Assembly: GCA_012799635.1 (NCBI GenBank)
Contig: JAAZKW010000010.1
Coordinates: 3,308-67,307 of the forward strand
Direction of reading: 5' to 3'
Length of the DNA stretch: 64,000 nucleotides
Source: Mollicutes bacterium
Lineage (GTDB): Bacteria; Bacillota_I; Bacilli_A; RF39; UBA660
This document shows positions 1 to 64,000 of the stretch, one piece after another (positions within the stretch are counted from its first letter, which is position 1; every line of letters begins with the position of its first letter). The position numbers and the translations under genes are program-made. The notes beneath the pieces were generated by a model. It saw only the letters and a program-made list of their open reading frames with translations. It was not told the DNA's origin and searched no databases.

Positions 1-174
1 AGGATAATCTTTTCTTTTTATTAAAAGCACACTAAAATGTTTATCTTTTAATTTACGATAATTTTTCTGATCACCATCTGATACACTAAATATTATAATA
101 TCTGAAGTCATTGATAACTTTTCAAATTCATCAGGATTATAGTTTTTTAAAAACTCTTCTTCACTTTTATACAT
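1..174 (-). CDS. NrtR-like Nudix-related regulator / ADP-ribose pyrophosphatase family protein; only the N-terminal 58 codons are present because the gene runs off the left edge
   Basis: ATG at 172-174 (reverse complement) is preceded by AAGGAGG. The translation is MYKSEEEFLKNYNPDEFEKLSMTSDIIIFSVSDGDQKNYRKLKDKHFSVLLIKRKDYP. The pattern 'LxNYxPxxFxxxxxTxDxxxF' is typical of NrtR-family N-termini. The gene lies at the 3' end of the NAD operon. Confidence 0.45.
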   Translation of the reverse strand, partial: MYKSEEEFLKNYNPDEFEKLSMTSDIIIFSVSDGDQKNYRKLKDKHFSVLLIKRKDYP

Positions 175-191
175 TCTTTAACCTCCTTATA

Positions 192-995
192 TTAATCAGT
201 TAATAATTTCTCATTAATTTTCTTTGGGAAATTATAATGTTTTAATCTTATACATTTAATCGTCTTATCCTTTATTTCTGTTTTAATTTTTTTAACATTA
301 TCAAAATAATAACTATTTCCATCAAAGGAAATATGTAAATCTTTTTTATCAAATTCAGGTTCTACTATAATTTCTTTATGATTAGGAATTATAACTGAAT
401 TACGAAGTGCTCGATATACTTTAGTATTAATCGGAGCAATTGGAGTTATCTGTAAACTATTAAAAGTATTATAAACAATACTACCCCCAAAACTTAAATT
501 ATATGCAGTTGAACCTGTAGATGTTGCTATAAGAATACCATCACCAATAAATCTTTCAAGTAAATCTCCATTTATTTTTATATTAAGTTTAGTGGCTTTT
601 AAATTCTTATCTCTAATCACTATTTCATTTAATGTTAAATAATTATATTTTTTATTATTAGTTTCAATCTCTGTTTCTTGAATACCTATTTCCTCTATTT
701 TAAATTCACCATTTTTTAATTCTTTAATAAAACAATCTACTTCATCAACTTTAATTTCTTGTAAAAAACCAAGTGTTCCAGTATTAATTCCAACATAATA
801 AATATTACTATTAAAATTCATCTTTTTTACCATTCTAAGAAAAGTGCCATCTCCTCCAATTGCAATAACAAGATCACAGTTCTTATCAATAATATATCCA
901 TTAGAAATAAGCTTTTCTTTTATAATATTGCTTATTTCAATTGATTTGTCATCATTATTTGGATATAACCATATCTTCTTTATCATAAAAATCAT
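192..995 (-). CDS. nadK: NAD kinase
   Basis: 267 aa with the GGDGTFL motif (AIGGDGTFLRMV) and a typical ATP-NAD kinase length. The second ATG at 986 has better spacing from AAGGAG, so the true start may be 986. Confidence 0.9.
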   Translation of the reverse strand: MIFMIKKIWLYPNNDDKSIEISNIIKEKLISNGYIIDKNCDLVIAIGGDGTFLRMVKKMNFNSNIYYVGINTGTLGFLQEIKVDEVDCFIKELKNGEFKIEEIGIQETEIETNNKKYNYLTLNEIVIRDKNLKATKLNIKINGDLLERFIGDGILIATSTGSTAYNLSFGGSIVYNTFNSLQITPIAPINTKVYRALRNSVIIPNHKEIIVEPEFDKKDLHISFDGNSYYFDNVKKIKTEIKDKTIKCIRLKHYNFPKKINEKLLTD

Positions 996-1272
996 ACTCC
1001 TTTTTCTATTACTATGTTAGGAAGACTTACAATATTCATTTTATCATCATATAGAGTAATTTTGTTTAATAAATTCTCTTCACATCCATCTTGTAAAAAT
1101 GCTACACATTTATTTAATACAATTAAAGTCTTTTTTAATCCTTTTTTAGTAATTAATTTCTTTTCTATTAATTCACATAATTCTTTATTTTTATTTAAAT
1201 TAACTTCCCTCTAATATATTGTCCAATTAGTCCATGTGTTTTAATTCATTTATCGCTTTCATAAAAACCTCT

Positions 1273-1740
1273 TTAACCAATAATCTTTATTAACATATCT
1301 TTAATTATCTTTACTATTCTCTTTTTATTATCTTCTCGACTAGAATTAATAGTTTTTATTTCTTTGGTATAATATTGATTATTATTTTTATCATAAATGC
1401 TTACAAACACTTTATTATCTTCGCCAAACAAATTATTTATATCAATGTCATTTATTTTTCCTGTAATACCAACTCCATAATCAGAATTTGTATAATTACT
1501 AATTACTAAGCTCATTTCTTTAGCTACTTCTAAACTATATACCGAATATTTATCTATTATATCCTTATTAACACCCATCTTAATTTTAAATTCATTTGAA
1601 TAAGTTACTGCACTAAATTTTAATACATCACTAGAACCGGAAATATTTGTAATAGAATTTACTAAATATCCTCCCGTACATGATTCCATTGTCGCAATTG
1701 TTTTATTAGCTTTTTGTAATAACTCTACTATTATTTTCAT
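1273..1740 (-). CDS. pncC: Nicotinamide-nucleotide amidohydrolase (CinA C-terminal domain type)
   Basis: 155 aa with the MESCTGG motif characteristic of the CinA/PncC domain. It lies within the NAD gene cluster. Confidence 0.8.
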   Translation of the reverse strand: MKIIVELLQKANKTIATMESCTGGYLVNSITNISGSSDVLKFSAVTYSNEFKIKMGVNKDIIDKYSVYSLEVAKEMSLVISNYTNSDYGVGITGKINDIDINNLFGEDNKVFVSIYDKNNNQYYTKEIKTINSSREDNKKRIVKIIKDMLIKIIG

Positions 1741-1757
1741 ATAATCCTCACTAATAT

Positions 1758-2324
1758 TTATCTAACATATAACTTCTTTTCTCTAATATACTTAATTACT
1801 TCTTCATCCAATAAACCTGATAAATCAGTGGTATTACCTTTTTCAATCATTTCTCTTATAATTGTCGAAGAAATCTCTTTATATGAAAAACCGTCTACAA
1901 ATATAAAATTTTTATGTTTTGAAAAATCTACTATTTCACTAAATGATGGCATATTATCTCTGGGTAAAACGATAATTTTATATTCTAATAATTCTTCAAA
2001 GTTTTTCCACAAATGAAATTTAGGTAAATTATCTGAGCCTATTATTAAATATAATTCTTTTTCTCTACTTTTTAATGCTCTTAAAATTTGATACGTATAT
2101 TCTAAATGATTAAGATTTTTGTTAATTATTATTCTATTTGTCTTATAAAACTCTAACATCTTTATTCTGTCTTTTATATCAATCAAATCTTTTTTATCCC
2201 AATAATTACCCGTAGGTACTATCTCAATTATATCAACATATTTATTATTTAACAAATAATCAATTATGGCTTTATGTCCCTTATGTACAGGATTAAAACT
2301 ACCTACATATACTCCGACTTTCAT
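1758..2324 (-). CDS. nadD: Nicotinate-nucleotide adenylyltransferase
   Basis: 188 aa with the GSFNPVHKGH motif (GxFxPxHxGH nucleotidyltransferase motif) and C-terminal ISSTxIR. Confidence 0.9.
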   Translation of the reverse strand: MKVGVYVGSFNPVHKGHKAIIDYLLNNKYVDIIEIVPTGNYWDKKDLIDIKDRIKMLEFYKTNRIIINKNLNHLEYTYQILRALKSREKELYLIIGSDNLPKFHLWKNFEELLEYKIIVLPRDNMPSFSEIVDFSKHKNFIFVDGFSYKEISSTIIREMIEKGNTTDLSGLLDEEVIKYIREKKLYVR

Positions 2325-2341
2325 ATTTTATCCTTCTTTCA

Positions 2342-3103
2342 TTAATTGTTTTTTATATAGGTTGGTATTTTAAATTTATGGCTACTGTTATCACGTAATG
2401 TTCTAATTTTTTTTGCAATATCATCATTTACACTATTAGGATTTTCCATGTAGCTAGCAATATCTTTATATTTAACTCCTAATTTTTCTTCATCAGACAT
2501 TCCAGATAATCCGTCATCAGGAGTTTTATACAATACTTTTTCAGGAACCTTTAAATATTTGCCAATAGCAATAACTTCATCTACTGTAAGATCAGCTATA
2601 AGAGCAATATCATGTGCTGAATCTGCTCCTTTTGTAAAATATCCTACATATATTTCACACTTATTTGAAGTTCCTACTACTAAATAAGTTTTACCTTTTA
2701 ATGCACTATATAATGCCGCTAAATAATATAACGTTGCCATTCTTAATCTCGGTTTTAAATTAATATCAGAATTTTTAGTTTCAATATCACTAAAATTACC
2801 TAAATTATTAAGCTCATTTTTAAAGGAATCATAAACACCAGTAAGATCAAAGTTAATTAATTCAAAACCATAATAATCACTTACTAATTTTGCATCTATT
2901 TTATCATCTTCATGTGAATGGCATGGCATCGTTACTCCAATTACATTTTCTTTGCCTAAAGCCTTAGTTAATAGCCCAGCTACAACACCACTATCTTTAC
3001 CACCACTAATTCCTAAAATAGCCCCCTTTAGATTATTTGTTTCATAATAATTTCTAACAAATTTAACTATTCTTTCCGTTTCTTTTTTTGCATCAAATTT
3101 CAT
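2342..3103 (-). CDS. nadE: Ammonia-dependent NAD+ synthetase
   Basis: 253 aa with the SGGKDS PP-loop (LGISGGKDSGV) and the size expected for NadE. Confidence 0.9.
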   Translation of the reverse strand: MKFDAKKETERIVKFVRNYYETNNLKGAILGISGGKDSGVVAGLLTKALGKENVIGVTMPCHSHEDDKIDAKLVSDYYGFELINFDLTGVYDSFKNELNNLGNFSDIETKNSDINLKPRLRMATLYYLAALYSALKGKTYLVVGTSNKCEIYVGYFTKGADSAHDIALIADLTVDEVIAIGKYLKVPEKVLYKTPDDGLSGMSDEEKLGVKYKDIASYMENPNSVNDDIAKKIRTLRDNSSHKFKIPTYIKNN

Positions 3104-3702
3104 TTTTTATTCCTAACTTTCATATATTTTTTAGCTCTTTCTAGAGTAATAATCGCATTACACCCTTCAATATAACCCATATTTATAAGCTCCAAAGCTT
3201 CATCATAATAACAATTAAAATATTTTATGTACTCACCTTCATCCAAATGTTGATTTCCTGCTTTATAGCAATCAAGAGCAAGGAAACATTCATTATAAGC
3301 ACTCGAACATCCCATATCTTGATAAAAGCCTCCCAATGATATTAATCTTTTAGGCATATAGCCAATTTCTTCTTCTAATTCTCTAACTGCAGCACCATAA
3401 GATGGTTCTTTTTTCTCAATATATCCTGCAGGTAATCCAATACCTACTGTTCTTTTGGAAAACACTCTTGGTTCAACAATTAATATTACTTTATCATCTT
3501 CAATTACAGGAAGGATAATAACAGCACTACCCTCCTTTTCTCCTTTTATGATCTTTTCTCTTTTAATCATTTGACCATTATTTAAATAGCACTGATATAC
3601 CTCACTTTTTAAAAAGGAGCATGGCTCAAATAACCTTTCTTTATTAACTGTTTTTAACTCTTCTATTAAATGGTGTAATTCTTCTAATTTTTCTTTTCTC
3701 AT
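3100..3702 (-). CDS. Nudix hydrolase, probably ADP-ribose pyrophosphatase
   Basis: 200 aa with the Nudix box GYIEKKEPSYGAAVRELEEEIGY. It overlaps nadE by 4 nt, suggesting translational coupling. Confidence 0.75.
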   Translation of the reverse strand: MRKEKLEELHHLIEELKTVNKERLFEPCSFLKSEVYQCYLNNGQMIKREKIIKGEKEGSAVIILPVIEDDKVILIVEPRVFSKRTVGIGLPAGYIEKKEPSYGAAVRELEEEIGYMPKRLISLGGFYQDMGCSSAYNECFLALDCYKAGNQHLDEGEYIKYFNCYYDEALELINMGYIEGCNAIITLERAKKYMKVRNKK

Positions 3703-3705
3703 CTA

Positions 3706-5169
3706 TTATGATCTGCTCCTTACGGGTGTAGTTTCTTCTAATGCTCTTTTTTGATGTTCTTCAATTAAACGATTCTTTAAATCAAGTAATTTTTGAGATA
3801 AATCAACATAATATTCATGCGGATTAGTAAGTCTTTTAATTTCTGGATAAAATGTCATAAATTCATTGTAACAATATTCTTTTCTTTCTTCAACACTAGG
3901 TAATTGATAAACTAACTTTCCATTTATATATATTGGAACTTGCATTTCTCTTAAGTTATAATTTCTAAGGGTAGTTTGTTTCCAATTTTCTACAGGATGA
4001 ATTAAAGTATATTGTTCTAGAGGAATCTTTTCATCAGCAAGAGCTATTAAATCTCCTAAAGCATAACCATTATTTTTATCATAAAACCTGTAAACCTTTT
4101 TATACCCTGGATTTATAGTTTTAATAGTATCTTCACTAACCTTCATTTTAGGTATAATTACCCCATCTTTTTCTGTTGCTACTAACTTATAAACACCACC
4201 AACTCTTTCTTTTGCTGCTGCTATATTATCTCCAACTCCTAAACTATCAAAGCTTGCACCTTGCATTACTAAGTCTCTTATTGTATATTCATTTAATCCA
4301 TTTGATAAACATATCGTAGCATCTTTAAAACCACTATCATCCAACATTTTACGTGCTTCATTTGATAAGTACGCTAAATCACCACTATCAATTCTAATCC
4401 CCTTAAACTTATGTCCATTTGGAATTAAATATTCTTTAGCTACCTTTATAGCATTTGGAATTCCACTTCTTAAAGTATCATAAGTATCAACTAAAAATAC
4501 GCAATTATCAGGATTACTTTTAGCATAATTTAAAAATGCTTCATACTCAGTATCTGCTTCTGTTATTAAAGAATGAGCCATTGTTCCCATAACAGGTATT
4601 TTATATTTCATTCCTGAATAAGTATTTGAAGTTCCTACACATCCTCCTATATAAGCATATTTACTTGCTTCTATAGCTGAATCCTCACCCCTAGCCCTTC
4701 TAGCTCCAAATTCCATAACTGCTTTGCCATTTGCTTCATTAGTTATTCTCCTAGCAGCTGTAGTAACTAAACTTGCATGATTGAAATTAGCTAATAAAGC
4801 CGTCTCAATTATCTGAGCCTCAATTATTTTTGCTTTAACAGTCATTACTGGCTCATTAGGAAATATTGGTGTTCCATCAGGAATTGCATATATATCCCCA
4901 GTAAATTTAAGATTTTTTAAATAGCTTAAAAATTCTTCACTAAATTTTCCTAGACTTCTCAAATAATTAATTTCTTTTTCACTAAATTTAAAATTTTTAA
5001 TGTATTCAATTATATTATCTAATCCCCCACTTATTGTATATCCGCCATTAAAAGGATTTTTTCTAAAAAATAAATCAAAATAAACTTTTTCATCTTCTTT
5101 ACCTTGATCAAAATAAGTTTGAGCCATGGTAAGTTCATAAAAATCAGTCATTAAAGTTTTATTTGCCAT
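3706..5169 (-). CDS. pncB: Nicotinate phosphoribosyltransferase
   Basis: 487 aa with the N-terminus LMTDFYELTMAQTYF typical of NAPRTase, and a matching length. Confidence 0.9.
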   Translation of the reverse strand: MANKTLMTDFYELTMAQTYFDQGKEDEKVYFDLFFRKNPFNGGYTISGGLDNIIEYIKNFKFSEKEINYLRSLGKFSEEFLSYLKNLKFTGDIYAIPDGTPIFPNEPVMTVKAKIIEAQIIETALLANFNHASLVTTAARRITNEANGKAVMEFGARRARGEDSAIEASKYAYIGGCVGTSNTYSGMKYKIPVMGTMAHSLITEADTEYEAFLNYAKSNPDNCVFLVDTYDTLRSGIPNAIKVAKEYLIPNGHKFKGIRIDSGDLAYLSNEARKMLDDSGFKDATICLSNGLNEYTIRDLVMQGASFDSLGVGDNIAAAKERVGGVYKLVATEKDGVIIPKMKVSEDTIKTINPGYKKVYRFYDKNNGYALGDLIALADEKIPLEQYTLIHPVENWKQTTLRNYNLREMQVPIYINGKLVYQLPSVEERKEYCYNEFMTFYPEIKRLTNPHEYYVDLSQKLLDLKNRLIEEHQKRALEETTPVRSRS

Positions 5170-5171
5170 AT

Positions 5172-5789
5172 CTATCTTCTCCTTTCATATTTTTTCACTA
5201 ACTGTATTCCAGCTTGATCCATTAATTTATATGCCATTTGAGTATATTCATCCCTACTATGACCTGGAGCATCATATGTTTCAACAGCATTAGTTGGAAC
5301 AACAATTCTTACATCTCTATTAAATTCATCGAAGTAATTTTGAAGTGGAATCGCAAGGTTGATATCACAAATATCAGTACAACATCCTGCAATTACAACT
5401 TCTCTTAAATATTTCATTTGCTCAATATCAGAAACAAAACCTGGAGCAAACATTGCACTAGTAGAATTTTTCGGATAAACAAGAGCATCCTTTTCAAAAG
5501 GTTTGAACTCATCAATTAGCTCTGCTTCTTTAGTACCAATAACACAATGTTCTGGATACCTTTTAAATTCACTGCAACCTAGTTCATGATTATCCTTGAT
5601 AAATGCAATACCTGCATCACTTCTTTGAAACATGTTAATTAATCTAAGTTGTTCTGGAATTATATGCGCTATATATGGATCAGCCATATTTCCCTCTCTA
5701 ACAAAGCCATTAACCATATCAACTATAATAAGCAAGTCTTTAATTTTCTCTAGCCTTTCTCTTTTCATTTCTAACTTTTCTTTTTTCAT
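5172..5789 (-). CDS. pncA: Nicotinamidase / isochorismatase-family hydrolase
   Basis: 205 aa with an isochorismatase-like fold signature (LIIVDMVNGF ... IAGCCTDICD). It is the first gene of the NAD operon and lies directly upstream of pncB. Confidence 0.75.
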   Translation of the reverse strand: MKKEKLEMKRERLEKIKDLLIIVDMVNGFVREGNMADPYIAHIIPEQLRLINMFQRSDAGIAFIKDNHELGCSEFKRYPEHCVIGTKEAELIDEFKPFEKDALVYPKNSTSAMFAPGFVSDIEQMKYLREVVIAGCCTDICDINLAIPLQNYFDEFNRDVRIVVPTNAVETYDAPGHSRDEYTQMAYKLMDQAGIQLVKKYERRR

Positions 5790-5806
5790 AATATCCTCTC
5801 CTTCTT

Positions 5807-5886
5807 TGTTATTAACATTTTATTAATAACAATAGTTAAAAATTTTAGACAGTTGGCTGTCTGTTATTAACATTTTATTAAAAACA
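5807..5886. promoter_or_regulatory. Two near-identical 25-bp palindromes flanking a 6-bp-stem inverted repeat in the pncA divergent promoter region; candidate operator sites
   Basis: TGTTATTAAcattttaTTAATAACA lies at 5807-5831 and TGTTATTAAcattttaTTAAAAACA at 5862-5886. The first 20 nt of the two sites are identical. AGACAGttggCTGTCT lies at 5847-5862 between them. Confidence 0.5.
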
Positions 5887-5992
5887 AATCCATTTGTCAA
5901 GCTTTTTTTATTAATTTGACAAAAAATAATAAAAAAGTTATGATTTTAATACCAATAGAAAGATATTTTTAGAGCATTATCCGGAGGGAAAA

Positions 5993-6856
5993 ATGGATTC
6001 ACTAATTATAATTCTTATAAAATCAATTACTACTTTCATCACTCAGTATGGAAAAAGCATATTATTAATGTGGTTTGCCACTACTACTGCTGCTTATATT
6101 ACACAGTTTTTTAGTAGTATAAGAGTTTTAAAAGATGCCGCTGACAAAGGTTTTTTAATTGATATGGATAAACTATCAAATATCGAAAAAGAAACAAATC
6201 AAAGTTTTAGAAATGTTGCCTTTCACCAAATGTTAATTCCTTTTAAAAATATATGGGAAGTTTTTAAAAAAGCTAATGAATATGATAAAATGAGGCCATC
6301 AATAATACATACCCTAAATGAACTTTGTTGTTTGATTAAAATGAATCCAAGACAAATAAAAGAATATAATTCTAAACCAACAACATTAAATGCTTTTGCC
6401 TTATCTTATAATATGAAAGAAGAATTAAGCTCTGAAGGATTCATTATTTCGGTAGAAAAGGATAATGGAGAATGTGATAGTAAAATAGAATTTAGACTTG
6501 AGGAAAATGGTGATGTTATTATTACCGAGACCGAAGGCGCAATATCACGGTTATCACTAGAAGAACAAAAAAATGGTGTTTTAGACAATTTAACACTTAT
6601 AGGCGCATTAATAAATATAGCAAATAGCTACTATGAAATTGATGATGATTTAGATGATATAATAGATAATATTGATGAGCTTGATGAAGAAATTGATGAA
6701 ATAAATAATGATTTAGATGTCGTTTTAGCTCAAAGAGAATATTTATTAGATGCAAGAGAAATGCTTTTAACTTTAAAAAGAAATGAATTTCAAACATTTA
6801 ATGTATATTCTTCAGAAGAAAATGCTACTAGACGTTTAAAAATAATAAAAAAATAA
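5993..6856 (+). CDS. Hypothetical membrane-associated protein with an acidic coiled-coil C-terminus
   Basis: 287 aa with a GGAGGG RBS. The N-terminus is hydrophobic and the C-terminal region is D/E/I-rich. No motif was recognised. Confidence 0.6.
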   Translation: MDSLIIILIKSITTFITQYGKSILLMWFATTTAAYITQFFSSIRVLKDAADKGFLIDMDKLSNIEKETNQSFRNVAFHQMLIPFKNIWEVFKKANEYDKMRPSIIHTLNELCCLIKMNPRQIKEYNSKPTTLNAFALSYNMKEELSSEGFIISVEKDNGECDSKIEFRLEENGDVIITETEGAISRLSLEEQKNGVLDNLTLIGALINIANSYYEIDDDLDDIIDNIDELDEEIDEINNDLDVVLAQREYLLDAREMLLTLKRNEFQTFNVYSSEENATRRLKIIKK

Positions 6857-6869
6857 CTGGGACATAAAA

Positions 6870-7422
6870 TTATGTTCTAGTTTTATTTATATAATCTAAA
6901 TATGCTTGAATTAGATCAAAATCTATTATATTTCCTGGAACTTCATCTGGATAAAAAAATTCTAGTCTTTTTGTTTCAAAATTCCCTTTTAAATTTTTTA
7001 TATCTTCTAAAGATATATCAGCCAAATACAAAGAAGTATTATTATAAACAATATCCCCGTTTTTCGGCTCGCTCCTGATAAAGTATCAATTAATTTTATT
7101 TTACTTGAATCTAACCTAATGCCCGTTTCTTCATAAGCTTCCCTAACAGCAGTGTCTTTTAAATCTTCCCCCAAATCTTGACAACCTCCTGGTAGTCCCC
7201 ATTTATTTCTATCAGTTCTTTCTTGCAATAATATTTGCCCTCTTCATTTCTTATAATAATAGCAGCACCAGTCTGTATAAAAGGAATATGGCTAATACGT
7301 TTATCTAAAGCCATTCTAAATAATACGGGGTATCCCCCATAATTTTTACTTAACTCTAATAACTCTTCTTAGGTTAAACTCATTACTAATTTTACAAATT
7401 CTTCATGAGTATAATTTCTCAT
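6870..7422 (-). pseudogene. Nudix hydrolase pseudogene (multiple frame disruptions)
   Basis: The Nudix box GLPGGCQDLGEDLKDTAVREAYEETGI lies in the 7007-7228 ORF. The N-terminal part (MRNYTHEEFVKLVMSLT*, then ...GAAIIIRNEEGK) and the C-terminal part (YFIRSEPKNGDIVYNNTSLYLADISLEDIKNLKG...) are in other frames. At least three lesions are present. Confidence 0.7.
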
Positions 7423-7426
7423 GTTT

Positions 7427-8200
7427 TTAAACTTCATATGACGATCTCCTTTTAAATTTTATGATCAAAGTACTAGGACAATTTTCTACCTTTTCTTTTT
7501 TCCAATAAGTACTTTTATATCCCTTTACATCATCTTTTAATATTGTTTCTTCTTCTAAAATTTTATCTACATAAAAGCCTGCTTCATTAGCGGTATTAAT
7601 TATTGTAGAAATCATTAAATTTTTTTGTGCAAGATTTACTTTATCTTGCCCTTTTGTTATTATTTCGCTTTCTTCATTAAAATAAGATTTATTAATAATT
7701 ACTTTTGCATCCAAAATATCTAAACAACGATAAAAAGGATGAGTCCAACTAATAATCATTGAACCATTTTTATTTAAATATTTATTAACATTTTTTAATG
7801 TTTTTAATAAATCAGATGTATAGCCAATACTAAAAATAAATATTACATAGTCAAAATAATTATTGGGAATATTAACTTCTTCTTCCATCGGAGAAATTAT
7901 AAAATTATCTTTATATTTTGGGAATCTCTTTTGAGCTTCTAATATTTGTTCTTTTGATATATCTAAACCCCAAATTTCTGATGCTCCTTTTTTATATAAA
8001 TACTCTAACGATCCCCCACTTCCACACCCAATATCTAATACTTTTGCATTTTTTATATTATCAATAAGATTTAATTCATCTTCATTTCTTTTTAAAAAAG
8101 GTCCATATTCTGGTAATACAGTATTAGAAAAAGGGGCGTTATTCTTTATTAAATGGTTCCATCCATCTTCATTCATTTTTATAAAATCTTCATTTTTCAT
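7427..8200 (-). CDS. Class I SAM-dependent methyltransferase
   Basis: 257 aa with SAM-binding motif I, VLDIGCGSGGS. Confidence 0.8.
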   Translation of the reverse strand: MKNEDFIKMNEDGWNHLIKNNAPFSNTVLPEYGPFLKRNEDELNLIDNIKNAKVLDIGCGSGGSLEYLYKKGASEIWGLDISKEQILEAQKRFPKYKDNFIISPMEEEVNIPNNYFDYVIFIFSIGYTSDLLKTLKNVNKYLNKNGSMIISWTHPFYRCLDILDAKVIINKSYFNEESEIITKGQDKVNLAQKNLMISTIINTANEAGFYVDKILEEETILKDDVKGYKSTYWKKEKVENCPSTLIIKFKRRSSYEV

Positions 8201-8285
8201 AACAGCCTCCTATGGTATATTATACTTTTATTGTTGCAATTAATAAATAATAATTCAAATTATTAAAAAAGGGTTAGTTTAAACC

Positions 8286-8810
8286 CTATTTTCTATTAAG
8301 TTCTTCTTCTAAACCAAATCTTTCTCTTTCTTCATCTGTAAGTGATAAAACGTATGCTAAATCTTTATTTGCTGAATTATTTCGCGCCCAAAAATCAAAA
8401 TATATTAGATATTGTTCTTCTGTTTCCCCTTCCAATCTTGGGCGGGGGCTTTTATCATGTAGCATTTGCGAGTATAAATACTCCTTTTTCAAAGAACGCA
8501 TATCGCCTTTTAATCCATAACTTACCACATCAGTCCTTAAATTAAACTTTCTAGCATTGTCTAATAAATATTTTGCTGCAACATAATGATTTAATTCCAA
8601 AGCTAACGCAATTGCATTGCCCTTTCTGCCAAACCTAGGTAAAGCCAAATTATCGCCAGAAACTAACACAAGAGAATCTAGAACAGCCTTATCTTCTTCA
8701 ACCCCATAATAGTGAGACATGAACATACTCCATGCTATACCTGCAGCACCAATAAAATCATTGTTTTCCTTCTTCATTTGCTCAATTGTTTCTTGATTTA
8801 TTTCCATCAT
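8286..8810 (-). CDS. Hypothetical protein
   Basis: The ORF is open to 8843, but the ATGATG at 8810 follows AAGGAGAG. No motif was recognised. Confidence 0.55.
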   Translation of the reverse strand: MMEINQETIEQMKKENNDFIGAAGIAWSMFMSHYYGVEEDKAVLDSLVLVSGDNLALPRFGRKGNAIALALELNHYVAAKYLLDNARKFNLRTDVVSYGLKGDMRSLKKEYLYSQMLHDKSPRPRLEGETEEQYLIYFDFWARNNSANKDLAYVLSLTDEERERFGLEEELNRK

Positions 8811-8902
8811 AATAACTCTCCTTTTTTTTATATAATACCACATTATTATTTTTTTACAATATACCTTATATAAACACTAATAATATAATATTCCAACTTT
8901 TA

Positions 8903-11900
8903 TTATTCTGTTCTAAGCGCTTCAACAGGATCTTTCTTTGATGCTACTTTCGCTGGTATTAAACCACCAATTAAAGTTAATATAATTGCCAATATAACTA
9001 ATACAAAAGCATTAAGAATTGGTAATGAAGCATTAAGGGGTATATTTCCAATATAATGATGTAATACTATATTTATTATTGGTATTAATAAATAAGATAT
9101 TCCGATTCCAAATAAACCCGATAACATTCCTATAATAAATGTTTCAGCATTAAATATCGAAGATATATTTCCTTTAGAAGCTCCTATTGCTCTTAAAATA
9201 CCAATTTCTTTGGTTCTTTCATAAACTGATATATAAGTTATTACCCCAATCATAATACTTGATACAACAAGTGAAATAGATACAAAAGCAATTAATACAT
9301 AACTAACAGCATTTACTATTGTTTTAACAGTCGACATCAAAATGCCTGTTGTATCTGTATATTTAATTTCTTTTGGTTCTTCAACACTTTTATTATATTT
9401 ATCTATAAAAGATAAAAAGTTTTCTTTCCCTTCAAAGCTAGTAAAATAAACTGATACATACGTAGGTTCTTCTTTATCTTGATATCCAAGTGATATAAGG
9501 TTTGTTTTTTGAGTGGTTTTACTTGGATTCATTATTGCATTTACTACCCTTGCAAGTTCATCTTCGGTAAAATTTAATGTAAAAGCGGATGCAATTTTAT
9601 CTTGATCAATATTAAATGATGTTGCAAAATTATTTGTAATATTTGCCGTTAATTCTCCAACTTTGGTTAAAACATCTTTTTTTACTTTCGCTTCAGTCAT
9701 TGCTTTAGCCATAACGTCGCCTGTCCCTTTAATTGCAGCACTTTCTATATATGAAGATACAATTGTATCTTTAAGTTCAGGTAATATTATACCCTTAGGA
9801 TTAACACTATCGATAACAAAACCTGGATCTAAAGATGCCATATAAGTATTATATCCTGTAATATATGCTTGTAATAACCCTTTTAATAATCCATTATAAG
9901 TTGTTTTAAATGTGTTTTTAGGAATAACATAATTTTTTTCCATATTCAATAATATATTACTAGCATCAGCTGTATCAAGATAATTATTAACTAACATCTC
10001 AATTTCACTTACACTAAACTCTTTATCAATACTATTTAATAATCCCTTTATTAAAACACTTAAATTATTATTAAATAAATTACTTGCAGGTGTTATATCA
10101 GTTGTAATAAAACTTGCTATCTCATCCATATAATCTTGAGTTTGATTTTCTAGGGTTTTTTTATCAACATTAATATTAAATGCGCTTTTTAATTTCTTAT
10201 TATCAACTTTAACTAAATCGGTAAACTTAAAATCAAAATCGCTTTTTTTACTATCAAATCTATTTCCAGAAAAAACATCTATTTCACTATTTTGCAATTG
10301 TTTTTTTACAATGTTAGTTTCTTTGGAATAATTAATAATATAATCTATTAATTTTGAAGTATATGCTACCCCTGGATTTAAAGCCATTGTTGCAACCCCT
10401 TCTTTGGGACTTACAATTCCAACTATTTTTAATTTAGTTGCATTATCATATAATTTTCTCATATAAGTTTTATCTTCCTGCATATCCTCATAAACATCAT
10501 ATTTAGGATTATATTTATATCGATCCGAAGGCATTATAAGTCTTAAATCACTTTTCATTAACTTTTCATATGTAATCGTCATTGGTTTATTATTTATATC
10601 AACAGTATCCCCACCCATAATACTTGTAATCATTTGAGTAAGTTCTTCAGTATCACGAAGTCCTAAAGAATATACTAATAAATCAGATATACTATCGGGC
10701 TCAGACAATACAATTATCATTTCATCATAATTTTTAGGCCATGAACCAGCTAACATATCATAATCATCTTCAATATCACTGACATCATCAATCATCTGTG
10801 AATATATCGAGGACATTCCAGAATATGAACTCATTAAACTATTTGAACCTATCATTGATGTAAATAAATTACTTGGATTTACTTGAGCTAATTTTTTAGT
10901 TGCATCTATTGTATATATGTTAGGATCTACACTATAAGAATATTTAATGTTTGAAATATCAGTTTCTATTTTATGATAATTTTTTTCAATATATTTTTTA
11001 AAGCTTTTAAGATCATTTGTACTAACGTTGGAAAGCATTGATGTAATATATTGTTGCTCTACCACTTGATTTTTTTCTTTTTTTCCACTACTTTTATTTC
11101 GCATCGATAATAATACACTTGTAATATCAGATGATTCTTGCATAATTGTTAAAGGATAAGACGTTAATGTATCTTCTTGAATCGAATCAACATAATTTTG
11201 AAAACCAGTTGATACAGCCATAATTAAAGCAATACCAATAATACCAATAGATCCTGCAACCGAAACTAAAGTTGTTCTTCCTTTTTTTGTCATTAAATTA
11301 TTAAATGATAATGATAACGCAGTTAAAAAAGACATTTTAGTTTTACTAATCACCTTTTGTTCAACTTCTTTAGTATTAAGTTTTCCATCATAAGGATTAG
11401 AATCACTTATTATTTTTCCATCTTTTAGATTTATAATTCTACTTGAATATTCTTCGGCAAGTTCTGAATTATGAGTAACCATTATAACAAGCTTTTCTTT
11501 AGATATCTCTTTAAGTATTTTCATAATTTGAATACTTGTATCAGAATCAAGTGCACCAGTTGGTTCATCTGCTAAAATTATTTCGGGATTATTTACAAGC
11601 GCTCTTGCAATTGCAACTCTTTGCATTTGCCCACCTGATAGTTGATTAGGTCTTTTATTTGCATGCTTTTCTAACCCAACATCTTTTAATGCCTTTAAGG
11701 CTTTTTTCTTTCTTTCTTCTTTAGAACATCCTGATAAAGTTAATGCTAATTCGACATTTCTTAAAACTGTTTGATGGCCAATTAAATTATAGCTTTGAAA
11801 AACAAATCCTACTCTATGATTACGATAGCTGTCCCAATCACGATCAGAAAAATTCTTAGTACTAACTTCATTAATTATTAAATCTCCTGAATCATAATGA

Positions 11901-12064
11901 TCAAGACCTCCAATAATATTTAGAAAAGTTGTTTTACCACTACCACTGGGACCTAAAATAGAGGCAAATTCACTTTCTCTAAAATTGAGACTTACTTTAT
12001 TTAAAGCTTTTTGTTCAAAATCTCCTGTTTTATATATCTTCGTTATATTTTTTATTTCTAACAT
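8903..12064 (-). CDS. MacB-type fused ABC transporter (N-terminal ATPase plus FtsX-family permease) with a very large extracytoplasmic domain
   Basis: 1053 aa with Walker A GPSGSGKTT, signature LSGGQMQRVAIARAL and Walker B ILADEPTGALD. One TM segment lies near aa 265-285 and a cluster of TM segments after about aa 915. Confidence 0.85.
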   Translation of the reverse strand: MLEIKNITKIYKTGDFEQKALNKVSLNFRESEFASILGPSGSGKTTFLNIIGGLDHYDSGDLIINEVSTKNFSDRDWDSYRNHRVGFVFQSYNLIGHQTVLRNVELALTLSGCSKEERKKKALKALKDVGLEKHANKRPNQLSGGQMQRVAIARALVNNPEIILADEPTGALDSDTSIQIMKILKEISKEKLVIMVTHNSELAEEYSSRIINLKDGKIISDSNPYDGKLNTKEVEQKVISKTKMSFLTALSLSFNNLMTKKGRTTLVSVAGSIGIIGIALIMAVSTGFQNYVDSIQEDTLTSYPLTIMQESSDITSVLLSMRNKSSGKKEKNQVVEQQYITSMLSNVSTNDLKSFKKYIEKNYHKIETDISNIKYSYSVDPNIYTIDATKKLAQVNPSNLFTSMIGSNSLMSSYSGMSSIYSQMIDDVSDIEDDYDMLAGSWPKNYDEMIIVLSEPDSISDLLVYSLGLRDTEELTQMITSIMGGDTVDINNKPMTITYEKLMKSDLRLIMPSDRYKYNPKYDVYEDMQEDKTYMRKLYDNATKLKIVGIVSPKEGVATMALNPGVAYTSKLIDYIINYSKETNIVKKQLQNSEIDVFSGNRFDSKKSDFDFKFTDLVKVDNKKLKSAFNINVDKKTLENQTQDYMDEIASFITTDITPASNLFNNNLSVLIKGLLNSIDKEFSVSEIEMLVNNYLDTADASNILLNMEKNYVIPKNTFKTTYNGLLKGLLQAYITGYNTYMASLDPGFVIDSVNPKGIILPELKDTIVSSYIESAAIKGTGDVMAKAMTEAKVKKDVLTKVGELTANITNNFATSFNIDQDKIASAFTLNFTEDELARVVNAIMNPSKTTQKTNLISLGYQDKEEPTYVSVYFTSFEGKENFLSFIDKYNKSVEEPKEIKYTDTTGILMSTVKTIVNAVSYVLIAFVSISLVVSSIMIGVITYISVYERTKEIGILRAIGASKGNISSIFNAETFIIGMLSGLFGIGISYLLIPIINIVLHHYIGNIPLNASLPILNAFVLVILAIILTLIGGLIPAKVASKKDPVEALRTE

Positions 12065-12152
12065 GTTACCACCCTTTGCTCAAGTTAATTATTATAACAT
12101 CTATCAAATAATTATTCTAGGTAAATGAAGATATTTTTGATATAATTGTTTT

Positions 12153-12908
12153 ATGTTAAAAAGAAAATTTAAAAATAAATATAATTATGAAAATTTACCT
12201 GAAGATGCTGTTGTTGTTAAGAACTGGGAACCGTTAAAATTTGAAATTAAAGATAATTACAAATATATATCTGAAAATATTGTTTTTAATTGCTTTTCAA
12301 ATATCTTTGGTTTCATTGCTGCCATAATATTAACCGTTTTTAATAAGATATTTTATGGATACAAAATTAAAAATAAAAATAAGATTTTAAAAAACACGGG
12401 ATTTATAAGCATATCTAATCATATTCATCAAATGGATTGTACTTTTATAGCCCTTTCATATTTTCCTCGGAGAGTATATTTTCCTACTTTAGCAAGCAAT
12501 TTTAAAATACCAGTTGTAAGACACATCATAAAATTATTTTATGCCATCCCTATACCAAAAAAATCTAAACAATTGCTAACTTTCTATAATAAGATTATTA
12601 ACGCTTTAAAAAAAGGAAAGATTGTTCATATGTATCCAGAAGGTTCTTTATGGCCATATTATGATAAAATTAGAAACTTTAAAGAAGGAGCATTTAAAAT
12701 GGCAGTAGATGCTGGTGTTCCTATCCAACCAGTTATATTTAAATATAAACAAAGATGGTATAAAATAAAACCCGCAATTATATGCGAAATATTAGACCCA
12801 ATATATCCAAATAAAGAACTTAAAAGAAATGATTGTATAAAAGATCTGAAAAATAGATGTTTAAATGAAATGAGGAAAGAAAATGAAAGTATTAATACTA
12901 TCCTGTAA
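12153..12908 (+). CDS. 1-acyl-sn-glycerol-3-phosphate acyltransferase family protein
   Basis: 251 aa with the HX4D motif (NHIHQMD) and a YPEGS second acyltransferase motif. The N-terminus is hydrophobic. Confidence 0.7.
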   Translation: MLKRKFKNKYNYENLPEDAVVVKNWEPLKFEIKDNYKYISENIVFNCFSNIFGFIAAIILTVFNKIFYGYKIKNKNKILKNTGFISISNHIHQMDCTFIALSYFPRRVYFPTLASNFKIPVVRHIIKLFYAIPIPKKSKQLLTFYNKIINALKKGKIVHMYPEGSLWPYYDKIRNFKEGAFKMAVDAGVPIQPVIFKYKQRWYKIKPAIICEILDPIYPNKELKRNDCIKDLKNRCLNEMRKENESINTIL

Positions 12909-13956
12909 TACAGGGGGCGGACATAATTCATGTGGTAAGTATATTAAAGAAGAGTTGCTTTTTAATAATATTGAGTGTGACTTTAAAAATTATTTTGAAA
13001 TAGTAAATTTAAGTAAAAAGGATTTCTCAGATAAATTATATATAGGTTCTCTTGGTAAAAAAGGTGGTTTATTTAAATATATGTATAAAATGGGAGAAGC
13101 TTATGATAAGATGAATATCAAATCACCAGTATACCTAGCAAACCAATTACATGCTAATAAGCTTTATAAATTTATTGATGAAAATAAGTATGATTTAGTT
13201 ATATGTCCCCATTTATTTCCGGGACAAGCATTAACAGAAATAAATAAAAAACATCATATAAACTTTATCTTTGTGGCAACTGATTATGAATATCACCCTT
13301 TTACTGATGAGATAAAAGCAGATTATTATGTTATTCCCAAAGGTTTAGAAGAAAGATTTATATCTAAAGGTATTGATGAAAATAAATTACTATCTTTTGG
13401 TATCCCTATATCTAGTAAATTTATTACTAATGCTAAATTAATTAAAAAGAATAATGAAAATAAAAAAAATATTTTAATTCTTTTAGGTAGTATGGGGTTT
13501 GGCAGTATTAATAAAATACTTGATGATCTTCTTAATATTAAAAATATATATATTACTATAGTTTGTGGTAATAATCATAAGTTATATAATGAATTAAATA
13601 ATTATAATAATGAAAATTTAAATATAATAGGCTTTTCTAAAAACATCAATGATTTAATCAAGTCATCCGATATTGTTATCTCTAAACCTGGGGGTCTTTC
13701 TTCAACAGAAATAGCTTGTTTTAGAAAAGGTCTTATTCATGTTTTCCCTATTCCAGGAGTTGAAACAAGTAATACAGAGTTTTTTAGCAAACATAATTTA
13801 AGTTTTGTTGCTAATAATAAAGAAGAAATAATTAATTATATTAATCTTCTTATTAATGATAATAAAATTTATAATAAGATGATTGAAAGTCAAAAAGAAA
13901 TGATTAATCAAAACAGTGCTATGGATTTAGTAGCATTCATTAAAGACAAATATTAA
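12883..13956 (+). CDS. Diacylglycerol glycosyltransferase (MGDG synthase / UgtP-like, GT28 family)
   Basis: 357 aa with the N-terminus MKVLILSCNTGGGHNS typical of the UgtP/MGDG synthase family. It overlaps the acyltransferase gene by 26 nt. Confidence 0.7.
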   Translation: MKVLILSCNTGGGHNSCGKYIKEELLFNNIECDFKNYFEIVNLSKKDFSDKLYIGSLGKKGGLFKYMYKMGEAYDKMNIKSPVYLANQLHANKLYKFIDENKYDLVICPHLFPGQALTEINKKHHINFIFVATDYEYHPFTDEIKADYYVIPKGLEERFISKGIDENKLLSFGIPISSKFITNAKLIKKNNENKKNILILLGSMGFGSINKILDDLLNIKNIYITIVCGNNHKLYNELNNYNNENLNIIGFSKNINDLIKSSDIVISKPGGLSSTEIACFRKGLIHVFPIPGVETSNTEFFSKHNLSFVANNKEEIINYINLLINDNKIYNKMIESQKEMINQNSAMDLVAFIKDKY

Positions 13957-13970
13957 ATTATTTATTTTTT

Positions 13971-14038
13971 TATACCAAATAAAAATGTCTTATATTTAAG
14001 ACATTTAATGTCATTTATAGAGTCCTTGAAAGGATTTG
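13971..14038. repeat. Left direct repeat of the tRNA-Arg island: terminator hairpin plus a displaced 17-nt tRNA-Arg 3' fragment
   Basis: 68 nt. It shares perfect blocks tataccaaataaaaatgtctta (22 nt) and gtccttgaaaggatttg (17 nt), plus the aatgtctta/taagacatt hairpin, with 21112-21178. Confidence 0.85.
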
Positions 14039-14105
14039 CATTATTCCTATTCTAAACTGTTTTTTCTGTTCTTTTATTGATAATTTACCCTACAATGAAA
14101 CTATT

Positions 14106-16061
14106 TTATAAACCCCCTTTATAAAAATAAATTTTCATGGCATTATCTGAATATATTGGTTTAGACACATCAATATCCAAAACTTTACCAATATAATATA
14201 TTATGAATTGTGACGCAATAAGCAAATCAAATTCTGCTAAAATGCCATCATATTTACTTTCAATTAATATATAATCATTATCTAAATACTTTAACAGTTC
14301 AATTTCATATTTAGTAGTAGATTTTTGCTTAAAATATATTGAAAAATTATTTCCTAAATTTTCATAATTAATAAATCTTCCATGAGAAAAATTCTTTTTT
14401 TCATGAATTATACAATTAAATATGCCCGATTCAATAATTTTACTTTCTAAATCGTAACAAGCAGCATCAGTATAATCGCCTCTAAAAATATTCACCAAAT
14501 TATTCTTTTTTATTTTTTCTATTATTTTTTTATCTACTAATCCTTCTATTTGTCTGTCCCAATACATAATTGATTTTTTTATAAAATCGTTAATATCAAT
14601 ATCATAATTTACTTTCTCTAAATAATATTTTAAAAATATTGCTGCTGGGGCTACAGCTCCTTCGAACGAAAGAAATCCTCTCTCTTTTCCTTTATTAGAC
14701 GCAGTTCTATAACTTAATATATTTTCCTTCAAAAAATCTGTTTTTAATACTATATTTTGCAGTTCGCCTTTTGTAATTATATAAACATCCTTCTTATCAA
14801 ACTCTCTAGCGCTGCAAACAATATCATTAGTTGTTCCTGAATATGAAAACAAAATAATTTTATTAATATTACTATTATTTCTATATAATATATCTCTCGG
14901 ATATAATGAATAAGTATTACATCCATATAATGCATTTATTACTTTTGATGAAAAAATTGAACCAGCATATGATCCTCCTGTGCCTATAAATAAACAGTTT
15001 GTATCTTTACAAAAACCGATTTCTTCTAATTTTTTACATGCTGGGGAATTAACAGCATTAATAACTCTCTTTTCTAGATTGTTTATATTAATATTACATC
15101 TTTTTATTTTTTTTCTTTCAATAAGATCAAATTTATCACACGTACAAGTTTCATTTACTTTTTTTAATTTAAACAATGAATTTATGTGTCCTCTTGCGCC
15201 TATTTTTGAAACAACTTTAGCAGTGAGTTTGTTAGATTTCAAATACCACTTTTTTAATTTATGTGAATCATATTTAAAATCGTTTTTTATACTATCTTTA
15301 ATAACACTTGAAATAAATGCATCCCCCGCACCAGTAGAATCTACTACATCACCTTTTAATTCAAGCTCGAAATTATGAACTTTATTATTTGCTATAAATG
15401 TTGCACCATCCTCACCCCTTGTGATAGTCATTAAATTAGGGTTGATGATCTTATATAAGTCAATGTCGTTTTTTAAGTTTAACCTTTTTAAAAGGTAATT
15501 ACTTACTCTTTCATTAAAATTAATTATCTCAAATTTTTGCTTTAACTTTTTTATTATTTCATCATTTGACATATTTTCTAACTCAAAATACTGACCTAAA
15601 TCAATTATTTTTTTATTAATAGTATTATCAATTATTATTTGGTTCTTTATATTTAAATTGTCAAAAACTAAAATATCATCTGTTTTAATGTTAGCAAGAA
15701 CATAATTGGTTTCCAATAAGCTTTCATCATACCATTTTTTACTATTACAAAATGGGCATCTTTTTTTAGAAGTTAAGAACAATTTGCCGTTTTTTTCATA
15801 ATAAGATACATGAAAGCACCTCGTTCTAGTACCTTCAACAATTTTTATATTATCTATATCAACTTTAAGTTTTTCTAAACTTTTAATTGCAATTTTTCCC
15901 TGGTCATCATTACCACAACAAGCAAACACCGTAGTCTTCAACCCCATTTTTGCTAAATTAGCAATTATATTTTGTGAGGTCATACCACCATTTACGCCTA
16001 ATAATTTGTCATCTTTATAATAAAAATCTGTTACTAAATCTCCTATGCTTACTACTCTCAT
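14106..16061 (-). CDS. Fusion protein: PfkB-family sugar kinase (N-terminal) plus a double SIS phosphosugar isomerase/deglycase-like domain (C-terminal)
   Basis: 651 aa. The PfkB signature DSTGAGDAF lies near aa 240. The first SIS motif is FIGTGGSYAGS ... LFSYSGTTND. The second half, LESKIIESGIFNCIIHEKKNFSHGRF, resembles the GlmS/AgaS/FrlB C-terminal SIS domain. CxxC (CPFCNS) and CTC...C cysteine clusters are present. Confidence 0.75.
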   Translation of the reverse strand: MRVVSIGDLVTDFYYKDDKLLGVNGGMTSQNIIANLAKMGLKTTVFACCGNDDQGKIAIKSLEKLKVDIDNIKIVEGTRTRCFHVSYYEKNGKLFLTSKKRCPFCNSKKWYDESLLETNYVLANIKTDDILVFDNLNIKNQIIIDNTINKKIIDLGQYFELENMSNDEIIKKLKQKFEIINFNERVSNYLLKRLNLKNDIDLYKIINPNLMTITRGEDGATFIANNKVHNFELELKGDVVDSTGAGDAFISSVIKDSIKNDFKYDSHKLKKWYLKSNKLTAKVVSKIGARGHINSLFKLKKVNETCTCDKFDLIERKKIKRCNININNLEKRVINAVNSPACKKLEEIGFCKDTNCLFIGTGGSYAGSIFSSKVINALYGCNTYSLYPRDILYRNNSNINKIILFSYSGTTNDIVCSAREFDKKDVYIITKGELQNIVLKTDFLKENILSYRTASNKGKERGFLSFEGAVAPAAIFLKYYLEKVNYDIDINDFIKKSIMYWDRQIEGLVDKKIIEKIKKNNLVNIFRGDYTDAACYDLESKIIESGIFNCIIHEKKNFSHGRFINYENLGNNFSIYFKQKSTTKYEIELLKYLDNDYILIESKYDGILAEFDLLIASQFIIYYIGKVLDIDVSKPIYSDNAMKIYFYKGGL

Positions 16062-16249
16062 TTTAATATCCTCCTTTTGTCATTAAAAATATTACAAAAA
16101 TCGCTCAACGATTCATTGCCTATATAACACTGAATTATATTATGCATATTAAAAGTTAAAAATATAAGTTCGTCTTGAAATCTCTTAGATTTATCTGTTA
16201 TTTCTTTATTAAAATAACTTTCTTTTATCCACATATCAACCTCATTTAC

Positions 16250-17122
16250 TCAAACCGTTATGAAAGATAAAAACACATCCTTATCTTTTATTTCAATAAT
16301 ACAATTATAGCCTGACATAAAAGACTTTATTCTATTATAATTAAGAATATCATTATTATAACAATAAGACATTATAATTCTACCTATATCCAATAATGGC
16401 GAATTAAATCTTACTAACTCAAAGTCCAATATTTTAGGCATATCTTTTTCAAAAAGAATATTATCAGCAGCGAAATCGCCATGAGTCATAGAAATAGGTA
16501 TTTCATCGATTATATTTATTTCACTTAATAATGTTAATATTTTTTGGTGTTTTATTAATAACTCATAATATAGCTTGGGAGTGTTTTGATTTTTCTTATT
16601 GACTTTAGCTTCATATCTTTCAAACAATTTATCAATTGTTGGAATTTTTAAATATTCCCCTTTGTAAGGAGTTTTATCCACGTTTCTAAATAAATAATGC
16701 ATTTTAGCGCATTCTCGCCCAAGATAATATAATTGAACATCATTAATACTTTCTCTTAAAACATGATGACCACTCAAAAAACCTATTAATGCTAAACGAT
16801 CATTACCATAAGGCAATAATATTCTATTTTTCTTATCGGGTTCTATATACTCACAATTTAGATTATTGCAATACATAACATTTTCTATTCTTAAATTATT
16901 TAAAAGTTGATTATCCAAATAATCAGTAGAAAATTCATTGTTACTCATTTTACTCACTTTTCTTGAACTAAATATTTTTATAACATATTTGGTATTTGCT
17001 AAATCTCTACATATGAATTTTTTATTCATCCATCCACCAGACAATATATTAATATCGACAAGCTCAATTCCATAATTTTCATAGATTATAACCTTTAAAT
17101 TACTTTCCACCATTATCACCAT
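16250..17122 (-). CDS. Aminoglycoside/choline/fructosamine-kinase-like phosphotransferase (APH fold), ending at an in-frame TGA
   Basis: 290 aa with the Brenner motif HGDFAADNILF and ILDFE. The same frame stays open for 63 more codons after the TGA at 16250-16252 and ends in an ATGA overlap with the next gene at 16058-16061. Confidence 0.7.
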   Translation of the reverse strand: MVIMVESNLKVIIYENYGIELVDINILSGGWMNKKFICRDLANTKYVIKIFSSRKVSKMSNNEFSTDYLDNQLLNNLRIENVMYCNNLNCEYIEPDKKNRILLPYGNDRLALIGFLSGHHVLRESINDVQLYYLGRECAKMHYLFRNVDKTPYKGEYLKIPTIDKLFERYEAKVNKKNQNTPKLYYELLIKHQKILTLLSEINIIDEIPISMTHGDFAADNILFEKDMPKILDFELVRFNSPLLDIGRIIMSYCYNNDILNYNRIKSFMSGYNCIIEIKDKDVFLSFITV

Positions 17123-18071
17123 CTATATATTCCTTTGCTATTTTAATTATTTCTTCGATTGTTTTTCTATTTGAAAAACCTGCTGCATGTGTATGCCCAC
17201 CACCAGTTAATAATTCTGCTAATTTACTTGCATCTAATTTGTTTTTACTACGTATCTCACCCTTCTTTTTATTTCCAAAATCCATTATTACTATCATAAC
17301 ATCAATATCTTCTCTACTTAAAATAGCAGGAATACATTTTTTTGAAATATCAGAATAAGAGACTAAATTAAATAGTGGTTTTTTCATATCTAGAACTACA
17401 TAATGAAAGTTAGATACTATTAAATTATTATTTATATAAGAAATAATATCCATTTCGTTTTTTGTCTTTTCTAAATAAAATTTCTTTATCAAAAATTCAC
17501 CATCAACATCATTCTTTAATAATTTACTAACTATAGAAAATGTTTTACTTGAAGCAGCATTAGAAAATAAATTAGTATCACTTATTATTCCTGTAAAAAT
17601 AAGTTCAGATATTTTTTTATCACAATTAAGATCCAACTTTTTTATAATGTCATAAATTATTTCACAAGTAGAACTTGCACTATAATCACTTAAAATAAAT
17701 TCAGCATTTGTTATGTTACCATTATGATGATCAATATTAATCCTATAATTTGCATTATTATAATATTCTTCAATAGAATCAGGCAATCTTGAAGTTCTAT
17801 TTAAATCTATTGCTATAAAGGTAAAATCTTTTGATGTAATTTTTTGACACAATAAATCATTTAAATCAAAATAACTAATTTTATTTATACTTTCAGGTTC
17901 AATAAATGCTTTTACATTTTTATTGATTTTTTTTAAACCATACGCTAATGCTAAAGATGAACACATTGAATCATAGTCGGCATTTTTATGTCCAGCAATT
18001 ATAATATCATTTGACAAGTTTTTAAGTATATCTGCTAGCTTTTTTGTATTTTTTTTCTTAACATTTTTCAT
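17100..18071 (-). CDS. DHH/DHHA1 family phosphoesterase (NrnA-like paralogue)
   Basis: 323 aa with AGHKNADYDSMCSS (DHH motif I/II region), NIDHHNGN (DHH) and GGGHTHAAGF (DHHA1 GGGH). Confidence 0.8.
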   Translation of the reverse strand: MKNVKKKNTKKLADILKNLSNDIIIAGHKNADYDSMCSSLALAYGLKKINKNVKAFIEPESINKISYFDLNDLLCQKITSKDFTFIAIDLNRTSRLPDSIEEYYNNANYRINIDHHNGNITNAEFILSDYSASSTCEIIYDIIKKLDLNCDKKISELIFTGIISDTNLFSNAASSKTFSIVSKLLKNDVDGEFLIKKFYLEKTKNEMDIISYINNNLIVSNFHYVVLDMKKPLFNLVSYSDISKKCIPAILSREDIDVMIVIMDFGNKKKGEIRSKNKLDASKLAELLTGGGHTHAAGFSNRKTIEEIIKIAKEYIDGDNGGK

Positions 18072-20389
18072 TTTAATAATCTCCTTTTATATTCTCCTAC
18101 TTCACTATTGTCATTATAATCATGATTTTTTATTAAACACTCAATAATCTTTTTCCTATTTATATCAAATACTCCTATACTGTCTTTATAATCAATCTTA
18201 CCGTCTTTATTTTTCCATTCATTATCTTTCCAACTATAAGGACTGCTATAGCATAATCCATAAATATAATCAAAGAATAAATGAAAATCAACAGCTGCGA
18301 TATTATCTAAAAACATTTGGTCAATTCGATTAATTCCCGGATATCTAACGATACATATATTATTAACATCTATATCACTATCATATAAGGAATTAATTGC
18401 CAATTGTAATGTTTTCCCAGTTAAAACGTTATCATCAAAAAGGTCTACATTAGAATGCCTAAATACATTAGAATTAATTAGTCCGCCATATTCATTAATA
18501 TTAAATTTTCTTAAATCTATAAGTTGTTTATTTGAATATCCAGAAACTTCTTTATTGAATTTAAGAAGTAAAAGGCTTTCAATTGTATTTTTATCAACTA
18601 TCTTTGCAATTATTGGCAATTCGATTCCACCATAGCTTAAACCACATGCGTTAATATAATCATTAGTATTACCTCTTTTTTCTTTATATAAAGATACTGC
18701 CGTATAATTTTCACCAAAATTATCTATTTCACGATATGCTCTATAGTCTTTTGAATAATCCTTTTTTTCATTGCTTAATTGTTCTATCATAAAATTATCA
18801 TTAATTAATTCTTTTGACTTGCGTACTAAATTACACACTAGATCTTTATTTATTAAAACCTTTTCTTCAAAACATATTTTACTCATTATATCTTCTATTT
18901 CAAATAAGATATTATATATATCATTAAAATCTTTATTTTCTTTTGAAGAAATATCTAATAAAATATTATCGTTTACATTATTTGAAACAAGTTTATGATT
19001 CATTATAACTAATAATACATTCCTACAATTATCTAAAATTCCGAGCAACAATTTTTTGTTAATTAAAGAATTTATTTCCTTAGTATTTAATATAGCCTGC
19101 TCAGCATCATTTAAAAACCGAATGTAATTACGATGCCATTCTAACACATTATTTTTTGTTGTTATATCTCTGCCATTTAAACTTATTCTATTTGCTAGAA
19201 AGTAATAATATGTAGACGACCCCCTAAGAAGATAATTATTATCATCTCTTAACAAATAAATTAAATTACCATCTGCTTGTGAATTCCAAAATTCTTTTAG
19301 AGAATTATTTGATATAAGTTCCCATTCATACATAGGTATCAATATACTTCCGCTTGATTTATCAAACAAACCATCTATTCCATCATCGGTTTCGAAATTC
19401 TTATTTATTATTTCATTATATTTTTTTAATAATTTTTTCCTTCCTAATACAATCTTTTTTTCGGCAATTGCAAAATTCAATTTATAACTTAATATATCAG
19501 CTTTTTCTAAACAAACAGTCGGCAAAATTTTAGAATTATTTATTAGCTCGATTGTTGCAACAACACCTTTTAAAATGTTCCCATTTTCATCAAATATTGG
19601 GAAACAAGAATCTACTGAGCCGCTAGTTTTATCAACACTATAACCTTGTTGACAGTTTAACATTAAATAGTCGTTTCCATGAATGTCTCCGCAATCTCCA
19701 ACTCTCATCATCGAATTTTTAGGAACACCTATTATTTTTTCAACCCTTTCAATGGCCTTATCCTTAGTAGTTGTACCTATTTGAATGATAGTATTATCTT
19801 TATATATTCCCCTAGTTAAATAAATTCCTGCAAGCTTATTAGCAGAAATTATTTTTTCAAGAGCATCATTTACTTCTTTGATAATATTGGCATTTTTAAT
19901 TTTAAAAACTAGTCTAATATTAATAATAGTGTTAGTTTTTAAATCTTTTGAATATGTTATATCAAAATAATTGCTATTAATATTTTTAATTGTAGCATTT
20001 ATTTTCATTAATTGATTTAATTCATCTTTTGTAGTTATATAAGTATCTTGAGATAGAAATTCTTCGTATGAAGCACCATTACTATAAAAAAGTCGTGCCC
20101 CATCATTTGTTAATACATGAATTCTTTTAATATCATTATCTGTTATCCCAATTGAATTAGCAATAAAATCATATATATCATTTTTAAAATCGTTTAGTCC
20201 TGTTTCGCCACGCCCTGTTATAAAAACCACTGGCACTTTTCTCTTTAAAAGCTCAATAATTAATTTAATGGCCCTGTTATCTATTTTTTTTGATTTTTCT
20301 TCTGTTAAGGTCCCATTAATATCAAAACAAACGGCATTATACTTTTGTTCAAGTGATTTTTTAAAATTATAATATAGTTCATTTTTCAT
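18068..20389 (-). CDS. Multidomain protein: N-terminal Cof-type HAD-IIB domain, unassigned central region, C-terminal type I phosphoribosyltransferase-like domain
   Basis: 773 aa. HAD motif I is FDINGTLT (Asn at the D+2 position). Motif II is VVFITGRGETG and motif IV is VGDCGDIHGNDYLML. A PRPP-loop-like sequence, VDLFDDNVLTGKTLQLA, lies near aa 650. Confidence 0.65.
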   Translation of the reverse strand: MKNELYYNFKKSLEQKYNAVCFDINGTLTEEKSKKIDNRAIKLIIELLKRKVPVVFITGRGETGLNDFKNDIYDFIANSIGITDNDIKRIHVLTNDGARLFYSNGASYEEFLSQDTYITTKDELNQLMKINATIKNINSNYFDITYSKDLKTNTIINIRLVFKIKNANIIKEVNDALEKIISANKLAGIYLTRGIYKDNTIIQIGTTTKDKAIERVEKIIGVPKNSMMRVGDCGDIHGNDYLMLNCQQGYSVDKTSGSVDSCFPIFDENGNILKGVVATIELINNSKILPTVCLEKADILSYKLNFAIAEKKIVLGRKKLLKKYNEIINKNFETDDGIDGLFDKSSGSILIPMYEWELISNNSLKEFWNSQADGNLIYLLRDDNNYLLRGSSTYYYFLANRISLNGRDITTKNNVLEWHRNYIRFLNDAEQAILNTKEINSLINKKLLLGILDNCRNVLLVIMNHKLVSNNVNDNILLDISSKENKDFNDIYNILFEIEDIMSKICFEEKVLINKDLVCNLVRKSKELINDNFMIEQLSNEKKDYSKDYRAYREIDNFGENYTAVSLYKEKRGNTNDYINACGLSYGGIELPIIAKIVDKNTIESLLLLKFNKEVSGYSNKQLIDLRKFNINEYGGLINSNVFRHSNVDLFDDNVLTGKTLQLAINSLYDSDIDVNNICIVRYPGINRIDQMFLDNIAAVDFHLFFDYIYGLCYSSPYSWKDNEWKNKDGKIDYKDSIGVFDINRKKIIECLIKNHDYNDNSEVGEYKRRLLK

Positions 20390-20396
20390 ATTTTAG

Positions 20397-20913
20397 TCAC
20401 CTCCTTAACAAAAATTCTAAACTTTTAACCTTTCCATCTGTATCATTTGAAAGGTTTTTATCAAAAAGTAATCCATTTCCACCATTTTCATTCCATAATC
20501 TAACATTTTTCTTCAAATCGTCAATTAAAATTTGTCCATTTGGTATAACAACGTTATGTTTTTTTATACCTGGTGGAACAAAAATTACGGGGCAATAAAT
20601 TTTTCTATGTTCTCTTAAATATTCTATTTTAACTTTCATCTCATTTAAAGTATGTATTTTAGTTAAGATAGCAATTTTCTTTTTTAAGGATTCAAGCTCT
20701 CTAATTATTTCAACTGAATTATTTATTGAACTAGCTTCTCTTATTATATAATCCCATTCTTCTTGGTGAATATTAGTATAATCAAAATAATCATCAAATT
20801 CTTTTTTCATCTTTATGATTATGAAAACCAGCATTATATTTTCTTTCTAACATTCTTTCCTCAGAATCAAGTATAACCCCATCAAAATCAATATAAACAA
20901 AATCATCCATCAT
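20397..20913 (-). CDS. HAD-superfamily 5'(3')-deoxyribonucleotidase-like protein (NT5C family), interrupted by a frame change at an A6 tract
   Basis: ATGATG at 20908-20913 follows GGAGG and encodes MMDDFVYIDFDGVILDSE (DxDxV motif I), then stops at 20794-20796. The +1 frame (track ORF 20397-20834) carries the rest (...ILIDDLKKNVRLWNENGGNGLLF). The frames meet at GAAAAAAG (20802-20807 on the plus strand as T6). Confidence 0.6.
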
Positions 20914-20935
20914 ATCAATCCTCCGCCTCGGAAAT

Positions 20936-20944
20936 ATTATAACA
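20936..20944 (-). promoter_or_regulatory. Extended -10 element (TGTTATAAT) for the island operon
   Basis: The reverse complement of attataaca reads TGtTATAAT. It lies about 23 nt upstream of the GGAGG-ATG of the first island gene. No good -35 element was seen. Confidence 0.45.
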
Positions 20945-21111
20945 CACTCTTTTGAGATATTTGGTTTTTTATTTTATTTATATATCAACCCCATTCTTTT
21001 TTTATCAATACATATTGCTTTGCATAAGCATCTTTAATATTAATATGAATTGGCTACTTATTTTAATGATTTATTTCTTATTATAAGAACCCCATAAAGC
21101 GATACCACATT

Positions 21112-21178
21112 TATACCAAATAAAAATGTCTTAAATTATAAGACATTTATACTCACATGGCGTCCTTGAAAGGATTTG
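21112..21178. repeat. Right direct repeat of the tRNA-Arg island: terminator hairpin plus the genuine tRNA-Arg 3' end
   Basis: 67 nt, matching 13971-14038 (see the left repeat). The last 21 nt are part of the intact tRNA. Confidence 0.85.
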
Positions 21179-21234
21179 AACCTTCGACCTTCCCCTTAGG
21201 AGGGGGATGCTCTATCCAGCTGAGCTACAAGGAC
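21158..21234 (-). tRNA. tRNA-Arg (anticodon CCT)
   Basis: The reverse complement is GTCCTTGTAGCTCAGCTGGATAGAGCATCCCCCTCCTAAGGGGAAGGTCGAAGGTTCAAATCCTTTCAAGGACGCCA. It folds as a cloverleaf with anticodon loop CUCCUAA and an encoded CCA. Confidence 0.9.
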
Positions 21235-21246
21235 AGAAAATAGTAA

Positions 21247-22350
21247 TTATCTTAAATACCAAAGATTATTACCATCTTTTGATACACTATCTATAAAACC
21301 ACAGCCTATACATTCATCTTTATAATATAAGACACATGCTTGACCTGGGGTAACACTTTTAACATTTTCATAATTAACTTTTATTTTATTATTATCTAAA
21401 TATTCTATTTGGACAGGATATTCTTTACCTTGATGTCTAAATTTAGCAGTTAAATCTTGATATTTATCATCAGTTAACAAATTAACATTATCTATTATAC
21501 AACTATCTGAATATAAATACTTAGAATCACCATAAGCAATATATAAAATATTTTTACTGATGTCCTTACCACAAACATAATGTCTTTCCTTATTACCTGA
21601 TAGACCTACATTTCTTCTTTGACCTATTGTATAATTCATTAAACCATTATGTTTACCAATAACTTTTTTAGTTTCTACATCTACTATATCACCAGGATTT
21701 GGTTTTAAATAATTTTTAATAAATTCTTGATAATTTCTTTCTCCAATAAAGCAAATACCGGTAGAATCTTTTTTATCAGATACAGTTATCTTAGCTTCTT
21801 TTGCAATCTTTCTAACTTCTTTTTTAGTATAATCTCCTAAAGGAAATAAGACATTATCAAAACTTCCCTTATTAACATCTGCTAAAAAGTAAGTTTGGTC
21901 TTTATTAACATCTTTTGCTTTAAATAATCTTCCATTTTTACTTTTTGCATAATGACCTGTAGCAACAAAATCTGCTCCTAATTTTTTTGCTTCTTTAAGA
22001 AATAAATCAAATTTAATATATTTATTACATAACATATCAGGATTAGGGGTTCTTCCTTTTTTAAGTTCCTCTAAAAAATAAGTGAAAACATAATCCCAAT
22101 ATTCTTTAATAAAATCTACTCGATACAAAGGAATATTTAAATCTTCACAAACTTTTTTAGCATCATTATAATCTTTTTCTTGGGGACATATGTCATCAAA
22201 ATCATTTGGGTTACCTAAAATGTCATTATTGATATTACTATCCCAATTACGCATAAATAAAGCTATAACATCATAGCCTTCTTTTATTAATAGATATGCA
22301 GCAACGGCACTATCTACTCCACCGCTCATTCCAACAACAACTTTTTTCAT
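21247..22350 (-). CDS. mnmA: tRNA-specific 2-thiouridylase
   Basis: 367 aa with the PP-loop VGMSGGVDSAVAA and a typical MnmA length. Confidence 0.9.
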   Translation of the reverse strand: MKKVVVGMSGGVDSAVAAYLLIKEGYDVIALFMRNWDSNINNDILGNPNDFDDICPQEKDYNDAKKVCEDLNIPLYRVDFIKEYWDYVFTYFLEELKKGRTPNPDMLCNKYIKFDLFLKEAKKLGADFVATGHYAKSKNGRLFKAKDVNKDQTYFLADVNKGSFDNVLFPLGDYTKKEVRKIAKEAKITVSDKKDSTGICFIGERNYQEFIKNYLKPNPGDIVDVETKKVIGKHNGLMNYTIGQRRNVGLSGNKERHYVCGKDISKNILYIAYGDSKYLYSDSCIIDNVNLLTDDKYQDLTAKFRHQGKEYPVQIEYLDNNKIKVNYENVKSVTPGQACVLYYKDECIGCGFIDSVSKDGNNLWYLR

Positions 22351-22444
22351 ATAACCACATCCCTATTATATTAATTATTAATAAAAAAGTAAATACTAGC
22401 AAAAGAAAACAAGTTGTGATATATTCTATAATAAGGATGTATAT

Positions 22445-23509
22445 ATGATATTAAATTATATGAAAGAAATAAATAATATAATCACGAAGGCGCAAAATTT
22501 TTCAATTACCTTAATTGATAAAATTATAACATTTGTAAATGATGATAACTTATTTTGTTGCATGTTTAGTTTATTTTGTGCTATTAATAGTGTTATTATT
22601 ATATATTGGTTTGTAATATATTTTTCAGAATATAGAAAAGAGTTAAAAGAACCTCTTTTGAAGGATATTCCAGAAGAAGCTACTCCCGAAGAAGTAGAAT
22701 TTCTTTTTACAAAAAAGATTTCTGTTAAAAGCATTTTAGCTACAATTTTAAGTATTATAAATAAAAAAGGACTGTTAATAAATAAAGGATTAGAACTTGG
22801 TAGCAAAAAAGAAGATATAACGATTGCTGTTAATGATAACAATTTAAAAGACAAATTAACAGAAAAAGAAATAACTCTACGAGATGAAATTGTTAAAATT
22901 CTTGGAAAAGATAATGTTATATCAATTAATAGTTTAAATAAAATAAAATCGGACAAAACAAAATGTCAAAAGTTAACAACCCATTATTATATATGGCATG
23001 ATAAAGCGCTTCATGATTTAACTTTAAAAAACATTTTTGATAAAAATAAAAGAGAAATTCTTTTTAGTTTTATATATCTTCTTATTGGTGTTATATTTAT
23101 TGCTTTTTATTACAACTTTAGCCATAAAGTATTATGGTTATTACCAAGTTTTATTGCAATTATTATTTGTTCTTTTATTCCTAGAAGATCTAAAAAATAT
23201 ACCGATATATATTATAAATGGTTATCTTTCAGAAGATATTTATTTTCTTTGAAAAACCTTCCTTTTGAGAAACTTCCAAAGCAAAGTGATTTAAGTAAAT
23301 TTTTAGTTTATGTTTATCCTCTTGGATGTCACGATTATATGTATAATATGATAGCCAAAAAAGAACCGAACCATATTAATATGAAAGATACTAATAATAG
23401 TGATATGTTTGATTTGTTTAATAACAAAAGAAAAGTACTATTAGCTATATGGACCACTTACTTAGTTGCCCTAGAAACAAAAAGCGTTCAAGAACAAAAA
23501 AAATATTAG
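22445..23509 (+). CDS. Hypothetical integral membrane protein
   Basis: 354 aa with one N-terminal and several C-terminal hydrophobic segments. No catalytic motif was recognised. Confidence 0.6.
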   Translation: MILNYMKEINNIITKAQNFSITLIDKIITFVNDDNLFCCMFSLFCAINSVIIIYWFVIYFSEYRKELKEPLLKDIPEEATPEEVEFLFTKKISVKSILATILSIINKKGLLINKGLELGSKKEDITIAVNDNNLKDKLTEKEITLRDEIVKILGKDNVISINSLNKIKSDKTKCQKLTTHYYIWHDKALHDLTLKNIFDKNKREILFSFIYLLIGVIFIAFYYNFSHKVLWLLPSFIAIIICSFIPRRSKKYTDIYYKWLSFRRYLFSLKNLPFEKLPKQSDLSKFLVYVYPLGCHDYMYNMIAKKEPNHINMKDTNNSDMFDLFNNKRKVLLAIWTTYLVALETKSVQEQKKY

Positions 23510-23523
23510 AATTGCTAATATTT

Positions 23524-23982
23524 TTATTTGTCTGTAGATCCAAAGCCACCTAGACGTTCTCCTTCAGCATTATCATCATCTGTTATCAAATATTTTTGAA
23601 AAATCGCCTGGCCTATACGTTCTCCTTTTTTTATTAGAATATCTTCATCTTTAATATTAATAAAATTATAACTCATAGCGCCATCATTAGTTGGATTACC
23701 ATAATAGTCGGCATCAATAATACCAATACCATTAATCATAACTAAGCCTCTTTTCGTTGGATTGCTACTACGATTACATAAAAGTAGTAGTTCATCTTCT
23801 TGTAAAAACACTTTTATTCCTGTTGGTACAAGGGTTGGCTTTCCTACTTTATGAAATGGTTTAATAATAACATCTTCAGCGGCCTCAAGGTCATAGCCTG
23901 CAGCATGTTTTGTTGTTCTTCTTGGAAGATTAATATTTTTATCTTCAAAACCTTTAGCTACTTCAAAAAATCTTGTTCTCAA
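23524..23982 (-). CDS. dut: dUTP diphosphatase
   Basis: 152 aa with trimeric dUTPase motifs (AAGYDL, NGIGIIDADYYG, C-terminal GGFGSTD). Confidence 0.85.
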   Translation of the reverse strand: MRTRFFEVAKGFEDKNINLPRRTTKHAAGYDLEAAEDVIIKPFHKVGKPTLVPTGIKVFLQEDELLLLCNRSSNPTKRGLVMINGIGIIDADYYGNPTNDGAMSYNFINIKDEDILIKKGERIGQAIFQKYLITDDDNAEGERLGGFGSTDK

Positions 23983-24034
23983 TTAAATATCTCCTTTATA
24001 CAAACTTTTTTTATAATCAAAGCTTTTATATTAA

Positions 24035-24601
24035 TTATTCTTTTATATCTTTATTTTTACTATATTGACAACCACAATAATCTTGTCTATACAAATTATA
24101 TTTTTTAGAATACTCTATTGACTTTTTATAACCATCTTCTTTTTTAAAATCACTATTCAAATATTTAATATTATACTTGTTCTCTAATTCTTTACCAATT
24201 TTATTAATTAAATTAGAATCTTTATAAGGACTCACAGTTAAAGTTGTAGTAAAATAATCAAAAGCTTTTTCTTTTCCAACTATAGCTGTTTTTTCAAGTC
24301 TTAATCCATAACATATATGACACCTTTTGCCTCCTTCTTTTTCATGTTCAAAACCTTTAACACTTTTTTCATACTCATTATTATCATAATCACAATCTAA
24401 GAAATCTAATTTATTAATAGCACTGTATTCTTCAATAAATCTAATTTGTTCCTTTTTCCTTTTAAAATATTCTTCTTTAGGTTCTATATTAGGATTATAA
24501 TAAAAAACAGTAATATTAAAATACTTTGTTAATCTTGCTATTACCTCTGTTGAACAAGGAGCACAACAAGAATGCAAAAGTAAATTATATCTTTTTTCCA
24601 T
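24035..24601 (-). CDS. queH: Epoxyqueuosine reductase QueH (DUF208)
   Basis: 188 aa with the N-terminal LLHSCCAPCS cysteine cluster and C-terminal YCGC, typical of QueH. Confidence 0.8.
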   Translation of the reverse strand: MEKRYNLLLHSCCAPCSTEVIARLTKYFNITVFYYNPNIEPKEEYFKRKKEQIRFIEEYSAINKLDFLDCDYDNNEYEKSVKGFEHEKEGGKRCHICYGLRLEKTAIVGKEKAFDYFTTTLTVSPYKDSNLINKIGKELENKYNIKYLNSDFKKEDGYKKSIEYSKKYNLYRQDYCGCQYSKNKDIKE

Positions 24602-24659
24602 TCAATTGATCTATAGTCTTTTTCATTATATTATTATAATTAATATTCATTTTTAACCT

Positions 24660-25364
24660 TTAATTATACTTTTCAAAAATAAAATTATCGTCGGTACTAT
24701 CTAAATATAAAATACCCTTTTCTGATAATCCGAAATATATTTGTTTATATTTATTTAATTTATACATATTAACATTATTAATAACGATTTTATTACCATC
24801 ATTGGTTTTTAATATAAATCTTTCATCATCGACAACTAGCTCATTATAAATATTTGGACTATATTCGATCTCACTAATCATCTTTAAAACATCATCATCA
24901 ACATCACATAAACCTTTAATAAGGTTCTTATAACTTTCTTTTGGAACATCATTAATTAAAATTGGATAACCAACATATTGTTCCAAACCCTTTATTTCTT
25001 TTCCTGAAGATAATACCGTTTTATTAGTATTATTATTAAAAAACAATATTCGATATTCTGTTACATCAATTATTACTTTACCAAATAACTTTTTACTTAT
25101 TTTTACAGTATCAATTAAATCTAATGATTTAATTTTCTTTTTTATTGAATAACCAGTGGTCTTAATAAAAGAAGATTTACTATCTATTTTAGATGCCATT
25201 ATAATATCATTTTCAGTAAGTAAATTATTTCCTTTTATTGTAATACTTTTTATAGGCATTTTAAATAAATATAAAATTAAAGCAGTAAATATATATATAA
25301 TTAATAACAAAGTGAATAATGCTTTAAATCTAAATTTTCTTTTTTTACGTCTTTTTTTATTCAT
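24660..25364 (-). CDS. divIB: Cell division protein DivIB/FtsQ
   Basis: 234 aa with a basic N-terminus, a single TM segment and a POTRA-like region. It lies immediately downstream of murB and murG. Confidence 0.7.
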   Translation of the reverse strand: MNKKRRKKRKFRFKALFTLLLIIYIFTALILYLFKMPIKSITIKGNNLLTENDIIMASKIDSKSSFIKTTGYSIKKKIKSLDLIDTVKISKKLFGKVIIDVTEYRILFFNNNTNKTVLSSGKEIKGLEQYVGYPILINDVPKESYKNLIKGLCDVDDDVLKMISEIEYSPNIYNELVVDDERFILKTNDGNKIVINNVNMYKLNKYKQIYFGLSEKGILYLDSTDDNFIFEKYN

Positions 25365-26239
25365 AGCTCATCCCATCTTAATATGGTAGGTTCAACCACT
25401 AAAGATATTTCATACTTATCCTTGACTTTCTTTTTAATTATATTAATTAACTCAATAACATCTTTAAAGGAAGCATCTTTTTCATTGACAATAAAGTTGG
25501 CGTGTTTAGAAGATACTAATGCTCCTCCTACAGTTTTTCCTCTCATACCGATTTTATCTATTAGAACCCATGCAGGATGTTCTTCAGGATTTCTAAAAAT
25601 ACTTCCTACACTAAATTTATCAAGAGGCTGAGCATTAATTCGTTTATTGTTTTGCTCTTTTAACCATTCTTTTGTTTTTAAAACATCTCCTTTTTTTAAA
25701 ATAAAAGTTGTTTCTAAAACGATATATTTATCTTTTAATGTTGTGTATCTATAACCATAAGATATTTCATTTTTATCTAGAATCTTAATATTTCCTGCTT
25801 TATCAAGCACTTTAACCTTCTTTACATAATTTATTATCTCATCACCATAACAACCTGCATTAACTACTACAGCTCCTCCTATCGTTCCAGGAATCATACT
25901 TAAGAAAGCTAAGTTTGTATAGCCATATTTAAAATTATCATTAACAAAATTAGAAAGTATTACTCCAGATCCTACAGTTACTAAATTATCTTGATACTTA
26001 ATATCTTTAAAATAATCAAGTTTAATAATTACTCCATTAAAAAAGTTATCATCAATTATTAAACCAGAACCGTTACCAATAATATAATATTTTGTTTTAT
26101 TCTTGTTTAAATATTTAATTAATTTGGAAAGTTTTTCTTCACTATAAGGTTTAACTAAATACTTAGTTATTCCTCCTATTTTAAATGTACTATAGTCTTT
26201 TAAACTAACATTTTCTAATACTTTACCAAACTCATTCAT
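25361..26239 (-). CDS. murB: UDP-N-acetylenolpyruvoylglucosamine reductase
   Basis: 292 aa with an FAD-binding N-terminal pattern (YSTFKIGG) and SVGSIFRNP. It lies in dcw context. Confidence 0.9.
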   Translation of the reverse strand: MNEFGKVLENVSLKDYSTFKIGGITKYLVKPYSEEKLSKLIKYLNKNKTKYYIIGNGSGLIIDDNFFNGVIIKLDYFKDIKYQDNLVTVGSGVILSNFVNDNFKYGYTNLAFLSMIPGTIGGAVVVNAGCYGDEIINYVKKVKVLDKAGNIKILDKNEISYGYRYTTLKDKYIVLETTFILKKGDVLKTKEWLKEQNNKRINAQPLDKFSVGSIFRNPEEHPAWVLIDKIGMRGKTVGGALVSSKHANFIVNEKDASFKDVIELINIIKKKVKDKYEISLVVEPTILRWDEL

Positions 26240-27326
26240 TGTTTATTAACTCCTTTATTTCTTCATATATTGCTACAGAAGCATTCTTTAAATCAAGACT
26301 TTTTAAATTAGTTTTCATTCTAATATAAGTAGTATTATTATCTAGTAATTCCTTTACTTCAAGATAAACTAAGTTTGCATCAAAATCTTTTTCTTCAATT
26401 AAAATAGCAACGCCCTTTTCTTTTAAATCAAGAGCATTATAATACTGATGATTATTAGCAACATAAGGTGATGGAATCATTATCGAAGGGATCTCTAAAG
26501 CAAGAAGCTCCGATATTATTCCTGCTCCTGCTCTAGAAATAACTAAATCAACGTTTTTCATAAAACCAGATAAATTATCTAAATAAGGAACACATTTTAC
26601 ACTTTTAGAAAATTTATTATTTTTAATGAACTCTTTATAGTAATCTTTTCCTGTTATATATAAAACTTCAAAATTATCAGTCTCATCAATAAGATGTAAA
26701 AAATTTTTAAATTTATCATTTAAAGTTGTGCTTCCAAGAGAACCTGAAACTATTAAAATTAGTTTTTTGTTTTTCTTAAATCCTAATGTTTCCTTGGCTA
26801 TTTTTTTAGCATTAATCGCATTTTCACCACAAGGATTTCCTGTATAAACAATTTTCTTAGCTTTAAGATATTTTCTACTGTTTTCATAAGAAATACATGC
26901 AAGATCTACCATTCCTAACCATTTATTAGTTTTACCTGGAATACTATTTTGTTCATGAATACAGGTTTTTATACCTAGTTTATTTGCTGCAAGAATAACT
27001 GGCATTGTAACATAACCACCAGCACCAATTACAACATCAGGCATAAATTCTTTTATTATCTTTTTACATTTATTATAAGCCTTTATAACTAAAAAGATAT
27101 TTTTTATATTTCTAAATATTTTCTTTTTACTAAAACCATATATTTCCAAAGCTTCATATTTAATGTCAAGTGAAGGAATTATATCTTTTTCCATTCGATT
27201 ATGAGTACCAATATATAAAACATTCAAATCTTTTTCTTTTTCTTTCAATTTATTTATTATGGCAACAGCTGGATATATATGGCCACCTGTTCCACCAGCG
27301 CTAATTATAACGTTCATATCAATCAC
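26232..27326 (-). CDS. murG: Undecaprenyldiphospho-muramoylpentapeptide beta-N-acetylglucosaminyltransferase
   Basis: 364 aa with the GGTGGHIYPA motif. Confidence 0.9.
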   Translation of the reverse strand: MIDMNVIISAGGTGGHIYPAVAIINKLKEKEKDLNVLYIGTHNRMEKDIIPSLDIKYEALEIYGFSKKKIFRNIKNIFLVIKAYNKCKKIIKEFMPDVVIGAGGYVTMPVILAANKLGIKTCIHEQNSIPGKTNKWLGMVDLACISYENSRKYLKAKKIVYTGNPCGENAINAKKIAKETLGFKKNKKLILIVSGSLGSTTLNDKFKNFLHLIDETDNFEVLYITGKDYYKEFIKNNKFSKSVKCVPYLDNLSGFMKNVDLVISRAGAGIISELLALEIPSIMIPSPYVANNHQYYNALDLKEKGVAILIEEKDFDANLVYLEVKELLDNNTTYIRMKTNLKSLDLKNASVAIYEEIKELINNE

Positions 27327-27348
27327 CTACCTTTATTTTAACATAAAT

Positions 27349-28440
27349 TTATATTAATTTAATTAATATTTCATTCATAATATATAGTTTATCTGGGTTT
27401 ATGTAAATATTATCCTTCTCAAATATTAAGGATTTATCTTTTATTAAAGGCTCAATATTATATTCATCAAAAATATTAACTTTATATTTAGCATAAAAAT
27501 CTTTTACATTTATTCCCTTTATTTTTCTTAATCCTAAAATTATTTCATAATTCATAACATCTTTTTTAGTAAGGATTTCTTTATCAAAAAAATAATTTCC
27601 ATTAAAATATTTATTTAAATTTCTCGTGTTAGTATATCTAACATTATTTATATATCCACTAGCACCGGGTCCAAAACCATAATATTCATTATTATTCCAA
27701 TAAGTTAAATTATGTTTTGATTCATAGCCCTTTTTAGCAAAGTTAGATATTTCATAATGACAAAAACCATGTGTTTTTAAAAAATTAACTATCGTATTAT
27801 ACATTTTCGCATCTGTTTCTTCACTAATTAAAGGCATTTTCTTATTATACAAAACCGTTCCTTTTTCTAATATTAAACTATAAGTACTAATATGTCTTAT
27901 ATCCAAAGAAATAATTTTTTCTAAATCATCTTTTAAATCTGATAAGCATTGATTACTAATTGCATACATTAAATCGATATTAATATTATTAATATTATTA
28001 TCTTTTAATAATTTTATTTTCTTCTTTATATCTTCATAGTCACTATTTCTATTTAAAATTGCTAAAAGGGTTTTATTAAAGGTTTGGATTCCAATACTAA
28101 TTCTGTTTACACCATACTTTTTAAGAAGCTTTATTTTATTTTCATTAATATCTTCAGGATTAAACTCAATTGTATATTCAATATCTTTTCCCTTATTAAA
28201 AGTAGCAACTATTTTAAGAAGTTGTTCAAAAAAAGCATTATCAAAACAACTTGGTGTTCCACCGCCAATATAAATCGTTTTTATTTTATTACTCTTATAT
28301 CTTAAATTAATTTCTTTTTCTAATGAAGTTAAATATTTCCTAAGCCACTTCTCATCATATAAAACTTTACAAAAATCACAATACGAGCATATTTTAGTGC
28401 AAAAAGGAACATGTATATATATCGAAGAAAGATTACTCAT
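27349..28440 (-). CDS. hemW: Radical SAM heme chaperone HemW (HemN-like)
   Basis: 363 aa with the CX3CX2C motif (CTKICSYCDFC). It lies downstream of lepA, as in many Bacillota. Confidence 0.8.
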   Translation of the reverse strand: MSNLSSIYIHVPFCTKICSYCDFCKVLYDEKWLRKYLTSLEKEINLRYKSNKIKTIYIGGGTPSCFDNAFFEQLLKIVATFNKGKDIEYTIEFNPEDINENKIKLLKKYGVNRISIGIQTFNKTLLAILNRNSDYEDIKKKIKLLKDNNINNINIDLMYAISNQCLSDLKDDLEKIISLDIRHISTYSLILEKGTVLYNKKMPLISEETDAKMYNTIVNFLKTHGFCHYEISNFAKKGYESKHNLTYWNNNEYYGFGPGASGYINNVRYTNTRNLNKYFNGNYFFDKEILTKKDVMNYEIILGLRKIKGINVKDFYAKYKVNIFDEYNIEPLIKDKSLIFEKDNIYINPDKLYIMNEILIKLI

Positions 28441-28744
28441 CTTTATAACTACCTATAAACTTACCAAATTCATCTTTAATATAATGATTGTTTTTTGCAA
28501 AAGTCTGACCACCTTTAGATCTGCCTTTTAATTTATTTTCTTGACGTTTTTGTTTTATATATGCAAAAGTTTTTTCTCCCAATACTTCTTTAGCTAATTT
28601 ACATGTTAAATATCTTCCAACACTTGATGTAGGAATACCTGTTTGTTTTGATAACTCTTTATCAGAAAGATTTTCTTCAACAAATATAATACTTAATTTA
28701 AGTATTTTTTTTGTAATTTCTTCTTCTTGGGCTTTACTTCTCAC
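28433..28744 (-). CDS. Small helix-turn-helix DNA-binding protein (SpoIIID-like architecture, tentative)
   Basis: 103 aa. An HTH-like segment, LSKQTGIPTSSVGRYL, is followed by a basic tail with GG. The call rests on similarity of layout only. Confidence 0.4.
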   Translation of the reverse strand: MRSKAQEEEITKKILKLSIIFVEENLSDKELSKQTGIPTSSVGRYLTCKLAKEVLGEKTFAYIKQKRQENKLKGRSKGGQTFAKNNHYIKDEFGKFIGSYKDE

Positions 28745-28747
28745 ATA

Positions 28748-30556
28748 CTACTCCTCACTAGATAAAACAGCTAAGAATGCCTCCTGAGGAACTTCAACCG
28801 AACCTACCATTTTCATTCTTTTTTTACCTTCTTTTTGTTTTTCTAATAATTTTCTTTTTCTTGATACATCGCCACCATAACACTTAGCCAAAACATTTTT
28901 TCTCATCGCAGGAATAGTTTCTCTGGCTATAACTTTGCTTCCAATACTAGCTTGAATTGGCACTTGAAACATTTGTCTTGGTATTAACTTACGTAATTTT
29001 TCGGTTATAACTCTTCCTTTTGAATAAGCAAAGTCCTTATGAACGATTACTGATAATGCATCTACTATTTCACCATTTAATAAAATATCCATTTTTACTA
29101 AATCAGATTTATTATATTGTGATATTTCGTAATCAAAAGAAGCATAACCCTTGGTACTACTTTTTAATCGATCATAAAAATCATATACGATTTCTCCAAG
29201 AGGTATTTCATAATGAATATTAACTCTTGTCTCATCAATATATTCTGTTGTTTTATATATACCTCTTTTATCTTGGCAAAGTTCCATAATAGGTCCAATA
29301 TATTCATTTGGTGCTATTATATTAGTATAAATATATGGTTCTTCAATATAATTAATATGTGACTTATCAGGCATTTTATTAGGACTATCTATTTCTTCCA
29401 TTGTACCATTTGTAAGATATACTTTATAAATAACCGAAGGACTAGTTGCAATAGTATTTAAATTAAATTCTCTTTCTAATCTTGTCAAGATGACATCCAT
29501 ATGTAAAAGTCCCAAAAAACCCGTTCTAAAACCAAATCCTAGAGCAGTTGATACTTCTGGCTCAATTGTTAAAGATGCATCATTAAGTTTTAGCTTTTCC
29601 ATAGCATCCTTTAATTCATCATATTTATTTGCCTCCGTTGGAAATATCCCCGAAAAGACCATTGGTTTCATAGGTTTATATCCTTTTATAGGTTCTTTGG
29701 CACTATTATTTTCCAAAGTTATAGTATCACCTACAGAAACTTTTGATATATCTTTAATAGCAGCACAAACATATCCAACCATTCCGCTTGATAAAACTGG
29801 TATTGGAGTGTTATCTAGCTGATTAACCCCAACCTCAGTAACCTCAAAAACAGAACCTTTAGCCATCATTTTAATTTTATCTTTTATTTTAATTTTACCT
29901 TCAACTACTTTAACAAGTAAAACAACTCCTCGATAAGAATCAAAATAACTATCAAATATTAAAGCTTTTAAAGGTTTATTATCATCCGCTAAAGGCGGCT
30001 TTATTCTAACTACAACTTCATCTAAAAGTTCCTTAACCCCCTCGCCTGTTTTACCACTTACTAAAATAATTTCTTCTTCTTTAAAACCCAAAGTTTTAAT
30101 AAGCTCTTTTTTTACCTTAGGAATATCAGCATTAGGCAAATCTATTTTATTAATAACCGGAATAATGGTTAAATCATGTTCCATAGCAAGATATAAATTA
30201 GCTAATGTCTGGGCTTCAATACCTTGAGATGCATCCACAATTAAAATTGCCCCTTCACAAGCTGCTAAACTTCTTGAAACTTCATATGAAAAATCAACAT
30301 GTCCAGGAGTATCTATTAGATTTAAAATATAATCTTCACCATTATATTTATAATCTAACTTCACAGCATTAAGCTTAATAGTAATTCCTCTTTCTTGTTC
30401 AAGATCCATACTATCTAAAGTTTGCTTTTTAATTAATCTTTTAGGAAATGATGCACTTGTTTCTAAAATTCGATCAGCAAGAGTACTTTTACCATGATCA
30501 ATATGAGCTATTATTGAAAAATTCCTAATATGTGATTTATCCATCTTTACCACCAA
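28748..30556 (-). CDS. lepA: Translation elongation factor 4
   Basis: 602 aa with G1 [10 protein letters not shown]3 DTPGHVDF and a LepA-type C-terminus. Confidence 0.95.
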
Positions 30557-30605
30557 TCAATTAGTATTATACATAATATTATAAAATAAATAAAGTGTTT
30601 GATTA

Positions 30606-30634
30606 TTGATTATTGTTTAACAATTTGTTAAAAT
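30606..30634 (+). promoter_or_regulatory. Putative sigma-A promoter of rpsT
   Basis: TTGATT, then 17 nt, then TAAAAT with an upstream TG (TGtTAAAAT). It lies about 30 nt upstream of the rpsT ATG. Confidence 0.5.
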
Positions 30635-30662
30635 AAAGACGTATTAAAAGAAGGGAGATAGT

Positions 30663-30926
30663 ATGCCTAATATTAAAAGTTCAAAAAAAGCGGTTAAAGT
30701 TACAGCTAAAAAAACTATTTTTAACCGTGAACCTAAAGCAAGAGTAAAAAATCTTATTAAAAATATTGAAAAAACTATTGCTACTGGTGACAAAAAGAAA
30801 GCTGAAGAATTATTCTTAACATTTCAGAGCAAATGTGACAATGCAGTTGGTAAAGGCTTAATTAAAAAGAATACCGCTAATAGAAATAAATCAAGATTAG
30901 CACAAAAAATTAAAAATATGAACTAG
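30663..30926 (+). CDS. rpsT: 30S ribosomal protein S20
   Basis: 87 aa, basic, with the N-terminus MPNIKSSKKAVKV typical of S20. Confidence 0.9.
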   Translation: MPNIKSSKKAVKVTAKKTIFNREPKARVKNLIKNIEKTIATGDKKKAEELFLTFQSKCDNAVGKGLIKKNTANRNKSRLAQKIKNMN

Positions 30927-30945
30927 GAAACCTAGTTTTTTTTTG
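30921..30945 (+). terminator. Rho-independent terminator of rpsT
   Basis: AACTAGGaaaCCTAGTT is followed by a T9 run. The stop codon lies inside the stem. Confidence 0.75.
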
Positions 30946-30971
30946 AAATAAAAAAGCGATGTTAACACCAC

Positions 30972-31217
30972 TTAGAATGAATCAATATTTATCTTTACTT
31001 TAGACATTTTATTTACAAAAGCAAATGCTTGAATAATTGTTTTAAGGGCTGTTGCGTTTCTTCCCCCTTTACCAATTATTGCTCCCATATCATCATTATG
31101 AACTATAATCTCTATAATTGGGTCTTCCCCTTCACTTTCAAAAATTTGAACTTTTACCATATCAGGATTTTTAACAAGACTTTTTACAAGAAATTCTGTA
31201 TATTCTATAATATTCAT
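30972..31217 (-). CDS. KH-domain RNA-binding protein (YlqC family)
   Basis: 81 aa with the GxxG loop IGKGGRNATALKTI. It lies immediately downstream of rpsP, which is the conserved arrangement. Confidence 0.85.
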   Translation of the reverse strand: MNIIEYTEFLVKSLVKNPDMVKVQIFESEGEDPIIEIIVHNDDMGAIIGKGGRNATALKTIIQAFAFVNKMSKVKINIDSF

Positions 31218-31223
31218 ATTAAC

Positions 31224-31520
31224 CTAATCCTTCTTTACTTCTTTTTTTGAAGCTTTTGTTTTACTATTAGCATATTTTTCCATAATACCTTTTCTTGAAA
31301 ATATATTTCTTACAGTATCAGTAACTTCAGCTCCATTATTTAACCATTTTAATGCTTTTTCTTCATCAATATTAATTTCATCTTTTCCTTTAACAGGATT
31401 ATAAGTTCCAATCATTTCAATGAATTTACCATCTCTTGGACTTCTTGAATCAGCTGCGACAATTCTATAAAATGGTTTTTGTCTTCCGCCGATTCTCTTT
31501 AATCTTAATTTAACTGCCAT
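31224..31520 (-). CDS. rpsP: 30S ribosomal protein S16
   Basis: 98 aa with the N-terminus [31 protein letters not shown]. Confidence 0.95.
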
Positions 31521-31545
31521 ATACTATCCTCCTTTGACTAAAATA

Positions 31546-31575
31546 ATTATAACACTTTTCTTTATCTGCTGTCAA
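31546..31575 (-). promoter_or_regulatory. Putative sigma-A promoter of rpsP
   Basis: On the minus strand, TTGACA (31570-31575), then 18 nt, then TATAAT (31546-31551) with an upstream TG. Confidence 0.6.
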
Positions 31576-31655
31576 CCATTATTTGTTGACGACCTTTTTA
31601 AATTATTTATTATAGTATTAAATAATAATTTGTGTTAAAATTGATATAATAAAGG

Positions 31656-33434
31656 GTGCTAAGTATGCTAGGAAAAATAGAAAAAATTATTGACAATAAA
31701 TTATATTTAAAATTATCTGTAGATCCTTCAGTAAATAAGAGTTTTCTTAATTTGTATGTCGTTATTAAAGATGAAAACAAGGTCTATATTGGGGAAATAA
31801 TATCTATAGATTCTTTTAATGCTATTATAAATTTACTTGGAGAATATAATAATAATGAATTTGAATTTGGTATTATTAAAAAGCCCGCTTTAAAATCTAC
31901 TGTCGATTTAATTGACCCCTCTTTTATCGGAGAATTATTAACTTTTAAAAATGTTAAAAAGCTTGAGATAGCTAAACTTCCTTTTTATGATAATGTTCCT
32001 ATTAAAGCTAAATTATCGGCTTTATTTGGGAATCATTTTGCAATATTTGGTTCCACAGGTTCAGGTAAATCTTGTGCTTTTGCTCGAATAATGCAAAATT
32101 TACTTAACATTAATAATTTATCAAATAATATCCATATTGCACTTTTTGACACTTATGGCGAATATACCGAAGCCTTTTCTTATTTAAATGAAATACCAAA
32201 TAAAGGATATAAAATATATTCTTCGAATCTTTCATCTAATAAAGAAATTATTTACCTTCCTCCATGGCTTTTAGATATTGATGACTATGCTTTATTATTA
32301 AATGTTACTAAACCTATTCAAATTTCAATATTAGAAAAAACTTTAAGAAATGTTAGTCTATTTAAAAGAAAAGAAGAAGAAGTTATAGTATATAAAAATA
32401 GCATTATTGCTCAAGCACTATTAGATATTATATTAAGTGGAAGACAAGCATCACAAATAAGAGATCTATTTATTTCAGCACTAACAAAATTTAAAACTAA
32501 AGATTTAAATTTAGAAAGTATAATTAGCCAACCTGGTTATAATAGAACAGTAAGACAATGCTTGTTGATTGATAGTAATAATAAAATTAATGCTATTGAA
32601 GAAATAGTTAATTTTTTAGAACAATTTTCTACTGAAGAGGTATATACAACTATTCCTGATGGGACTTTTTCTTACTCATTAAATGATTTTGCTGATGCTC
32701 TTGATTTTGCTCTAATATCCGAAGGAGTTTGGAAAAGTGATAAAATATATGATGACTTTAATATTTTAAAAGTGCGTTTAAATTCATTACTTAATAGCGA
32801 TAGTAAATCTTTCTTTTTGAAAGAAAACGATGAAAACTACTATATCGATAGAGAAACTTATATTAAAAATTTGTTTCTTAAATCAGATGGTTCTGTCGCC
32901 CAAATTATAAACTTTAATATTAGTGAATTAGATGATCGTTTTGCTAGAGTTATTGTTAAAATATATTCTAAATTGTTTTTTAATTATTTAAAAAGTGCTA
33001 CACAAAGAGCTTCATTTCCTATTAATATCATTCTTGAAGAAGCACACCGTTATGTTCAAAGTGAAGAGCATGATACCGATAATGCAATTCTTGGTTATAA
33101 TATTTTTGAAAGAATAACTAAAGAAGGAAGAAAATATGGTAATATTTTAACTTTAATATCTCAAAGACCTAGCGAACTTTCAGAAACATGTTTAAGTCAA
33201 TGCTCTAATTTTCTATTTTTTAAAATGACTCACCCTGTTGATATTAACTATATTGCTAAAGCTATTCCGGATGTTAATGAGGAAATTATTGAAAAAATGA
33301 AGGTAGTTAAAGCTGGTCATGCTATATGTTTTGGAAATGCCTTTAAATGTCCCTCTTTATTAAAATTTGATTTGCCAAATCCGCTTCCAAATAGCGATAA
33401 TGTTGATCTAGATTCATTATGGTTTAATAGTTGA
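31656..33434 (+). CDS. HerA-like (DUF87) hexameric ATPase/translocase
   Basis: 592 aa with Walker A FGSTGSGKS, the LEEAHRYV Walker B region and GRKYGNILTLISQRPSELSETCLSQCSNFLFFKMTHPVD, typical of HerA/FtsK-class ATPases. The likely real start is the ATG at 31665. Confidence 0.7.
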   Translation: MLSMLGKIEKIIDNKLYLKLSVDPSVNKSFLNLYVVIKDENKVYIGEIISIDSFNAIINLLGEYNNNEFEFGIIKKPALKSTVDLIDPSFIGELLTFKNVKKLEIAKLPFYDNVPIKAKLSALFGNHFAIFGSTGSGKSCAFARIMQNLLNINNLSNNIHIALFDTYGEYTEAFSYLNEIPNKGYKIYSSNLSSNKEIIYLPPWLLDIDDYALLLNVTKPIQISILEKTLRNVSLFKRKEEEVIVYKNSIIAQALLDIILSGRQASQIRDLFISALTKFKTKDLNLESIISQPGYNRTVRQCLLIDSNNKINAIEEIVNFLEQFSTEEVYTTIPDGTFSYSLNDFADALDFALISEGVWKSDKIYDDFNILKVRLNSLLNSDSKSFFLKENDENYYIDRETYIKNLFLKSDGSVAQIINFNISELDDRFARVIVKIYSKLFFNYLKSATQRASFPINIILEEAHRYVQSEEHDTDNAILGYNIFERITKEGRKYGNILTLISQRPSELSETCLSQCSNFLFFKMTHPVDINYIAKAIPDVNEEIIEKMKVVKAGHAICFGNAFKCPSLLKFDLPNPLPNSDNVDLDSLWFNS

Positions 33435-33472
33435 AATAAATATGATAAAATATATACGAAAGGAATTATAAT

Positions 33473-33874
33473 ATGGATAATTGTGTTTTTTGTAAGATTA
33501 TCAACAAACAAATTCCATCTAAAATAGTTTATGAAGATGATATCGTAATTGCTTTTATGGATATTAATCCTATTTGTGATGGACATACTCTTATTGTTCC
33601 AAAAAAGCATATTGAAAATATATTTACTGTTGATGATAATACATTTCTTTATATGTATAAAATAGCTAAAGAGTTAACCCCTATTTTAGAAAAGGCCACT
33701 AATGAGTCTTCGATGAGTTATGATATTAATTATGGCGATGCGCAAGCTATTAAACATATTCACCTACATTTGCTACCAAATGTAAGACAAAGACCACATA
33801 GAAAAGTTGAAGATGTCTATAATCGTATTATTGGAGTAATTAATGAAAAAAAGGCGATTGAAAAAGAAAGTTAA
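33473..33874 (+). CDS. HIT-family nucleotide hydrolase/transferase
   Basis: 133 aa with the histidine triad HIHLHLLP and the N-terminus CVFCKI. Confidence 0.85.
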   Translation: MDNCVFCKIINKQIPSKIVYEDDIVIAFMDINPICDGHTLIVPKKHIENIFTVDDNTFLYMYKIAKELTPILEKATNESSMSYDINYGDAQAIKHIHLHLLPNVRQRPHRKVEDVYNRIIGVINEKKAIEKES

Positions 33875-35132
33875 GTTTACTCTAGCTCTTTTAATTATTG
33901 GAATTACTTTAATATATGGATTTATTTTCCTTAAAAATAATCCTAAAAGCATTAATTTTATAAAGGAGTTTTTTATGAAAGAAAATAATAGCATTAAAAA
34001 TGATAAACCTAAAATTCCCAAAGAAGTTTGGCCTAAAGTAGAAAAAATTTCTTTAGTAGCAACTGGAGATGCCTTGCTTCATAATTCTGTTTATATTGAT
34101 GCTTATAATAAAAAAACTGATACTTTTAATTTTGCACCTCAAGTAGAAATGATAAAAGATATAGTTAATAAATATGATATTGCTTATTATAACCAAGAAA
34201 CTATCTTCGGAGGAAAACAACCTGATATTTTTCCAAATGAAAACCAATGGAATGTAAAAGGATATCATTGTTATCCCCACTTCAATAGTCCATCTGAGTT
34301 TGGCGATGCTATGGTTGATATTGGTTTTAATATGGTATCTTTAGCATCAAATCATAGTGCTGATTGTAAAACAAAAACAAAAGATTGTGTAACTAATGCA
34401 TATAAATATTGGGAATCAAAAAATGTTGTCTTTGATGGTTTAAATATAGAGGAAACAAGAGAAAATAAATATAATGTAAATACTATAAATGGTATAACTT
34501 ATGGCTTTTTAAATTATACTACTACTTTAAATGGATTAGATGGCTTTATAAAAGGCCAAGAGTATTTAATTGATACTTATTCTGAAGAAATATCAGATCA
34601 AGAAATAATTGAGCTTAAAAAAAAGGTTGATGTTTTAATTGTTGCAATGCATTGGCATAAAAATTCGCCGGAATATTCAACGGTTCCATCTAACTATAAT
34701 AAACAGCTTGCAATGCATTTATCAGAGCTTGGTGTTGATATTATACTTGGTACCTATTCCCACTGTCTTCAGCCATTTGATATTATTAATGAAGGTAAAA
34801 CAGTAGTCTTTTACTCTTTGGGTAATTTTATATCTAATCAAGGAGTATTAACCTATTTAAACAATAAGGGTATTGTTGGAGTTCTTGCAGGAATGGATAT
34901 AGTTAAAACTACCAACAAAGATAAGACTTTTACTATCAAAGTAGAAAATCTCAGAGGAGATCTCATTTATACATATAATAATGGTAATATTTTTGGTTCA
35001 GACGCCTTTAAAGTAATCCCTTTTGATAAAATGAATGAAACCTATAATAAAAATTATAGAGCTATTTATGAAGAATTTAAAAATATTCTTACTTCATTAA
35101 ATAGTAATATTGATATAACACCAATAAATTAA
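33843..35132 (+). CDS. CapA-family metallophosphoesterase (poly-gamma-glutamate capsule synthesis-like)
   Basis: 429 aa with an N-terminal TM segment, then ATGDALLH ... SLASNHSAD ... VAMHWH motifs of the PGA_cap family. Confidence 0.7.
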   Translation: MKKRRLKKKVKFTLALLIIGITLIYGFIFLKNNPKSINFIKEFFMKENNSIKNDKPKIPKEVWPKVEKISLVATGDALLHNSVYIDAYNKKTDTFNFAPQVEMIKDIVNKYDIAYYNQETIFGGKQPDIFPNENQWNVKGYHCYPHFNSPSEFGDAMVDIGFNMVSLASNHSADCKTKTKDCVTNAYKYWESKNVVFDGLNIEETRENKYNVNTINGITYGFLNYTTTLNGLDGFIKGQEYLIDTYSEEISDQEIIELKKKVDVLIVAMHWHKNSPEYSTVPSNYNKQLAMHLSELGVDIILGTYSHCLQPFDIINEGKTVVFYSLGNFISNQGVLTYLNNKGIVGVLAGMDIVKTTNKDKTFTIKVENLRGDLIYTYNNGNIFGSDAFKVIPFDKMNETYNKNYRAIYEEFKNILTSLNSNIDITPIN

Positions 35133-35323
35133 GAATTTTCATATGTTAAAATTATATAAATTTTATAGACAAAACATTTAAGACGATAATAATTAATATT
35201 AAATAATATTATATGTTTTATTTGCATAATTATAAAAAATGTGAAAAGTCGCTTTTTTCATAGAAAATAATTGTATTTTAGCATAGTTATTGTTATAATA
35301 ACTTTTATGGGAGGTATAAATTT

Positions 35324-36340
35324 ATGAAAAAAGTATTATGTTTATTACTTGTTATAGTATTATTAACAGGATGTGGTAAAGTTCCAAAATTATCAAACGG
35401 AAAAGATATCGTCGTATCTTTCGGTAAAGAAAAACCCATAAGTGTTGATGACTTATATGAAAAGATGAAAAATACTTATGCACTTTCTACTCTAATTACA
35501 ATGGTTGATGTTAAAATTTTTGAAAGAGCATTTCCTAAATATATTGACGAGGCTAAAAAGCTTGCTGAAACAGAGGTTGAAAAATTAAAAGAAAGTTATC
35601 CTGATGAAGATAAACTTATACAAGCATTATATTACTACACAAGAATGGCCAGCGTTGAAGAATATAAGGAATCAGTATATTTAAATTATCTTCAAAATCA
35701 TGCTGCTAATGAATATGCTAAAGAAAATGTTACTGATAAACAAATTGAACAGTATTATAAAAATAATGTTTCTGAAGATATTGATGTAAAACATATATTA
35801 ATTGTTCCAAAAGTAACCGATAAAATGTCAAAAGAAGAAAAAACTAAAGCTGAGGATAAAGCACTAAATGATGCAAAAGATATTTTAAAAGAAATTAAAG
35901 ATGAGAAAAAAGATATTTTAGCTACATTTGAAAAATTAGCAAAAGAAAAATCCCAAGATGATGCAACTAAAAGCAAAGGTGGTTCTTTAGGTAAGATAAA
36001 TAAAAACTCTTTAGGTACTAAATATCAAAAATTAACCGATGAAGTGTTTAAACTAAAAGATAATAGTCTATATGATGGTGTTGTTAAAACTGAAATTGGT
36101 TATCATATTGTATATCGTGGAAAGTCTTATGAAAAACCAGCATTAAAGGATGTAAAAGAAAGTATTATTGCAACGCTTGGAAAAGAAGCATTAGAAAAAG
36201 ATCAGGCTCTTCATACAAAAGCATTACAATATTATCGTAAAAAAAGTAAAATGAAGATTGAAGATTCTGTACTTGCTAAACAATATTCAAATTACATTTC
36301 TAACACAATACTAAATGCTACAACAGAAAAAACGGATTAA
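35324..36340 (+). CDS. prsA: Foldase lipoprotein PrsA (parvulin-type peptidyl-prolyl isomerase)
   Basis: 338 aa with the lipobox LLTGCG and a parvulin core (VKHILI ... GGSLG ... IGYHIV). Confidence 0.85.
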   Translation: MKKVLCLLLVIVLLTGCGKVPKLSNGKDIVVSFGKEKPISVDDLYEKMKNTYALSTLITMVDVKIFERAFPKYIDEAKKLAETEVEKLKESYPDEDKLIQALYYYTRMASVEEYKESVYLNYLQNHAANEYAKENVTDKQIEQYYKNNVSEDIDVKHILIVPKVTDKMSKEEKTKAEDKALNDAKDILKEIKDEKKDILATFEKLAKEKSQDDATKSKGGSLGKINKNSLGTKYQKLTDEVFKLKDNSLYDGVVKTEIGYHIVYRGKSYEKPALKDVKESIIATLGKEALEKDQALHTKALQYYRKKSKMKIEDSVLAKQYSNYISNTILNATTEKTD

Positions 36341-36357
36341 ATTATAATCCGTTTTTA
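36332..36357. terminator. Bidirectional rho-independent terminator between prsA and recX
   Basis: ACGGATTaaattatAATCCGT is followed by TTTTTAT on the plus strand and flanked by an A-run on the other side. Confidence 0.65.
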
Positions 36358-37092
36358 TATGTCAAAACCTAATTTAATAAGTTTGTCTTTTATTTTAATA
36401 TCAAGTATTTCTTTAGGATACTTATTTTTATATTTTTTAAATAATTTATTATATTCATTTTGATAAATTTCACTTTCATCTACATGAATTTTACTAACTA
36501 TACTATCATAGATATTTTTATCATAGCCTTCATTAAACAAATAGTTACTTAATTGATATAAAAACATTTTTTTTGAAAGACTTCGATTACTTTTTATTCT
36601 TTTATTAATAATTTCATTTATTTTATTTATCCATACTTCATTATTAATATTATTTAAATATTTGTTTATCTCATTTTCATTAAAACCTAATGTTAAAAGC
36701 TCATTTTTAATTTTATATGGTCCTTTTAAAGAGAGTTTTACTCTATCATTAATAAAACTTTTTAAATAATCATCCTTATTTAAATAATTATTTTCTTTTA
36801 ATTTAAGAATTGTTTTATTACTAATCTTTTCGCTTATACCAAGTGATTTAAGCTTTTCTTTAACTTCTTTTTCAGTCCTTTTCTTATATGATATAAACTT
36901 CAAAGCTTTTTCATACCCTAAAAGATAATTATTATAATCTACGATTTCTATAATTTCTGTTTCCGAAAGGTCTCTTGGTTTTAACAAATTGTTTTTAACT
37001 AAAGTATCTGCATAAAAAATATATTTAATATTTTCTATAAAAAGCTCATATTTGTTACCCCCTATAAATCTTATTTGGGTAACTTTTTTCAT
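36355..37092 (-). CDS. recX: Recombination regulator RecX
   Basis: 245 aa, helical-repeat and basic, with a RecX-like pattern (EKxLKxxGISEK ... YLNDxxY). The call is supported by length and layout only. Confidence 0.6.
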   Translation of the reverse strand: MKKVTQIRFIGGNKYELFIENIKYIFYADTLVKNNLLKPRDLSETEIIEIVDYNNYLLGYEKALKFISYKKRTEKEVKEKLKSLGISEKISNKTILKLKENNYLNKDDYLKSFINDRVKLSLKGPYKIKNELLTLGFNENEINKYLNNINNEVWINKINEIINKRIKSNRSLSKKMFLYQLSNYLFNEGYDKNIYDSIVSKIHVDESEIYQNEYNKLFKKYKNKYPKEILDIKIKDKLIKLGFDI

Positions 37093-38000
37093 TTTTCCCC
37101 TTTAGCTAAATACTTTTTACATTCATTATCAAGTTCTTTTAATAATTTATCAACATCTTCTTTTTTAGTTATTCTAGCCCCTGAAGCAAAATCATGTCCC
37201 CCACCATTATATTTACCTGCTATTTCATTTATTACAGGGCCTCTACTTCTTATATTAATTTTAAATATTTCATTTTTCTCATCAAAAGTAACAAAACACC
37301 ATACTATAAAATCTTTAATAAAATTAAAATTATTTATAATAGTTGATGCCTTGGTAATATCTGTATCAAATTCTTCTACTTTTTTATTATCAAATATAAT
37401 ATAAGCAAATGAATTTTTAGTAATAATTAAATTTTCTATTATATAAGCTTCAAACTTACAATCATTAAAACCCTTTTCATATAAATTATTATATAAATTA
37501 GTGAAATCCAAATCAAAATCCTTAATTAATCTTAACGACATTTCTAGTGTACCAACACTTGTATTTTTAAACAAAAATCTTTCACTGTCTGATACAATAC
37601 CTAAAAATAACTTAGTGGCTATTTCTTTATTAATAGCAAGTCTTGTAGAATATAAAAGATTTGCCACCATCTCACAAGTTGATGAATAGTCACTAGATGT
37701 AAAATCAACTGTACCAATAATATCCTCTTTAGGATGATGATCTATTTTAATAATATCATTATACATAAGTCCTTCAATTCCATCTACACGAGAATAATTT
37801 GGAACATCCAAGACTATTAATAAAGCATTAGTTAAACTATTATAGTCAAGCTTATCAAGATACCCTAAATATTTAAATTTATTAACTCCGGCACCAATAG
37901 CATATACTTTCTTATCGGGAAATGTTAATTTAATACTTTCCCTTAGTGCAATTTGGCTACCAATAGCATCAGGATCTGGTCCAATATGACGCGCTATCAC
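37089..38000 (-). CDS. nrnA: Bifunctional oligoribonuclease / pAp phosphatase NrnA (DHH/DHHA1); the true start is probably upstream at a non-canonical codon
   Basis: Motifs RHIGPDPDAIGS, IDHHP and GGGHDFASGA are present. A further 23 sense codons upstream (to 38069) encode IKINRDIYKQIYKLIKKYDEIV, which looks like the usual NrnA N-terminus but contains no ATG, GTG or TTG. An ATT at 38057 lies 6 nt after GGAGAGG. Confidence 0.85.
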   Translation of the reverse strand: MIARHIGPDPDAIGSQIALRESIKLTFPDKKVYAIGAGVNKFKYLGYLDKLDYNSLTNALLIVLDVPNYSRVDGIEGLMYNDIIKIDHHPKEDIIGTVDFTSSDYSSTCEMVANLLYSTRLAINKEIATKLFLGIVSDSERFLFKNTSVGTLEMSLRLIKDFDLDFTNLYNNLYEKGFNDCKFEAYIIENLIITKNSFAYIIFDNKKVEEFDTDITKASTIINNFNFIKDFIVWCFVTFDEKNEIFKINIRSRGPVINEIAGKYNGGGHDFASGARITKKEDVDKLLKELDNECKKYLAKGEK

Positions 38001-38069
38001 TATTTCATCATATTTTTTTATTAATTTATATATTTGTTTATAAATATCTCTATTAATTTTAATCCTCTC

Positions 38070-39281
38070 CTATTCCAAATTGTTTTTAACTTTAACAGTT
38101 TCTTCAGCAATTAATAACTCCTCATTTGTTGGAAGAACCATTACAGGAATTTTAGAATCAGCTCCAGTTATAATACCTTCTAGTGTATCTTTCCAGCTAG
38201 CTATTTTTTCATTCATATCATCATATAAAATTACTCCTAAAGGTTTAAGTTTTTCAATAATTATTCTTCTCATCATGGCACCATTTTCAAGTACCCCAGC
38301 AGTAAATACAATTGAATCAACATTTCCTTCTAACTTTAAATAATATTCCCCAATATATTTAACAATTCTATCAGTATACATTTCGATGGCCAAAATAGCG
38401 TTTTCATTATCATCACTTGCAAGTTTTTCAACATCACGACAATCAGAAACTCCTGTTATTCCTACAAAACCACTTTCTTTATTAAGTTTATCAGTTATCT
38501 GATGAATATCCATGCCCGTTTCATCCATAACATATTTTAATATTGAAGGATCAATAGAACCACTTCTAGTCCCCATCATAAGCCCATCAAGTGGAGTAAG
38601 ACCCATAGTTGTATCAAAGCATTTTCCTGCTTTAACACATGAAATTGATGCTCCTGAACCAACATGACAAATAATTAAATTAACATCTTCTTTCCCAAGT
38701 CTTGATTGCATTTCTCTTGTTATATATTTATGACTGGTCCCATGAAAACCATATTTTCTTACTCCATATTTTGTATACCATTCATAAGGAACTGGATATA
38801 TATAATTTTCTTTTGGCATCGTTTGATGAAAAGCGGTATCAAAAACTGCAGCTTGAACAGTATTTGGTAAAGCTTTTCTCATCGCTTTAATACCTGCTAA
38901 ATTACCAGGATGGTGAAGTGGTCCTAGTTTTGTTAAATTTTCAATATCTTTAACAACTTCATCCGTTATTAATACTGAATCACTATACTTCTCCCCCCCA
39001 TGAAGAACTCTATGTCCTACACCTTTTATTTCATCTAAGGATTCAACAACTTTATATTTAATTAATTCTTCGATAAGAACATCAACAGCTTCGGTATGAT
39101 TTTTTAAATACTTTTCTCCTCGTATTTTTTCACCATTAATTTTAGTATTCCAAAAACAGTCTTTTTGATTAATCTTTTCAATATAACCACTAATTAATAC
39201 TTTTTTCTCTGGCATTTCATATACTTGAAATTTAAGTGATGAACTACCGGCATTAACACATAATATTTTCATTTTCTTCAC
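38070..39281 (-). CDS. ackA: Acetate kinase
   Basis: 403 aa with ILCVNAGSSSLKFQVY at the N-terminus and a typical length. Confidence 0.95.
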   Translation of the reverse strand: MKKMKILCVNAGSSSLKFQVYEMPEKKVLISGYIEKINQKDCFWNTKINGEKIRGEKYLKNHTEAVDVLIEELIKYKVVESLDEIKGVGHRVLHGGEKYSDSVLITDEVVKDIENLTKLGPLHHPGNLAGIKAMRKALPNTVQAAVFDTAFHQTMPKENYIYPVPYEWYTKYGVRKYGFHGTSHKYITREMQSRLGKEDVNLIICHVGSGASISCVKAGKCFDTTMGLTPLDGLMMGTRSGSIDPSILKYVMDETGMDIHQITDKLNKESGFVGITGVSDCRDVEKLASDDNENAILAIEMYTDRIVKYIGEYYLKLEGNVDSIVFTAGVLENGAMMRRIIIEKLKPLGVILYDDMNEKIASWKDTLEGIITGADSKIPVMVLPTNEELLIAEETVKVKNNLE

Positions 39282-39346
39282 CTCAAAAATATTATATCAG
39301 ATTATATAATAAAATGCATAAAAAGAACTAAAATATTGTTTAAAGT

Positions 39347-40531
39347 TTATAATATACCTTGAAAATCATTTTTATCATTTTCACTTATTTCAAATATTTT
39401 TCTTGTTTTAATAGCTTCATAAAAAAGAGCCTTAAAATCAACTAATTTCTCATACTCATGCACTAATTTTAAATCAGGATGAATAACGGGATGTTCTGGT
39501 ACAAAGATAGTACAACAATCAGCATATGGTCTAATACTTATATTATAAGTATCTATCTTTTTAGCCAAAGCAATAATTTCTAGTTTATCATAAGTACAAA
39601 CAGGTCTTATAACTGGTATTTTAATACACTCATTAATTACTTTCATACTTTTAAGAGTTTGACTAGCAACTTGACCTATACACTCACCATTAATAATAAC
39701 ATGAGCGTTTATTTTACTTGCAACTATTGCACTTATTTGATACATAGCTCTACGCATCATTGTTATTAAATAATATTTAGGTATTTTCTTTAATATTTCT
39801 TCTTGAATCTTAGTAAAATTAATAACATGGATTTTTACAGTTCCATTATATAGAGATAATTTTCGAGCCAAATCTTTTACTTTATTAAAAGCCATTTGAC
39901 TTGTATGAGGAGGTGAGTCAAAATAAATAGCTTCAATTTTAACACCTCTTTTAATAGCTAAATAACCAGCTACTGGAGAATCTATTCCTCCGGATAACAT
40001 TAATAATCCTTTTCCTAAAGTAGATATCGGATAACCTCCTAAACCAGGAATTCCATTAAAATAAACAAAAACATCATTTAATCTAATTTCAACAAAAACA
40101 TTTAAATCTACATTAGTCATTAACACTTTTTTATTATTAGTATTTTTGAGAATATGAGCACCAATTTCTTTTGCTATTTCAACACTAGTACCAGGATATT
40201 TTTTGTCACTTCTTTTAACAGTAACTCTAAAAGTTTCAAAAGTTTTATCCTTAATTAAAAATAATATTTTATTTTTAATTATATCTAGATCTTTATCATT
40301 TAATTTATAACCAACACATATTTCATGAATACCAAAAACTTCTTGCAACCTATTTAATACTAACTCTAAAGAAGAAGTTTCAATAACCATCCTACCATAA
40401 TCATACGTTATACTAAAATCTAACCCTTCTAATTTATTTGTAATATTATTTTTTAAAGTTCTTAAAAAGAAATTTATATTATCATTTTTAGTAGATAATT
40501 CTGCATATTTAATTATTATAACTTTTTCCAT
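39347..40531 (-). CDS. thiI: tRNA 4-thiouridine synthase
   Basis: 394 aa with a THUMP-like N-terminus and the PP-loop LSGGIDSPVAG. Confidence 0.9.
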   Translation of the reverse strand: MEKVIIIKYAELSTKNDNINFFLRTLKNNITNKLEGLDFSITYDYGRMVIETSSLELVLNRLQEVFGIHEICVGYKLNDKDLDIIKNKILFLIKDKTFETFRVTVKRSDKKYPGTSVEIAKEIGAHILKNTNNKKVLMTNVDLNVFVEIRLNDVFVYFNGIPGLGGYPISTLGKGLLMLSGGIDSPVAGYLAIKRGVKIEAIYFDSPPHTSQMAFNKVKDLARKLSLYNGTVKIHVINFTKIQEEILKKIPKYYLITMMRRAMYQISAIVASKINAHVIINGECIGQVASQTLKSMKVINECIKIPVIRPVCTYDKLEIIALAKKIDTYNISIRPYADCCTIFVPEHPVIHPDLKLVHEYEKLVDFKALFYEAIKTRKIFEISENDKNDFQGIL

Positions 40532-40534
40532 TAA

Positions 40535-41665
40535 TTAACCTGCCAAACTATTTAACATATTATAATTTTTATCAAAACTTAATAAAAACTTATTAATTTC
40601 TTCTGTAGTTGTAAGCGAAGATAAACTTATTCTTATTGTATGCTTTGCTCTTAAACTATCATTATATATTGCCATTACTGCTGGGGATACTTCCTCAGAA
40701 GAACACGCTGTTGATGTTGATAAATATATTTCATCATAATCAAAAGCATGAATTAGAGTCTCTGGTTTAATGTTCATAACCGATATATTTAATATATGAG
40801 GAATAGAATATTTAGTTTTATTTATTAATACTCCTTCATAAGTTGATAGTTTTTTGCAAATACTTTCATTTAATAGTTTAATATATTTTTCCTTTTTTTC
40901 AAGTTCTTCTTGAGAAAGCCTTAATGCTTTCGAAAACCCTACAATTAAAGGAAGAGCCGGAGTACCTGGTTTCAAAATATTTGTTTTACCAGCACCATAT
41001 ATAATTGGTGTTATCTTTATAGCATTATTTTTATATAACATAGCAATACCCTTAGGCCCATATATTTTATGCGAAGATAATGTTGCTAAATCAACATCAT
41101 ATAATGATACATTTATCTTTCCAATTGCTTGAGTCATATCACTATGAAAAACAGTATTACTATTTTCTTTTTTAATTATTTGTCTTATTATTCTAAGAGG
41201 CTGTCTTATACCCATTTCACTATTTACAGAACAAACACTAACTAATATTGTATCCTCTCTTATAAGGCTTTTTAAATGATTAAAATCAATCAATCCCTCT
41301 TCATTATTGTTAACATAACTTATTTCAAAACCAATTGATTTTAAATAATCACATATTACATAAATCCCAGGATGCTCAAGCTTAGATACAATAATATGTT
41401 TTCCTTTTTTATAATTTGAAATAGCTGTTCCTATCAAAGCCATGTTATTACTTTCAGTAGCTGATGAAGTATAAGTTATTTCATTTTCTAAAATATTAAA
41501 AATCTCTGCAATTTGTTTAGTTGCACTATCAAGAAGACTTTTAGATTTCAAACCAAGAGTATTAATAGAATTAGGATTACCTATAAAATCTTTAGTTGTC
41601 TTGTTCATTGCATCTAAAACTTCTAAAGAAACTGGGGTTGTAGAACTATAGTCTAGATATATCAT
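40535..41665 (-). CDS. Cysteine desulfurase (NifS/IscS class V aminotransferase)
   Basis: 376 aa with the PLP lysine motif SSHKIYGPKG. It lies directly upstream of thiI, the usual partner arrangement. Confidence 0.85.
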   Translation of the reverse strand: MIYLDYSSTTPVSLEVLDAMNKTTKDFIGNPNSINTLGLKSKSLLDSATKQIAEIFNILENEITYTSSATESNNMALIGTAISNYKKGKHIIVSKLEHPGIYVICDYLKSIGFEISYVNNNEEGLIDFNHLKSLIREDTILVSVCSVNSEMGIRQPLRIIRQIIKKENSNTVFHSDMTQAIGKINVSLYDVDLATLSSHKIYGPKGIAMLYKNNAIKITPIIYGAGKTNILKPGTPALPLIVGFSKALRLSQEELEKKEKYIKLLNESICKKLSTYEGVLINKTKYSIPHILNISVMNIKPETLIHAFDYDEIYLSTSTACSSEEVSPAVMAIYNDSLRAKHTIRISLSSLTTTEEINKFLLSFDKNYNMLNSLAG

Positions 41666-41673
41666 ATCTCCTC

Positions 41674-43392
41674 CTACTTATTACTTACATTAAGCAACTT
41701 TTTATATATGCCTGGCTCTACTATATTAATAGAACTAATCGCTTGCTTTAAACTACTCTTATAACTTCCCTTTAAAAATGATGCTTCAGCTTTTGTTAAT
41801 CCATAATCAACTTCTTTATTAACCGTTCGATACCTGTTACCATAAACAATAGCCATTTCTGCCATTTTAGCTGTCTTTGTCATCTCATTTATAGTATTAT
41901 AAACTTTTAAAACCAAATCCCTTGCAGTATCTACTCGAGTATTTAATGTTTTTATTGACATTGGTCTTTTTTCAAGCTCTAAAGTCATCGCATTTATTGC
42001 TTCAATTGCTTCATTTAATTCAATATAATATTCTTCCCTAATAACGGGAAGGTTATATATATTGGCTTTTTCTTTTGTTTGAAATAATATTTTCTTAATT
42101 TCCTCAAGTTGCCCTTTAGCTCTTAATTCATCATCTTTAAAAGAACTTAAATTTCTAATGGTAATATTTAATTTTTCTTCTGTATATATAAGTTTATTAT
42201 TTATTTCATCCATTAAAGAATTTAATTTTGAAAAAGCCGTTTTACCCTCTCTAAAGAGTGCCATATTACTATCATAGGAAGTTTTAATATCAATTAATTC
42301 ATCTCTTATCTCGGGAATAACTGAAACTTCTTCATCCGATAAATCATAATTATATTTAATTTCACCCATTTTCTTATATATTTCATTATTAATTTTCTCA
42401 AGTTTTGAAGATTTAATTAAAATGCTTCTAGAATAATCATCAAAAGACTTTCGAGCATTTCTTTCCTTTTCAAAATCATTATATAATGAATCAAAATAAT
42501 CAAGAATTGTCTTAAGTTCAAAAACTGAATCCTCCACATCAAGAACATTTAATCTTTGAAAGATATTTTTTACTTTCTTTTTCGTTACATCTATATTATA
42601 TGCGATTTTTAAATAATCAAGATTATATCCATCTTTATTCATCCTACCATAGATTTGTTTAATATCCGCTATTTTTTTAGGTATTAAAATTTGTCCTAAT
42701 TGACATATTGTTTTAGTTTCACTTGTTACAGCCTTCAAATTAGCAACAATATTATCAATCGCTTTTACTATTTTACCAACTTCAGTATATTCGTTTTTCT
42801 CCATTGCTATTTCAAAACTAGCAAAAAGTTTATCAGCATTCTCAAATTGTAATTGTAAAGGGGTTTTTACTACTTCAAAATCATTTATATTGTCAGTATA
42901 AACATTCATTACATCTCGATATTCTGCCTTTAACTTAGTAATCTTTTCTCTATTTCTTTCTTCACTTAAAGTAATTTTTTTAATTTCATCAAGTAAAAAA
43001 TCTGCTTTCGTTTTTAAAAAATTTAAATCCATTTCTGATTTAATTAAAGCAATTTTAAGTGCACGATAATCTTTATCATCATAATGTGTTTGAACTTCAT
43101 TAATTGAATCAGTTATTTTTGGTATATCAGTATCTTTTATTTCATTAAAACGCTCTTTCCAATTATCATATTGTTTTTTTAATTCTTCATTATTAACTAA
43201 AGACTCTACTTTATTTAATTCACTTAAAATAGAGGCAGAAATTACAAGATTTTTTTGTCTTTCAAGTTCATTTATTTGCCTTGCAAAACGCTTTTTATTA
43301 CGTGAACTTATTAAAAATAAAACAATTGCTATAATAAGCATTGTAACAACATAATAACTAACAGCAAACAAAAGAAACATTGATTTTGTCAT
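41674..43392 (-). CDS. ezrA: Septation ring formation regulator EzrA
   Basis: 572 aa with a single N-terminal TM segment followed by long coiled-coil repeats. Length and layout are typical of EzrA. Confidence 0.8.
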   Translation of the reverse strand: MTKSMFLLFAVSYYVVTMLIIAIVLFLISSRNKKRFARQINELERQKNLVISASILSELNKVESLVNNEELKKQYDNWKERFNEIKDTDIPKITDSINEVQTHYDDKDYRALKIALIKSEMDLNFLKTKADFLLDEIKKITLSEERNREKITKLKAEYRDVMNVYTDNINDFEVVKTPLQLQFENADKLFASFEIAMEKNEYTEVGKIVKAIDNIVANLKAVTSETKTICQLGQILIPKKIADIKQIYGRMNKDGYNLDYLKIAYNIDVTKKKVKNIFQRLNVLDVEDSVFELKTILDYFDSLYNDFEKERNARKSFDDYSRSILIKSSKLEKINNEIYKKMGEIKYNYDLSDEEVSVIPEIRDELIDIKTSYDSNMALFREGKTAFSKLNSLMDEINNKLIYTEEKLNITIRNLSSFKDDELRAKGQLEEIKKILFQTKEKANIYNLPVIREEYYIELNEAIEAINAMTLELEKRPMSIKTLNTRVDTARDLVLKVYNTINEMTKTAKMAEMAIVYGNRYRTVNKEVDYGLTKAEASFLKGSYKSSLKQAISSINIVEPGIYKKLLNVSNK

Positions 43393-43624
43393 CCCTTAAC
43401 TCCTATTATAAATATGATATCATATTTTCTTTGAAAATTGAATAACAACCTTCTTATAACTGCTTTAAACAATATTATTATTTTAATTTCGTTATAATTT
43501 TAAAAACAGATGGCCCCATTTCTCAACTGATATTGGTTTTGTCTAACCCTTCCTATTTATATAAAGATTTTATTAATTGATTATACAATAATAAAATGAA
43601 ATTTTGCGTAATTCCATTTTATTT

Positions 43625-43977
43625 TTATTTCTTTCCCAAAATTCTCTTGCTCTCTGGATCTGGCATAGTTATTTTATCAATTGTTATACTTTTAGCAATC
43701 TCTATTGCTGTTTCTAATGCCATAAAGATTGTTCCTTTTTGTTCATCTGTAACTAATCCTTTTTTACGATATAGTTTACCAGCAAAGTCATCAACTAAAT
43801 TATATTCTAGACCTAGATAAGTTTAAAATTTCATCTTTCAATTCTTTTCTATCTATTACCTTTAACATCTCTAGCATAGCTTTCCTTCGTAATTAAAGGT
43901 GGCTCACTTGGCATTCCAATTAATATTAAATTTTTTTGAGCAACATATTCATTAAAAGTCATATCTCCTTCTTCCAT
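43625..43977 (-). pseudogene. Fragmented ORF of unknown function (possible pseudogene)
   Basis: ATG at 43977 follows a GGAG-type RBS. The coding signal passes through three frames: MEEGDMTFNEYVAQKNLILIGMPSEPPLITKESYARDVKGNR*, then ...KELKDEILNLSRSRI*, then ...LEYNLVDDFAGKLYRKKGLVTDEQKGTIFMALETAIEIAKSITIDKITMPDPESKRILGKK*. Confidence 0.35.
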
Positions 43978-43995
43978 TCGCAAAAAAGAACCATC

Positions 43996-44322
43996 TTAAG
44001 TATGACATACATACTTAATACTATTAATTTCCATATTATTAATTAAAGTTCTATAATCTGAATTATCCCCATATTTTACTTTAACTTGATCAAGACTCAA
44101 TCTTTCTCCAAAAAAAATCCAATTAGAAACATTTGTCCTTTCACCATAATAAGTTTTTTCTCCATCAATAACCTCTTCTCTATCAAAGAAACGAAAACCT
44201 TGCATTTTACCATCATTATCAATTTTTGTTGGATCTCTTTCCACTACTTCTTCAATTACAGGTTCACTAACAATTATACCCCAATAAATTTTCTCAACAT
44301 AACTTTTATTCAATTTTTCCAT
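43996..44322 (-). CDS. Hypothetical protein
   Basis: 108 aa with AAAGGAG before the ATG. No motif was recognised. Confidence 0.55.
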   Translation of the reverse strand: MEKLNKSYVEKIYWGIIVSEPVIEEVVERDPTKIDNDGKMQGFRFFDREEVIDGEKTYYGERTNVSNWIFFGERLSLDQVKVKYGDNSDYRTLINNMEINSIKYVCHT

Positions 44323-44516
44323 CGTTTGACTCCTTTCAATTAATTAACATATATTATATATATATATTTAAAATTTTGTCAATTTAAATAAAAAATGTTA
44401 ATTTAAATCTGAAATGCAACATTTAATTCATCCAACTTATATTCAATTTTAACCTCCTTAATATAAATCTAACCAATTTACTCATTAGTAGCCTTCTTTA
44501 TTTTAAACTTGTATTA

Positions 44517-44540
44517 TAAAAAAAGAGAGTCGAAACTCTC
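44517..44540 (-). terminator. Rho-independent terminator downstream of the 240-aa hypothetical gene
   Basis: On the minus strand, GAGAGTttcgACTCTC is followed by a T7 run. Confidence 0.6.
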
Positions 44541-44638
44541 ATATATATAAATATTAAAACTTTTTTTGCTATTTTCCTTATTTCATAAGGATTTAAAATA
44601 ATCATTATTAATAATAAAATTAAAACTTTATACTTATT

Positions 44639-45349
44639 TTAATTAATAACTTTCTTTCTTTTCCTTGAGGTTTGGTAATCTTCAAGAGGTTTAGAAAGTA
44701 TATTATCTTTTCCAGTATAGTCTGATTTTATTTTTAATCCACATCTTTGACACATTATTTCCCAATATCTTGGATGGTGACAATAATAAACACCACGATC
44801 ATCATCGTAATAATTTATTATTGTAACTGAATTATCAATTTCTTTTATTTCATCCTCAGGAACTCTTATCAAACGATAGCAAAGCTCCCATGGCAAAAAG
44901 TCGTGTCCTTCTTCCTGACATTTAGAAATAGGACTGATTTCTTCTTTAAGTTCTTTATATTCTTGCATAGCTTCTAACACCATATTATAAGCTCTTATTC
45001 TACTCTGTTTTAAATTCATACCAATAACTTCTGCATAATCATTTTCAATTCTTTCAATTATATGTACCATTTCTTTTTCAAGAGCAGAAATTTTCTCTTC
45101 AAAAGATCCTATAATATTAACATCTAATTTACGATTGTCTGCTTTAAACTCAGCAAGTTTAGTTTTATAAAAATTAATATCTTTCTGCAACTTAGTTAGT
45201 TTATCCATATATACGTTTTCTTCCGCTATACACGTTCTTCCTTCAATTTCCATCTTGGAAAATTTTTCTAATATAAAGGCAATTAACTTATCAAACAACT
45301 CTTTTTCATCTACACCATCTAAAATTTCAAAAATTTCTTTTATATTCAT
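44639..45349 (-). CDS. Hypothetical coiled-coil protein with a C-terminal Cys/His cluster
   Basis: The track ORF starts at 45361, but its first four codons are the GGAGG RBS, so the ATG at 45349 (MNIKEIFEIL) is the likely start. The C-terminus has C..H ... C ... CHH ... CxxC spacing suggestive of a zinc-binding module. Confidence 0.6.
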   Translation of the reverse strand: MNIKEIFEILDGVDEKELFDKLIAFILEKFSKMEIEGRTCIAEENVYMDKLTKLQKDINFYKTKLAEFKADNRKLDVNIIGSFEEKISALEKEMVHIIERIENDYAEVIGMNLKQSRIRAYNMVLEAMQEYKELKEEISPISKCQEEGHDFLPWELCYRLIRVPEDEIKEIDNSVTIINYYDDDRGVYYCHHPRYWEIMCQRCGLKIKSDYTGKDNILSKPLEDYQTSRKRKKVIN

Positions 45350-45437
45350 CTTTACCTCCACTTACATTTTAGCATTGGTAATTCTATGAGTCAAACTTTT
45401 ACAAAAATTTGACAGTGTAATAGTTTTGCAACATCAT

Positions 45438-46295
45438 TTAATCTTTTTTCTTTAAATAATCTATTACATTTATAGCAGCAAAAGTTCCATCGCTAACCGC
45501 AGTTGTTATTTGTCTTACATCTTTTTCCAAAATATCACCTGCTACAAATATATTATCTATTTTATTTTCTTTAATAAATCCATATTTATTTAAATGCTTT
45601 TTATCTACTAAATTAGATGATGGATCACTACCAATACTTAAAAATATCCCATCTACTTTAATGGCATCATGATTATCTAAGTGTATATTAATATCATCTG
45701 TTAATTTAGTGACTTTATTATTATAAATGACTTCAATATTTCCTTTTTTTAACACTTCTTCTACTCTAATTTTTTCACCATTTAGTTTATCTATGCATTG
45801 AATAATATAAACCTTCTTACATATATTAGATAATTCTAAAGCATTAATAACACCACTATTGCCACCACCTATAACCGCTACTGTTTTATTTTTATAAAAA
45901 GCACCATCACAAGCTACACAATAATGAATTTTTTCATTCTTATATTTATCTTCACCCGGAACATTTAATCTTCTTTGTAATAAACCACTTGCCATTACTA
46001 TTGCCTTAGTTTTATAAGTCATAGTATTAGTTATAACACTATCTTTAGTAACTTTTATAACTTCTTCTAAATCAACATCTCCACCTAAATTTAATACTTG
46101 TTCTAACATCTTACTTGCTAGTTCACCACCGCTAATACTAACATATCCTGGATAATTTTCTATTTTGGGACTAAATGCCATTTGACCACCAATTTTATTT
46201 TTTTCCAATACTAATACTTTATATCCAGCACGAAGCAAATATATAGCAGAAGTAAGGCCCGAAGGCCCTGCTCCGATTACTACTACATCATACAT
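45438..46295 (-). CDS. trxB: Thioredoxin-disulfide reductase-like flavoprotein
   Basis: 285 aa with the FAD motif VVVIGAGPSGLTSA, the redox-active CVACDG and the NAD(P)H motif VIGGGNSG. Its start lies 1 nt after the nrdD stop. Confidence 0.8.
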   Translation of the reverse strand: MYDVVVIGAGPSGLTSAIYLLRAGYKVLVLEKNKIGGQMAFSPKIENYPGYVSISGGELASKMLEQVLNLGGDVDLEEVIKVTKDSVITNTMTYKTKAIVMASGLLQRRLNVPGEDKYKNEKIHYCVACDGAFYKNKTVAVIGGGNSGVINALELSNICKKVYIIQCIDKLNGEKIRVEEVLKKGNIEVIYNNKVTKLTDDINIHLDNHDAIKVDGIFLSIGSDPSSNLVDKKHLNKYGFIKENKIDNIFVAGDILEKDVRQITTAVSDGTFAAINVIDYLKKKD

Positions 46296-46296
46296 A

Positions 46297-48657
46297 TTAA
46301 TAATTCTCTGTAAATAGTTTTATATTAGATGCATTTTTATGTAAAGTGATTTCGCCATCTTTAATTACTACTAAAGTAGGAGCCTCTGTTACATTCATAT
46401 CTTTAGTTTTCTCTATTTCTTTTTCAGCATCTACCCATTTGTATTCTATTTTCTTTTTTTCTAAAAAGTTTTTAGCTAAAGTACAGTTCGGACATTTTTC
46501 TGTTCCAAATAACATGATTTGATCTTTCCTTCTAGTTTTTTTTGTTTCATTTGCTTTTTCTTTTATATCTTTTTTATTAAGCTTTGACTTTTTCAAATCA
46601 TATTCTTTTCTTTCCCTATACTCTTCAGTTTTTCCAATATTCCAGTTTTTAACCGGTCTATAATAACCTGTTATTCTACTATAAACTTCCATTTCTTCAC
46701 CACATTTTGGGCACTCTTTTATTTCGCCTGAAAAGTATCCATGATTTTGGCAAACCGAATATGTAGGAGATAAAGTATAATATGGTAATTTATAATTATC
46801 ACTAATAGTTTTAACAAGTTCTGCTGCACTCTTCCAATCTGTAACTCTCTCTCCTAAAAAAGCGTGAAATACAGTTCCTGAAGTATATAAAGTTTGTAAT
46901 TCATCTTGAATATCTAAAGCTACAAAAATGTCTTCAGTAAATCCAACTGGTAAATGTGAAGAATTTGTATAATAAGGTTTATCATCACATTCACTTGCTG
47001 TTATTATATCCGCATACTTTTCTTTATCATGTTTAGCAAATCTATAAGTTGTAGATTCGGCTGGCGTTGCTTCAAGATTATATAAGTCTCCAAATTCTTC
47101 TTGGTAATCACTTAATTTTTCTCTCATAAATGTCAAGACTTCTTTAGTAAATTTTTGAGTTTCAGGATGTGTTAAATCTTTTTGTAACCAGTTAGCATTT
47201 AAACCAACTTCATTCATACCTATTAATCCAATGGTACTAAAATGATTATCGAAAGTTCCTAAATATTTTTTAGTATAAGGATATAAACCCTCATTTAATA
47301 ATTTAGCAAGAACATTCCTTTTTACTTTTAAACTTCTAGCACTAATATTCATTAATTTTTCTAATCTTTTATAAAAATCTTTTTCATTTTCTGCTAAATA
47401 TGCAATTCTTGGCATATTAATTGTAACCACGCCTATTGAACCAGTTGATTCTCCTGAACCGAAAAATCCACCTGATTTCTTTCTAAGTTCACGTAAATCC
47501 AAACGCAATCTACAACACATACTTCTTACATCACTCGGCTCCATATCACTGTTAACATAATTTGAGAAATACGGTGTACCATATTTAGCAGTCATTTCAA
47601 ATAATAACTTATTGTTTTCTGTTTCACCCCAATCAAAATCTTTAGTAATTGAATAAGTTGGAATTGGATATTGAAAACCTCTACCGTTTGCATCTCCTTC
47701 AATCATTATTTCAATAAATGCTTTATTAATCATATCCATTTCTTTTTGAACATCTTTATATTTAAAGTCTACTTGTTTACCACCAACATAACAATCAATC
47801 TCAGCTAAATCATTTGGTACTTTCCAATCTAATGTAATATTAGTAAATGGTGCTTGTGTTCCCCATCTAGATGGAGTATTAACACCATATACAAATGATT
47901 GAACACATTGTTTTACTTCTTTATAATTTAAATTGTCTATTCTAACAAAAGGTGCTAAATAAGTATCAAAACTTGAAAACGCTTGAGCACCGGCCCATTC
48001 ATTTTGCATAATACCTAGAAAATTAACCATTTGATTACACAATGTAGATAGGTGTTTCGCTGGGCTAGAAGTTATTTTACCAGGAACTCCACCTAGACCC
48101 TCCATAATTAATTGTTTTAAACTCCAGCCAGCACAATATCCTGTTAACATTGATAAATCATGAATGTGAATTGCTGCACTTCTATGAGCATCAGCCACTT
48201 CAGGATCATATACTTCACTTAACCAATAGTTAGCAGTAATTGCACCCGAATTACTTAAAATAAGACCCCCCACCGAGTATGTAACAGTTGAATTTTCCTT
48301 TACTCTCCAATCGGTTACATTTACATAACTATTTACAACTTCTTTATAGTCAAGCAAAGTATTTTCAACATTACGTACCTTTTCACGATTCTTTCTATAC
48401 AAAATATATGCTTTAGCTACATTAGTATAGCCTGCTTTACTTAATACTTCTTCAACACTGTCTTGTACATCTTCTACACCAATGATATTATCCTTAATTT
48501 TAGGTTCAAAATCAGCGGTAACTTTAAGAGCTAAAAAATCAAGCACATCCTCACTATATTTTATTTCTGTTGCATCAAAAGCCTTTCTCATTGCATTTTT
48601 AATTTTTTCAATTTCAAAAGCAACTATTTTATTATTTCTTTTTCTTATTTTATACAT
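46297..48657 (-). CDS. nrdD: Anaerobic (class III) ribonucleoside-triphosphate reductase fused to a C-terminal glutaredoxin/NrdH-like domain
   Basis: 786 aa with an N-terminal ATP-cone, a Zn site (CQNHG...CPKCG) and the glycyl-radical motif SRITGYY. About 100 extra residues follow and contain MLFGTEKCPNCTLAKNFL...APTLVV (thioredoxin fold, CPxC). Confidence 0.9.
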   Translation of the reverse strand: MYKIRKRNNKIVAFEIEKIKNAMRKAFDATEIKYSEDVLDFLALKVTADFEPKIKDNIIGVEDVQDSVEEVLSKAGYTNVAKAYILYRKNREKVRNVENTLLDYKEVVNSYVNVTDWRVKENSTVTYSVGGLILSNSGAITANYWLSEVYDPEVADAHRSAAIHIHDLSMLTGYCAGWSLKQLIMEGLGGVPGKITSSPAKHLSTLCNQMVNFLGIMQNEWAGAQAFSSFDTYLAPFVRIDNLNYKEVKQCVQSFVYGVNTPSRWGTQAPFTNITLDWKVPNDLAEIDCYVGGKQVDFKYKDVQKEMDMINKAFIEIMIEGDANGRGFQYPIPTYSITKDFDWGETENNKLLFEMTAKYGTPYFSNYVNSDMEPSDVRSMCCRLRLDLRELRKKSGGFFGSGESTGSIGVVTINMPRIAYLAENEKDFYKRLEKLMNISARSLKVKRNVLAKLLNEGLYPYTKKYLGTFDNHFSTIGLIGMNEVGLNANWLQKDLTHPETQKFTKEVLTFMREKLSDYQEEFGDLYNLEATPAESTTYRFAKHDKEKYADIITASECDDKPYYTNSSHLPVGFTEDIFVALDIQDELQTLYTSGTVFHAFLGERVTDWKSAAELVKTISDNYKLPYYTLSPTYSVCQNHGYFSGEIKECPKCGEEMEVYSRITGYYRPVKNWNIGKTEEYRERKEYDLKKSKLNKKDIKEKANETKKTRRKDQIMLFGTEKCPNCTLAKNFLEKKKIEYKWVDAEKEIEKTKDMNVTEAPTLVVIKDGEITLHKNASNIKLFTENY

Positions 48658-49390
48658 TTTTTCTTCCTCCCTTTTCTGTATAACCTCTTATTTCAAAGTG
48701 ATCATAACTTTCTTTATAACTATAAAGTAAATTTAAGTCTTCAACAGTAAAACTTGTTAAACCACTTTTAATAACCGTATCTCTATCTTCAAAGTTTTGA
48801 AGATAATATTTACTCCCCTGAGTAAAATCTATTAATTTTCTTATATCTTCTAAAGTATGATATTCTTTTATAATAGTGGTTCTAAATTCATAATCAACTT
48901 TTCCTTTTTTTAAAATATCAATACTTTTTTTAACATTATCTATATTAACTTTGGCATTAGCTGTTTGATTATATTTTTCAAAAACATTTTTAATATCCAT
49001 GGCTACATAATCAACTAACTTTAATTCTATTAATTCTTGTAATAATTTTGGATTAGAACCATTAGTATCTAACTTCACTTTATAACCAATTTCTTTAATT
49101 TTAATTATAAAATCTAATAATCCTTTTTGAATAGTAGGCTCCCCGCCACTAATTACTACTCCTTGTAAAATGTTCTTTCTTTTTTCTAAATAAGCAAATA
49201 TTTCATTATGATCTATTAAAGGAACTTCCACATCTAATACTAAACTAGAATTTTGACAGTACCTACACCCAAAATTGCACCCTTTAGTAAACAATACACA
49301 TGCAAGCTTACCAGGATAATCAAGAAGGGTTAACTTATTAAAACCTGCTATTTTAGGCATCAAATCCCCCATTAAAATATTCACTAGCAA
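48650..49390 (-). CDS. nrdG: Anaerobic ribonucleotide reductase activating protein (radical SAM)
   Basis: Contains the motif CNFGCRYCQN. The likely start is the ATG at 49360 (MPKIAGF) after GGGGA. It overlaps nrdD by 8 nt. Confidence 0.9.
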   Translation of the reverse strand: MLVNILMGDLMPKIAGFNKLTLLDYPGKLACVLFTKGCNFGCRYCQNSSLVLDVEVPLIDHNEIFAYLEKRKNILQGVVISGGEPTIQKGLLDFIIKIKEIGYKVKLDTNGSNPKLLQELIELKLVDYVAMDIKNVFEKYNQTANAKVNIDNVKKSIDILKKGKVDYEFRTTIIKEYHTLEDIRKLIDFTQGSKYYLQNFEDRDTVIKSGLTSFTVEDLNLLYSYKESYDHFEIRGYTEKGGRKNV

Positions 49391-51050
49391 ATCCTATATA
49401 AGCACTTTTATCAGTTACTCCCTTAATCTCACCATATATAGCTTTATCCATTGATAAAAACTTGCTTCTCACATTTTCTAAATCAATATTACTTAATCTA
49501 AAGTTAAGTCTAGTTTCTTTTGTATACTCACATATATATTTAGTAATAAATTTTAGTATTTCTTCTTCCTTTATATTTAATAAAAAAGCACATTCACTTA
49601 AACCTACCAAATTAATATTTAATGTTCCATTTTTAATAACTTTTCTAATTCGCCCACCTCCAGATAGCTTCTCATCTTCTTTAATTAGGGAATTAGAAAA
49701 TGAATATTTATAACTTTCTTTATGCTTATTAGCAATCCCTTCAAAAGTTTGTAACAAATGACCTTTTACCAAATCCAACATACTAACCAAGTCTTCTTTA
49801 AATGCTTTATTATAAGTTCTATGAATAAGACCAAGTCTTGTTAAATTCAAACTAGAGTTAGCTAAAATCATTCTTCCTAATGCCTCTTTTTCATGATAAA
49901 TATTGTCTTTAATAATCATTTTGTCTTTAAATGATGAATTGTTTGTTATGTACATGTTTTTGCCTTTTATAACCTTTTTAAAAGTACCAATACTTACATT
50001 TTTATAAGCTTCATTATTTTTAATAATGTCATAAACAACATTGGTAATAATATTATCTTCCTTTAAAATAATTGTATAATTAGAATCATTAATACCAACC
50101 CCATTTTCATCTAAAGTCTTTATTAATTCTTTAATATGTTTAGTTAGATATTCAATAAGTTTGTTTTGACTTAAATTCATACACTTTGTAAAAACCTTTT
50201 TAACTTCATCAGTTAATAAATAATCGCTGTATTTATTAATATTAATATTTAAATCTTCTTCTTTAAATATTAATTCTTCAATCTTTTTTATATTTATATA
50301 AGGTAATAACCCACTTAATTCAAAATAACAATTAATAAAGCCTATTAATATTTTTTGATATTTATATAATGCATAGTCACTAATAACTAAATCAAAATTA
50401 TCTATTAATACCTCATTACTTACCTCTTCTTTTAATCCTAGCAAAATGTTGGCTAAAAAAGAAAAATATGAGCCTTTAAATTCTAAATTAGAAATATCGA
50501 CATTCACACTAGTGACAACCATTAAAGCATATGAATCTAATTCATGAATATAAATCAACCCTTCTTCATGTGCTTTAACATATTTATTATCAATTAAATA
50601 ACTTTTAGCAAACTCTGAAGAAACCGTTTTACCAAACAAATTTAATACACTCATAGGTCTATCGCTTTCTTTAGTCTCAACTGCTAAAATAAGTTTTTCG
50701 ATAGCTTTTACAAACTTATGTTGTTGCTTAATAGAAAAAGCTTCCCTAGATGAAGTTCTTTTCATACGATAAGTACTAAAAGATTCATATACATCTATAT
50801 ATTTACTATTTTTCAACTCTTTTTCTATTAAATCCTGAATATCTTCAACATTAATAGTTTTCCTATCACAATAATCAATCTCAATTTGATTTAATACGTT
50901 TCCGTATACTAAATTTATATCTTTTTCATTATATTTATCGCTAGTGGCATCAAATGCCTTCTTTATAGCAAGAGCAATTTTTGCACCATTAAAGGGAACT
51001 CTTTGCCCACTTCTTTTAACTATTATAAGTTCATTTAAAACCAAACTCAT
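49353..51050 (-). CDS. ATP-cone protein with a divergent NrdD-like body that lacks the glycyl-radical and Zn-ribbon C-terminus
   Basis: 565 aa. The N-terminus IVKRSGQRVPFNGAKIALAIKKAF is an ATP-cone. EEGLIYIHELDSYAL parallels AAIHIHDLSML of the adjacent NrdD. No RxxGY motif and no CxxC pairs are present at the C-terminus. Confidence 0.6.
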   Translation of the reverse strand: MSLVLNELIIVKRSGQRVPFNGAKIALAIKKAFDATSDKYNEKDINLVYGNVLNQIEIDYCDRKTINVEDIQDLIEKELKNSKYIDVYESFSTYRMKRTSSREAFSIKQQHKFVKAIEKLILAVETKESDRPMSVLNLFGKTVSSEFAKSYLIDNKYVKAHEEGLIYIHELDSYALMVVTSVNVDISNLEFKGSYFSFLANILLGLKEEVSNEVLIDNFDLVISDYALYKYQKILIGFINCYFELSGLLPYINIKKIEELIFKEEDLNININKYSDYLLTDEVKKVFTKCMNLSQNKLIEYLTKHIKELIKTLDENGVGINDSNYTIILKEDNIITNVVYDIIKNNEAYKNVSIGTFKKVIKGKNMYITNNSSFKDKMIIKDNIYHEKEALGRMILANSSLNLTRLGLIHRTYNKAFKEDLVSMLDLVKGHLLQTFEGIANKHKESYKYSFSNSLIKEDEKLSGGGRIRKVIKNGTLNINLVGLSECAFLLNIKEEEILKFITKYICEYTKETRLNFRLSNIDLENVRSKFLSMDKAIYGEIKGVTDKSAYIGFASEYFNGGFDA

Positions 51051-51074
51051 ATATCGCCTCCCACTAGTATTTCA

Positions 51075-51103
51075 ATCTTACTAAATTACCTCCTCTGTGT
51101 CAA
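51075..51103 (-). promoter_or_regulatory. Putative sigma-A promoter of the nrd operon
   Basis: On the minus strand, TTGACA (51098-51103), then 17 nt, then TAAGAT (51075-51080), about 25 nt upstream of the GGGAGG-ATG. Confidence 0.45.
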
Positions 51104-51670
51104 TGTTTTTTTAACAACTTTTTTTATTTTTCATTTTATTTACATTTTTAAAATTTAAAAATTTTTAAAAAAAACATTTCTTACAGAACTTATAATTATA
51201 AACATTTAAAATAACAAGATTATGAAGCGTTATATAATATATGACTTATTATAGATGATATTTAATCTATATCCATTATGCTACAATAAGCTTTTAAACC
51301 CCAATAAAATCGCGAATATGACGATAATTATTATTGTTCAATTACTAATACAATCTAATTTCATATATTCTTCCTAAATAACCAGTATTTAAAAATATAT
51401 AGTTGCAAATGTAAAATCAACTTGCTACTAACATATTATCATTTAGAATGAATTTTTCATATTATATATAACAGAAACACACAAAAAAGTTTTAAAAAAA
51501 ACAAAACTAAATAAATTGATCAAGATACAATTATAATATCATTAATAATGCCTAAAATTAGTTCTTTAATTCTAATATTTTTTTAAAAATATTTATTTTT
51601 GAACTTTTTTGTCTTTAAAATAAATTTATTTAATTTCAATTATTATACAACCTTCTTGCAATTGTCGTTG

Positions 51671-53425
51671 CTATTTTAAATTGTTTATTTTTTCTTCAAG
51701 ATTATTTAAATTATTAGGATCAATAATATCAACAAAGCCACACTCTAAATATTCTTTGTCATTTAAAAAATTAATATTTCTTTTGATAATCATTGTTGGA
51801 ATATCATATTTTTTATTCTTTTTTAAATTTTTAAACCGTTTTATTCCATCATAAATTTCCGCTTTTTCGTCCAAAATTACAACATCATATTTTTTATTTT
51901 TTTGTAGTTTATAAAAAGCTTCTTTTGTATCATCAATCACAAACTCTTCCTTATTAAATATCTTTGCAAATTTTCTTTTTATAACTTCATCATCTGTATT
52001 TAATAAAATTTTAAACTTACCAATATATTTTTTAACAGTATAATCCATCCTTTGAATTTTCGAATTTTTATTCACTTTTATTGCCTGATCTAAAATTATT
52101 TTGATTTCCATTCCAGCGCTATCAATACTATTAACTAGTAACGTTCCTCCCATTGTTTTCAGCAATGTTTCACATAAAGTAAATTTAGAATCATTGTTAT
52201 TCCTCTCATCTCTATAACCACTATCTATTATAGAAATATATAATCGACATACGTCATTTTTAATAACATTATCAACTTTTAATTCGATAAAACCCTCATC
52301 AGAATGTTTTAAGGAATCATCCAATATCGTTTTTAAAACGCTTTTCAGCTGATAAACATCTCCATACAACAATGGAAGAGTATTTGCAAAATCACATCTA
52401 AAATCAACACTAAGCTCTTTATTTTTTATATTATTAGAATATGCTATTTGTAATTCATTAAACAACTTATTAGGATCATATATACTATTAATCATTTTTA
52501 ATTTATACTTATCAATCTCAGCAATATTTAAAGCTTTATCTACTACATTAAGAATATTATCTGACAATAAAGATATATTTAGGCATCCATTTTTTATAAC
52601 CTGAATATCTTCCTCTTCTAGGTTTTGTTTACTTATTTTTCTAACTTTAGATATAGGATTTTTTATTTCTTGAGCTATATCTAAAATAAATTCTGCCTTC
52701 TCTTCATTCATCAAATCAGAACGCTCTTTTGCTCTTTTATATTCTGTTAATAATATAACATCGGGATTTTCTATAGTAAAATACATTAATAAAGTGTTAT
52801 AAGATACAATAAAAGTTGCCAATAATACCTCAGGATTCTTATATTGAAAAACTACCCCTAAAACAAAAAATATTATAAAGGTTATTATCGGTGTATATCT
52901 TTTATCAATAATATTCTTTATATTCTTTATAATAAAGTAAAGTACAATTAATGTATAAACTAATGCAAGCAAATAAGTTAAATGAACACTTGCACCAGAA
53001 GTATATATTTTAGAAGGCTCACTTACATACTCCATATCAAGAAGAAACATTATTATTGTACAAATAGTAGAAAAAATTATTAAAGACCACTTTAATACTC
53101 TCCATTTTTTTAATGTTATATCTTTCATCGAAATATTAATGATATATAATGCAAATGTCGTACCCCACACAATTAAATAAGTTAAATGTATTTTGGGAAT
53201 TAATAATAATATTGTTGAAGCAAATGCCTCATGTCTTAAAACAATTAAATAAGTAAAAAAGGTAATAATTGTTCCAAGAAATGAAACAAAAACCATTATA
53301 TCATATAATTTGATTTCAACACTTTTTACTCTTCTTTTTGAAAAATACGTAATTAATAACAATGTACTAATTAAAAAAGCACATACATTGTATGGATTTA
53401 CATTCTTTAAAAACACGCTTATCAC
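51671..53425 (-). CDS. Membrane sensor histidine-kinase-like protein with a degenerate H-box and a C-terminal receiver-like domain
   Basis: 584 aa with about 7 N-terminal TM segments. The H-box-like sequence EFILDIAQEIKNPIS has Gln (codon 52670-52672) where the phospho-accepting His is expected. A weak HATPase_c region follows (DSGYRD, GGTLLV). The C-terminal region has ILLNTDDE ... YDVVILD, resembling a receiver domain. Confidence 0.6.
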   Translation of the reverse strand: MISVFLKNVNPYNVCAFLISTLLLITYFSKRRVKSVEIKLYDIMVFVSFLGTIITFFTYLIVLRHEAFASTILLLIPKIHLTYLIVWGTTFALYIINISMKDITLKKWRVLKWSLIIFSTICTIIMFLLDMEYVSEPSKIYTSGASVHLTYLLALVYTLIVLYFIIKNIKNIIDKRYTPIITFIIFFVLGVVFQYKNPEVLLATFIVSYNTLLMYFTIENPDVILLTEYKRAKERSDLMNEEKAEFILDIAQEIKNPISKVRKISKQNLEEEDIQVIKNGCLNISLLSDNILNVVDKALNIAEIDKYKLKMINSIYDPNKLFNELQIAYSNNIKNKELSVDFRCDFANTLPLLYGDVYQLKSVLKTILDDSLKHSDEGFIELKVDNVIKNDVCRLYISIIDSGYRDERNNNDSKFTLCETLLKTMGGTLLVNSIDSAGMEIKIILDQAIKVNKNSKIQRMDYTVKKYIGKFKILLNTDDEVIKRKFAKIFNKEEFVIDDTKEAFYKLQKNKKYDVVILDEKAEIYDGIKRFKNLKKNKKYDIPTMIIKRNINFLNDKEYLECGFVDIIDPNNLNNLEEKINNLK

Positions 53426-53426
53426 A

Positions 53427-55295
53427 CTACTTTCTTTTTCTTACTGGTTTTTCTTTTAAAATTGGAAAAGAGGGAGAATCTTTAAATATTACATCTAAAT
53501 CCTCAAATGAAAACTGTTCATAATACTGATAATCTTCTTTTCCTAATAATGTATATTTTATATCATCTATTTGACAATAAGCAAGAGCTTTATCTCTTTC
53601 TGATAGTTTTGTTAAACTAAAAACATCTATCTCATTTATTACTTTAGCAAAATTATCTTTGGGATCTTTTAATTTTATAAATGCAGTTGGTATATCACCC
53701 TCAATCCCCTTTTCTTTTATTCCGACAACAATACAACTTTCTACTCTTGGATCTGATAAAACAACCTTTTCAAGAGGGCTTGCATGAACCGTATGTCCAT
53801 CTGGTCTATCCATACATCTTTTGTAACGGTCTATAAAATATAATGCTCCTTTTTCATCAAAATATCCTTTATCACCAGTTCTATAATATTTCATTCCCTT
53901 TTGATCATAGACAGTACATTTTTCCGTCTCTTCTTCATTATTTAAATATCCCAACATCATTGAAGGCGAATTAATACATATTTCTCCTACTTCACCAATT
54001 GGCAATTCTTTTCCTGTTACCGGATCTATTATCATTCCAGAACAACCTAATAAAAGATACCCTGAACTAGTCGGATCATATTCCCCAAATTCATCTGAAG
54101 TTGCTGACGCGCAACCTCCAAGCTCAGTGGCTCCATATCCTATCTTTATTTTAACACCTTTTGCACCATGCGTTTCCAAAAATTCATTAGTTTCCAGAAT
54201 TAATTTTAAATCGCTTTCAGATCCGCCGACTACCGCCCTTTTCAAGAAAGAAAAATCAACGTCATTAACATTTTGATTTTTAATTATAGTCCCATAAAAC
54301 CTTGGAACTCCTAAAGAATTAGTAGGACGAAAACGTTTTAATAAAAGATCAAACTCATTAGGATTATATTTAGGAAGTGCGATAATATTCCAATTTCTAC
54401 ACAAAGAATTATGCATTCCAGCTCCTGAACCATATACTACAAAAAACGGAATTGCTGCTAAGAAAGTTTCCCCTTTTTCATATGATTCTGGATTTGTTCC
54501 GAACGTCATTTGTTCCACCGTAGCATTATAAGACTCATTAGATAGCAAAGCACTTTTTGGAGTTCCACTAGTGCCACCTGTATAACAAACCGAAAAAGGT
54601 TGATTTTCTTCATATTCTGTATCTAAAGTCCCACTAAAATTATTTCCGTATAAATTTATAAAATCTTCATCTAAAAGATATTTTTTATCTGACTTTAGTC
54701 GTTTTTTTAATTTAAACATCATTTCTTTATATTTTAATACTAAATATATCTTCTTTGAATCAAAATCAGCAACATCAAAATCCATGGATCTTACCGCAGG
54801 TATTGCAAGAATATTATCTACCCTAATTTTATCTTCTATTGGTTTAATTTTAGAATCAAGTATCTCTAAAGAGGAAACAATCATTTTAGAATTTGAATTA
54901 GTTGCATAATGTAAAATTCCTTCTGGATTTGTTCTTGGATCAACTAAGTTAGCAACCGCCCCAATTCTATTTAAAGCATATTTTATATATATTGTTTCTG
55001 GAATATTTGGTAAAGTCAATGTCACAAAATCGCCTTTTCCAATTCCATAATTTTTAAATGCTTTAGCATATTTTTCTATTTTAGAAAATAAGTCAGCATA
55101 TAAAATTACATTTCCAAAATAAGTGATGGCAGTATAGTTTAGTCCCTCTTTTGCTTTATTATACATATAATTGTATACTTTATCTTTAGAATTTAAAATA
55201 ATCTCTTCAGGACTTCCTTTAGGATATAATTTTCTATGAGGTTGTAGCTCAGAATATAGTCTAGTTTCGCTCATATTCAAGACCTCCATTTGCAA
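53427..55295 (-). CDS. AMP-forming acyl-CoA synthetase / long-chain fatty acid-CoA ligase family
   Basis: Contains the AMP-binding motif YTGGTSGTPKSA and YRTGDKGYFDEKGALYFIDRYK. The ATG at 55274 (MSETRLY) follows GGAGG and is the likely start. Confidence 0.8.
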   Translation of the reverse strand: MQMEVLNMSETRLYSELQPHRKLYPKGSPEEIILNSKDKVYNYMYNKAKEGLNYTAITYFGNVILYADLFSKIEKYAKAFKNYGIGKGDFVTLTLPNIPETIYIKYALNRIGAVANLVDPRTNPEGILHYATNSNSKMIVSSLEILDSKIKPIEDKIRVDNILAIPAVRSMDFDVADFDSKKIYLVLKYKEMMFKLKKRLKSDKKYLLDEDFINLYGNNFSGTLDTEYEENQPFSVCYTGGTSGTPKSALLSNESYNATVEQMTFGTNPESYEKGETFLAAIPFFVVYGSGAGMHNSLCRNWNIIALPKYNPNEFDLLLKRFRPTNSLGVPRFYGTIIKNQNVNDVDFSFLKRAVVGGSESDLKLILETNEFLETHGAKGVKIKIGYGATELGGCASATSDEFGEYDPTSSGYLLLGCSGMIIDPVTGKELPIGEVGEICINSPSMMLGYLNNEEETEKCTVYDQKGMKYYRTGDKGYFDEKGALYFIDRYKRCMDRPDGHTVHASPLEKVVLSDPRVESCIVVGIKEKGIEGDIPTAFIKLKDPKDNFAKVINEIDVFSLTKLSERDKALAYCQIDDIKYTLLGKEDYQYYEQFSFEDLDVIFKDSPSFPILKEKPVRKRK

Positions 55296-55378
55296 ATATA
55301 TTATATCATTATTATCGTCTTGTTATCAAATTTAATTGCTTTTTCACATGAAATATACTATAATTAACTTGTTTTACA

Positions 55379-55454
55379 CGCCCATAGCTCAACTGGATAG
55401 AGCGTTAGACTACGGATCTAAAGGTTGGGGGTTCAAATCCCTTTGGGCGTGCCA
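55379..55454 (+). tRNA. tRNA-Arg (anticodon ACG)
   Basis: ACGCCCATAGCTCAACTGGATAGAGCGTTAGACTACGGATCTAAAGGTTGGGGGTTCAAATCCCTTTGGGCGTGCCA. The acceptor stem pairs as 7 bp, the anticodon loop is CUACGGA, and CCA is encoded. Confidence 0.9.
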
Positions 55455-55484
55455 TAAATAATAACCGTCATAAGACGTTAAAAA

Positions 55485-55515
55485 ATGCAACTTATCTTGT
55501 TGCATTTTATTTTTA
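55485..55515 (+). terminator. Rho-independent terminator after tRNA-Arg(ACG)
   Basis: ATGCAACttatcttGTTGCAT is followed by TTTTATTTTT. Confidence 0.7.
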
Positions 55516-55524
55516 CTTATCAAA

Positions 55525-56139
55525 TTGACACCTTTAATCCAAACTGTTATTATAATGAACAAATGGACAATTAAAATGATTAATATTGAAAGCTTAAAAG
55601 ATTATATAAATATCATTCCCCAAAAACAATTAATGTCACTTGCCGAAAGAATATACATGATAACAGATAATATTCGTGAAGATTATCCTAATCATAAAAC
55701 GTGGTACTTTGAAAAACAATTACCCGAAACTATAAAGAGTGATAAGCGAAACATTTTATTTGTCAAAAATCCAAATGATAAAGAAGAAATAATTGCTATG
55801 GCTTGTTTGAAAAGAACTAAATTTGAACGTAAAATATGTACATTATATGTTATTAATCAATGGAAGGACAAAGGAATTGGAATGGCATTAGTACAAAAAT
55901 CAATAGACTGGTTGGGTACAAATAAACCCTTAATAACATTTCCAGAATATAAATTAGAATTGTTTAGGTTATATATTGATATGTACAATTGGAAATTAAA
56001 ACAAATAGTTCCAGGTTTTTATAATGACAAACATTGTGAATTATGTTTTAATGGTACTTTAACTAATGAAAATGATAAAAATATAAATATCCACAAACTT
56101 AACGGTATAGGTAGAATTTTAAAAAATAACAAAAAATAA
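55525..56139 (+). CDS. GNAT-family N-acetyltransferase
   Basis: Contains a motif A-like sequence, LYVINQWKDKGIGMALVQKSIDWL (Q/RxxGxG/A). The start is uncertain (TTG at 55525, ATG at 55555 or 55576) and there is no clear RBS. Confidence 0.6.
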   Translation: MTPLIQTVIIMNKWTIKMINIESLKDYINIIPQKQLMSLAERIYMITDNIREDYPNHKTWYFEKQLPETIKSDKRNILFVKNPNDKEEIIAMACLKRTKFERKICTLYVINQWKDKGIGMALVQKSIDWLGTNKPLITFPEYKLELFRLYIDMYNWKLKQIVPGFYNDKHCELCFNGTLTNENDKNINIHKLNGIGRILKNNKK

Positions 56140-56224
56140 TTTTAATTTTTGTTACAAACTGATATAATGTGTTTGCTAGTTCCTTTGGAGTCTGACTTTA
56201 TAATAGTCAATATTATGGAGGAAG

Positions 56225-56896
56225 ATGGAATTATTTATATACTTAGATGAAAGCGGATCTATACATTCTAATAGTAAAACTAACTATTTTGCAGTTGGGG
56301 GATTTTTAATTTCAAAAAAAGATAAAAATAAGGCTATATCAATCTATAGAAAAAATAATAAAACGATAAAAGATAATCGAGGATATCCCCTTAATATGGA
56401 ATTAAAATCATATCATTATACTGACCAAGAAAAAATCCGTATATTTAATGATATTCAACAAATAAACTCATTTGTTGGTATTAGTGTTATTTTTAATAAA
56501 CCTAAAATGAAAAAGAAAATTATTAAATCTAATGTCTTTTTTAATTATGCTGTTAAAATATTATTAGAAAATAATATTTTCCCGTTTTTAAGCAAAATAA
56601 ACTATGTTTTTAATATTATAATTGATAATCGTAATATCAAGGTTGGGGATTTAAAAGATTTAGAAAGATATTTAAATACTGAATTTATTTTATATAACTA
56701 TAAGTTTATCATTAAATATTATGATTCTTCATGTAATTTTGGTATCCAGTTAGCAGATCTTTGCGTTAACACTATATATAATTATTATAAAAACAAAAAG
56801 ATTGTGAAAGCGGTAATGCCATATCTGAAATACAATAAATTTTTTATAACAACGTTTCCTTCTTCTGAAGTGTTTGGAAAAATATATATTGACTAG
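56225..56896 (+). CDS. DUF3800-family protein
   Basis: 223 aa with a GGAGG RBS. The N-terminal YLDESGS and C-terminal IQLADL motifs are the two conserved signatures I associate with DUF3800. Confidence 0.6.
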   Translation: MELFIYLDESGSIHSNSKTNYFAVGGFLISKKDKNKAISIYRKNNKTIKDNRGYPLNMELKSYHYTDQEKIRIFNDIQQINSFVGISVIFNKPKMKKKIIKSNVFFNYAVKILLENNIFPFLSKINYVFNIIIDNRNIKVGDLKDLERYLNTEFILYNYKFIIKYYDSSCNFGIQLADLCVNTIYNYYKNKKIVKAVMPYLKYNKFFITTFPSSEVFGKIYID

Positions 56897-56929
56897 TTTT
56901 TTTACACATGATAAAATCATTTTACAAGA

Positions 56930-56992
56930 CCTAAGGCAAGTAGCTAAATGCTAAGAGTATGTTAAGTACTCTACCCCTTAGGCATTTTGTTT
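56930..56992 (+). other. Branched stem-loop element followed by a U-rich tract (possible terminator of the DUF3800 gene or a small structured RNA)
   Basis: The outer stem is CCTAAGG (56930-56936) / CCTTAGG (56976-56982). The inner hairpins are TAGC/GCTA (56941-56953) and AGAGTA/TACTCT (56954-56972). CATTTTGTTT follows. Confidence 0.35.
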
Positions 56993-56999
56993 ATAAGAC

Positions 57000-57028
57000 T
57001 TGTAATTTATTCAATTTAGTTGTATAAT
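57000..57028 (+). promoter_or_regulatory. Putative sigma-A promoter of tRNA-Pro
   Basis: TTGTAA, then 17 nt, then TATAAT, ending 12 nt before the tRNA 5' end. Confidence 0.55.
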
Positions 57029-57040
57029 TTATCTTGTCAG

Positions 57041-57117
57041 CGAGAAGTAGCACAGCTTGGTAGTGCACCACGCTTGGGACGTGGGGGTCGCAGGTTCAAA
57101 TCCTGTCTTCTCGACCA
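57041..57117 (+). tRNA. tRNA-Pro (anticodon TGG)
   Basis: CGAGAAGTAGCACAGCTTGGTAGTGCACCACGCTTGGGACGTGGGGGTCGCAGGTTCAAATCCTGTCTTCTCGACCA. It forms a cloverleaf with anticodon loop CUUGGGA and an encoded CCA. Confidence 0.9.
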
Positions 57118-57126
57118 TTAAAATAC

Positions 57127-57153
57127 AAACTCTCTTTATGAGAGTTTTTTATT
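57127..57153 (+). terminator. Rho-independent terminator after tRNA-Pro
   Basis: AAACTCTCtttatGAGAGTTT is followed by TTTTATTT. Confidence 0.75.
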
Positions 57154-57156
57154 TGA

Positions 57157-58194
57157 CTATAATATCGTTTTTTCACAACTATAACCCTTCGAAATATAGT
57201 GTTGTTCAACCTCATCTACCTCTGTTGGAAATAAGCCATTATATTCATTATCAAGTTCTTCTTTACTTATCAATTTATTGTATTTTATTACAAACTCTGA
57301 TTCTGAATAAACTATATAATAATCTAAATCTCCATCATATGCTAATTTTCCATTCTTAGAATTTAATAAATTATTATAAAAACTTTTTTCATCATATGTA
57401 ACATCTTTTTGATTTATACATGCACCAAAAGTGTTATTATCTTCATCAATAGCATATATATAACTATCTATATCTTTACTACATTTTAAATAGTAATTAG
57501 GAGATTTCTCAGTTACATATAATAATGATGTAATTTTATCATTAATACCCTCACCAAAAATATTTATTTCAACGGGATAAATTGAATTAGGAATAGCTAA
57601 ATTATCCTTTAATATTTTAGCATCAATAAAGGTATATGTATATGGAGAAAAACTTTTTACAAAACGTTCTGGCATTACATTATCGTTTTGATTAACAATT
57701 GTTAGCTCGGTTGTAATATTTTTATTTTCATATTCTTCAACAGATAACATTCCTTCATATTTCATATTATTACACTCTAAACCATATGAATATTGGCCTA
57801 CTTTAGAACCATCAATATTTTGAGCATCAATTTGACAGTTTTTAAAACTTTCCTTTAAATATTCATTAATATTTGTCCCTACAACAACTCTTCTTTCATT
57901 AAGTTTAATTGTTTTATTAATAGGGTTTATACCACCCTTTTTACTGTTAGCAAGACTTAAATAATAATAAACCCCAAACCCAACTCCAGCCATTAATAAA
58001 ATAATTATTATTGTAAAAACTATCTTTTTTAAAAGATCATGAGGTTTTTTATCTGGATTCGGAGTACTTCCTTTCATTTTTCTATCTTGTTTTATATCAA
58101 TTTGTGGCGTTAAATCATCTAAAGATTCTATTGTAACAAGAGTAGTTGGATCTATACCAACATTTTCATTATTGCCGCTAAACATATCATTCAC
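57157..58194 (-). CDS. Hypothetical membrane-anchored (N-in, single TM) extracytoplasmic protein
   Basis: 345 aa with a TM segment IVFTIIIILLMAGVGFGVYYYL near aa 60-82. No catalytic motif was recognised. Confidence 0.6.
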   Translation of the reverse strand: MNDMFSGNNENVGIDPTTLVTIESLDDLTPQIDIKQDRKMKGSTPNPDKKPHDLLKKIVFTIIIILLMAGVGFGVYYYLSLANSKKGGINPINKTIKLNERRVVVGTNINEYLKESFKNCQIDAQNIDGSKVGQYSYGLECNNMKYEGMLSVEEYENKNITTELTIVNQNDNVMPERFVKSFSPYTYTFIDAKILKDNLAIPNSIYPVEINIFGEGINDKITSLLYVTEKSPNYYLKCSKDIDSYIYAIDEDNNTFGACINQKDVTYDEKSFYNNLLNSKNGKLAYDGDLDYYIVYSESEFVIKYNKLISKEELDNEYNGLFPTEVDEVEQHYISKGYSCEKTIL

Positions 58195-58248
58195 ATTAAT
58201 CAGCCCCTTATCATAATAATTATATCATTTACAATAATAACTTCAACA

Positions 58249-59364
58249 TTAATTTTTATATACACTATCTAGTCCAAAATATTCTTCTAAAGAAATATAA
58301 TCACCATTTCCCTTATACAATTTTAAAGCTATCTCTTTTCCAACATATCTAATATGCCAAGACTCATACTTGTACCCCGTATAATCTGTTGCATTTTCGG
58401 GATATCTTATAATAAAACCACATTTATAGGCATTATTTTTTATCCAAATCGCCTCTTTAGTATTAGTAAAAGAATTATTAACCGGAGAAATATCAATTGC
58501 AAGTCCAGTTTGATGTTCTGAAAATCCTGGTCTTGCAGAAAATGTATCTGCCTTTTCTTGCCCATCCCTTTTAATATAGTTAGTATATAATATATTTTGA
58601 AAACCATAAGAGCGATAACACGTTCCTACTTTAATATTCATCCCTTCTTTATTAAGGTCCTTAACCATGTCATCATAAGCATTTTTAACATAGTCTATTA
58701 CGGGACAATTATCAATTTTAACTAAATTGCTAGGAACATAATCTTTTGGAAGCGAATAACTTTTATTAACAATAATTAAATTATTAACTTTTGTTATTCC
58801 ATTTTCAGTAATAATTGTATAACCATTTTTACTTTTAGTAATCTTTGCATCTTTACTTATTATTCTCAAAGTTATTTCTTTTTGAGTTTTATTCATTCCT
58901 TTATCAGCTGCAACAATAATAATTTTATATTCGCCAAGCTTATTTAAATCATAATCTCCTTCAACAGAAATGTTTACATCATCTTTACTGTCTTCAGTTA
59001 TCTTTACAAGAGATTTTATATCACACTTTTCTTTAACCTTACATATAATTTCTTGTTCATCGATAACCGGAGGTTTTATATCTTTAACTGTCAGTGATAT
59101 CTTATAATTAATATTCTTACACTTTACTGTAATATTATTCTTCTTATGAAAATAATTTATATTATTATCAAAATTAATTTCTTCACATTTATTCAAATAT
59201 CTTTTTTTAATAAAGTCTTTTTTACGCGGTAATTTATCACCAATATTTATAGTAATATTATCAGTTATGAAAATACTTTGCTTTTTAAAACCAATATAAT
59301 AAAGACATATTATTGCTATTATAATAACTACTATTAAATAAATAAATTTATTAATATTTTTCAT
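58249..59364 (-). CDS. VanY-like D-alanyl-D-alanine carboxypeptidase (peptidase M15B) with an N-terminal TM segment and an Ig-like spacer
   Basis: 371 aa with the motifs SARPGFSEHQTGLAIDI and ESWHIRYVG, characteristic of the VanY/M15B zinc peptidases. Confidence 0.8.
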   Translation of the reverse strand: MKNINKFIYLIVVIIIAIICLYYIGFKKQSIFITDNITINIGDKLPRKKDFIKKRYLNKCEEINFDNNINYFHKKNNITVKCKNINYKISLTVKDIKPPVIDEQEIICKVKEKCDIKSLVKITEDSKDDVNISVEGDYDLNKLGEYKIIIVAADKGMNKTQKEITLRIISKDAKITKSKNGYTIITENGITKVNNLIIVNKSYSLPKDYVPSNLVKIDNCPVIDYVKNAYDDMVKDLNKEGMNIKVGTCYRSYGFQNILYTNYIKRDGQEKADTFSARPGFSEHQTGLAIDISPVNNSFTNTKEAIWIKNNAYKCGFIIRYPENATDYTGYKYESWHIRYVGKEIALKLYKGNGDYISLEEYFGLDSVYKN

Positions 59365-59373
59365 AATACCACC

Positions 59374-60684
59374 TTAACAAAGTAATTTAAACTCATTACC
59401 TCGATCTTCAAATTTATCATATTGATCCCAACTTGCTGATGCGGGAGAAAGAAGGACTATTTCTTTTTCTTTAACACTCTTCTTAACCTCTTCCATCGCT
59501 TTTTGCAACGTTTTACACTCTTTACACTCTATTTTCATTTGGTTTGCATAATCGGTGATTCTTGTTGACACCTCTCCAATTGCATATATGACTTTAACAT
59601 TTTTTATATAATTATCAAGTTCATGAAAATCTTGCTTTCTTTCCATCCCTCCCAAAATAAGATGGATAGGATCTTTAAATGATTTTAATGCTACTATTGT
59701 TGATGTTGGATTAGTAGCTTTTGAGTCATTATAATACTTAACACCGTTTTCTTCTTTAACAAATTCAATACGATGTTCTACCCCATTAAAATTATTTAAA
59801 ACGTCATAAATAATTTTTTTATTAATACCAAAATAATTTATAACTAATAATGCTGCCATGATATTTTCATAATTATGTAATCCTTTGATTTTTATATCAT
59901 TTATATTAATTATTTCTCTTCCATTAATAATGATTGTTCCATCTTTGGCAACATAAGATTGCTTACTATTAAAAAAGAGTTTTTTAGACAAAATATTTTT
60001 ATAAGTTTTTCTACTATCTTCATTAGTATAATTCAATATTGCCAAATCATCTTTAGTATGATGATTAAATATTTTAGACTTAATTTTAATATAATTTTCA
60101 TAAGTACCATGAAAATCCAAGTGAGTAGGATAAATATTAGTAATAACACTAATATTTGTTTTAAAGTCCTTAAAATTTGCTAGTTGGTGATCAGATATTT
60201 CTAATAATAAAACACTATTTTCATTTACCATAGGAACAATCTCGCTTAAAGGATATCCTATATTACCCCCAAGAACAACATTTATCTTCATCATTTTTAA
60301 TATTTCATAAACAATTGTTGTTGTTGTTGTTTTGCCGTTTGAACCAGTTATACCAATAATAAATACCTCTTTTGGCAAATAATGGTATGCAACTTCCATT
60401 TCATTTAGCACTGGTTTTGCTAGTTTATTTGCTTTTAAAACAGTTTCATGATAAGGCATTATTCCTGGGTTTTTAATAAGAACATCAAAAGTATTATCAA
60501 AATAATCATTCGGTTTATCTGTTTGAATAAACTTTACACCAAGACTTTCTAATTCCTTAATTTTATCTTTATCTTGAGCAGCTTGGTCCACAACCAAAAT
60601 ATCGTTTTTATTAGCTAAAAGTTTTGCTACACTATAACCACTTCTTGCCATTCCTAAAACAAATATTTTTTTATTCTCGTACAT
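59374..60684 (-). CDS. murD: UDP-N-acetylmuramoylalanine--D-glutamate ligase
   Basis: 436 aa with the N-terminus VLGMARSG and the ATP-binding motif GITGSNGKTTTT. Confidence 0.9.
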   Translation of the reverse strand: MYENKKIFVLGMARSGYSVAKLLANKNDILVVDQAAQDKDKIKELESLGVKFIQTDKPNDYFDNTFDVLIKNPGIMPYHETVLKANKLAKPVLNEMEVAYHYLPKEVFIIGITGSNGKTTTTTIVYEILKMMKINVVLGGNIGYPLSEIVPMVNENSVLLLEISDHQLANFKDFKTNISVITNIYPTHLDFHGTYENYIKIKSKIFNHHTKDDLAILNYTNEDSRKTYKNILSKKLFFNSKQSYVAKDGTIIINGREIININDIKIKGLHNYENIMAALLVINYFGINKKIIYDVLNNFNGVEHRIEFVKEENGVKYYNDSKATNPTSTIVALKSFKDPIHLILGGMERKQDFHELDNYIKNVKVIYAIGEVSTRITDYANQMKIECKECKTLQKAMEEVKKSVKEKEIVLLSPASASWDQYDKFEDRGNEFKLLC

Positions 60685-60691
60685 AAAACAC

Positions 60692-62431
60692 CTACTTTAT
60701 TTCTGCTCTAATTCTTCTTATACCAGCTGCAGATGCCTCTTCTTTAGTTATTTTAAAACTACCAATTTCTTTTGTGCTTTTAACATGTGGACCTCGGCAA
60801 ATTTCTTTTGATATATTACTAATACTATATACTGTAACAATATCGGGATAACGATCAGCAAACTCACATTCAGCACCACTTTTTAAAGCTTCTTCCTTAG
60901 GAAGTTGTTCAAAGTTAATTGGTAAATCTTCCTTAATCCATTTATTAACTACGTTTTCAATTTCAGTTTTTTCTTCATCAGTTAACTTGCGATCAAACGA
61001 AAAATCAAAACGAAGTCTTTCTGAAGTAATATTTGATCCTCTTTGATGAACATCATTACCAAGCACTTTTTTTAATGCTGCATTTAATAAATGTGTTGTG
61101 GTATGATATTTAGTTTCCATTTCGCCACTACCACCAAGACCACCTTTAAATTGGCCTGCAGACGTTGTTCTAGATAATTCTTGATGAGCTTTAAAACATT
61201 CCTTAAACCCATCAGTATCAACTTTTAAATTTCTTTCTTTTGCAAGTTCAGAAGTAAATTCTATAGGAAAGCCAAAGGTATCATACAAACGAAAAGTAGT
61301 TTTTCCATCAATATCTTTATTAGCTACTTTTTCAAATTCTTTTAAGCCTTTTTCTAAAGTTTTTACAAATTTATTTTTTTCTTGTTTTAATACTTCCAAA
61401 ACAACTAATTTATTATCTTTAACTTCTGAATAATACTTTTCATATTTACTTATAATAATTAAAGCAATCTCTTTTTCAAAATCACTATTTAAATCAATAC
61501 CTAACTCTTTTGCAAAACGAATTGCTCTTCGAATAAGTCTTCTTAAGATATATCCCTGACCTACATTTGATGGTTTAATACCCGCATAATCAGCAGCAAT
61601 AAAAACAGCAGTTCTAATATGATCAGCAATTATACGCATATATCTTTCATTACCTTTATATTTTTTATTAGATATCTCTTCAATCTTATTAATAACATCT
61701 ATAAAAATCGAAGAGGTATAATTATCATCTGTTCCTTCTAGGATGGCAGTTACTCTTTCAAAACCCATCCCTGTATCTACATTTTTATTACTAAGTTCCT
61801 TAATAGTGCCATCTTCTAGATGATCGTATTGCATAAAAACATCGTTCCATATTTCTACCCAACGTGAATCTTTTGGATCAAATTTCTTTGGAACAGGATC
61901 ATTACTTCTCCAATAAAACATTTCTGTATCAGGGCCACATAAGCCAGGAAGCTCTAAATTAGGCCACCAATTATCTTCTACCAAAGCTACAATTCTTTCA
62001 TCTGGAATACCTAAACTTCTCCATATCTTATAAGACTCCACATCTTTGGGAGCAATTTCATTACCAGCAAAATATGTAATCGCTAGTTTTAAAGCAGGTA
62101 TATTAAGAACTTCTGTTAAAAATTCATAACTCCATATTATAGCCTCTTTCTTAAAATAATCACCAAGTGACCAACTTCCAAGCATTTCAAAAAAAGTATG
62201 ATGGTAAGAATCTCCAACTTCTTCAAGATCGGTAGTTCTAATACATTTTTGATAATTACATAATCTTTTACCAAGCGGATGTTCCTTTCCCTTTAAATAT
62301 GGAACAAGAGGCTGCATTCCTGCAGTATTAAAAAGGACTGTATTATCATTTTCCGGTACAACTGGACCACTTGGAATATGAACATGTCCTTTACTTTCAA
62401 AAAAATCTATAAACAAGTCCTTCAGGTTCAT
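60692..62431 (-). CDS. alaS: Alanine--tRNA ligase, compact form (catalytic plus editing domains, no C-Ala domain)
   Basis: 579 aa. Contains FFESKGH, LFNTAGMQP and HHTFFEMLGSWSLGDYFK (class II AlaRS core), the editing-site motifs HTTTHLLNAAL and ICRGPHV, and ends at AGIRRIRAEIK. It lies downstream of an Ala (GCU) T-box. Confidence 0.85.
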   Translation of the reverse strand: MNLKDLFIDFFESKGHVHIPSGPVVPENDNTVLFNTAGMQPLVPYLKGKEHPLGKRLCNYQKCIRTTDLEEVGDSYHHTFFEMLGSWSLGDYFKKEAIIWSYEFLTEVLNIPALKLAITYFAGNEIAPKDVESYKIWRSLGIPDERIVALVEDNWWPNLELPGLCGPDTEMFYWRSNDPVPKKFDPKDSRWVEIWNDVFMQYDHLEDGTIKELSNKNVDTGMGFERVTAILEGTDDNYTSSIFIDVINKIEEISNKKYKGNERYMRIIADHIRTAVFIAADYAGIKPSNVGQGYILRRLIRRAIRFAKELGIDLNSDFEKEIALIIISKYEKYYSEVKDNKLVVLEVLKQEKNKFVKTLEKGLKEFEKVANKDIDGKTTFRLYDTFGFPIEFTSELAKERNLKVDTDGFKECFKAHQELSRTTSAGQFKGGLGGSGEMETKYHTTTHLLNAALKKVLGNDVHQRGSNITSERLRFDFSFDRKLTDEEKTEIENVVNKWIKEDLPINFEQLPKEEALKSGAECEFADRYPDIVTVYSISNISKEICRGPHVKSTKEIGSFKITKEEASAAGIRRIRAEIK

Positions 62432-62952
62432 TCAATCTCCTCCAATATTTTAAATACTTTATCTTTCAAATTATCCATAACATCATTTGCTATTGTATAA
62501 TCAAAATCCATATAATCTTCAAGTGCATTTTCAGTAATATGAGATTGTTGTTCTATAGTAAGCTTACTTTGAGCAAACTGATTAACAACATATATTGCAT
62601 ATACATCATCAAAACTCTCTCTTATCTTATCTATTTCTCCCGGCATGCGAACATCACTAATAATAAGGTTTTTAACATAATTTCTATAAACAGCTATATC
62701 CTTTATCATATTTGATGTAAAATAATTAGGGTTTTCTTTTCTAATTACATCGCCAATTTTTTGCATAAAATCTCTCGGTTTATTGGCAGATGTTCCATCC
62801 CAATCAGTTAATTCTAATGCAAAATTTTTGATATATTTACTATAACTTGTAATAGCAGATTCTTCCAGTTTATAAATGTAATATTCTTTTATTAATCTTG
62901 CCACTTCATTTTTACCACTGCCACTTTTTCCTGCTATTAAAAAAATTCTCAT
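62428..62952 (-). CDS. P-loop kinase resembling deoxynucleoside-monophosphate kinases (T4 gp1-like layout)
   Basis: ATG at 62952 follows AAAGGAGG (the track ORF start at 62991 lies inside the T-box terminator). Contains Walker A IAGKSGSGKN, ISDVRMPGE and HITENAL, ordered as in the dNMP kinase family. It overlaps alaS by 4 nt. Confidence 0.5.
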   Translation of the reverse strand: MRIFLIAGKSGSGKNEVARLIKEYYIYKLEESAITSYSKYIKNFALELTDWDGTSANKPRDFMQKIGDVIRKENPNYFTSNMIKDIAVYRNYVKNLIISDVRMPGEIDKIRESFDDVYAIYVVNQFAQSKLTIEQQSHITENALEDYMDFDYTIANDVMDNLKDKVFKILEEIE

Positions 62953-62973
62953 AAACTTTTCCTCCTTTATAAC

Positions 62974-63125
62974 AAAAAAAGATAATACCAAGGAGTGCTA
63001 TTGCACGGTACCATCCTTTATTTTACTTATTTAATTTTAACGATTTACACCGATTAATCTCCAAAAGTAGCATTGTATATTTTCTTGATCTTTTTCACCA
63101 CCCAAGAACTCTCTTTTTAAAAATA
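62974..63125 (-). promoter_or_regulatory. T-box riboswitch leader, alanine-specific (specifier GCU)
   Basis: On the minus strand: an AGAGA (GA/K-turn) motif near 63108-63114; the specifier-loop sequence AAUGCUAC with GCU at 63069-63071; the T-box sequence AAGGAUGGUACCGUGC at 63003-63018. The terminator helix pairs AAAGGAUGGUACC with GGUAUUAUCUUU and is followed by a U7 run at 62974-62980. Confidence 0.85.
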
Positions 63126-63224
63126 ATATACAAAATCTTTTTTCAACAATTACACTACAAATATATCATAATTAGCCCAATTTAACAATCTTTAAACTAT
63201 TATTTATAATATTTAAAAAGAGTT

Positions 63225-63479
63225 TTATTCTAACTCTTTCAAATTTACTATTGTTTGACCTAAATTCCAATTATCTTGTTTAAAAGTTATTACATTAGGA
63301 TTATTCTTAAGAACCCTATGAACTTCTTTTCTTAAAACACTTGAACTTTTCCCATGAATAATAATGGCTTCTTTGTTATTCAGTAACACTTGGTCCTTAA
63401 TAAAATCATTAACTAAAACCTCAACCATAGAAAATATTTCCCCATGCAAATCCAGTTTAGGTGTTTTACTAGTTATCAT
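63225..63479 (-). CDS. Smr-domain protein (small MutS-related)
   Basis: 84 aa with LDLHG ... IIHGKSS motifs of the Smr domain. Confidence 0.7.
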   Translation of the reverse strand: MITSKTPKLDLHGEIFSMVEVLVNDFIKDQVLLNNKEAIIIHGKSSSVLRKEVHRVLKNNPNVITFKQDNWNLGQTIVNLKELE

Positions 63480-64000
63480 TGGGATGATGGAACTTGTTCT
63501 TGGGTTGCAACATTTGTTTGAGTAGTAACAGTATCAGGATATTTTTGTTTAAAGTAAGCCATAATATCACTTAACTCTGGAACACTTGCATGAACCCCTA
63601 CCTTGGTTGTTGAAAGACCAGCAGCAATATTCGCAAATGTAATTGTTTTTTCCAAATCATAACCTTGACATAAAGCATAAGCAAATGAGGCATGGAAAAT
63701 ATCTCCCGCTCCAGTTGTATCAATTGCTTCTACTTGTATTCCTGGCATTACTTTTATTTGGCCATTTATCATATATAAAGCCCCTTTATCTTCGATTGTT
63801 ACTACTATCTCTTTACCGGGGAATTTATTAACTAATTTTGAAAACACCGTTACCATACTTTGAGCATTATTAAAATCAATTTTATCTCCTGCAACACTTT
63901 CAGCAAATGTTTTTGAAGCTAAAATATATTTACTATATTTACATAACTCAAGAGTATTTTGATCGCTTACTTCAGCATCCAAAATTGTAATTTTATCTTT
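63476..64000 (-). CDS. PfkB-family carbohydrate kinase, C-terminal part (gene continues past the right edge)
   Basis: Contains the PfkB signature DTTGAGDIFHASFAYAL. The reading frame stays open to position 64000, so the TTG start in the ORF track is probably not real. Confidence 0.7.
   Translation of the reverse strand, partial: KDKITILDAEVSDQNTLELCKYSKYILASKTFAESVAGDKIDFNNAQSMVTVFSKLVNKFPGKEIVVTIEDKGALYMINGQIKVMPGIQVEAIDTTGAGDIFHASFAYALCQGYDLEKTITFANIAAGLSTTKVGVHASVPELSDIMAYFKQKYPDTVTTQTNVATQEQVPSSQ

Follow-up and report, generated by a model that had tools for sequence, protein, structure and literature searches.

How did some 7.1 kb of DNA come to lie beside a tRNA gene, between two direct copies of a sequence that contains the 3' end of that tRNA, with no recombinase gene to account for its arrival? 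The locus is part of a 64 kb stretch of DNA (hereafter the window) from an uncultured RF39-like Bacilli host ('Mollicutes bacterium'), gut or digester. Here we argue that it is probably the decayed, integrase-less remnant of an integrative island that had inserted into the chromosomal tRNA-Arg(CCT) gene at its 3' end. A preliminary description of the sequence had proposed site-specific integration into the tRNA 3' end, and the analysis set out below supports that proposal, with the mechanism read from the footprint that it would have left. The elements that frame the locus are as follows.

12883..13956, plus strand: flanking glycosyltransferase gene, MGDG-synthase-like, convergent with the island (Pfam; a remnant is present in the outgroup L010)
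13969..14038, no strand assigned: left direct repeat, attR-like, 70 nt (alignment of both copies)
21110..21178, no strand assigned: right direct repeat, attL-like, 69 nt (alignment of both copies)
21158..21234, minus strand: intact tRNA-Arg(CCT), downstream of mnmA (ARAGORN)
21247..22350, minus strand: flanking mnmA, upstream of the tRNA (Pfam, 5.5e-77)

The two repeats lie where the preliminary description had placed them and, with the limits given above, are slightly longer than it claimed. They are identical at 61 of 71 aligned columns (86%, against an earlier estimate of roughly four-fifths). The perfect blocks of 22 and 17 nt that had been singled out each occur exactly twice in the window; with up to three mismatches allowed, 0.02 copies of the longer block and 0.21 of the shorter would be expected. 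The window likewise holds no third copy of the repeat as a whole. Local alignment of the left and right repeat regions scores 89, whereas the highest score is 36 for 623 other 200-nt tiles of real window sequence and 35 for 500 shuffles.

The right copy does run into an intact tRNA-Arg(CCT), which both ARAGORN and Rfam recognise (RF00005, 21161-21234, minus strand, 69.2 bits), and the 3' 21 nt of this tRNA fall within the repeat. As had been recognised, the 17-nt block is the T-arm and acceptor 3' part of the tRNA: it starts 5 nt before the T-loop ends and continues through the 3' strands of the T-stem and the acceptor stem, to the end of the latter. Repeat identity starts in the T-loop, which is one reported sublocation of integrase att sites in tRNA genes (bioRxiv 10.1101/2020.11.02.365908), and the island begins inside or just after the tRNA 3' end, leaving the gene intact. 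Read on the minus strand, the right repeat passes from the T-loop to the acceptor end and on through GCCA, a spacer and a 10-bp hairpin to TTTTTATTTGGTATAAA. The left repeat abuts the stop codon of the glycosyltransferase gene; it consists of the displaced 17-nt tRNA 3' fragment, TCTA where the right copy has GCCA, a spacer, and the same hairpin and tail. The hairpin is common to both repeats, as previously described, with a stem of 10 bp rather than 9; it is AU-rich, is followed in both copies by TTTTTATTT on the minus strand, and together with TTTTTATTT is the terminator module of the tRNA-Arg gene. Both repeats thus reach about 50 nt past the tRNA, terminator hairpin included, and it is the spacer between tRNA block and hairpin that differs strongly between them, the hairpin stems and the tail being identical.

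A functional-looking hairpin with a U-tract, standing in each copy at the end of a transcription unit, is also what would be seen if the repeat were simply a generic terminator, an intergenic repeat or a chance similarity, irrelevant to the origin of the 7 kb. We consider this very improbable. A terminator has no need of the 17 nt of tRNA sequence that both copies contain, the alignment score lies far above the background of real sequence, and searches for the repeat or its hairpin in about 100 related loci gave nothing beyond short, chance-level matches. Two copies in 64 kb are too few for a generic terminator.

Between the repeats lie the following features.

14039..14105, minus strand: unique inner flank of 67 nt, from the PfkB stop codon, where module homology ends, to the left repeat
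14106..16061, minus strand: PfkB sugar/nucleoside kinase fusion, 651 aa (Pfam PfkB, 3.7e-17)
16058..17122, minus strand: APH-family small-molecule kinase gene, split (Pfam APH)
17100..18071, minus strand: DHH/DHHA1 phosphoesterase, NrnA-like, first gene of a variable slot (Pfam, 5e-21)
18068..20389, minus strand: HAD-phosphoribosyltransferase fusion, 773 aa (TIGR01484, 1.2e-11)
20397..20913, minus strand: NT5C-like HAD 5'(3')-nucleotidase gene, frameshifted (PHROG deoxyribonucleotidase, 1.7e-11)
20936..20944, minus strand: TGTTATAAT, putative extended -10-like element upstream of the first cassette gene, conserved in the window, L090, L091 and L094
20984..21008, minus strand: 3' remnant of a WYL-regulator gene (alignment; blastn boundary at 21008 or 20984)
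21009..21109, minus strand: unique inner flank of about 100 nt, from the right repeat to the WYL remnant, with no homology to the WYL genes of L090, L091 or L094

Several of these genes are damaged. The nucleotidase gene carries a 1-nt frameshift in an A6 run near 20803-20810, which leaves a 39-aa N-terminal ORF with the DxD motif followed by a 145-aa ORF; intact homologues have 171 aa and are 85% identical across both frames, and the split is the same in all same-species contigs. In the APH-like gene a TGA stop at 16250-16252 produces ORFs of 290 and 58 aa. This nonsense codon is present in most strains and is polymorphic, strain L008 having TGG, through a single-base difference at 16250, and an intact kinase of 354 aa. 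The WYL gene is reduced to about 25 nt, at which homology to intact modules starts. The first reading of the sequence had missed that the 58-aa ORF is the tail of the kinase gene broken by the stop codon; it had also missed the frameshift in the first cassette gene and the truncation of the WYL gene at the tRNA-proximal end. As for the inner flanks, 14039-14105 has no matches elsewhere, and 21009-21109 shows no homology to the WYL genes of L090, L091 and L094 and only chance-level short matches elsewhere; the latter is presumed to be a deletion scar, the former place of an integrase and the WYL gene.

The 773-aa protein has an N-terminal HAD-IIB phosphatase domain, a helical middle domain and a C-terminal phosphoribosyltransferase-like domain. 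Across its family the HAD motifs are invariant and there is a DDNxTTG loop, Pribosyltran matches being found in 13 of 49 members. An AlphaFold2 model (pLDDT 91.9) gave Foldseek matches to ISN1 and to Cof-type HAD phosphatases, and the fold predicted for the HAD domain is closest to that of the IMP-specific 5'-nucleotidase ISN1. Among 1.84 billion cluster representatives, 372 (clusters at 50% identity) belong to the family at E <= 0.001, and sequence comparison links it to no solved structure. In the 651-aa PfkB protein the C-terminal half has only weak SIS-isomerase similarity (NCBIfam PGI/PMI SIS, residues 348-437). The DHH protein of the slot shares only 32% identity with the housekeeping DHH protein that the window also encodes, and among the loci sampled its gene is confined to the window species, being absent from L090-L099.

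Related Bacilli carry the same genes in the order WYL regulator, small HAD nucleotidase, 773-aa HAD-phosphoribosyltransferase fusion, variable slot and, as last gene, the PfkB kinase fusion, which is 73-81% identical in L090-L099. The cargo is thus a conserved, uncharacterised module of nucleotide and sugar-phosphate enzymes. Compared with the modules of seven other neighbourhoods it is 72-86% identical in protein and 76-84% in nucleotide sequence; these neighbourhoods are unrelated, and none of the seven adjoins tRNA-Arg or mnmA. A WYL gene precedes the module in all of the seven whose sequence reaches that far, and its truncation is seen only in the window copy. The slot contains CAT and an esterase, DHH and an APH kinase, or nothing, and the pairing of a 773-type protein with an acetyltransferase occurs in modules L090 and L097 and also in the pRML02 cluster of a Bacillus cereus plasmid, where a homologue of the middle and phosphoribosyltransferase parts of the 773-aa protein adjoins a CatA-like acetyltransferase. 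That cluster includes genes for an ACP, an adenylating enzyme, a PLP decarboxylase and an ABC transporter, together with an extra metG. Tentatively, the likeliest role of the cargo would be to make or modify a nucleoside-like small molecule. A fuller picture, which we offer tentatively and think rather doubtful as a whole, would be of an undescribed WYL-controlled module (NT5C-like nucleotidase, ISN1-like HAD-phosphoribosyltransferase fusion and PfkB fusion with a swappable tailoring slot) that makes or modifies a nucleoside-like metabolite, in an antibiotic or immunity role or in a new nucleotide-based anti-phage one, and that travels as a passenger of tRNA-Arg-specific elements among gut and digester Bacilli, the window copy being a remnant that a related integrase could still excise.

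What does the site look like where the cassette is absent? The closest other species (L010; MnmA 88% identical) retains QueH-dUTPase-DUF2207-mnmA-tRNA-Arg(CCT), with NadK further on, collinear with the window and lacking the cassette. The last 22 codons of the glycosyltransferase gene begin 26 nt after the tRNA on the opposite strand, with no cassette between, and the product ends in MINQNNSKDLLYFIKDKY there and in MINQNSAMDLVAFIKDKY in the window, each followed by the stop. A candidate for the empty site that the preliminary description had advised looking for is thereby supplied, as a cassette-less mnmA–tRNA-Arg–glycosyltransferase junction on one MAG contig, the sole close outgroup available; this contig has itself lost 12.4 kb, from a point within the glycosyltransferase gene onward. 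Together with its glycosyltransferase flank, the left repeat aligns to the tRNA tail and trailer of L010, the ATAA after the CCA position included, which argues that the 7.1 kb is an insertion and agrees with the earlier view of the left copy as a displaced tRNA 3' fragment. On this alignment the left repeat appears to be the host's native tRNA 3' end, displaced and altered from ACCA to TCTA. No empty site was found within the species: all 7-9 contigs (at least 6 samples, at least 99.7% identical) carry the island with identical repeats, and the island is fixed among them. More distant relatives show no synteny at the locus.

The presence of the island in every same-species contig would also be expected had the cassette been ancestral here and been lost from L010, whether by deletion between the repeats or within the larger deletion that L010 clearly suffered in this region. 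Consistent with such a loss, island GC is the same as that of the flanks, cargo identity to other Bacilli (72-84%) is within the range of MnmA identity among them (68-88%), and in L095 and L096 the neighbouring ABC gene has a homologue (64% identical) some 7 kb away from the module. We nevertheless regard it as improbable, since a repeat with a tRNA 3' fragment still requires an integration-type event, and a deletion between repeats would have left one hairpin module where the single site of L010 has none. Furthermore, the WYL gene is truncated only in the window copy, and the mnmA-tRNA-Arg adjacency is found with the cargo module nowhere else among the loci examined.

According to the model that we favour, integration followed by decay, the ancestral order, taken from the outgroup, would have been mnmA, tRNA-Arg, terminator and then the convergent glycosyltransferase gene. 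An incoming element whose attachment site imitated the tRNA from the T-loop on, together with the terminator, may have undergone recombination inside the 17-nt block CAAATCCTTTCAAGGAC. The right repeat would then be the copy brought by the element, which completes a functional tRNA and provides its terminator; the left repeat would be the host's own former tRNA tail, moved 7.1 kb to the glycosyltransferase side and deprived of its CCA. Integrase genes normally lie at the tRNA-proximal end of tRNA-integrated islands. The truncation of the WYL gene at that end suggests a later tRNA-proximal deletion, which could have taken the integrase and left only about 25 nt of the WYL gene. The present state would be that of a non-autonomous island with both att-like repeats kept and a cargo that is decaying through a frameshift and a stop codon.

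Some observations sit awkwardly with an island: module homology elsewhere stops at gene boundaries, with no mobile-element ends of the cassette's own, GC is unremarkable, and the repeat extends beyond the tRNA. Moreover, because the terminator hairpin is absent from the L010 site, its occurrence in the displaced copy is unexplained by simple integration into a site of that kind. It is conceivable, if unlikely, that the same structure had a recombinase-independent or multi-step origin. Circular DNA with a homologous tRNA tail and terminator could have entered by a single RecA crossover of the Campbell type; or two related elements could have accreted in tandem at the tRNA, with later deletion of the body of the older, in which case the left repeat would derive from a junction of the old element that had become joined to the end of the glycosyltransferase gene. 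Such origins would suit a repeat of about 70 nt that runs well past the tRNA into a hairpin that L010 lacks, as well as the absence of an integrase. The combination of differing spacers with identical hairpin stems and tail is more readily explained by two related att-type junctions than by neutral drift, and tandem accretion and decay at tRNA sites are documented (PMC5704250). However, after the CCA position the left repeat continues with the ATAA of the native L010 trailer, which suggests that it came from the host; 70 nt at 86% identity make a poor RecA substrate; an inner repeat boundary in the T-loop is expected for integrase sites and unlike arbitrary homology; and no trace of a second element was found.

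The absence of a recombinase ORF between the repeats, already remarked upon, held in all six frames against Pfam, NCBIfam, PHROGs and PADLOC. Outside the island none was detected in the 30 largest other window ORFs or in the gene calls from 11-32 kb, and the island has no relaxase or transfer genes. The collections searched contained no integrase remnant, excised circle or related integrase-bearing element, and no cognate ICE, IME or integrase for the tRNA-Arg site; the 17-mer, which both predicted junctions share, has one match in IMG/VR, inside a long phage ORF and due to chance. PHROGs identified no structural, replication or lysis genes of prophages, its matches being restricted to auxiliary-metabolism and unknown-function families (deoxyribonucleotidase, DHH), and no phage record matched the cassette. 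None of six proteins matched PADLOC-DB v2 at E <= 0.01, and the WYL association of the cargo is seen only in relatives. The compositional comparison that had been proposed gave a mild deviation in tetranucleotide distance (top 2% of 7-kb windows, z about 2.5) and a slightly raised GC3, but no difference in GC from the flanks.

How does the island compare with known systems? The island shares several traits with the tRNA-linked islands and prophages of tyrosine integrases: a position directly 3' of a tRNA gene, repeats that begin in the T-loop and take in the 3' acceptor strand, a tRNA restored by the adjacent repeat with the displaced 3' fragment at the far end, absence from the closest other species, and cargo that occurs elsewhere in other contexts. 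It departs from them in having no integrase gene or remnant that could be found, in a repeat that extends about 50 nt past the tRNA with a terminator, and in a GC content that is not atypical. Cis-mobilisable elements (CIMEs) have lost their integration genes and kept attL and attR (PMC5704250). As in the streptococcal examples (PMC5704250), the window island has attL/attR-type repeats at the 3' end of the target gene, with an identical 17-nt core in both, and lacks recombinase, relaxase and transfer genes; both are thought to come from the decay of an integrative element. By analogy the window copy may be considered comparable to a CIME, although CIMEs were defined by their mobilisation through accretion with an incoming ICE, and in streptococci, where the present host belongs to an uncultured Bacilli lineage with a reduced genome. 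With the WYL/HTH regulator that stands at its head in other genomes, the cargo module resembles WYL-regulated accessory operons, many of which are defence systems; the window copy differs in having no WYL gene, two broken genes and no PADLOC match. The pairing of a 773-type protein with an acetyltransferase recalls nucleoside-type biosynthetic clusters such as that of pRML02.

A decayed island linked to a tRNA gene is a common and ordinary kind of feature and, its mechanism being a textbook one, the island adds little to what is known. It would record a horizontal gene gain at a tRNA site, and subsequent decay, in a reduced-genome uncultured Bacilli lineage, and provides a worked example of an att-flanked, integrase-less island in an RF39-like lineage. 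The cargo is the more useful by-product, a conserved uncharacterised module around the 773-aa HAD-phosphoribosyltransferase fusion, which its interchangeable tailoring slot and link to a plasmid biosynthetic cluster make a reasonable target for functional work.

The 7.1 kb island beside tRNA-Arg(CCT) is bracketed by two direct repeats, a left copy of 70 nt (13969-14038) and a right copy of 69 nt (21110-21178), which are identical in 61 of 71 columns by MAFFT and global alignment. The local alignment score of the repeat region is 89, against a maximum of 36 for 623 other real tiles of the window. As the preliminary description had proposed, the right copy runs into an intact tRNA gene, which is recognised by two tools:

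21158-21234, minus strand: intact tRNA-Arg(CCT), ARAGORN
21161-21234, minus strand: tRNA-Arg(CCT), confirmed by Rfam

The perfect 17-nt block shared by the repeats (CAAATCCTTTCAAGGAC on the minus strand) comprises the last five bases of the T-loop followed by the 3' strands of the T-stem and the acceptor stem, and its assignment to the 3' portion of the tRNA was therefore correct. It is followed directly by GCCA in the right copy and TCTA in the left, then by a spacer of 13-15 nt that diverges between the copies, and finally by a 10-bp AU-rich hairpin and tail, TTTTTATTTGGTATAAA, a low-GC terminator that is the same in both. Since the tRNA block precedes this hairpin and tail in each copy, the repeat represents the tRNA tail together with the terminator of the tRNA. 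A generic terminator dispersed over many loci, which would have told against an insertion, is rejected as the origin of the repeat because of its copy number: even at a tolerance of three mismatches, the 64 kb window contains just two occurrences of the 22-nt block and two of the 17-nt block, against expected counts of 0.02 and 0.21, respectively.

Among 80 GTDB species recovered with MnmA, the gene order QueH-dUTPase-DUF2207-mnmA-tRNA-Arg(CCT) is kept only in L010, a single MAG contig from the closest other species, the MnmA of which is 88% identical to that of the window. In the remaining MnmA loci the tRNA does not adjoin mnmA. The L010 tRNA-Arg(CCT) ends at 11181, and 11208-11276 encodes on the opposite strand ...MINQNNSKDLLYFIKDKY*, corresponding to the last 22 residues of the window glycosyltransferase (...MINQNSAMDLVAFIKDKY*). 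At the DNA level the left repeat and the glycosyltransferase end align with the L010 tRNA tail, trailer and glycosyltransferase end, and the ATAA after the CCA position is part of this match. On the basis of this one MAG contig the left repeat is a displaced native tRNA tail, as had been suggested from the sequence, and the 7.1 kb is an insertion between tRNA-Arg with its terminator and the glycosyltransferase gene; the ancestral layout would appear to have been mnmA, tRNA-Arg and a terminator meeting a convergent glycosyltransferase gene. Beyond the glycosyltransferase remnant L010 joins directly to a fragment of a 155-aa ORF (window 1273-1740), which is followed by NadK (76% identical), so that L010 has suffered a deletion of its own, of ~12.4 kb, in a region that is otherwise collinear with the window. 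The sequence missing from L010 (11208-11650 compared with window 1494-13888) includes NAD-salvage genes, a methyltransferase, a 1053-aa ABC protein, an acyltransferase and most of the glycosyltransferase gene, the 3' remnant of which runs into the middle portion of the 155-aa ORF preceding NadK. Assignment of the L010 sequence after the tRNA to a methyltransferase fragment was rejected, as tblastn identified it as the glycosyltransferase 3' remnant and the 155-aa ORF fragment. The tRNA terminator hairpin of L010 (11193-11224) draws part of its sequence from the final glycosyltransferase codons (KDKY), and the stop codon falls within its loop; in the window (13957-13990) one arm of such a hairpin has two mismatches, and a different hairpin acts as terminator.

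A cassette-free junction of the kind sought by the preliminary description was thus found in L010, with its own deletion, but not among same-species contigs. The latter come from at least six samples and are 99.7-100% identical to the window, and the island, with identical repeats, is present in every one that extends into the region, which makes it fixed in the population sampled. Look-ups with the exact MnmA, glycosyltransferase and acyltransferase sequences returned no same-species empty site in the collections searched, only contigs that were either island-bearing or broken at the tRNA. The contigs of two slightly different strains (L004 and L005) both end at window 21195, the base after the tRNA-Arg anticodon loop, and that of a third (L007) ends 10 nt away, at 21205. 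These ends could reflect nothing more than low coverage, or a branch in the assembly graph, as might arise if another variant or element used the anticodon-loop sublocation. Relatives of MnmA belong to uncultured Bacilli, 'Mycoplasma sp. CAG' and Tenericutes MAGs, and no outgroup closer than L010 was present in the GTDB, JGI metagenome and wider protein collections searched. The next MnmA in the wider protein search database, 79% identical, has no adjoining tRNA, and the nearest non-self glycosyltransferase in these searches is 73% identical. None of five JGI metagenome glycosyltransferase loci (66-74% identity) contains a tRNA; in the three that were read, other genes lie after that for the glycosyltransferase, on the same strand in two (L100 and L101). 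In more distant relatives synteny is absent on either side of the island.

The interior genes of the island all lie on the minus strand:

20397-20913, minus strand: NT5C-like HAD nucleotidase, interrupted by a single-base frameshift within an A6 run near 20803-20810
18068-20389, minus strand: 773-aa fusion protein with a complete N-terminal HAD-IIB motif set and a C-terminal phosphoribosyltransferase (PRTase)-type DDNxTTG loop
17100-18071, minus strand: DHH/DHHA1 phosphoesterase
16058-17122, minus strand: APH-family kinase, with TGA at 16250-16252
14106-16061, minus strand: PfkB kinase fusion, the C-terminal half with weak SIS-isomerase similarity only

This cargo is decaying. The nucleotidase, 171 aa in intact homologues, is divided into a 39-aa ORF with the DxD motif and a 145-aa ORF, a split that recurs in each independent assembly of the species, which excludes a sequencing error in favour of a true pseudogene or a slippage site. 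The APH kinase codon at 16250-16252 is TGA in the window and most strains and TGG in L008, a strain 99.77% identical to the window in which the gene is intact at 354 aa (L008 4305-5369). The kinase gene is thus undergoing strain-level pseudogenisation, and a 58-aa ORF is the C-terminus of this kinase.

Homologues of the 773-aa protein are numerous at 72-84% identity, and in seven contexts examined in other Bacilli they lie in a module of conserved order (for example L090 5848-12627 and L094 8836-14268): a 196-aa WYL/HTH regulator, the 171-aa nucleotidase, the 773-aa fusion, a variable slot and a 650-aa PfkB fusion. Nothing occupies the slot in L094-L096 and L099, whereas L090 and L097 have genes for a CAT-like acetyltransferase and an alpha/beta hydrolase there, and L091-L093 have decayed fragments; among the loci examined the DHH and APH kinase pair occurs only in the window. 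The neighbourhoods of the module differ among these genomes, and none is beside tRNA-Arg or mnmA. Homology among the seven other loci runs from the WYL start codon to the PfkB stop codon; these loci share neither flanks nor terminal repeats, and so the cassette has no recognisable mobile ends of its own. Nucleotide homology of the other modules to the window (76-84% identity) extends from 21008 to 18064 and from 16080 to 14102, ending at the PfkB stop codon. The window therefore keeps only the last ~25 nt of the WYL gene. On the inner side of the repeats lie stretches of unique sequence, ~100 nt long at the right repeat and 67 nt at the left, and these inner flanks gave only chance-level AT-rich matches. 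In L095 and L096 a homologue of the window 1053-aa ABC/FtsX protein (8903-12064), 64% identical over 318 aa, is encoded at 21369-22319, ~7 kb downstream of the module and oriented alike. The proximity may be fortuitous or a trace of former synteny, or it may point to a functional connection, for instance as an exporter.

The preliminary description saw no recombinase between the repeats, and protein-family searches agree: no interior protein of the island matches a recombinase. Elsewhere in the window none was found among 30 large ORFs scanned or in precomputed gene calls for 11-32 kb. A 345-aa ORF beside tRNA-Pro, considered as a candidate, has a predicted membrane anchor and lacks recombinase features. 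Interior proteins matched no phage structural families, and Rfam detected no riboswitch or other RNA on the island besides the tRNA. A phage or plasmid origin was rejected: the single IMG/VR match to the 17-nt core is a chance one inside a 1110-aa phage ORF, the tRNA was the sole nucleotide match in phage and plasmid records, and protein searches of these returned one distant plasmid homologue and no phage match. A compositional difference from the flanks was only partly apparent. The tetranucleotide profile of the island is the most deviant of all 7-kb windows (top 2%, z ~2.5) and its GC3 is slightly raised, but its GC content is that of the flanks, giving weak support for foreign origin. Two further features of the window may be mentioned. 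At 55378-57117 tRNA-Arg(ACG) and tRNA-Pro(TGG) flank two genes, for a GNAT acetyltransferase and a DUF3800 protein, that lie on the plus strand of a region where the minus strand is otherwise the coding one; the pair could be another small accessory insert at a tRNA. At 46297-51050 two NrdD-type anaerobic ribonucleotide reductase genes with ATP-cone domains lie close together, the second with a much weaker NRDD family match.

The best-supported account is that an element integrated into the T-loop-to-3'-end segment of tRNA-Arg(CCT), and that the integrase and most of the WYL gene would have been lost afterwards, through a deletion at the tRNA-proximal end. Insertion into the tRNA 3' end, the overall interpretation reached from the sequence, is supported by the cassette-free L010 junction and the displaced tRNA tail; we infer that the mechanism was site-specific and that an integrase was once present, as well as any mobility that may persist. 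The tRNA segment concerned is a sublocation reported for integrase att sites (bioRxiv 10.1101/2020.11.02.365908), and in the streptococcal literature cis-mobilisable elements (CIMEs) retain attL and attR when their integration genes are gone (PMC5704250), as the island likewise appears to do. Excision would be predicted to yield an attB junction of ...GGTTCAAATCCTTTCAAGGAC then TCTATAAATGACATT... and an attP junction of ...GGAATAATGCAAATCCTTTCAAGGAC then GCCATGTGAGTAT.... That the cassette is ancestral and was lost from L010 is unlikely, because no hairpin-type repeat remains in L010, truncation of the WYL gene is confined to the window, and an integration event would still be needed to generate the tRNA-fragment repeat. 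Integration leaves one point unexplained, as the 37-nt hairpin segment is in both window repeats yet has no counterpart in L010. The window lineage may have gained the hairpin terminator before integration of an element with an attachment site homologous to it, or the left repeat may be a junction from an earlier related element, through accretion and then deletion. RecA-mediated Campbell insertion is one more alternative, and a weaker one.

The AlphaFold2 model of the 773-aa protein is confident (pLDDT 91.9). By fold it comes closest in the PDB to the IMP-specific 5'-nucleotidase ISN1 and to Cof-type HAD phosphatases; the protein has no sequence match among solved structures. The plasmid homologue, a 473-aa protein related distantly to residues 321-765 (the middle and PRTase part), is encoded on Bacillus cereus pRML02 (NZ_CP011157.1, 105228-107323). 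The next gene encodes a CatA-like O-acetyltransferase, the same pairing as in the L090 and L097 modules, and the cluster, which also has an extra metG and genes for an aminotransferase, an ACP, a PLP decarboxylase, an adenylating enzyme and an ABC transporter, looks biosynthetic. This homologue and its surroundings point to a possible role for the cargo in small-molecule biosynthesis. With low confidence, the fusion protein, which joins a PRTase to a phosphatase resembling IMP nucleotidase, would make a nucleotide from a base and PRPP, and from this a nucleoside. Work on the sugar or nucleotide side would fall to the PfkB fusion and the small nucleotidase, and the slot enzymes, whether an acetyltransferase with an esterase or a kinase with a phosphoesterase, have the look of tailoring enzymes. 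A defence role would fit the WYL regulator and the variable contexts too, but the cargo proteins matched no catalogued (PADLOC) defence family. The island is an ordinary kind of feature, decayed, integrase-less and tRNA-linked, in a poorly studied lineage; its uncharacterised cargo module may merit separate study.

Follow-up and report, generated by a model that had tools for sequence, protein, structure and literature searches.

What do five adjacent genes for phosphate-handling enzymes do together on the minus strand of a 64,000-nt stretch of Mollicutes DNA (hereafter the window), in a combination that an earlier note could assign to no described pathway? ORF analysis of the window confirmed five collinear minus-strand reading frames at 14106–20913 (Table 1), and the junctions, counted from the NT5C-like gene, are a 7-nt gap, an ATGA overlap, a 23-nt overlap and a second ATGA overlap. 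The note had read this arrangement as one co-translated unit; a unit of five working enzymes cannot be upheld in the window because the copy is damaged in four places. What the window contains is a damaged copy, inserted at a tRNA gene, of a two-protein module that is widespread but uncharacterised.

Table 1. Features of the locus, with positions counted from the first nucleotide of the window.
Feature	Position	Strand	Remarks
Distal att-like direct repeat	13969..14038	.	Repeats the final ~20 nt of tRNA-Arg and its terminator hairpin
PfkB kinase with double SIS-type C-terminal half	14106..16061	-	651 aa, intact; one of two deeply conserved core genes
APH/homoserine-kinase-fold kinase	16058..17122	-	Optional cassette; TGA at 16250-16252
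DHH/DHHA1 phosphoesterase	17100..18071	-	323 aa, intact; optional cassette
773-aa core protein, HAD-IIB – middle domain – type-I PRTase	18068..20389	-	D25N in motif I
NT5C-like HAD 5'(3')-nucleotidase gene	20397..20913	-	Broken by +1 insertion in A-run 20802-20807
Extended -10 element TGTTATAAT	20936..20944	-	In conserved WYL–NT5C intergenic region
WYL regulator gene, 3'-end remnant	20970..21010	-	blastn and alignment to relatives' WYL 3' ends
Proximal att-like direct repeat	21110..21178	.	Overlaps tRNA-Arg 3' end and terminator
tRNA-Arg(CCT), insertion target	21158..21234	-	ARAGORN, Rfam

The 773-aa protein is divided into a HAD-IIB domain (residues ~15–285), a middle domain (~290–560) and a type-I PRTase (~570–773), and AlphaFold models have pLDDT values of 91.5 and 88.9. 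For HAD-IIB (TIGR01484), residues 20–245 score 45.1 against a cut-off of 41.8. The best match of the N-terminal fold is the IMP nucleotidase ISN1 (E 9e-9), which points to a nucleotide substrate for the HAD domain; Cof-type HADs match almost as well. ISN1, an IMP-specific 5'-nucleotidase of yeast and Plasmodium with 13–17% identity to the domain, was inactivated for crystallography by D172N (6rme), the same kind of change as D25N in the window, where HAD motif I reads DINGT rather than DIDGT, the sole case among 178 relatives. Score and fold place the domain in HAD-IIB, though the defining DxDGT motif with both Asp residues is lost in the window, and the domain, a HAD-IIB member by fold, is probably crippled as a phosphatase. 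The PRTase-like C-terminus proposed in the earlier note was borne out by agreement between the motif (LFDDNVLTGKT in the window protein, with D653 and N654 invariant and D652 and T657 nearly invariant across the family), PF00156 in relatives (12 of 42 family members, best E 4.3e-6, the window protein itself lying below threshold), a PyrR profile match to the region (E 1.6e-4) and a fold search that returned type-I PRTases only (HGPRT/APRT/OPRT; probability ~1.0, E only 1e-2). PRPP loop and core fold identify it as a type-I PRTase of the PF00156 kind. For the middle domain, fold comparison found no relative; this part of the family has no Pfam model.

The N-terminal half of the second core protein is a PfkB kinase (PF00294, 63.1 bits against 25.8) with an invariant DSTGAGDAF motif, and across 11 orthologues including Mycobacterium the motifs GAGD, GxGGS, YSG, ERGF and SHGRF are invariant. 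The phosphate-binding-type SIS motifs GTGGS and YSGT of the other half are likewise invariant. Here the window protein has weak SIS/PGI/PMI-type matches only (residues 348–437, E 1e-3), the Mycobacterium orthologue scores 28.3 against a cut-off of 25 for SIS (PF01380), and a weak PDB profile match leads to the double-SIS protein 2aml (E 0.046). No substrate-level NCBIfam equivalog reaches its cut-off for the PfkB protein; matches to ribose-1-phosphate kinase, fructokinase and PGI/PMI models are weak and lie below theirs. An identity as FrlD was rejected (NF007321, 38.2 against 247, a partial match over residues 1–79), as was one as HldE (domain I model, 40.6 against 345). The DHH protein, with 75.7 bits for PF01368 and 36 bits for PF02272, is indeed a paralogue (32% identity) of the NrnA-like gene at 37089–38000; NrnA itself was rejected (NF053633, 63.9 against an equivalog cut-off of 350). 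The APH-fold kinase scores 38.5 against 23.2 for PF01636 and has HGDFAADN and DFE motifs, its frame being cut by TGA after residue 290, and the frame-repaired NT5C protein scores 28.4 against 24.8 for PF06941, with a match to phrog_2643 (E 4.5e-16). Profile HMMs, the check suggested in the note, thus supported NT5C, HAD-IIB, DHH, DHHA1, APH and PfkB, with weak matches for SIS; the domain calls stand for HAD-IIB/unknown/PRTase, DHH, APH and PfkB, but the NT5C and APH frames are not intact.

We compared the locus with ~120 related loci. The family of the 773-aa protein comprises 372 clusters at 50% identity; neither its HAD and PRTase catalytic motifs nor those of PfkB and SIS vary across the family. 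All five genes, preceded by a WYL gene, occur together completely in four other loci and partially in three more, all from gut bacteria, and a chance assemblage, the alternative named in the note, is not supported. The five genes do recur together, but the conserved entity is a pair: the gene for the HAD-IIB–middle domain–PRTase protein adjoins that for PfkB–SIS even in Clostridia and Mycobacterium. This pair is adjacent in every locus with enough sequence, in a set of 30 genome loci (including Clostridia, and Mycobacterium at 24% identity), 2 distant metagenomic members and ~70 more Bacilli loci. In gut Bacilli, WYL and NT5C genes are added to it, WYL being found in ~90% of those related loci whose upstream sequence is long enough. 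Between the two core genes lies a slot that is either empty or filled with one of two optional cassettes, CAT plus esterase or DHH plus APH.

Nearly every sampled member of a lineage of small-genome gut Bacilli carries the module, including a ~1.4-Mb contig. The flanking genes, mostly housekeeping, are not conserved between loci, and those at 141 neighbouring positions are heterogeneous with no clear enrichment in defence genes. Cassette and core genes are frequently decayed among the related loci, and searches of phage records and viral contigs did not find the family. Fusions within the family join it to TIR, to Metallophos, and to PRAI plus ribulose-phosphate-epimerase-like domains. The TIR fusion gene is followed by a PfkB-like gene, and next to a Metallophos fusion lie a large reverse transcriptase and an HD protein of dGTPase-like type. 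On the Bacillus cereus plasmid pRML02, a homologue of the middle domain and PRTase adjoins an NT5C-family HAD and a CatA-like acetyltransferase that is 33% identical to the cassette CAT, in an operon with an ACP, a PLP decarboxylase, an adenylating enzyme, a BtrH-like protein, an aminotransferase, an ABC exporter and a second metG. The associations with TIR, with the dGTPase-like neighbour and with the plasmid are each a single example.

In the window, 7.1 kb of inserted DNA sits at the 3' end of tRNA-Arg(CCT), flanked by ~70-bp imperfect direct repeats that lie 7.14 kb apart; two repeat families are collinear with a spacing of 7140/7141 (pairwise alignment). As in a tRNA-integrated island, the direct repeats that enclose the insert include the 3' end of the tRNA. 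The five genes take up the whole interval between the repeats, which contains no integrase or recombinase. Contigs carrying the same mnmA included no empty insertion site, and two of them break at the junction. Upstream of NT5C, TGnTATAAT is invariant at the same intergenic position in eight aligned loci (the window and seven relatives), and this conserved position favours the extended -10 promoter that the earlier note had placed there, which remains a prediction from sequence. A generic promoter scan was uninformative in this AT-rich DNA.

How far is this copy still a working system? The WYL gene, which relatives carry upstream, has been deleted with ~40 nt left behind; the claim that the cluster contains no regulator is true of the window because of this deletion, but does not extend to the relatives. 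In NT5C, one extra A splits the gene over two frames into 39-aa and 137/145-aa pieces, so that the window lacks the intact ORF of ~170 aa expected from the intact orthologues (171 aa). In the APH-fold kinase, a TGG→TGA change leaves 290 aa, followed by a clean 63-codon tail that ends in the ATGA overlap with the next gene. This is a true nonsense codon, because TGA is a stop codon in this genome according to a genetic-code check and intact orthologues (350–358 aa) have Trp at this position. The same kinase stop is present in four loci of the comparison, and assemblies made independently from other samples repeat both this nonsense codon and the NT5C frameshift. With WYL, NT5C and the C-terminus of the kinase lost, and the general-acid residue of HAD gone as well, the window module is therefore probably inactive or rewired.

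The chances are about even that the locus in this genome is a non-functional remnant of a larger mobile island, with integrase and regulator deleted and the genes eroding, a reading compatible with any function of the module. Four independent lesions (the WYL deletion, the NT5C frameshift, D25N and the APH nonsense codon), two of them, the frameshift and the nonsense codon, fixed across several samples, and the lack of an integrase between the repeats agree with it. However, the reading frames of the PRTase part, DHH and PfkB–SIS are intact, all family-invariant residues other than D25N are kept, and the conserved promoter element is retained. Downstream of the NT5C and kinase lesions the sequence is clean and in frame, and the damage is therefore recent or tolerated. 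The chief value of the window copy is that of a natural mutant hit several times.

Neither PADLOC, NCBIfam equivalogs nor literature searches yielded a described pathway or defence system equal to the module, in line with the note's failure to recognise one: none of the five proteins matched PADLOC-DB 2.0 at E ≤ 0.1 (a library without post-2023 systems, e.g. Ophion), NCBIfam equivalogs scored far below their cut-offs, and the literature yielded no match. The two-protein module probably makes or reworks a nucleoside-like small molecule, and of the three functions suggested in the note, the synthesis or recycling of a phosphoribosylated small molecule fits best. The SIS half would rearrange a sugar phosphate or a ribosylamine/ketosamine phosphate, and the PfkB half would then phosphorylate the product. 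The PRTase may couple a base-like nucleophile to the activated pentose phosphate, after which the fused HAD-IIB domain, together with the NT5C nucleotidase in gut Bacilli, would strip phosphate to give a nucleoside-like product. In relatives, the WYL transcription factor would control the operon, and the slot cassettes could act as "mask/unmask" pairs (CatA-like O-acetyltransferase plus esterase, or APH-fold kinase plus DHH phosphoesterase), giving self-protection from, or activation of, a toxic product with a free hydroxyl. The product would most likely be used in conflict, as an antimicrobial, an antiviral or a signal.

Several known pathways offer analogies. Tubercidin and toyocamycin biosynthesis (TubE/TubG, ToyH/ToyI) reportedly contains a PRTase step followed by dephosphorylation, which would be the same step as proposed here. 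The ADP-heptose enzymes GmhA (SIS), HldE/HldA (PfkB) and GmhB (HAD) come from the same three superfamilies as those of the module and act on one sugar phosphate, isomerising it, phosphorylating C1 and removing the distal phosphate; the module differs in its double SIS, where theirs is single, in having a PRTase in place of their nucleotidyltransferase, and in lacking any LPS context. In angustmycin (psicofuranine) biosynthesis, AgmA–F rearrange a sugar phosphate, phosphorylate it, attach the base with an APRT-like type-I PRTase and dephosphorylate (PMC12648386). The likeness to the module would be one of reaction order only: angustmycin uses an AlsE-type epimerase and a PRPP-synthetase-type pyrophosphokinase where the module has SIS and a PfkB mono-kinase, the module packs its enzymes into two large fusion proteins that include an additional domain of unknown function, and the hosts are Streptomyces and gut Bacillota, respectively. 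As far as the description in PMC7824862 goes, Ter-linked genes for a PRTase and a HAD phosphoesterase were proposed to yield a derivative of a nucleoside or nucleotide in conflict or stress (Anantharaman, Iyer and Aravind 2012); by that description the module would share these two enzymes, lack TerB/C/D, ATP-grasp and vWA, and differ in its PfkB–SIS partner and WYL regulator.

With slightly less than an even chance, in our judgement, the module is a self-contained route to a nucleoside-like bioactive metabolite, in decay here. We regard as possible, though rather unlikely in all its parts, an unrecognised and widespread two-protein factory for a nucleoside analogue or nucleotide-derived conflict signal, switched by WYL in gut Bacilli and holding a slot for interchangeable mask/unmask immunity cassettes, with the middle domain supplying the missing activation step. 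On the side of a biosynthetic or conflict role we counted the pRML02 cluster, the TIR, Metallophos and PRAI fusions, WYL upstream, the unconserved flanks and the frequent decay. Against a route to a bioactive metabolite we counted that PfkB adds one phosphate and type-I PRTases need a 1-pyrophosphate donor, as well as the middle domain without a fold relative, the absence of phage or viral occurrences and the heterogeneous flanks without clear defence enrichment. Pfam and NCBIfam profile searches detected no pyrophosphokinase domain in the module, and the core contains no exporter or base-forming enzyme.

Near-universal presence across a lineage of small-genome gut Bacilli could equally mean housekeeping salvage. 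The two proteins would then feed central metabolism and the nucleotide pool by recycling aminosugar or Amadori phosphates, or else nucleosides and ribose phosphates, serving bacteria dependent on salvage; we consider this unlikely. PfkB plus double SIS does resemble the logic of FrlD/FrlB (fructoselysine kinase and deglycase) and AgaS/GlmS, which act on ketosamine phosphates, but the module fuses PfkB and SIS and always partners them with the HAD–PRTase protein. Weak matches to ribose-1-phosphate kinase, fructokinase and PGI/PMI models, the housekeeping flanks and the presence in nearly every sampled lineage member, down to the ~1.4-Mb contig, agree with salvage, whereas all equivalog scores are far under their cut-offs (e.g. 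38 against 247 for fructoselysine 6-kinase). The module has no uptake system, though intracellular substrates would need no transporter. WYL, the TIR fusion, both kinds of cassette, tRNA insertion, unconserved flanks and frequent pseudogenisation would be odd for core salvage. The ketosamine salvage suggested in the earlier note failed the FrlD/FrlB equivalog test, and its chemistry survives through the PRAI fusion, which ties the PRTase to Amadori chemistry.

The note's suggestion of a nucleotide-pool or conflict module is strengthened by the TIR fusion, WYL and the island context. PRTases are established defence effectors: ShosTA, PsyrTA, type III retron effectors and Ophion (rSAM plus PHP plus PRTase) use a type-I PRTase on nucleotide metabolism, as the module may, and Ophion, which pairs its PRTase with a phosphoesterase, is proposed to make nucleotide analogues. 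The module differs in architecture and partner, has no antitoxin, RT or rSAM, and leaves PADLOC models including ShosT unmatched. It is improbable that, on the model of ShosT or dNTP-depleting enzymes, a WYL-sensed signal turns the PRTase, the phosphatases and the kinase on the PRPP and (d)NMP pools, draining or corrupting them as an anti-phage defence that needs no distinct product: the dGTPase-like/RT neighbourhood, two phosphatases that could convert nucleotides to nucleosides, and the mobility and decay of the module agree with it, but the five proteins match no PADLOC model, the neighbourhoods are not clearly defence islands, retention across the lineage is atypical of defence systems, and a conserved kinase–isomerase partner or mask/unmask cassettes would be superfluous.

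The case would seem to be of interest at the level of the family rather than of the window copy, which hints that the pathway may become costly once its regulator is lost. Should the core pair make a nucleoside-like compound with bioactivity, it would offer a short and readily transplanted way into new nucleoside chemistry, taken from uncultured Bacillota of human and animal guts, whose natural products are almost unexplored. The pair would likewise be a new instance of small-molecule-based conflict or immunity beside viperins, ShosTA and Ophion, account for the gene order WYL–NT5C–PRTase–kinase that is met repeatedly, and assign a role to a family that numbers several hundred sequence clusters.

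A family of 372 clusters at 50% identity (counted at E < 1e-3), with full-length members down to ~24% identity, surrounds the 773-aa protein of the window, and its members have a constant partner. At 30 genome loci, including Clostridia and two Mycobacterium species, a PfkB–SIS protein (~650–725 aa) always follows the family member, and the pairing recurs in two further, distant members from metagenomes; a metagenome scan for distant family members yielded nothing beyond close Bacilli relatives. The block of gut Bacilli reads WYL–NT5C–773aa–PfkB/SIS, with a 196-aa HTH–WYL transcriptional regulator directly upstream of NT5C and flanking genes that vary by locus, and 44 of 80 further metagenomic loci have this four-gene form. 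Optional cassettes lie between the two core genes elsewhere among the 80: a full pair of CatA-like acetyltransferase (CAT) and α/β-hydrolase esterase at eight loci, an esterase remnant only or a CAT at a contig end at six further ones, and DHH plus APH at four complete and three partial ones. The last arrangement repeats the gene order of the window, which rules out a chance assemblage. The five-gene unit proposed in the earlier note is therefore real and recurrent, but it is not the core: this recurrence, together with the two-gene pairing, makes it one optional elaboration of the core. Related loci often carry broken genes in the assemblies as given, through either real decay or assembly error: CAT and esterase in pieces in L001–L003, a split kinase gene in L105 and a stopped one in L059, and a 773-aa gene in two to three pieces in L026, L031, L032 and L034.

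Positions of the features discussed, in the window and in related sequences
Sequence	Positions	Strand	Feature
Window	8903-12064		1053-aa ABC ATPase–FtsX-type permease fusion (MacB-like)
Window	13969-14038		Second copy of the ~70-bp repeat
Window	14106-20913	minus	Five-gene island
Window	14106-16061	minus	PfkB–SIS gene (invariant cysteines in its PfkB domain)
Window	16250-16252	minus	Internal TGA of the APH-fold kinase
Window	20802-20807	minus	A-run with one extra base in NT5C
Window	20936-20944		Extended -10 element, TGTTATAAT
Window	20945-20975		A/T-rich motif, GACAAAATATTTCAAA
Window	21110-21178		~70-bp stretch: last ~20 nt of tRNA-Arg(CCT) plus terminator hairpin
Window	~21200		tRNA-Arg/repeat junction
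Window	37089-38000		NrnA-like gene
L043 (metagenome contig)	978-5141		TIR + middle + PRTase fusion and following gene
L045 (contig)	1506-5759		Member with PRAI and epimerase-like domains
L046	1-11606		Metallophos–HAD–middle–PRTase fusion and neighbours
L044 (Bacillus cereus plasmid pRML02, NZ_CP011157.1)	~99.7-115 kb		Operon with middle+PRTase homologue

All five minus-strand frames of the window are present where the first reading had placed them. Their junctions are also as claimed (a 7-nt gap, ATGA, a 23-nt overlap and ATGA), and a Shine–Dalgarno-like run lies ahead of every start codon. The window has a GC content of ~25%, and TGA terminates 7 of its 43 long ORFs, which indicates the standard bacterial code and rules out reading the TGA inside the kinase as Trp (code 4). 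One of the seven is the 773-aa gene, whose C-terminus agrees with that of its relatives. Its product has an identical counterpart in a 'Mollicutes bacterium' metagenome-assembled genome and shares 72% identity with a protein of 'Clostridium sp. CAG:451'; judged by sequence, the host lineage is an uncultured gut Bacillota.

Profile searches bear out the domain calls for NT5C, DHH/DHHA1, the APH fold, PfkB and the N-terminal HAD-IIB of the 773-aa protein, and add a weak SIS/PGI-type signal C-terminal to PfkB. The DHH protein is indeed related to the NrnA-like gene (32% identity). The PRTase, originally called by eye, is upheld by four agreeing lines: a PRPP-loop motif, PF00156 (matched in 12 of 42 relatives of the 773-aa protein), a profile match of this part to PyrR, and fold matches of the predicted C-terminal domain, which are confined to nucleobase PRTases (HGPRT, APRT, OPRT and PurR). 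AlphaFold gave confident models, with a pLDDT of 91.5 for the whole 773-aa protein and 88.9 for residues 288–773. The best fold matches of the N-terminal domain are the IMP-specific nucleotidase ISN1 and Cof-type HAD-IIB proteins, and outside the PRTase part the middle domain (~270 residues; invariant R389, G390, Y394, D453, R553, E554 and D556) had no fold match in PDB or BFVD. All PfkB–SIS orthologues keep the motifs GAGD, GxGGS, YSG, ERGF and SHGRF. An invariant CPxC (residues 102–105) and a third Cys (306), retained out to Mycobacterium, suggest a metal site atypical for PfkB kinases.

A generic promoter and terminator scan was uninformative in DNA of 25% GC (77 sites observed vs 66 expected). 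The extended -10 element that had been claimed ahead of the operon was found, and it is invariant within an intergenic stretch conserved among relatives. The A/T-rich motif just upstream of it is conserved at the equivalent position in seven related loci (L001, L007, L008, L017, L049, L066 and L072) and is a candidate WYL operator.

The window copy carries several lesions. NT5C, an unbroken 171 aa in its orthologues, lies in two frames owing to one extra base, the first frame ending after 39 codons; the TGA inside the kinase stands at the position of a Trp codon in intact orthologues of 350–358 aa. Both lesions are identical in contigs assembled from several other samples, so that they are real and fixed and assembly error is ruled out; the sequence downstream of each is still clean. 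The 773-aa protein itself reads DINGT, vs D[IV]DGT in 176 of 178 relatives, and has thereby lost the general acid/base aspartate of HAD enzymes. Only ~40 nt of the 3' end of WYL are left, along with the intergenic promoter. Separately from any functional reading, we give about an even chance that this copy is inactive or rewired.

The five genes are exactly bracketed by two copies of the ~70-bp stretch, 7.14 kb apart, which carry the tRNA 3' end and so bear the signature of insertion at that point. The 7.14-kb insert contains no integrase; because the regulator is truncated on its tRNA-proximal side, it is reasonable to infer a deletion that took an integrase and most of WYL. No island-free 'empty site' was found among the contigs with the same mnmA. 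Two independent assemblies, L128 and L129, end ~50 nt past mnmA exactly at the tRNA-Arg/repeat junction; these breaks may stem from strain differences in carriage of the island or from the repeat itself. The MacB-like fusion just beyond the distal flank is unrelated.

Relatives with other domains or neighbours were also seen. L043 encodes a 1039-aa TIR + middle + PRTase fusion, and the next gene encodes a 340-aa protein that matches PfkB weakly. Metallophos is fused to the full protein; in one such case, L046, a dGTPase-like HD/HD_assoc gene lies 25 nt upstream of the fusion, and an AAA_14/DUF4143 ATPase and a reverse transcriptase of 1044 aa are encoded nearby, so that the surroundings resemble a defence island. 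In L045, a 1417-aa member ends in PRAI and ribulose-phosphate-3-epimerase-like domains, and the contig stops before the next gene; the substrates of PRAI, in Trp biosynthesis, are N-(5-phosphoribosyl)amines, compounds of the type that PRTases produce. On pRML02, the middle+PRTase homologue adjoins an NT5C-family HAD and a CatA-like acetyltransferase that shares 33% identity with the cassette enzyme; the operon also encodes an ACP, a PLP decarboxylase, an adenylating enzyme, a BtrH-like/DUF6005 protein, an aminotransferase and an ABC exporter. This operon looks like an uncharacterised antibiotic or secondary-metabolite cluster, and a second metG (methionyl-tRNA synthetase) just upstream on the opposite strand could be a target-copy immunity gene. 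In each cassette, one enzyme would modify a hydroxyl group and the other would reverse the change, and such pairs are a common self-protection logic of antibiotic producers.

We tentatively favour, at somewhat less than even probability, a self-contained route to a nucleoside-like and probably bioactive metabolite under WYL control. By analogy, the SIS half would rearrange a sugar phosphate, the PfkB half would phosphorylate it, the PRTase would move a base or amine onto an activated pentose phosphate, and HAD-IIB and NT5C would dephosphorylate. We favour this reading because these four chemistries match the order of known nucleoside pathways. Tubercidin/toyocamycin biosynthesis reportedly has a PRTase step followed by dephosphorylation, and angustmycin biosynthesis has the same order of chemistries as the module (PMC12648386). 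Its main gap is that the product of a PfkB kinase is no 1-pyrophosphate donor, as the PRTase requires; the middle domain may matter at this missing step.

A salvage or catabolic module is, in our estimate, unlikely. Still less likely is an anti-phage defence that, like ShosT, would work by damaging the nucleotide pool. Against simple defence, no PADLOC model matches the island proteins, and the 141 flanking proteins, scanned with Pfam and PADLOC, proved to be a mixed set with mainly housekeeping functions, which leaves the defence-island test neutral. No relative was found in 50,697 phage records or in IMG/VR, which also speaks against simple defence and led us to reject a phage-borne module.

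No account of this domain combination turned up in a literature search. By score the module is not FrlD/FrlB, HldE/GmhA/GmhB, NrnA or any PADLOC system, and its likeness to angustmycin-type pathways, to the Ter-linked PRTase+HAD idea and to Ophion is one of logic only. The window locus is a degraded example of the module, which is of interest at the level of the family.

What the first reader, a model, noticed from the sequence alone, without database searches (positions are those of the whole stretch)
16058..16252. In-frame TGA in the APH-fold kinase gene, followed by 63 open codons ending in an ATGA overlap with the next gene
The kinase ORF stops at TGA (16250-16252) after ...FLSFITV. I translated the same frame codon by codon. 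It continues without any stop as VNEVDMWIKESYFNKEITDKSKRFQDELIFLTFNMHNIIQCYIGNESLSDFCNIFNDKRRILK. It ends at TGA 16058-16060, overlapping the ATG (16059-16061) of the PfkB-SIS gene. With the extension the protein would be 354 aa, the normal size for this kinase fold. The otherwise unexplained 188-nt gap inside a tightly coupled operon would also disappear. The likeliest explanation is a single TGG-to-TGA nonsense mutation, meaning recent decay. Alternatives are stop-codon readthrough, or a donor lineage that reads TGA as Trp.
Basis: seen in the sequence. Interest (0 to 1): 0.6.

Follow-up and report, generated by a model that had tools for sequence, protein, structure and literature searches.

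The report
Recent nonsense mutation in kinase gene
A single G-to-A change has turned an invariant tryptophan codon of an uncharacterised small-molecule kinase into a TGA stop in one near-clonal strain of an uncultured biogas-reactor bacterium, while a sister strain still has TGG; this is an ordinary young pseudogene, not a recoding event.

Summary
The kinase ORF (17122..16250, minus strand) stops at TGA 16252-16250. The same frame then stays open for 63 codons to TGA 16060-16058, which overlaps the ATG of the PfkB-SIS gene.

All 28 homologues found are about 343-367 aa, run through to the C-terminus and have Trp at the TGA column. The seven homologue loci read at DNA level all have TGG there. 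The cut-off tail holds 15 of the family's 51 invariant columns.

The T at +16250 (TGA) stands in contigs of nine public metagenome runs from five studies (2016-2023), so it is not an assembly error. Two 2025 runs carry a sister strain with C there (TGG), and this is the only difference within the gene.

The genome uses the standard code:
- prfB is present.
- Only tRNA-Trp(CCA) was found.
- No selB or tRNA-Sec was found.
- TGA ends 118 of 928 long ORFs.
- The only other in-frame TGA in the genome falls on a Ser/Gly column.

The same 7.1-kb tRNA-Arg island carries a +1 frameshift (A6) in its first gene. In the sister strain that frameshift is absent, but its 773-aa gene is frameshifted instead.

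Verdict: a real, recent TGG-to-TGA nonsense allele in a decaying accessory operon. Interest is low.

The parts
16250..17122 (-). Kinase gene, first 290 codons plus the premature TGA. This part carries every catalytic motif of the APH fold: K49, H214-G-D216...N221 and D233-F-E235.
   Evidence: ORF list and translation. Pfam APH PF01636, 38.5 bits against a cut-off of 23.2, residues 24-256. Invariant columns.
16250..16252 (-). Premature stop codon TGA at the invariant Trp-291 codon. +16250 is polymorphic: T (TGA) in the window's lineage, C (TGG) in the sister strain.
   Evidence: W in 28/28 homologues. TGG in the homologue loci L010-L016. T in runs X1-X6, X9-X11; C in X8 (6395-nt contig, depth 15.7) and X13 (depth 2.2).
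16058..16249 (-). The 63 codons cut off by the stop, plus the ancestral stop TGA 16060-16058 in an ATGA overlap with the next gene. In the model this is the rest of helix 280-298 and helices 301-304, 310-334 and 339-353.
   Evidence: Translation. Alignments A1/A2. 15 of 51 invariant columns lie here. AF2 model, pLDDT 91.2. The ATGA overlap is conserved in L010-L014.
16058..16234 (-). 58-codon ORF (M297 to the end) that gene callers list as a separate gene. Its ATG lies 15 nt behind the TGA and is preceded by GAGGT. Re-initiation is possible but not shown.
   Evidence: ORF list. Sequence aatGAGGTtgatATG. Called as a 58-aa gene in four independent assemblies.
14106..16061 (-). Downstream PfkB-SIS fusion gene (651 aa). 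It has its own AAGGAGG 8 nt upstream of the ATG. It was translationally coupled to the intact kinase through the ATGA overlap.
   Evidence: The same order and overlap are seen in homologue loci.
20397..20913 (-). First gene of the island, a small HAD/NT5C-like phosphatase (170-171 aa in homologues). Here it is split 39 + 137/145 aa by a +1 frameshift in an A6 run (minus strand 20807-20802). The sister strain X8 has A5, which restores ...HKDEKEFDDYFDY.... This is the second lesion in the same lineage.
   Evidence: Three-frame translation against the L010/L013/L015 proteins. Sequence. X8 lacks one base at 20802, while X1 and X3 match the window. The split is also called in the independent assemblies L004 and L005.
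18068..20389 (-). 773-aa HAD-IIB fusion gene, intact in the window. Strain X8 has T4 instead of T5 at 18313-18309, which gives ...RIDQMF* and removes 80 conserved C-terminal residues. This is an independent lesion in the sister lineage.
   Evidence: HAD-IIB TIGR01484, 45.1 bits against a cut-off of 41.8.
13969..21234 (.). A 7.1-kb island that carries the operon. It is bracketed by direct repeats 13969-14038 and 21110-21178, and the right copy overlaps the 3' end of tRNA-Arg(CCT) at 21158-21234 (-).
   Evidence: the repeat finder families D1 and D3, spacing 7140-7141. ARAGORN. The kinase is present in only 1 of the 21 other same-genus genomes searched, at 55% identity.

Best explanation
The TGA at 16252-16250 is a genuine premature stop. 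It arose from a single G-to-A transition in the third base of the invariant Trp-291 codon (TGG) of an uncharacterised APH-fold small-molecule kinase. The change happened recently in one near-clonal strain lineage of an uncultured, small-genome (1.15 Mb, about 25% GC) Bacilli bacterium from biogas fermenters. The organism uses the standard code, so RF2 should end translation there (inferred). The 290-aa product keeps the ATP-binding and catalytic motifs. It loses half of helix 280-298 and the two long C-terminal helices, which hold 15 of the family's 51 invariant residues, so it is most probably inactive (inferred, not assayed). The gene is one of at least two broken genes in a horizontally acquired 7.1-kb tRNA-Arg island in this lineage. 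The sister lineage carries a different break in the same operon. The operon therefore looks dispensable, or costly, and is being lost. A small fraction of ribosomes may still insert Trp at UGA through tRNA-Trp(CCA), and the 58-codon remnant may be re-initiated. Both would be side effects, not designed features.
For: 1. Ancestral state. 28/28 homologues (45-70% identity, 343-367 aa where complete) have W at the column and all run to the C-terminus. The seven homologue loci read at DNA level all have TGG and translate by table 11.
2. Real base, not an error. T at +16250 is seen in contigs of runs X1, X2, X3, X4, X5, X6, X9, X10 and X11, from five studies between 2016 and 2023. The 290-aa product is called on at least 8 contigs of Logan, JGI and ENA assemblies.
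3. Polymorphism. X8 (depth 15.7, 6395-nt contig) and X13 have C, giving TGG. It is the only difference in 16058-17122, against about 110 substitutions tallied for X8 over 19 kb.
4. Standard code. prfB scores 414.8 bits against a cut-off of 370. Only tRNA-Trp(CCA) was found, with a 5-bp anticodon stem. TGA ends 118 of 928 long ORFs. No other long ORF in the window has a mid-gene TGA. The only other in-frame TGA in the genome (YhcG nuclease, C34) sits on an S/G/N/K column, not on W.
5. The tail matters. The AF2 model (pLDDT 91.2) places the TGA inside helix 280-298. The whole 354-aa model aligns over 340-357 columns with APH-fold kinases. 15 of 51 invariant columns lie in residues 291-333.
6. 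Decay context. There is a +1 frameshift in the island's first gene in the same lineage. There is an independent frameshift in the 773-aa gene of X8. The genome has no WYL regulator, although homologue islands have one.
Against: Loss of function is inferred, not measured. All catalytic residues lie upstream of the stop. The 63-codon tail has no further damage, but at 0.2-0.6% strain divergence only about 0.4-1 differences are expected in 192 nt, so this says nothing either way. UGA is the leakiest stop, and near-cognate reading by tRNA-Trp would rebuild exactly the wild-type protein, so the allele may be hypomorphic rather than null. The TGG allele rests on Logan contigs of two runs, one of them at depth 2.2 and 11 nt from a contig end, and raw reads were not available. 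The X8 indels are all in homopolymers of 5-6 bases, and the sequencing platform of X8 is not on record.
Confidence: 0.9

Rival explanations
1. Leaky stop (hypomorph). tRNA-Trp(CCA) reads UGA at a low rate and rebuilds the exact wild-type 354-aa kinase. The allele then lowers the dose rather than abolishing function, and may be maintained.
For: The inserted residue would be the ancestral Trp. Background UGA readthrough with endogenous 5-bp-stem tRNA-Trp(CCA) is visible in an E. coli reporter (PMC13092985). The tail is undamaged. The lineage has persisted from 2016 to 2023 across five studies.
Against: prfB is present. tRNA-Trp has a normal 5-bp anticodon stem, not the 4-bp form linked to efficient UGA reading (PMC13092985). 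No stable structure surrounds the stop (z +0.59). A second gene of the operon is frameshifted in the same lineage, so the pathway is broken anyway. An undamaged tail is expected by chance at this divergence.
Confidence: 0.08
2. Split enzyme. The 290-aa fragment and the 58-aa product of the re-initiated ORF (M297-K354) assemble into an active kinase.
For: GAGGT lies 4-5 nt upstream of an ATG that is 15 nt behind the stop. Gene callers list the 58-aa ORF in four assemblies.
Against: The SD-like GAGGT and the ATG simply encode the conserved N-E-V-D-M. They are also present in the intact sister allele, so they were not selected after the break. Residues 291-296, including invariant W291, N293 and E294 in the middle of a helix, would be missing. 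No homologue is split.
Confidence: 0.03
3. TGA means Trp here, either because the organism uses code 4 or because the island came from a donor that does.
For: The organism belongs to a small-genome, low-GC Bacilli lineage, the class that also contains the code-4 Mycoplasmatales. The residue expected at the site is Trp.
Against: prfB is present and no tRNA-Trp(UCA) was found. TGA closes 118 long ORFs. The other Trp codons of the gene (W31, W298) are TGG. The other three island ORFs that are intact under table 11 have no in-frame TGA. All homologue loci use TGG and table 11. The sister strain has TGG. The other in-frame TGA in the genome is on a Ser/Gly column.
Confidence: 0.005
4. Sequencing or assembly error in the MAG.
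For: The source is a fragmented MAG of 61 contigs, 88.65% complete.
Against: The same base is seen in nine runs from five studies and in JGI, ENA and Logan assemblies.
Confidence: 0.005
5. Selenocysteine codon.
For: It is an in-frame TGA with an open frame behind it.
Against: No tRNA-Sec was found. No selB scores over the cut-off. No hairpin lies behind the TGA. Homologues have Trp, never Cys.
Confidence: 0.002

Closest known systems
Nonsense-mutation pseudogenes and strain-specific premature stops in bacterial accessory genes
   Same: A single base change at a conserved codon. An intact allele exists in a close relative. Downstream codons are still undamaged. Further lesions lie in the same operon.
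   Different: Nothing essential differs. The only special point is that TGG-to-TGA is the one nonsense change whose near-cognate readthrough restores the native residue.
UGA-to-Trp reassignment (NCBI table 4; Mycoplasmatales and others) and 4-bp-anticodon-stem tRNA-Trp(CCA) readers of UGA (PMC13092985)
   Same: UGA stands at a Trp position, in a low-GC, small-genome member of the class Bacilli.
   Different: RF2 is present. There is no tRNA-Trp(UCA). The tRNA-Trp(CCA) has a 5-bp anticodon stem. TGA is used as a normal stop. It is a single site that is polymorphic within the species.
APH-fold small-molecule kinases: type II homoserine kinase (PDB 2ppq), YtaA/CotI (2q83), APH(9)-Ia (3i0o), AmiN (6sui), NahK (4ocj)
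   Same: The full-length model matches the fold over 340-357 columns (E 5e-15 to 1e-11). The HGDxxxxN catalytic loop and the DFE metal site are present.
   Different: Identity is only 10-16%. Scores fall far below every NCBIfam equivalog cut-off, for example homoserine kinase at 52.8 against 271. The substrate is unknown. The family is confined to a conserved operon with HAD, DHH and PfkB-SIS genes in uncultured Bacilli.

Membership tests
APH-fold phosphotransferase (Pfam PF01636) | Profile match above the curated cut-off | tested here: met
   38.5 bits against a cut-off of 23.2, residues 24-256.
APH-fold phosphotransferase (Pfam PF01636) | Catalytic loop H-x-D-x4-N and metal-binding D-F-E/G; ATP-binding Lys in the N-lobe | tested here: met
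   H214, G215, D216, N221, D233, F234 and E235 are invariant. K49 is at least 90% conserved.
APH-fold phosphotransferase (Pfam PF01636) | Bilobal kinase fold with a C-terminal helical subdomain | tested here: met
   AF2 model pLDDT 91.2. Foldseek matches to 2ppq, 2q83, 3i0o, 6sui and 4ocj at probability 1.00, TM 0.62-0.75.
Homoserine kinase type II (NF003558 / TIGR00938) | Score over the equivalog cut-off | tested here: not met
   52.8 against 271 and 23.1 against 255.9.
Nonsense-mutation pseudogene | Stop at a codon that is a sense codon in all relatives, with a homologous frame continuing behind it | tested here: met
   W in 28/28 homologues. The tail aligns to the end.
Nonsense-mutation pseudogene | The codon is read as stop in this organism | tested here: met
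   prfB over the cut-off. 118 of 928 long ORFs end in TGA. Only tRNA-Trp(CCA) found.
Nonsense-mutation pseudogene | Intact allele in a close relative (derived state) | tested here: met
   TGG in X8 and X13.
Nonsense-mutation pseudogene | Loss of protein function | not testable with these tools
   Inferred from the loss of 64 residues that hold 15 invariant positions and three helices.
Programmed stop-codon readthrough | Stop codon conserved among homologues | tested here: not met
   0 of 28 homologues have a stop there.
Programmed stop-codon readthrough | Stimulatory RNA structure or context behind the stop | tested here: not met
   MFE -13.8 kcal/mol against a shuffle mean of -15.5; z +0.59.
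Genetic code 4 (UGA = Trp) | Loss of RF2, a tRNA-Trp(UCA), and many in-frame TGAs at Trp columns | tested here: not met
   The MAG is 88.65% complete and only 24 tRNAs were found, so the absence of a tRNA is not proof on its own.
Selenoprotein | tRNA-Sec, SelB, a SECIS hairpin, and Cys in homologues | tested here: not met

The most novel reading that the evidence does not exclude
The operon is a five-gene, WYL-regulated (in other hosts), tRNA-island-borne set of phosphate-handling enzymes with no match in PADLOC or the literature searched. It may be an undescribed costly accessory system, for example a nucleoside or sugar-phosphate based conflict or defence pathway. Three independent knock-outs in two sister lineages (kinase W291*, HAD +1, 773-aa -1) would then reflect selection for loss. 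In that picture the TGG/TGA site is a leaky switch, because UGA read by tRNA-Trp(CCA) rebuilds the native enzyme at low dose. That would be a standing example of the raw material for UGA-to-Trp capture in a code-11 relative of the Mollicutes.
Probability: 0.08. Interest if true: 0.55.

Novelty: new member of a known kind. Interest (0 to 1): 0.18.

Why it matters
For annotation, the 290-aa 'kinase' and the 58-aa 'hypothetical protein' that gene callers list in at least four assemblies are two pieces of one broken gene. The 39-aa and 137-aa calls upstream are two pieces of another. Neither should be counted as a gene family or a small protein. For biology, this is a clean, dated example (2016-2025) of strain-level decay of a horizontally acquired operon in an uncultured bioreactor bacterium. 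It shows that public metagenome runs can settle the question of error, recoding or mutation for a single base. It does not bear on genetic-code evolution, because the organism terminates at UGA.

Tried and rejected
- Code 4 for the window or genome: rejected.
- Genome-wide scan for other in-frame TGAs flanked by coding-like pieces. It gave 41 raw candidates. A codon-score filter and inspection left one real case, the YhcG/DUF1016 nuclease at C34:10380-11255. Its TGA column is S/G/N/K in relatives, not W. C45 is two adjacent genes.
- Selenocysteine: no selB, no tRNA-Sec, no hairpin.
- RNA-seq support: no RNA run holds the stretch, so expression and polarity could not be examined.
- PADLOC scan of the operon: only the WYL regulator of homologue loci matches. 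The core genes give nothing.
- PDB sequence search of the 773-aa protein: nothing significant. The PRTase-like motif DLFDDNVLTGKT near its C-terminus stays a by-eye observation.
- Literature search for the operon's domain combination: nothing relevant.
- An apparent circular joint, X6 21137->14000. I judged it an artefact: the laid stretch started at 14000, just right of the left repeat copy, so the contig's repeat part aligned to the right copy.
- Short 'skips' joints with sides of 20-23 nt were taken as chance matches in AT-rich DNA.
Full report
**Observation.**
The minus-strand ORF 17122..16250 encodes 290 residues ending ...FLSFITV and stops at TGA 16252-16250. The same frame continues for 63 sense codons (VNEVDMWIKESYFNK...KRRILK). 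It ends at TGA 16060-16058, inside an ATGA overlap with the start of the 651-aa PfkB-SIS ORF 16061..14106.

Base composition alone predicts P = 0.0016 for 63 open codons. However, 66 of 928 long ORFs in this genome have an equally long open stretch behind their stop, usually because the next gene lies in the same frame. Openness by itself proves little; homology settles the matter.

**Homology of the tail.**
A search of 5.8 billion proteins with the read-through product found the identical 290-aa form (P0002) and 28 relatives at 45-70% identity. Where complete, the relatives are 343-367 aa and cover 95-100% of the 354-aa query.

- In the alignment, every one of the 28 has Trp at the TGA column (TVW[IVL]NE[VI][DN]MW[IL]K).
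- All of them run to the C-terminus. The two short ones lack N-termini, not C-termini.
- 15 of the 51 invariant columns (W291, N293, E294, M297, W298, K300, Y303, F304, K311, R314, F315, Q316, E318, T323, Y333) lie in the part behind the stop.
- Seven homologue loci were read at DNA level. The codon is TGG in all, the genes translate by table 11, and in L010-L014 the kinase stop overlaps the PfkB start in the same AAAATGA arrangement.

Neither is met.

**Is the base real?**
The window is C41:3308-67307 of a 1.15-Mb, 61-contig MAG that is 88.65% complete.

- The 290-aa product is called on at least eight contigs of Logan, JGI and ENA assemblies.
- Fifteen public DNA runs were listed, mostly biogas-fermenter metagenomes from 2016-2025, and thirteen of them hold the stretch.
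- Contigs of X1, X2, X3, X4, X5, X6, X9, X10 and X11 (five studies, 2016-2023) carry the window's T at +16250. Assembly error is therefore excluded.

**Polymorphism.**
Two 2025 runs have C at +16250, which is TGG on the coding strand. They are X8 (biogas, a 6395-nt contig at depth 15.7) and X13 (wastewater, depth 2.2). This is the only difference inside 16058-17122.

Over 19 kb, the tally for X8 lists about 110 substitutions from the window, with 15 in the 6.4-kb contig. X1 and X3 each differ at a single position over the same 19 kb. With TGG in all outgroups and in the sister strain, TGA is the derived state. It is a G-to-A transition in a near-clonal lineage that has persisted for at least seven years.

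**Genetic code.**
- No other long ORF in the window has a mid-gene TGA.
- Genome-wide, TGA ends 118 of 928 ORFs of at least 150 codons.
- prfB is present at 414.8 bits against a cut-off of 370.
- ARAGORN finds one tRNA-Trp, anticodon CCA, with a 5-bp anticodon stem, and no tRNA-Sec. Only 24 tRNAs were found, so absence is not proof.
- No selB scores above the cut-off.
- RNA around the stop folds no better than shuffles (z +0.59).
- A scan for other in-frame TGAs between coding-like pieces left one case, a YhcG/DUF1016 nuclease on contig C34. Relatives have S, G, N or K at that column, not W.

Code 4, a code-4 donor, selenocysteine and programmed readthrough are therefore all rejected.

**Consequence for the protein (inferred).**
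The protein is an APH-fold kinase (PF01636, 38.5 bits against 23.2). Its catalytic loop H214-G-D216...N221, metal site D233-F-E235 and Lys49 all lie upstream of the stop.

An AlphaFold2 model of the 354-aa form is confident (pLDDT 91.2, pTM 0.89). It places residue 291 inside helix 280-298, followed by helices 301-304, 310-334 and 339-353. The whole model aligns over 340-357 columns with type II homoserine kinase 2ppq, YtaA/CotI, APH(9)-Ia, AmiN and NahK. The tail is therefore an integral part of the fold.

Losing it, together with 15 invariant residues, very probably abolishes activity. This was not measured.

Two side effects are possible:
- Near-cognate reading of UGA by tRNA-Trp(CCA) would rebuild the native protein at a low rate. 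Background readthrough of this kind is seen in E. coli (PMC13092985).
- Re-initiation could occur at the ATG 15 nt downstream, behind GAGGT.

That SD-ATG merely encodes the conserved N-E-V-D-M, and it is identical in the intact allele, so it was not selected after the break.

**Context: a decaying island.**
The gene lies in a 7.1-kb segment bracketed by direct repeats at 13969-14038 and 21110-21178. The right repeat overlaps the 3' end of tRNA-Arg(CCT). Only one of the 21 other genomes of the genus that were searched has the kinase, at 55% identity.

In homologue loci from uncultured Bacilli MAGs, the gene order is conserved:
1. WYL regulator.
2. Small HAD phosphatase (170 aa).
3. HAD-IIB fusion (731-778 aa).
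4. DHH/DHHA1.
5. Kinase.
6. PfkB-SIS.

The window's genome has no WYL gene. Its small HAD gene is split by an extra A in an A6 run at 20807-20802. The catalytic DxDGV motif is in one frame and the rest of the enzyme in another. X8 has A5, which restores ...HKDEKEFDDYFDY... as in the homologues. The split is also seen in independent assemblies.

Conversely, X8 has T4 instead of T5 at 18313-18309. That gives an immediate stop and removes the last 80 conserved residues of the 773-aa protein.

In total there are three disruptive lesions in two sister lineages within one 7-kb operon. The simplest reading is relaxed selection, or selection for loss, acting on an accessory operon.

**Verdict.**
The phenomenon is an ordinary young pseudogene. 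The useful results are annotation corrections (290 + 58 aa is one broken kinase; 39 + 137 aa is one broken phosphatase) and the evidence that the operon as a whole is being lost. What remains uncharacterised is the operon itself. It has no PADLOC match apart from the WYL regulator, and nothing relevant turned up in the literature search.

Noticed in passing
window 20397-20913 (A6 run at 20802-20807): The first island gene, a small HAD/NT5C-like phosphatase, is split 39 + 137/145 aa by a +1 frameshift in an A6 run. The sister strain X8 has A5 and an intact frame. Independent assemblies show the same split.
   Followed up: yes
window 18309-18313: Strain X8 has T4 instead of T5 in the 773-aa gene. 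This gives an immediate stop and removes 80 conserved C-terminal residues, so the sister lineage has its own lesion in the same operon. The evidence is a single Logan contig at depth 18, and the sequencing platform is unknown.
   Followed up: partly
window 13969-14038 and 21110-21178; tRNA-Arg(CCT) 21158-21234 (-): Direct repeats 7.14 kb apart bracket the operon, and the right copy overlaps the tRNA 3' end. This looks like an att-like scar of an integrated island. No ORF lies between the operon genes and the repeats that could be an integrase.
   Followed up: partly
own genome, contig C34:10380-11255 (locus L025/L026): A YhcG/DUF1016 PDDEXK nuclease gene has one in-frame TGA inside its N-terminal domain. 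Relatives have S/G/N/K at that column. This is a second nonsense pseudogene in the genome.
   Followed up: yes
window 18068-20389 (-), C-terminal part: The 773-aa HAD-IIB protein carries the motif NVDLFDDNVLTGKTLQ, conserved in L010, L013 and L015. It resembles the PRPP-binding loop of type I phosphoribosyltransferases. No Pfam or PDB sequence match supports this.
   Followed up: partly
loci L010, L011, L013, L015 against the own genome: Homologue islands start with a 196-aa HTH-WYL regulator, which matches PADLOC WYL models. The window's genome has none by tblastn, so the operon here may be unregulated.
   Followed up: partly
window 24591-24626: X8 has one base fewer at or next to the A6 run at the start of a QueH-like gene (24035..24601). 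That would move the start to an upstream ATG at 24626 rather than break the gene.
   Followed up: partly
window 21138-21156: A cluster of small indels and substitutions separates the two strain lineages (shared by X8 and X13). It lies in the intergenic stretch between the right repeat / tRNA-Arg and the operon start, possibly the promoter region.
   Followed up: no

Follow-up and report, generated by a model that had tools for sequence, protein, structure and literature searches.

In the stretch of DNA analysed here (64,000 nt, hereafter the window), a 773-aa protein, P0001, had been described in the first-pass annotation as a Cof-type HAD domain with a D-x-N motif I, joined through an unassigned region to a phosphoribosyltransferase (PRTase)-like domain. 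What might a protein of this build do, and is the copy in the window a working one? Our preferred reading, held at a little short of even confidence, is that P0001, a bifunctional enzyme, is the signature of a mobile cassette, normally under WYL control, which uses PRPP to make a nucleoside-like and probably toxic metabolite.

The ORF was found open at 18068-20389 on the minus strand, a strand missing from the earlier description; all coding features given below are also on the minus strand. The TGA stop and the ATG of the following gene overlap as ATGA. Homologues fell into 372 clusters (50% identity) at E<=1e-3, including many full-length ones at 24-48% identity, so that a chance frame can be dismissed. 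The region 15900-21300 was reproduced with 0-1 differences in independent contigs from metagenome assemblies (four runs of four studies). Every peptide quoted earlier was located in P0001: FDINGTLT (aa 22-29), FITGRGETG (aa 56-64), GDCGDIHGNDYLML (aa 231-244) and VDLFDDNVLTGKTLQLA (aa 648-664). P0001 itself gave no match in Pfam or PHROGs, and the gene was found in no RNA-seq run. AlphaFold prediction from the single sequence was not usable (pLDDT 36), and the MSA-based model was used instead (mean pLDDT 91.8, pTM 0.92, no segment <50). Profile searches and this model agreed with the three-part architecture proposed earlier, namely HAD-IIB, a conserved helical/beta 'mid' domain and a type I PRTase domain. 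Profile, structure and literature searches returned no characterised homologue. The PDB profile and literature searches likewise returned no characterised protein whose domains are arranged in this order; the combination was not described in the literature found, nor in the DefensePredictor paper.

The HAD domain and Asn25

The HAD-IIB (Cof/ISN1-like) phosphatase domain occupies aa 1-~285 (19535..20389) and was recognised by TIGR01484, PDB profile matches and Foldseek. The TIGR01484 score of 45.1 bits over aa 20-245 exceeds the curated NCBIfam cut-off of 41.8, and PF08282 matched 32 of 43 homologues. The Cof subfamily model TIGR00099 was not reached (29.1 bits vs a cut-off of 137), and the Pfam ISN1 model matched neither P0001 nor the 43 homologues. 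Against the PDB, the family profile matched YidA (3.5e-11) and ISN1 (6e-7). The best Foldseek matches of the high-confidence model were structures of Plasmodium falciparum ISN1 (6rme/6rn1, E 1e-8), in keeping with the HAD-IIB type, at 13-16% identity and with TM-scores on the target of 0.38-0.48 (0.4-0.6 for the ISN1 and Cof-type structures taken together); yeast ISN1 (8jb3) and Cof/YidA completed the best structural and profile matches. An alpha/beta insert at aa ~95-205 of the model forms a C2-type cap between motifs II and III, and the best Foldseek matches were all C2-cap enzymes (ISN1, BT4131, PMM and T6PP). Judged from the predicted structure, the domain thus appears to resemble most the IMP-nucleotidase ISN1. 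It differs from ISN1 and Cof in being fused to a 490-aa PRT core, and the regulatory N-terminal domain of ISN1 is missing.

Motif I (FDINGTLT, 20303..20326) retains the nucleophile Asp23, with the Asp+2 residue replaced by Asn25. The motif II region (FITGRGETG, 20198..20224) contains Thr58 and the invariant G59 and G61, and the motif III region (TTTKDKA, 19754..19774) contains Lys209, conserved in at least 90% of sequences. In motif IV (GDCGDIHGNDYLML, 19658..19699), D232 and D240 are invariant and the D-x6-N-D spacing is that of ISN1 (D394...N401-D402). The D-x-D of a HAD-IIB motif I is therefore lacking in P0001; the fold and family membership stand.

It had been suggested that D-x-N might shift the chemistry from phosphatase towards a mutase, transferase or binding role. 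The alignment did not bear this out, as D-x-N is not conserved. The Asp+2 position is Asp in 56 of 57 other homologues (42 distant ones and 15 at 72-84% identity) and Glu in the remaining one, which marks Asn25 as a private one-base change (codon 25 is AAT, 20315-20317). An assembly error was ruled out, codon 25 being identical in all four independent assemblies. The natural Asn25 corresponds to an engineered substitution, D172N in PfISN1, which is inactive on IMP yet binds it with a Kd of 4.5 uM (PMC7320144). By analogy, Asn25 would be expected to abolish hydrolysis of the natural phosphomonoester while preserving binding. The catalytic competence of this HAD domain is doubtful, and this private change, in a decaying copy, is probably disabling.

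The mid domain and the PRTase domain

In the model, the mid domain (aa ~286-560, 18710..19534) combines one long helix with a helical bundle and a small beta subdomain. That the middle region resembles nothing recognisable was confirmed in Pfam, NCBIfam and PDB sequences. The region is not a linker: these ~270 aa form the conserved N-terminal half of a ~440-aa 'helical domain + PRTase' core (aa ~281-719), with conserved polar residues at D343, G347, E355, R389, G390, Y394, Y395, K446, D453, R456, R553, E554 and D556. The core aligned with a stand-alone 562-aa protein (E 2e-40). It also occurs elsewhere without HAD, or fused to TIR, metallophosphatase, PRA-isomerase/RPE-like barrels or Trp/Tyr-tRNA-synthetase-like domains. 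In the core, conserved as a whole and existing on its own without HAD, mid and PRT domains form one indivisible unit. The excised mid domain matched nothing in Pfam or NCBIfam, and its profile found nothing in the PDB (best E 0.16 over 35 residues). Only HAD proteins were among the best 50 Foldseek matches of P0001 to the PDB, with none for the mid domain, so no fold was assigned to it. It may serve as an acceptor-binding hood that caps the PRTase domain.

The type I PRTase-fold domain (aa ~561-773, 18071..18709) was recognised largely through relatives. PF00156 was matched by 13 of 43 homologues (best E 4.3e-6; also precomputed in P0274/P0275), and no other Pfam PRTase family matched any of the 43. 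The C-terminal profile matched PyrR in the PDB at E 6.9e-6, with HGPRT, OPRT, APRT and ComF weaker. The P0001 domain itself fell below PF00156 and, when excised, matched nothing in Pfam or NCBIfam; Foldseek against BFVD gave OPRT/PRT matches with probabilities of 0.92-0.99 but E 0.03-0.05. HMM searches thus favour a PRTase fold at the level of the family rather than for P0001 alone, and to that extent the earlier assignment held.

The PRPP-binding loop (VDLFDDNVLTGKTLQLA, 18398..18448) was also upheld. D653 and N654 are invariant, D652 and T657 are conserved in at least 90% of sequences, and the loop aligns with PyrR ILVDDVLYTGRTV. The pattern of hydrophobic strand, acidic pair and T-G-x-T is present as VDLFDDNVLTGKT (aa 648-660), aligned with PyrR ILVDDVLYTGRT. 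At the PPi-loop position, after the first PRT strand, GLSYGGIELP (18614..18643) aligns with PyrR VGIKTRGIYLA; here G587 and E590 are invariant, and G583, L591 and P592 are at least 90% conserved. The PyrR/HGPRT group is nearest overall, the PRPP loop, preceding hydrophobic strand, post-strand-1 loop and helix order all aligning with PyrR residues 13-126. Known PRTs differ in having neither the obligatory ~270-aa N-terminal helical/beta domain nor the ~90-aa conserved C-terminal extension (SPYS...Y.D..G.FD).

Since this closest relative is mainly a regulator, the PRT domain might sense a ligand instead, as a non-catalytic PRPP- or nucleotide-sensing module like PyrR or PurR, gating the HAD phosphatase. 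With D25N, P0001 would then act as a binding protein at most, or be dead. The PyrR matches, the sub-threshold PF00156 score of P0001 and the tight ligand binding kept by the D+2N form of ISN1 are consistent with such a role. It is nevertheless very improbable. The PRPP-loop acidic pair, T-G-x-T and the glycines at the PPi-loop position show no or almost no variation among 43-63 sequences of 21-48% identity, the core persists without HAD in operons with other enzymes, and PyrR itself keeps UPRTase activity.

The cassette in the window and in relatives

P0001 lies in a five-gene island bracketed by a ~70-nt direct repeat. The left copy is at 13969..14038 and the right copy at 21110-21180, overlapping the 3' end of tRNA-Arg(CCT) (21158-21234). 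Comparison with an empty site failed as the two same-genus genomes available were too diverged (MnmA 75-76% identity; no left-flank gene and no tRNA-Arg downstream of mnmA). The host genomes are small, at 1.15 Mb.

Upstream of P0001, a conserved partner gene for a small NT5C-like HAD phosphatase (20397..20913) is frameshifted, with its DFDG motif in one frame (20797-20913) and the other 145 aa in another (20397-20834); an intact 171-aa orthologue is P0282. Downstream, a variable slot (16058..18071) holds an insert peculiar to the window lineage: a DHH/DHHA1 phosphoesterase gene (17100-18071) and an APH-fold kinase gene (16250-17122). The latter has a premature TGA at 16250-16252, after which the frame is open to 16058. 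Reading TGA as Trp to rescue this gene was ruled out because TGA ends the HAD-PRT ORF in the ATGA overlap and the neighbouring ORFs are all intact under table 11. The usual WYL regulator gene is absent. The frameshift, the premature TGA and the WYL absence all recur in the four independent metagenome assemblies, and the window copy of the cassette is degenerate. The likeliest reading of D-x-N is as one lesion among three in this decaying copy, which makes an intact orthologue, not the window gene, the one to study.

The fifth gene encodes a 651-aa fusion of a PfkB kinase to a (double) SIS isomerase module (14106..16061), a partner conserved in gut Bacilli and Mycobacterium. Its PfkB half matched fructoselysine 6-kinase, ribokinase, R1P-kinase and nucleoside-kinase models at 1e-9 to 1e-14, far below their cut-offs. 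Orthologues gave a PF01380 match for the SIS module (1.7e-6); phmmer with the SIS half of the window protein returned no significant PDB match. The ketosamine kinase-deglycase pair FrlD/FrlB likewise combines a PfkB kinase with a two-SIS module. This likeness concerns the partner gene only; the fructoselysine-6-kinase match was weak (1.1e-9, 38 vs a cut-off of 247 bits), and in the window both modules lie on a single chain that has Cys-rich inserts.

Such a partner invites a catabolic explanation, in which a ribosylamine, ketosamine (Amadori-type) or nucleoside nutrient would be salvaged: PfkB would phosphorylate it, the FrlB/GlmS-like SIS module would isomerise or deglycate it, and PRT and HAD would recycle base and ribose. 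Beyond these PfkB and SIS matches, the PRA-isomerase fusion of the core represents the same Amadori chemistry, and hosts with such small genomes are presumably salvage-dependent. We nonetheless regard salvage as improbable: the cassette is dispensable and mobile, is missing from most relatives, varies in its sites and adjoins defence genes, the conserved cassette includes no transporter or substrate-binding gene, and partners such as CAT, APH and aaRS have no catabolic role.

The family is spread over gut and digester Bacilli, actinobacteria and others. The order NT5C-like, HAD-PRT, PfkB-SIS was found in 21 of 23 gut-Bacilli loci, one of the others being without NT5C and one truncated. The HAD-PRT/PfkB-SIS pair is retained in Mycobacterium at 24% identity, and a TIR-core fusion is also followed by a weakly PfkB-like gene. 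In relatives, a WYL regulator lies upstream of the cassette and the variable slot recurrently holds CAT and an alpha/beta-hydrolase, in place of the APH and DHH of the window. The cassette is patchy and mobile. It was present in 17 of 201 genomes and 12 of 98 genera of the order, was absent from two same-genus genomes, and included several pseudogenised copies. Insertion sites differ, from the tRNA island of the window to the interior of cotE, with a serine recombinase, in locus L042.

Actinobacterial two-gene modules adjoin CBASS with SAVED and an M78 peptidase, SIR2_2 with Tn7-like genes, or MTase/KAP NTPase/PLD/M78, and a resolvase with a ResIII helicase is a further defence-type neighbour. 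These neighbours come from a handful of loci, four of them actinobacterial. The TIR fusion and the CBASS/SAVED/SIR2/Tn7 neighbourhoods are no less consistent with an immune effector than with a biosynthetic enzyme. The main rival to our reading is accordingly an anti-phage or abortive-infection role, with HAD-mid-PRTase and PfkB-SIS as a two-gene immune module (three genes plus the WYL regulator in Bacilli). When triggered, it would drain PRPP or nucleotide pools, or run a futile kinase/phosphatase cycle, stopping phage replication with no exported product. The patchy distribution, pseudogenised copies, differing insertion sites, upstream WYL regulator, and TIR and metallophosphatase fusions would all suit this role.

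There is also a precedent. For the PRTase-like effector of the type III-A3 Retron-Eco11, abortive infection with PRPP depletion has been demonstrated (PMC12746101), and it likewise has a PRT fold and is encoded on mobile DNA or in a defence island. The region around P0001 differs from these systems in having neither a reverse transcriptase/ncRNA nor a DprA-like antitoxin, and P0001 additionally contains a phosphatase domain and has a kinase-isomerase as its partner. ShosT of ShosTA, to which the same differences apply, is a PRTase-type immune effector. PADLOC 2.0, which includes ShosTA and retron effectors, gave no match for any of the five island proteins (E<=0.01). Pool depletion does not readily explain why genes for CAT, APH, esterase, aminotransferase, aaRS-like ligase and additional aaRS recur near the HAD-less core. 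We consider an immune effector of this kind somewhat unlikely.

A proposed nucleoside-like product

In the biosynthetic reading preferred here, the cassette runs from the small NT5C-like phosphatase through the HAD-mid-PRTase fusion and an optional modify/unmodify pair to the PfkB kinase-SIS isomerase fusion. The PRTase domain, capped by the mid domain, would glycosylate a nitrogenous acceptor using PRPP, or alternatively a PRPP-like activated sugar phosphate made with the help of the kinase-isomerase partner. The ISN1/Cof-like HAD domain would then strip the 5'-phosphate, releasing a nucleoside- or ribosylamine-type small molecule. The PRA isomerase/RPE-like fusions and the SIS pairing point to a phosphoribosylamine or pentulose-phosphate intermediate. 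As the variable slot holds group-masking pairs (CAT with esterase, or APH kinase with DHH phosphoesterase), the product would probably be bioactive or toxic. Substrates, step order, product and toxicity are proposals here; domain identities, conservation, gene linkage, mobility and lesions were observed.

Deazapurine (toyocamycin-type) nucleosides are also made with PRT and HAD pairs. In the angustmycin cluster, AgmD, AgmC, AgmE and AgmB provide sugar-phosphate remodelling, a pyrophosphokinase, an APRT-like transferase and then a HAD phosphatase (PMC8599513). The likeness is one of logic: a free nucleoside is made by a single cluster in which remodelling enzyme, type I PRT and HAD phosphatase come together, the phosphatase acting after the transferase. 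A PRT followed by HAD is found in the window cassette too, fused in one chain and accompanied by a second, NT5C-like phosphatase gene. The two differ in that PRT and HAD of P0001 form one polypeptide with an extra domain, and in that a PfkB-SIS fusion stands in place of the remodelling epimerase. The five island genes include no Prs-like or other pyrophosphokinase, which leaves an angustmycin-like activated unusual sugar unaccounted for unless plain PRPP is used. A conflict-associated set of PRTases and HAD phosphoesterases for a 'nucleoside-like metabolite' was predicted in Ter systems by Aravind and co-workers (PMC7824862); that module is itself only a prediction, and the window cassette contains no Ter genes.

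If the biosynthetic reading is true, the family would mark, as its signature enzyme, a so far unstudied pathway to small molecules linked to ribose, carried on mobile DNA and often among immune genes. Identifying the product would add a new family of nucleoside-type antimetabolites or a new PRPP-based immune mechanism, and would give a function to a ~270-residue domain without known relatives.

A broader and rather unlikely extension is that the 'mid + PRTase' core marks an unrecognised class of mobile, WYL-switched chemical-defence cassettes making a toxic nucleoside or ribosylamine analogue. On a stress or phage signal, PRPP and the kinase-isomerase partner would build the analogue, which would block replication or translation in phage or competitors. 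The producer would be protected by interchangeable masking pairs, acetyl on/off (CAT and esterase) or phosphate on/off (APH and DHH). Such a class would account for the neighbours in defence islands as well as for partners reminiscent of antibiotic clusters (extra aaRS, aaRS-like ligase and aminotransferase).

Across otherwise different operons, the recurrent partners of the core were APH, CAT, NT5C/5'-nucleotidase, aminotransferase, a Trp/Tyr-tRNA-synthetase-like ligase, RelA/SpoT pyrophosphokinase and extra aaRS copies, a repertoire typical of nucleoside-type natural-product clusters. The APH of the window and that of locus L033 shared 28% identity (E 1e-34), and comparison of the CAT partners gave 43% identity (E 3e-60). 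The RelA/SpoT homologue was confined to the L033/L034 variant.

Domain composition of P0001 and its family

The open reading frame of P0001 (773 aa) occupies positions 18068-20389 on the minus strand of a window with 25% G+C, and all peptides quoted in the first-pass annotation were recovered from it (aa 22-29, 56-64, 231-244 and 648-664). A full-library HMMER search yielded a family of 372 clusters at 50% identity, of which 116 reach E<=1e-30; many of the members are full-length proteins of ~800 aa at 24-48% identity. This conservation marks P0001 as a genuine gene. Public annotation of the family is limited to 'HAD hydrolase family protein' or 'HAD.../hypoxanthine-guanine phosphoribosyltransferase', and a Pfam search of P0001 gave no match. 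An AlphaFold model built on 43 homologues reached a mean pLDDT of 91.8 and a pTM of 0.92; the single-sequence model was unusable.

The N-terminus had initially been described as HAD-IIB and, more narrowly, as Cof-type. The broader assignment held, with aa 20-245 matching TIGR01484 (NCBIfam) at 45.1 bits, a small margin over the curated cut-off of 41.8. The narrower one did not, as the NCBIfam Cof subfamily model scored far under its cut-off. In the PDB, the family profile matched YidA (3.5e-11), other Cof-type phosphatases and ISN1 IMP-nucleotidases (6e-7). In the Foldseek ranking, the ISN1 enzymes of P. falciparum and yeast came top (E 1e-8), ahead of HAD-IIB sugar phosphatases and phosphomannomutases, and motif IV of P0001 (GDxxxxxGND) has the spacing found in ISN1.

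For the C-terminus, PF00156 was matched in 13/43 homologues (best 4.3e-6), and two actinobacterial members carried it as a precomputed match. When the final 226 residues were used as a profile, PyrR matched at 6.9e-6, and HGPRT, OPRT, APRT and ComF gave weaker matches. The PyrR alignment takes in the first helix, strand 1 with its loop, and the PRPP loop. The loop after strand 1 reads GxxYGGIELP in the family compared to VGIKTRGIYLA in PyrR, and the PRPP loop ILxDDNxTTGxT compared to ILVDDVLYTGRT. Within the PRPP loop, D653 and N654 are invariant, and D652 and T657 are conserved at 90% or more. BFVD searches with Foldseek gave OPRT/PRT matches of high probability but weak E-values. On this evidence, the PRTase-like character proposed at first was borne out, and the C-terminus was accepted as a type I PRT fold whose PRPP site is intact. 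That this domain serves solely as a sensor was considered highly improbable.

For the middle domain (aa ~286-560), neither Pfam, NCBIfam, PHROGs nor PDB sequences gave a match, and a profile built for it alone fared no better. Its AlphaFold model is confident and combines a long helix with a small beta subdomain and a helical bundle. The domain is also well conserved, with polar invariants R389, G390, Y394, D453, R553, E554 and D556. The earlier description of an unassigned region of ~250 aa therefore stands as to its lack of a known family; however, the region is not a linker but forms one unit with the PRT domain, to which it is an obligatory companion. Since complete HAD-less proteins of 460-590 aa align end to end with aa 281-719 (E 2e-40), this 'mid + PRT' core is the ancestral unit and the HAD domain an accessory fusion. 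Elsewhere the core is fused to a metallophosphatase plus HAD, to TIR, or to a Trp/Tyr-tRNA-synthetase-like domain; together with HAD, it is also fused to PRA-isomerase and RPE-like barrels.

Taken singly, HAD-IIB and type I PRT are established families. Neither their fusion nor the middle domain nor the cassette is described in the literature searched, PADLOC, Pfam or NCBIfam; likewise, that literature holds no characterised protein with this domain order, as the first reading had supposed.

The cassette in the window and in relatives

In the window, five minus-strand genes encode an NT5C-like phosphatase, P0001, a DHH/DHHA1 phosphoesterase, an APH-fold kinase and a PfkB-SIS (kinase-isomerase) fusion. 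They are bracketed by a direct repeat of ~70 nt (13969-14038 and 21110-21180, about 84% identical), which contains the 3' end of a minus-strand tRNA-Arg(CCT) gene (21158-21234) and the hairpin downstream of this tRNA. No recombinase, integrase or regulator gene was found in the island. Genomes of the same genus have diverged too far for an empty site to be recognised in them.

The order NT5C-like, HAD-PRT, PfkB-SIS was present at 23 loci of gut Bacilli and complete in 21 of them (one lacked NT5C and one was truncated), linking HAD-PRT to a phosphatase and a kinase-isomerase. In relatives, an HTH-WYL regulator lies upstream. The slot between HAD-PRT and PfkB-SIS in relatives is empty, holds a conserved CAT and alpha/beta-hydrolase (L016:10309-11629, L022:8400-9724, L032:9335-10659) or holds the hydrolase alone (L042:11336-11986); among the gut-Bacilli loci, DHH and APH occur only in the window genome. 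One slot thus carries two different 'add/remove a group' pairs.

The cassette is mobile. The HAD-PRT gene was found in only 17/201 genomes of the order (12/98 genera); two same-genus genomes lack it, and several genomes carry it as a pseudogene. At L042:7504-16354, a WYL-HAD/PRT-hydrolase-PfkB/SIS cassette with a 552-aa large serine recombinase lies between two cotE fragments and is an intervening element in this sporulation gene.

HAD-less cores sit in operons on conjugative elements, with partners comprising RelA/SpoT, APH, a truncated Trp/Tyr-RS-like protein, CAT, 5'-nucleotidase/NT5C, aminotransferase, PLP decarboxylase, GT2 and additional aaRS genes. The operon at L033:5581-13915 (also at L034) encodes RelA/SpoT-HD-TGS, APH, the HAD-less core, the truncated Trp/Tyr-RS-like protein, CAT, a 5'-nucleotidase-like HAD, a 311-aa protein of unknown type, Imp-YgjV and GNAT, and resembles an aminoacyl-nucleoside-type cluster that carries resistance copies. 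Directly downstream are two further TyrRS-type genes of full length. The APH of this operon is homologous to that of the window (28% identity, E 1e-34), and its CAT to that of L032 (43%, E 3e-60); these enzymes are therefore recurrent partners and not stray resistance genes.

A two-gene HAD-PRT/PfkB-SIS module is kept in Mycobacterium and other actinobacteria at 24% identity. Its neighbours are a resolvase and a ResIII helicase at one locus, MTase/KAP-NTPase/M78/PLD genes at another, and SIR2_2 with a Tn7-like transposon at another. At L041:2048-8091, the pair is immediately preceded by a complete type II CBASS (patatin, SMODS cyclase and Cap2 E1/E2) together with SAVED and M78-peptidase genes. 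Such defence-type neighbourhoods, the WYL regulator, the TIR fusion of the core and the Retron-Eco11 PRTase, which depletes PRPP (PMC12746101), favour the main rival reading, a pure immune effector, which we regard as rather unlikely.

Candidate activity

Tentatively, the P0001 family was interpreted as biosynthetic. The PRT core would glycosylate an N-acceptor, drawing on PRPP or on an activated sugar related to it, and the HAD domain, together with the NT5C-like enzyme, would take off the 5'-phosphate. PfkB-SIS may work on the sugar moiety either ahead of the transfer or, in the manner of an Amadori-type isomerase, once the transfer is complete; in one relative, the core-fused PRA-isomerase/RPE barrels may fill this role. 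Adding and removing a group is a classical means by which producers mask a toxic product, and the slot pairs could mask and unmask the product with acetyl (CAT and hydrolase) or phosphate (APH and DHH). This pathway logic has real precedent in the characterised angustmycin route, which uses an epimerase, a pyrophosphokinase, an APRT-like transferase and a HAD phosphatase (PMC8599513). Use of the same enzymes in salvage or catabolism appears distinctly unlikely. The biosynthetic and effector readings can be combined as 'inducible chemical defence'.

Asn25 and the lesions of the window cassette

Codon 25 of P0001 is AAT, confirming the Asn two positions after the nucleophile Asp. The D-x-N motif is not conserved: this position was Asp in 41/42 distant homologues and Glu in one, and 15/15 close relatives (72-84% identity) have DIDGT or DVDGT. 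Across 79 columns conserved at 85% or more, the only non-conservative deviations of P0001 were Asn25, which is private, and a clade-level H-G to I-A pair. Asn25 corresponds to a single transition, GAT to AAT. An assembly error was ruled out, as Logan contigs of four runs showed no difference at codon 25 and reproduced 15900-21300 with 0, 0, 0 and 1 differences. Each of the runs, dated 2016 and 2023, belongs to a different study; the samples are biogas fermenter metagenomes, apart from one metagenome of unspecified type.

With the identical change, D172N, PfISN1 showed no activity on IMP at either pH assayed; IMP was still bound (Kd(app) 4.5 uM), and the sole substrate hydrolysed was activated pNPP (PMC7320144). 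The mutase or transferase chemistry initially suggested for D-x-N is disfavoured by this inactivity and by the private nature of Asn25. By analogy with PfISN1, the parsimonious reading is that with Asn25 the phosphatase step is probably lost or severely weakened. In the family alignment, two other members also have a non-canonical motif I, GIDGT without the nucleophile in P0127 and DVEGT in P0238. Loss or alteration of the phosphatase site appears to recur sporadically in the family.

In the NT5C-like gene, a frameshift within an A-run separates two parts (20794-20913 and 20397-20834, minus strand), the DFDG motif falling in the upstream 39-codon frame; an intact orthologue has 171 aa (L032:6496-7011). 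The split was the same in four independent assemblies. The APH-fold kinase gene (16058-17122, minus strand) is interrupted by an in-frame TGA (16250-16252). Behind it the frame stays open for 63 codons, up to an ATGA overlap with PfkB-SIS. An ATGA overlap at the end of P0001 shows that TGA does act as a stop codon in this genome, and the APH stop is therefore premature. The lesioned states are fixed in the populations of the four runs. With the regulator absent, one phosphatase frameshifted, the other without its general acid/base and the kinase truncated, the window cassette is degenerating or rewired; the acquired DHH phosphoesterase may stand in for the lost phosphatases.

Near-identical sequence was found in runs X1-X12, mainly biogas-fermenter and anaerobic-digester metagenomes from several studies; by contrast, most P0001 homologues come from gut samples.
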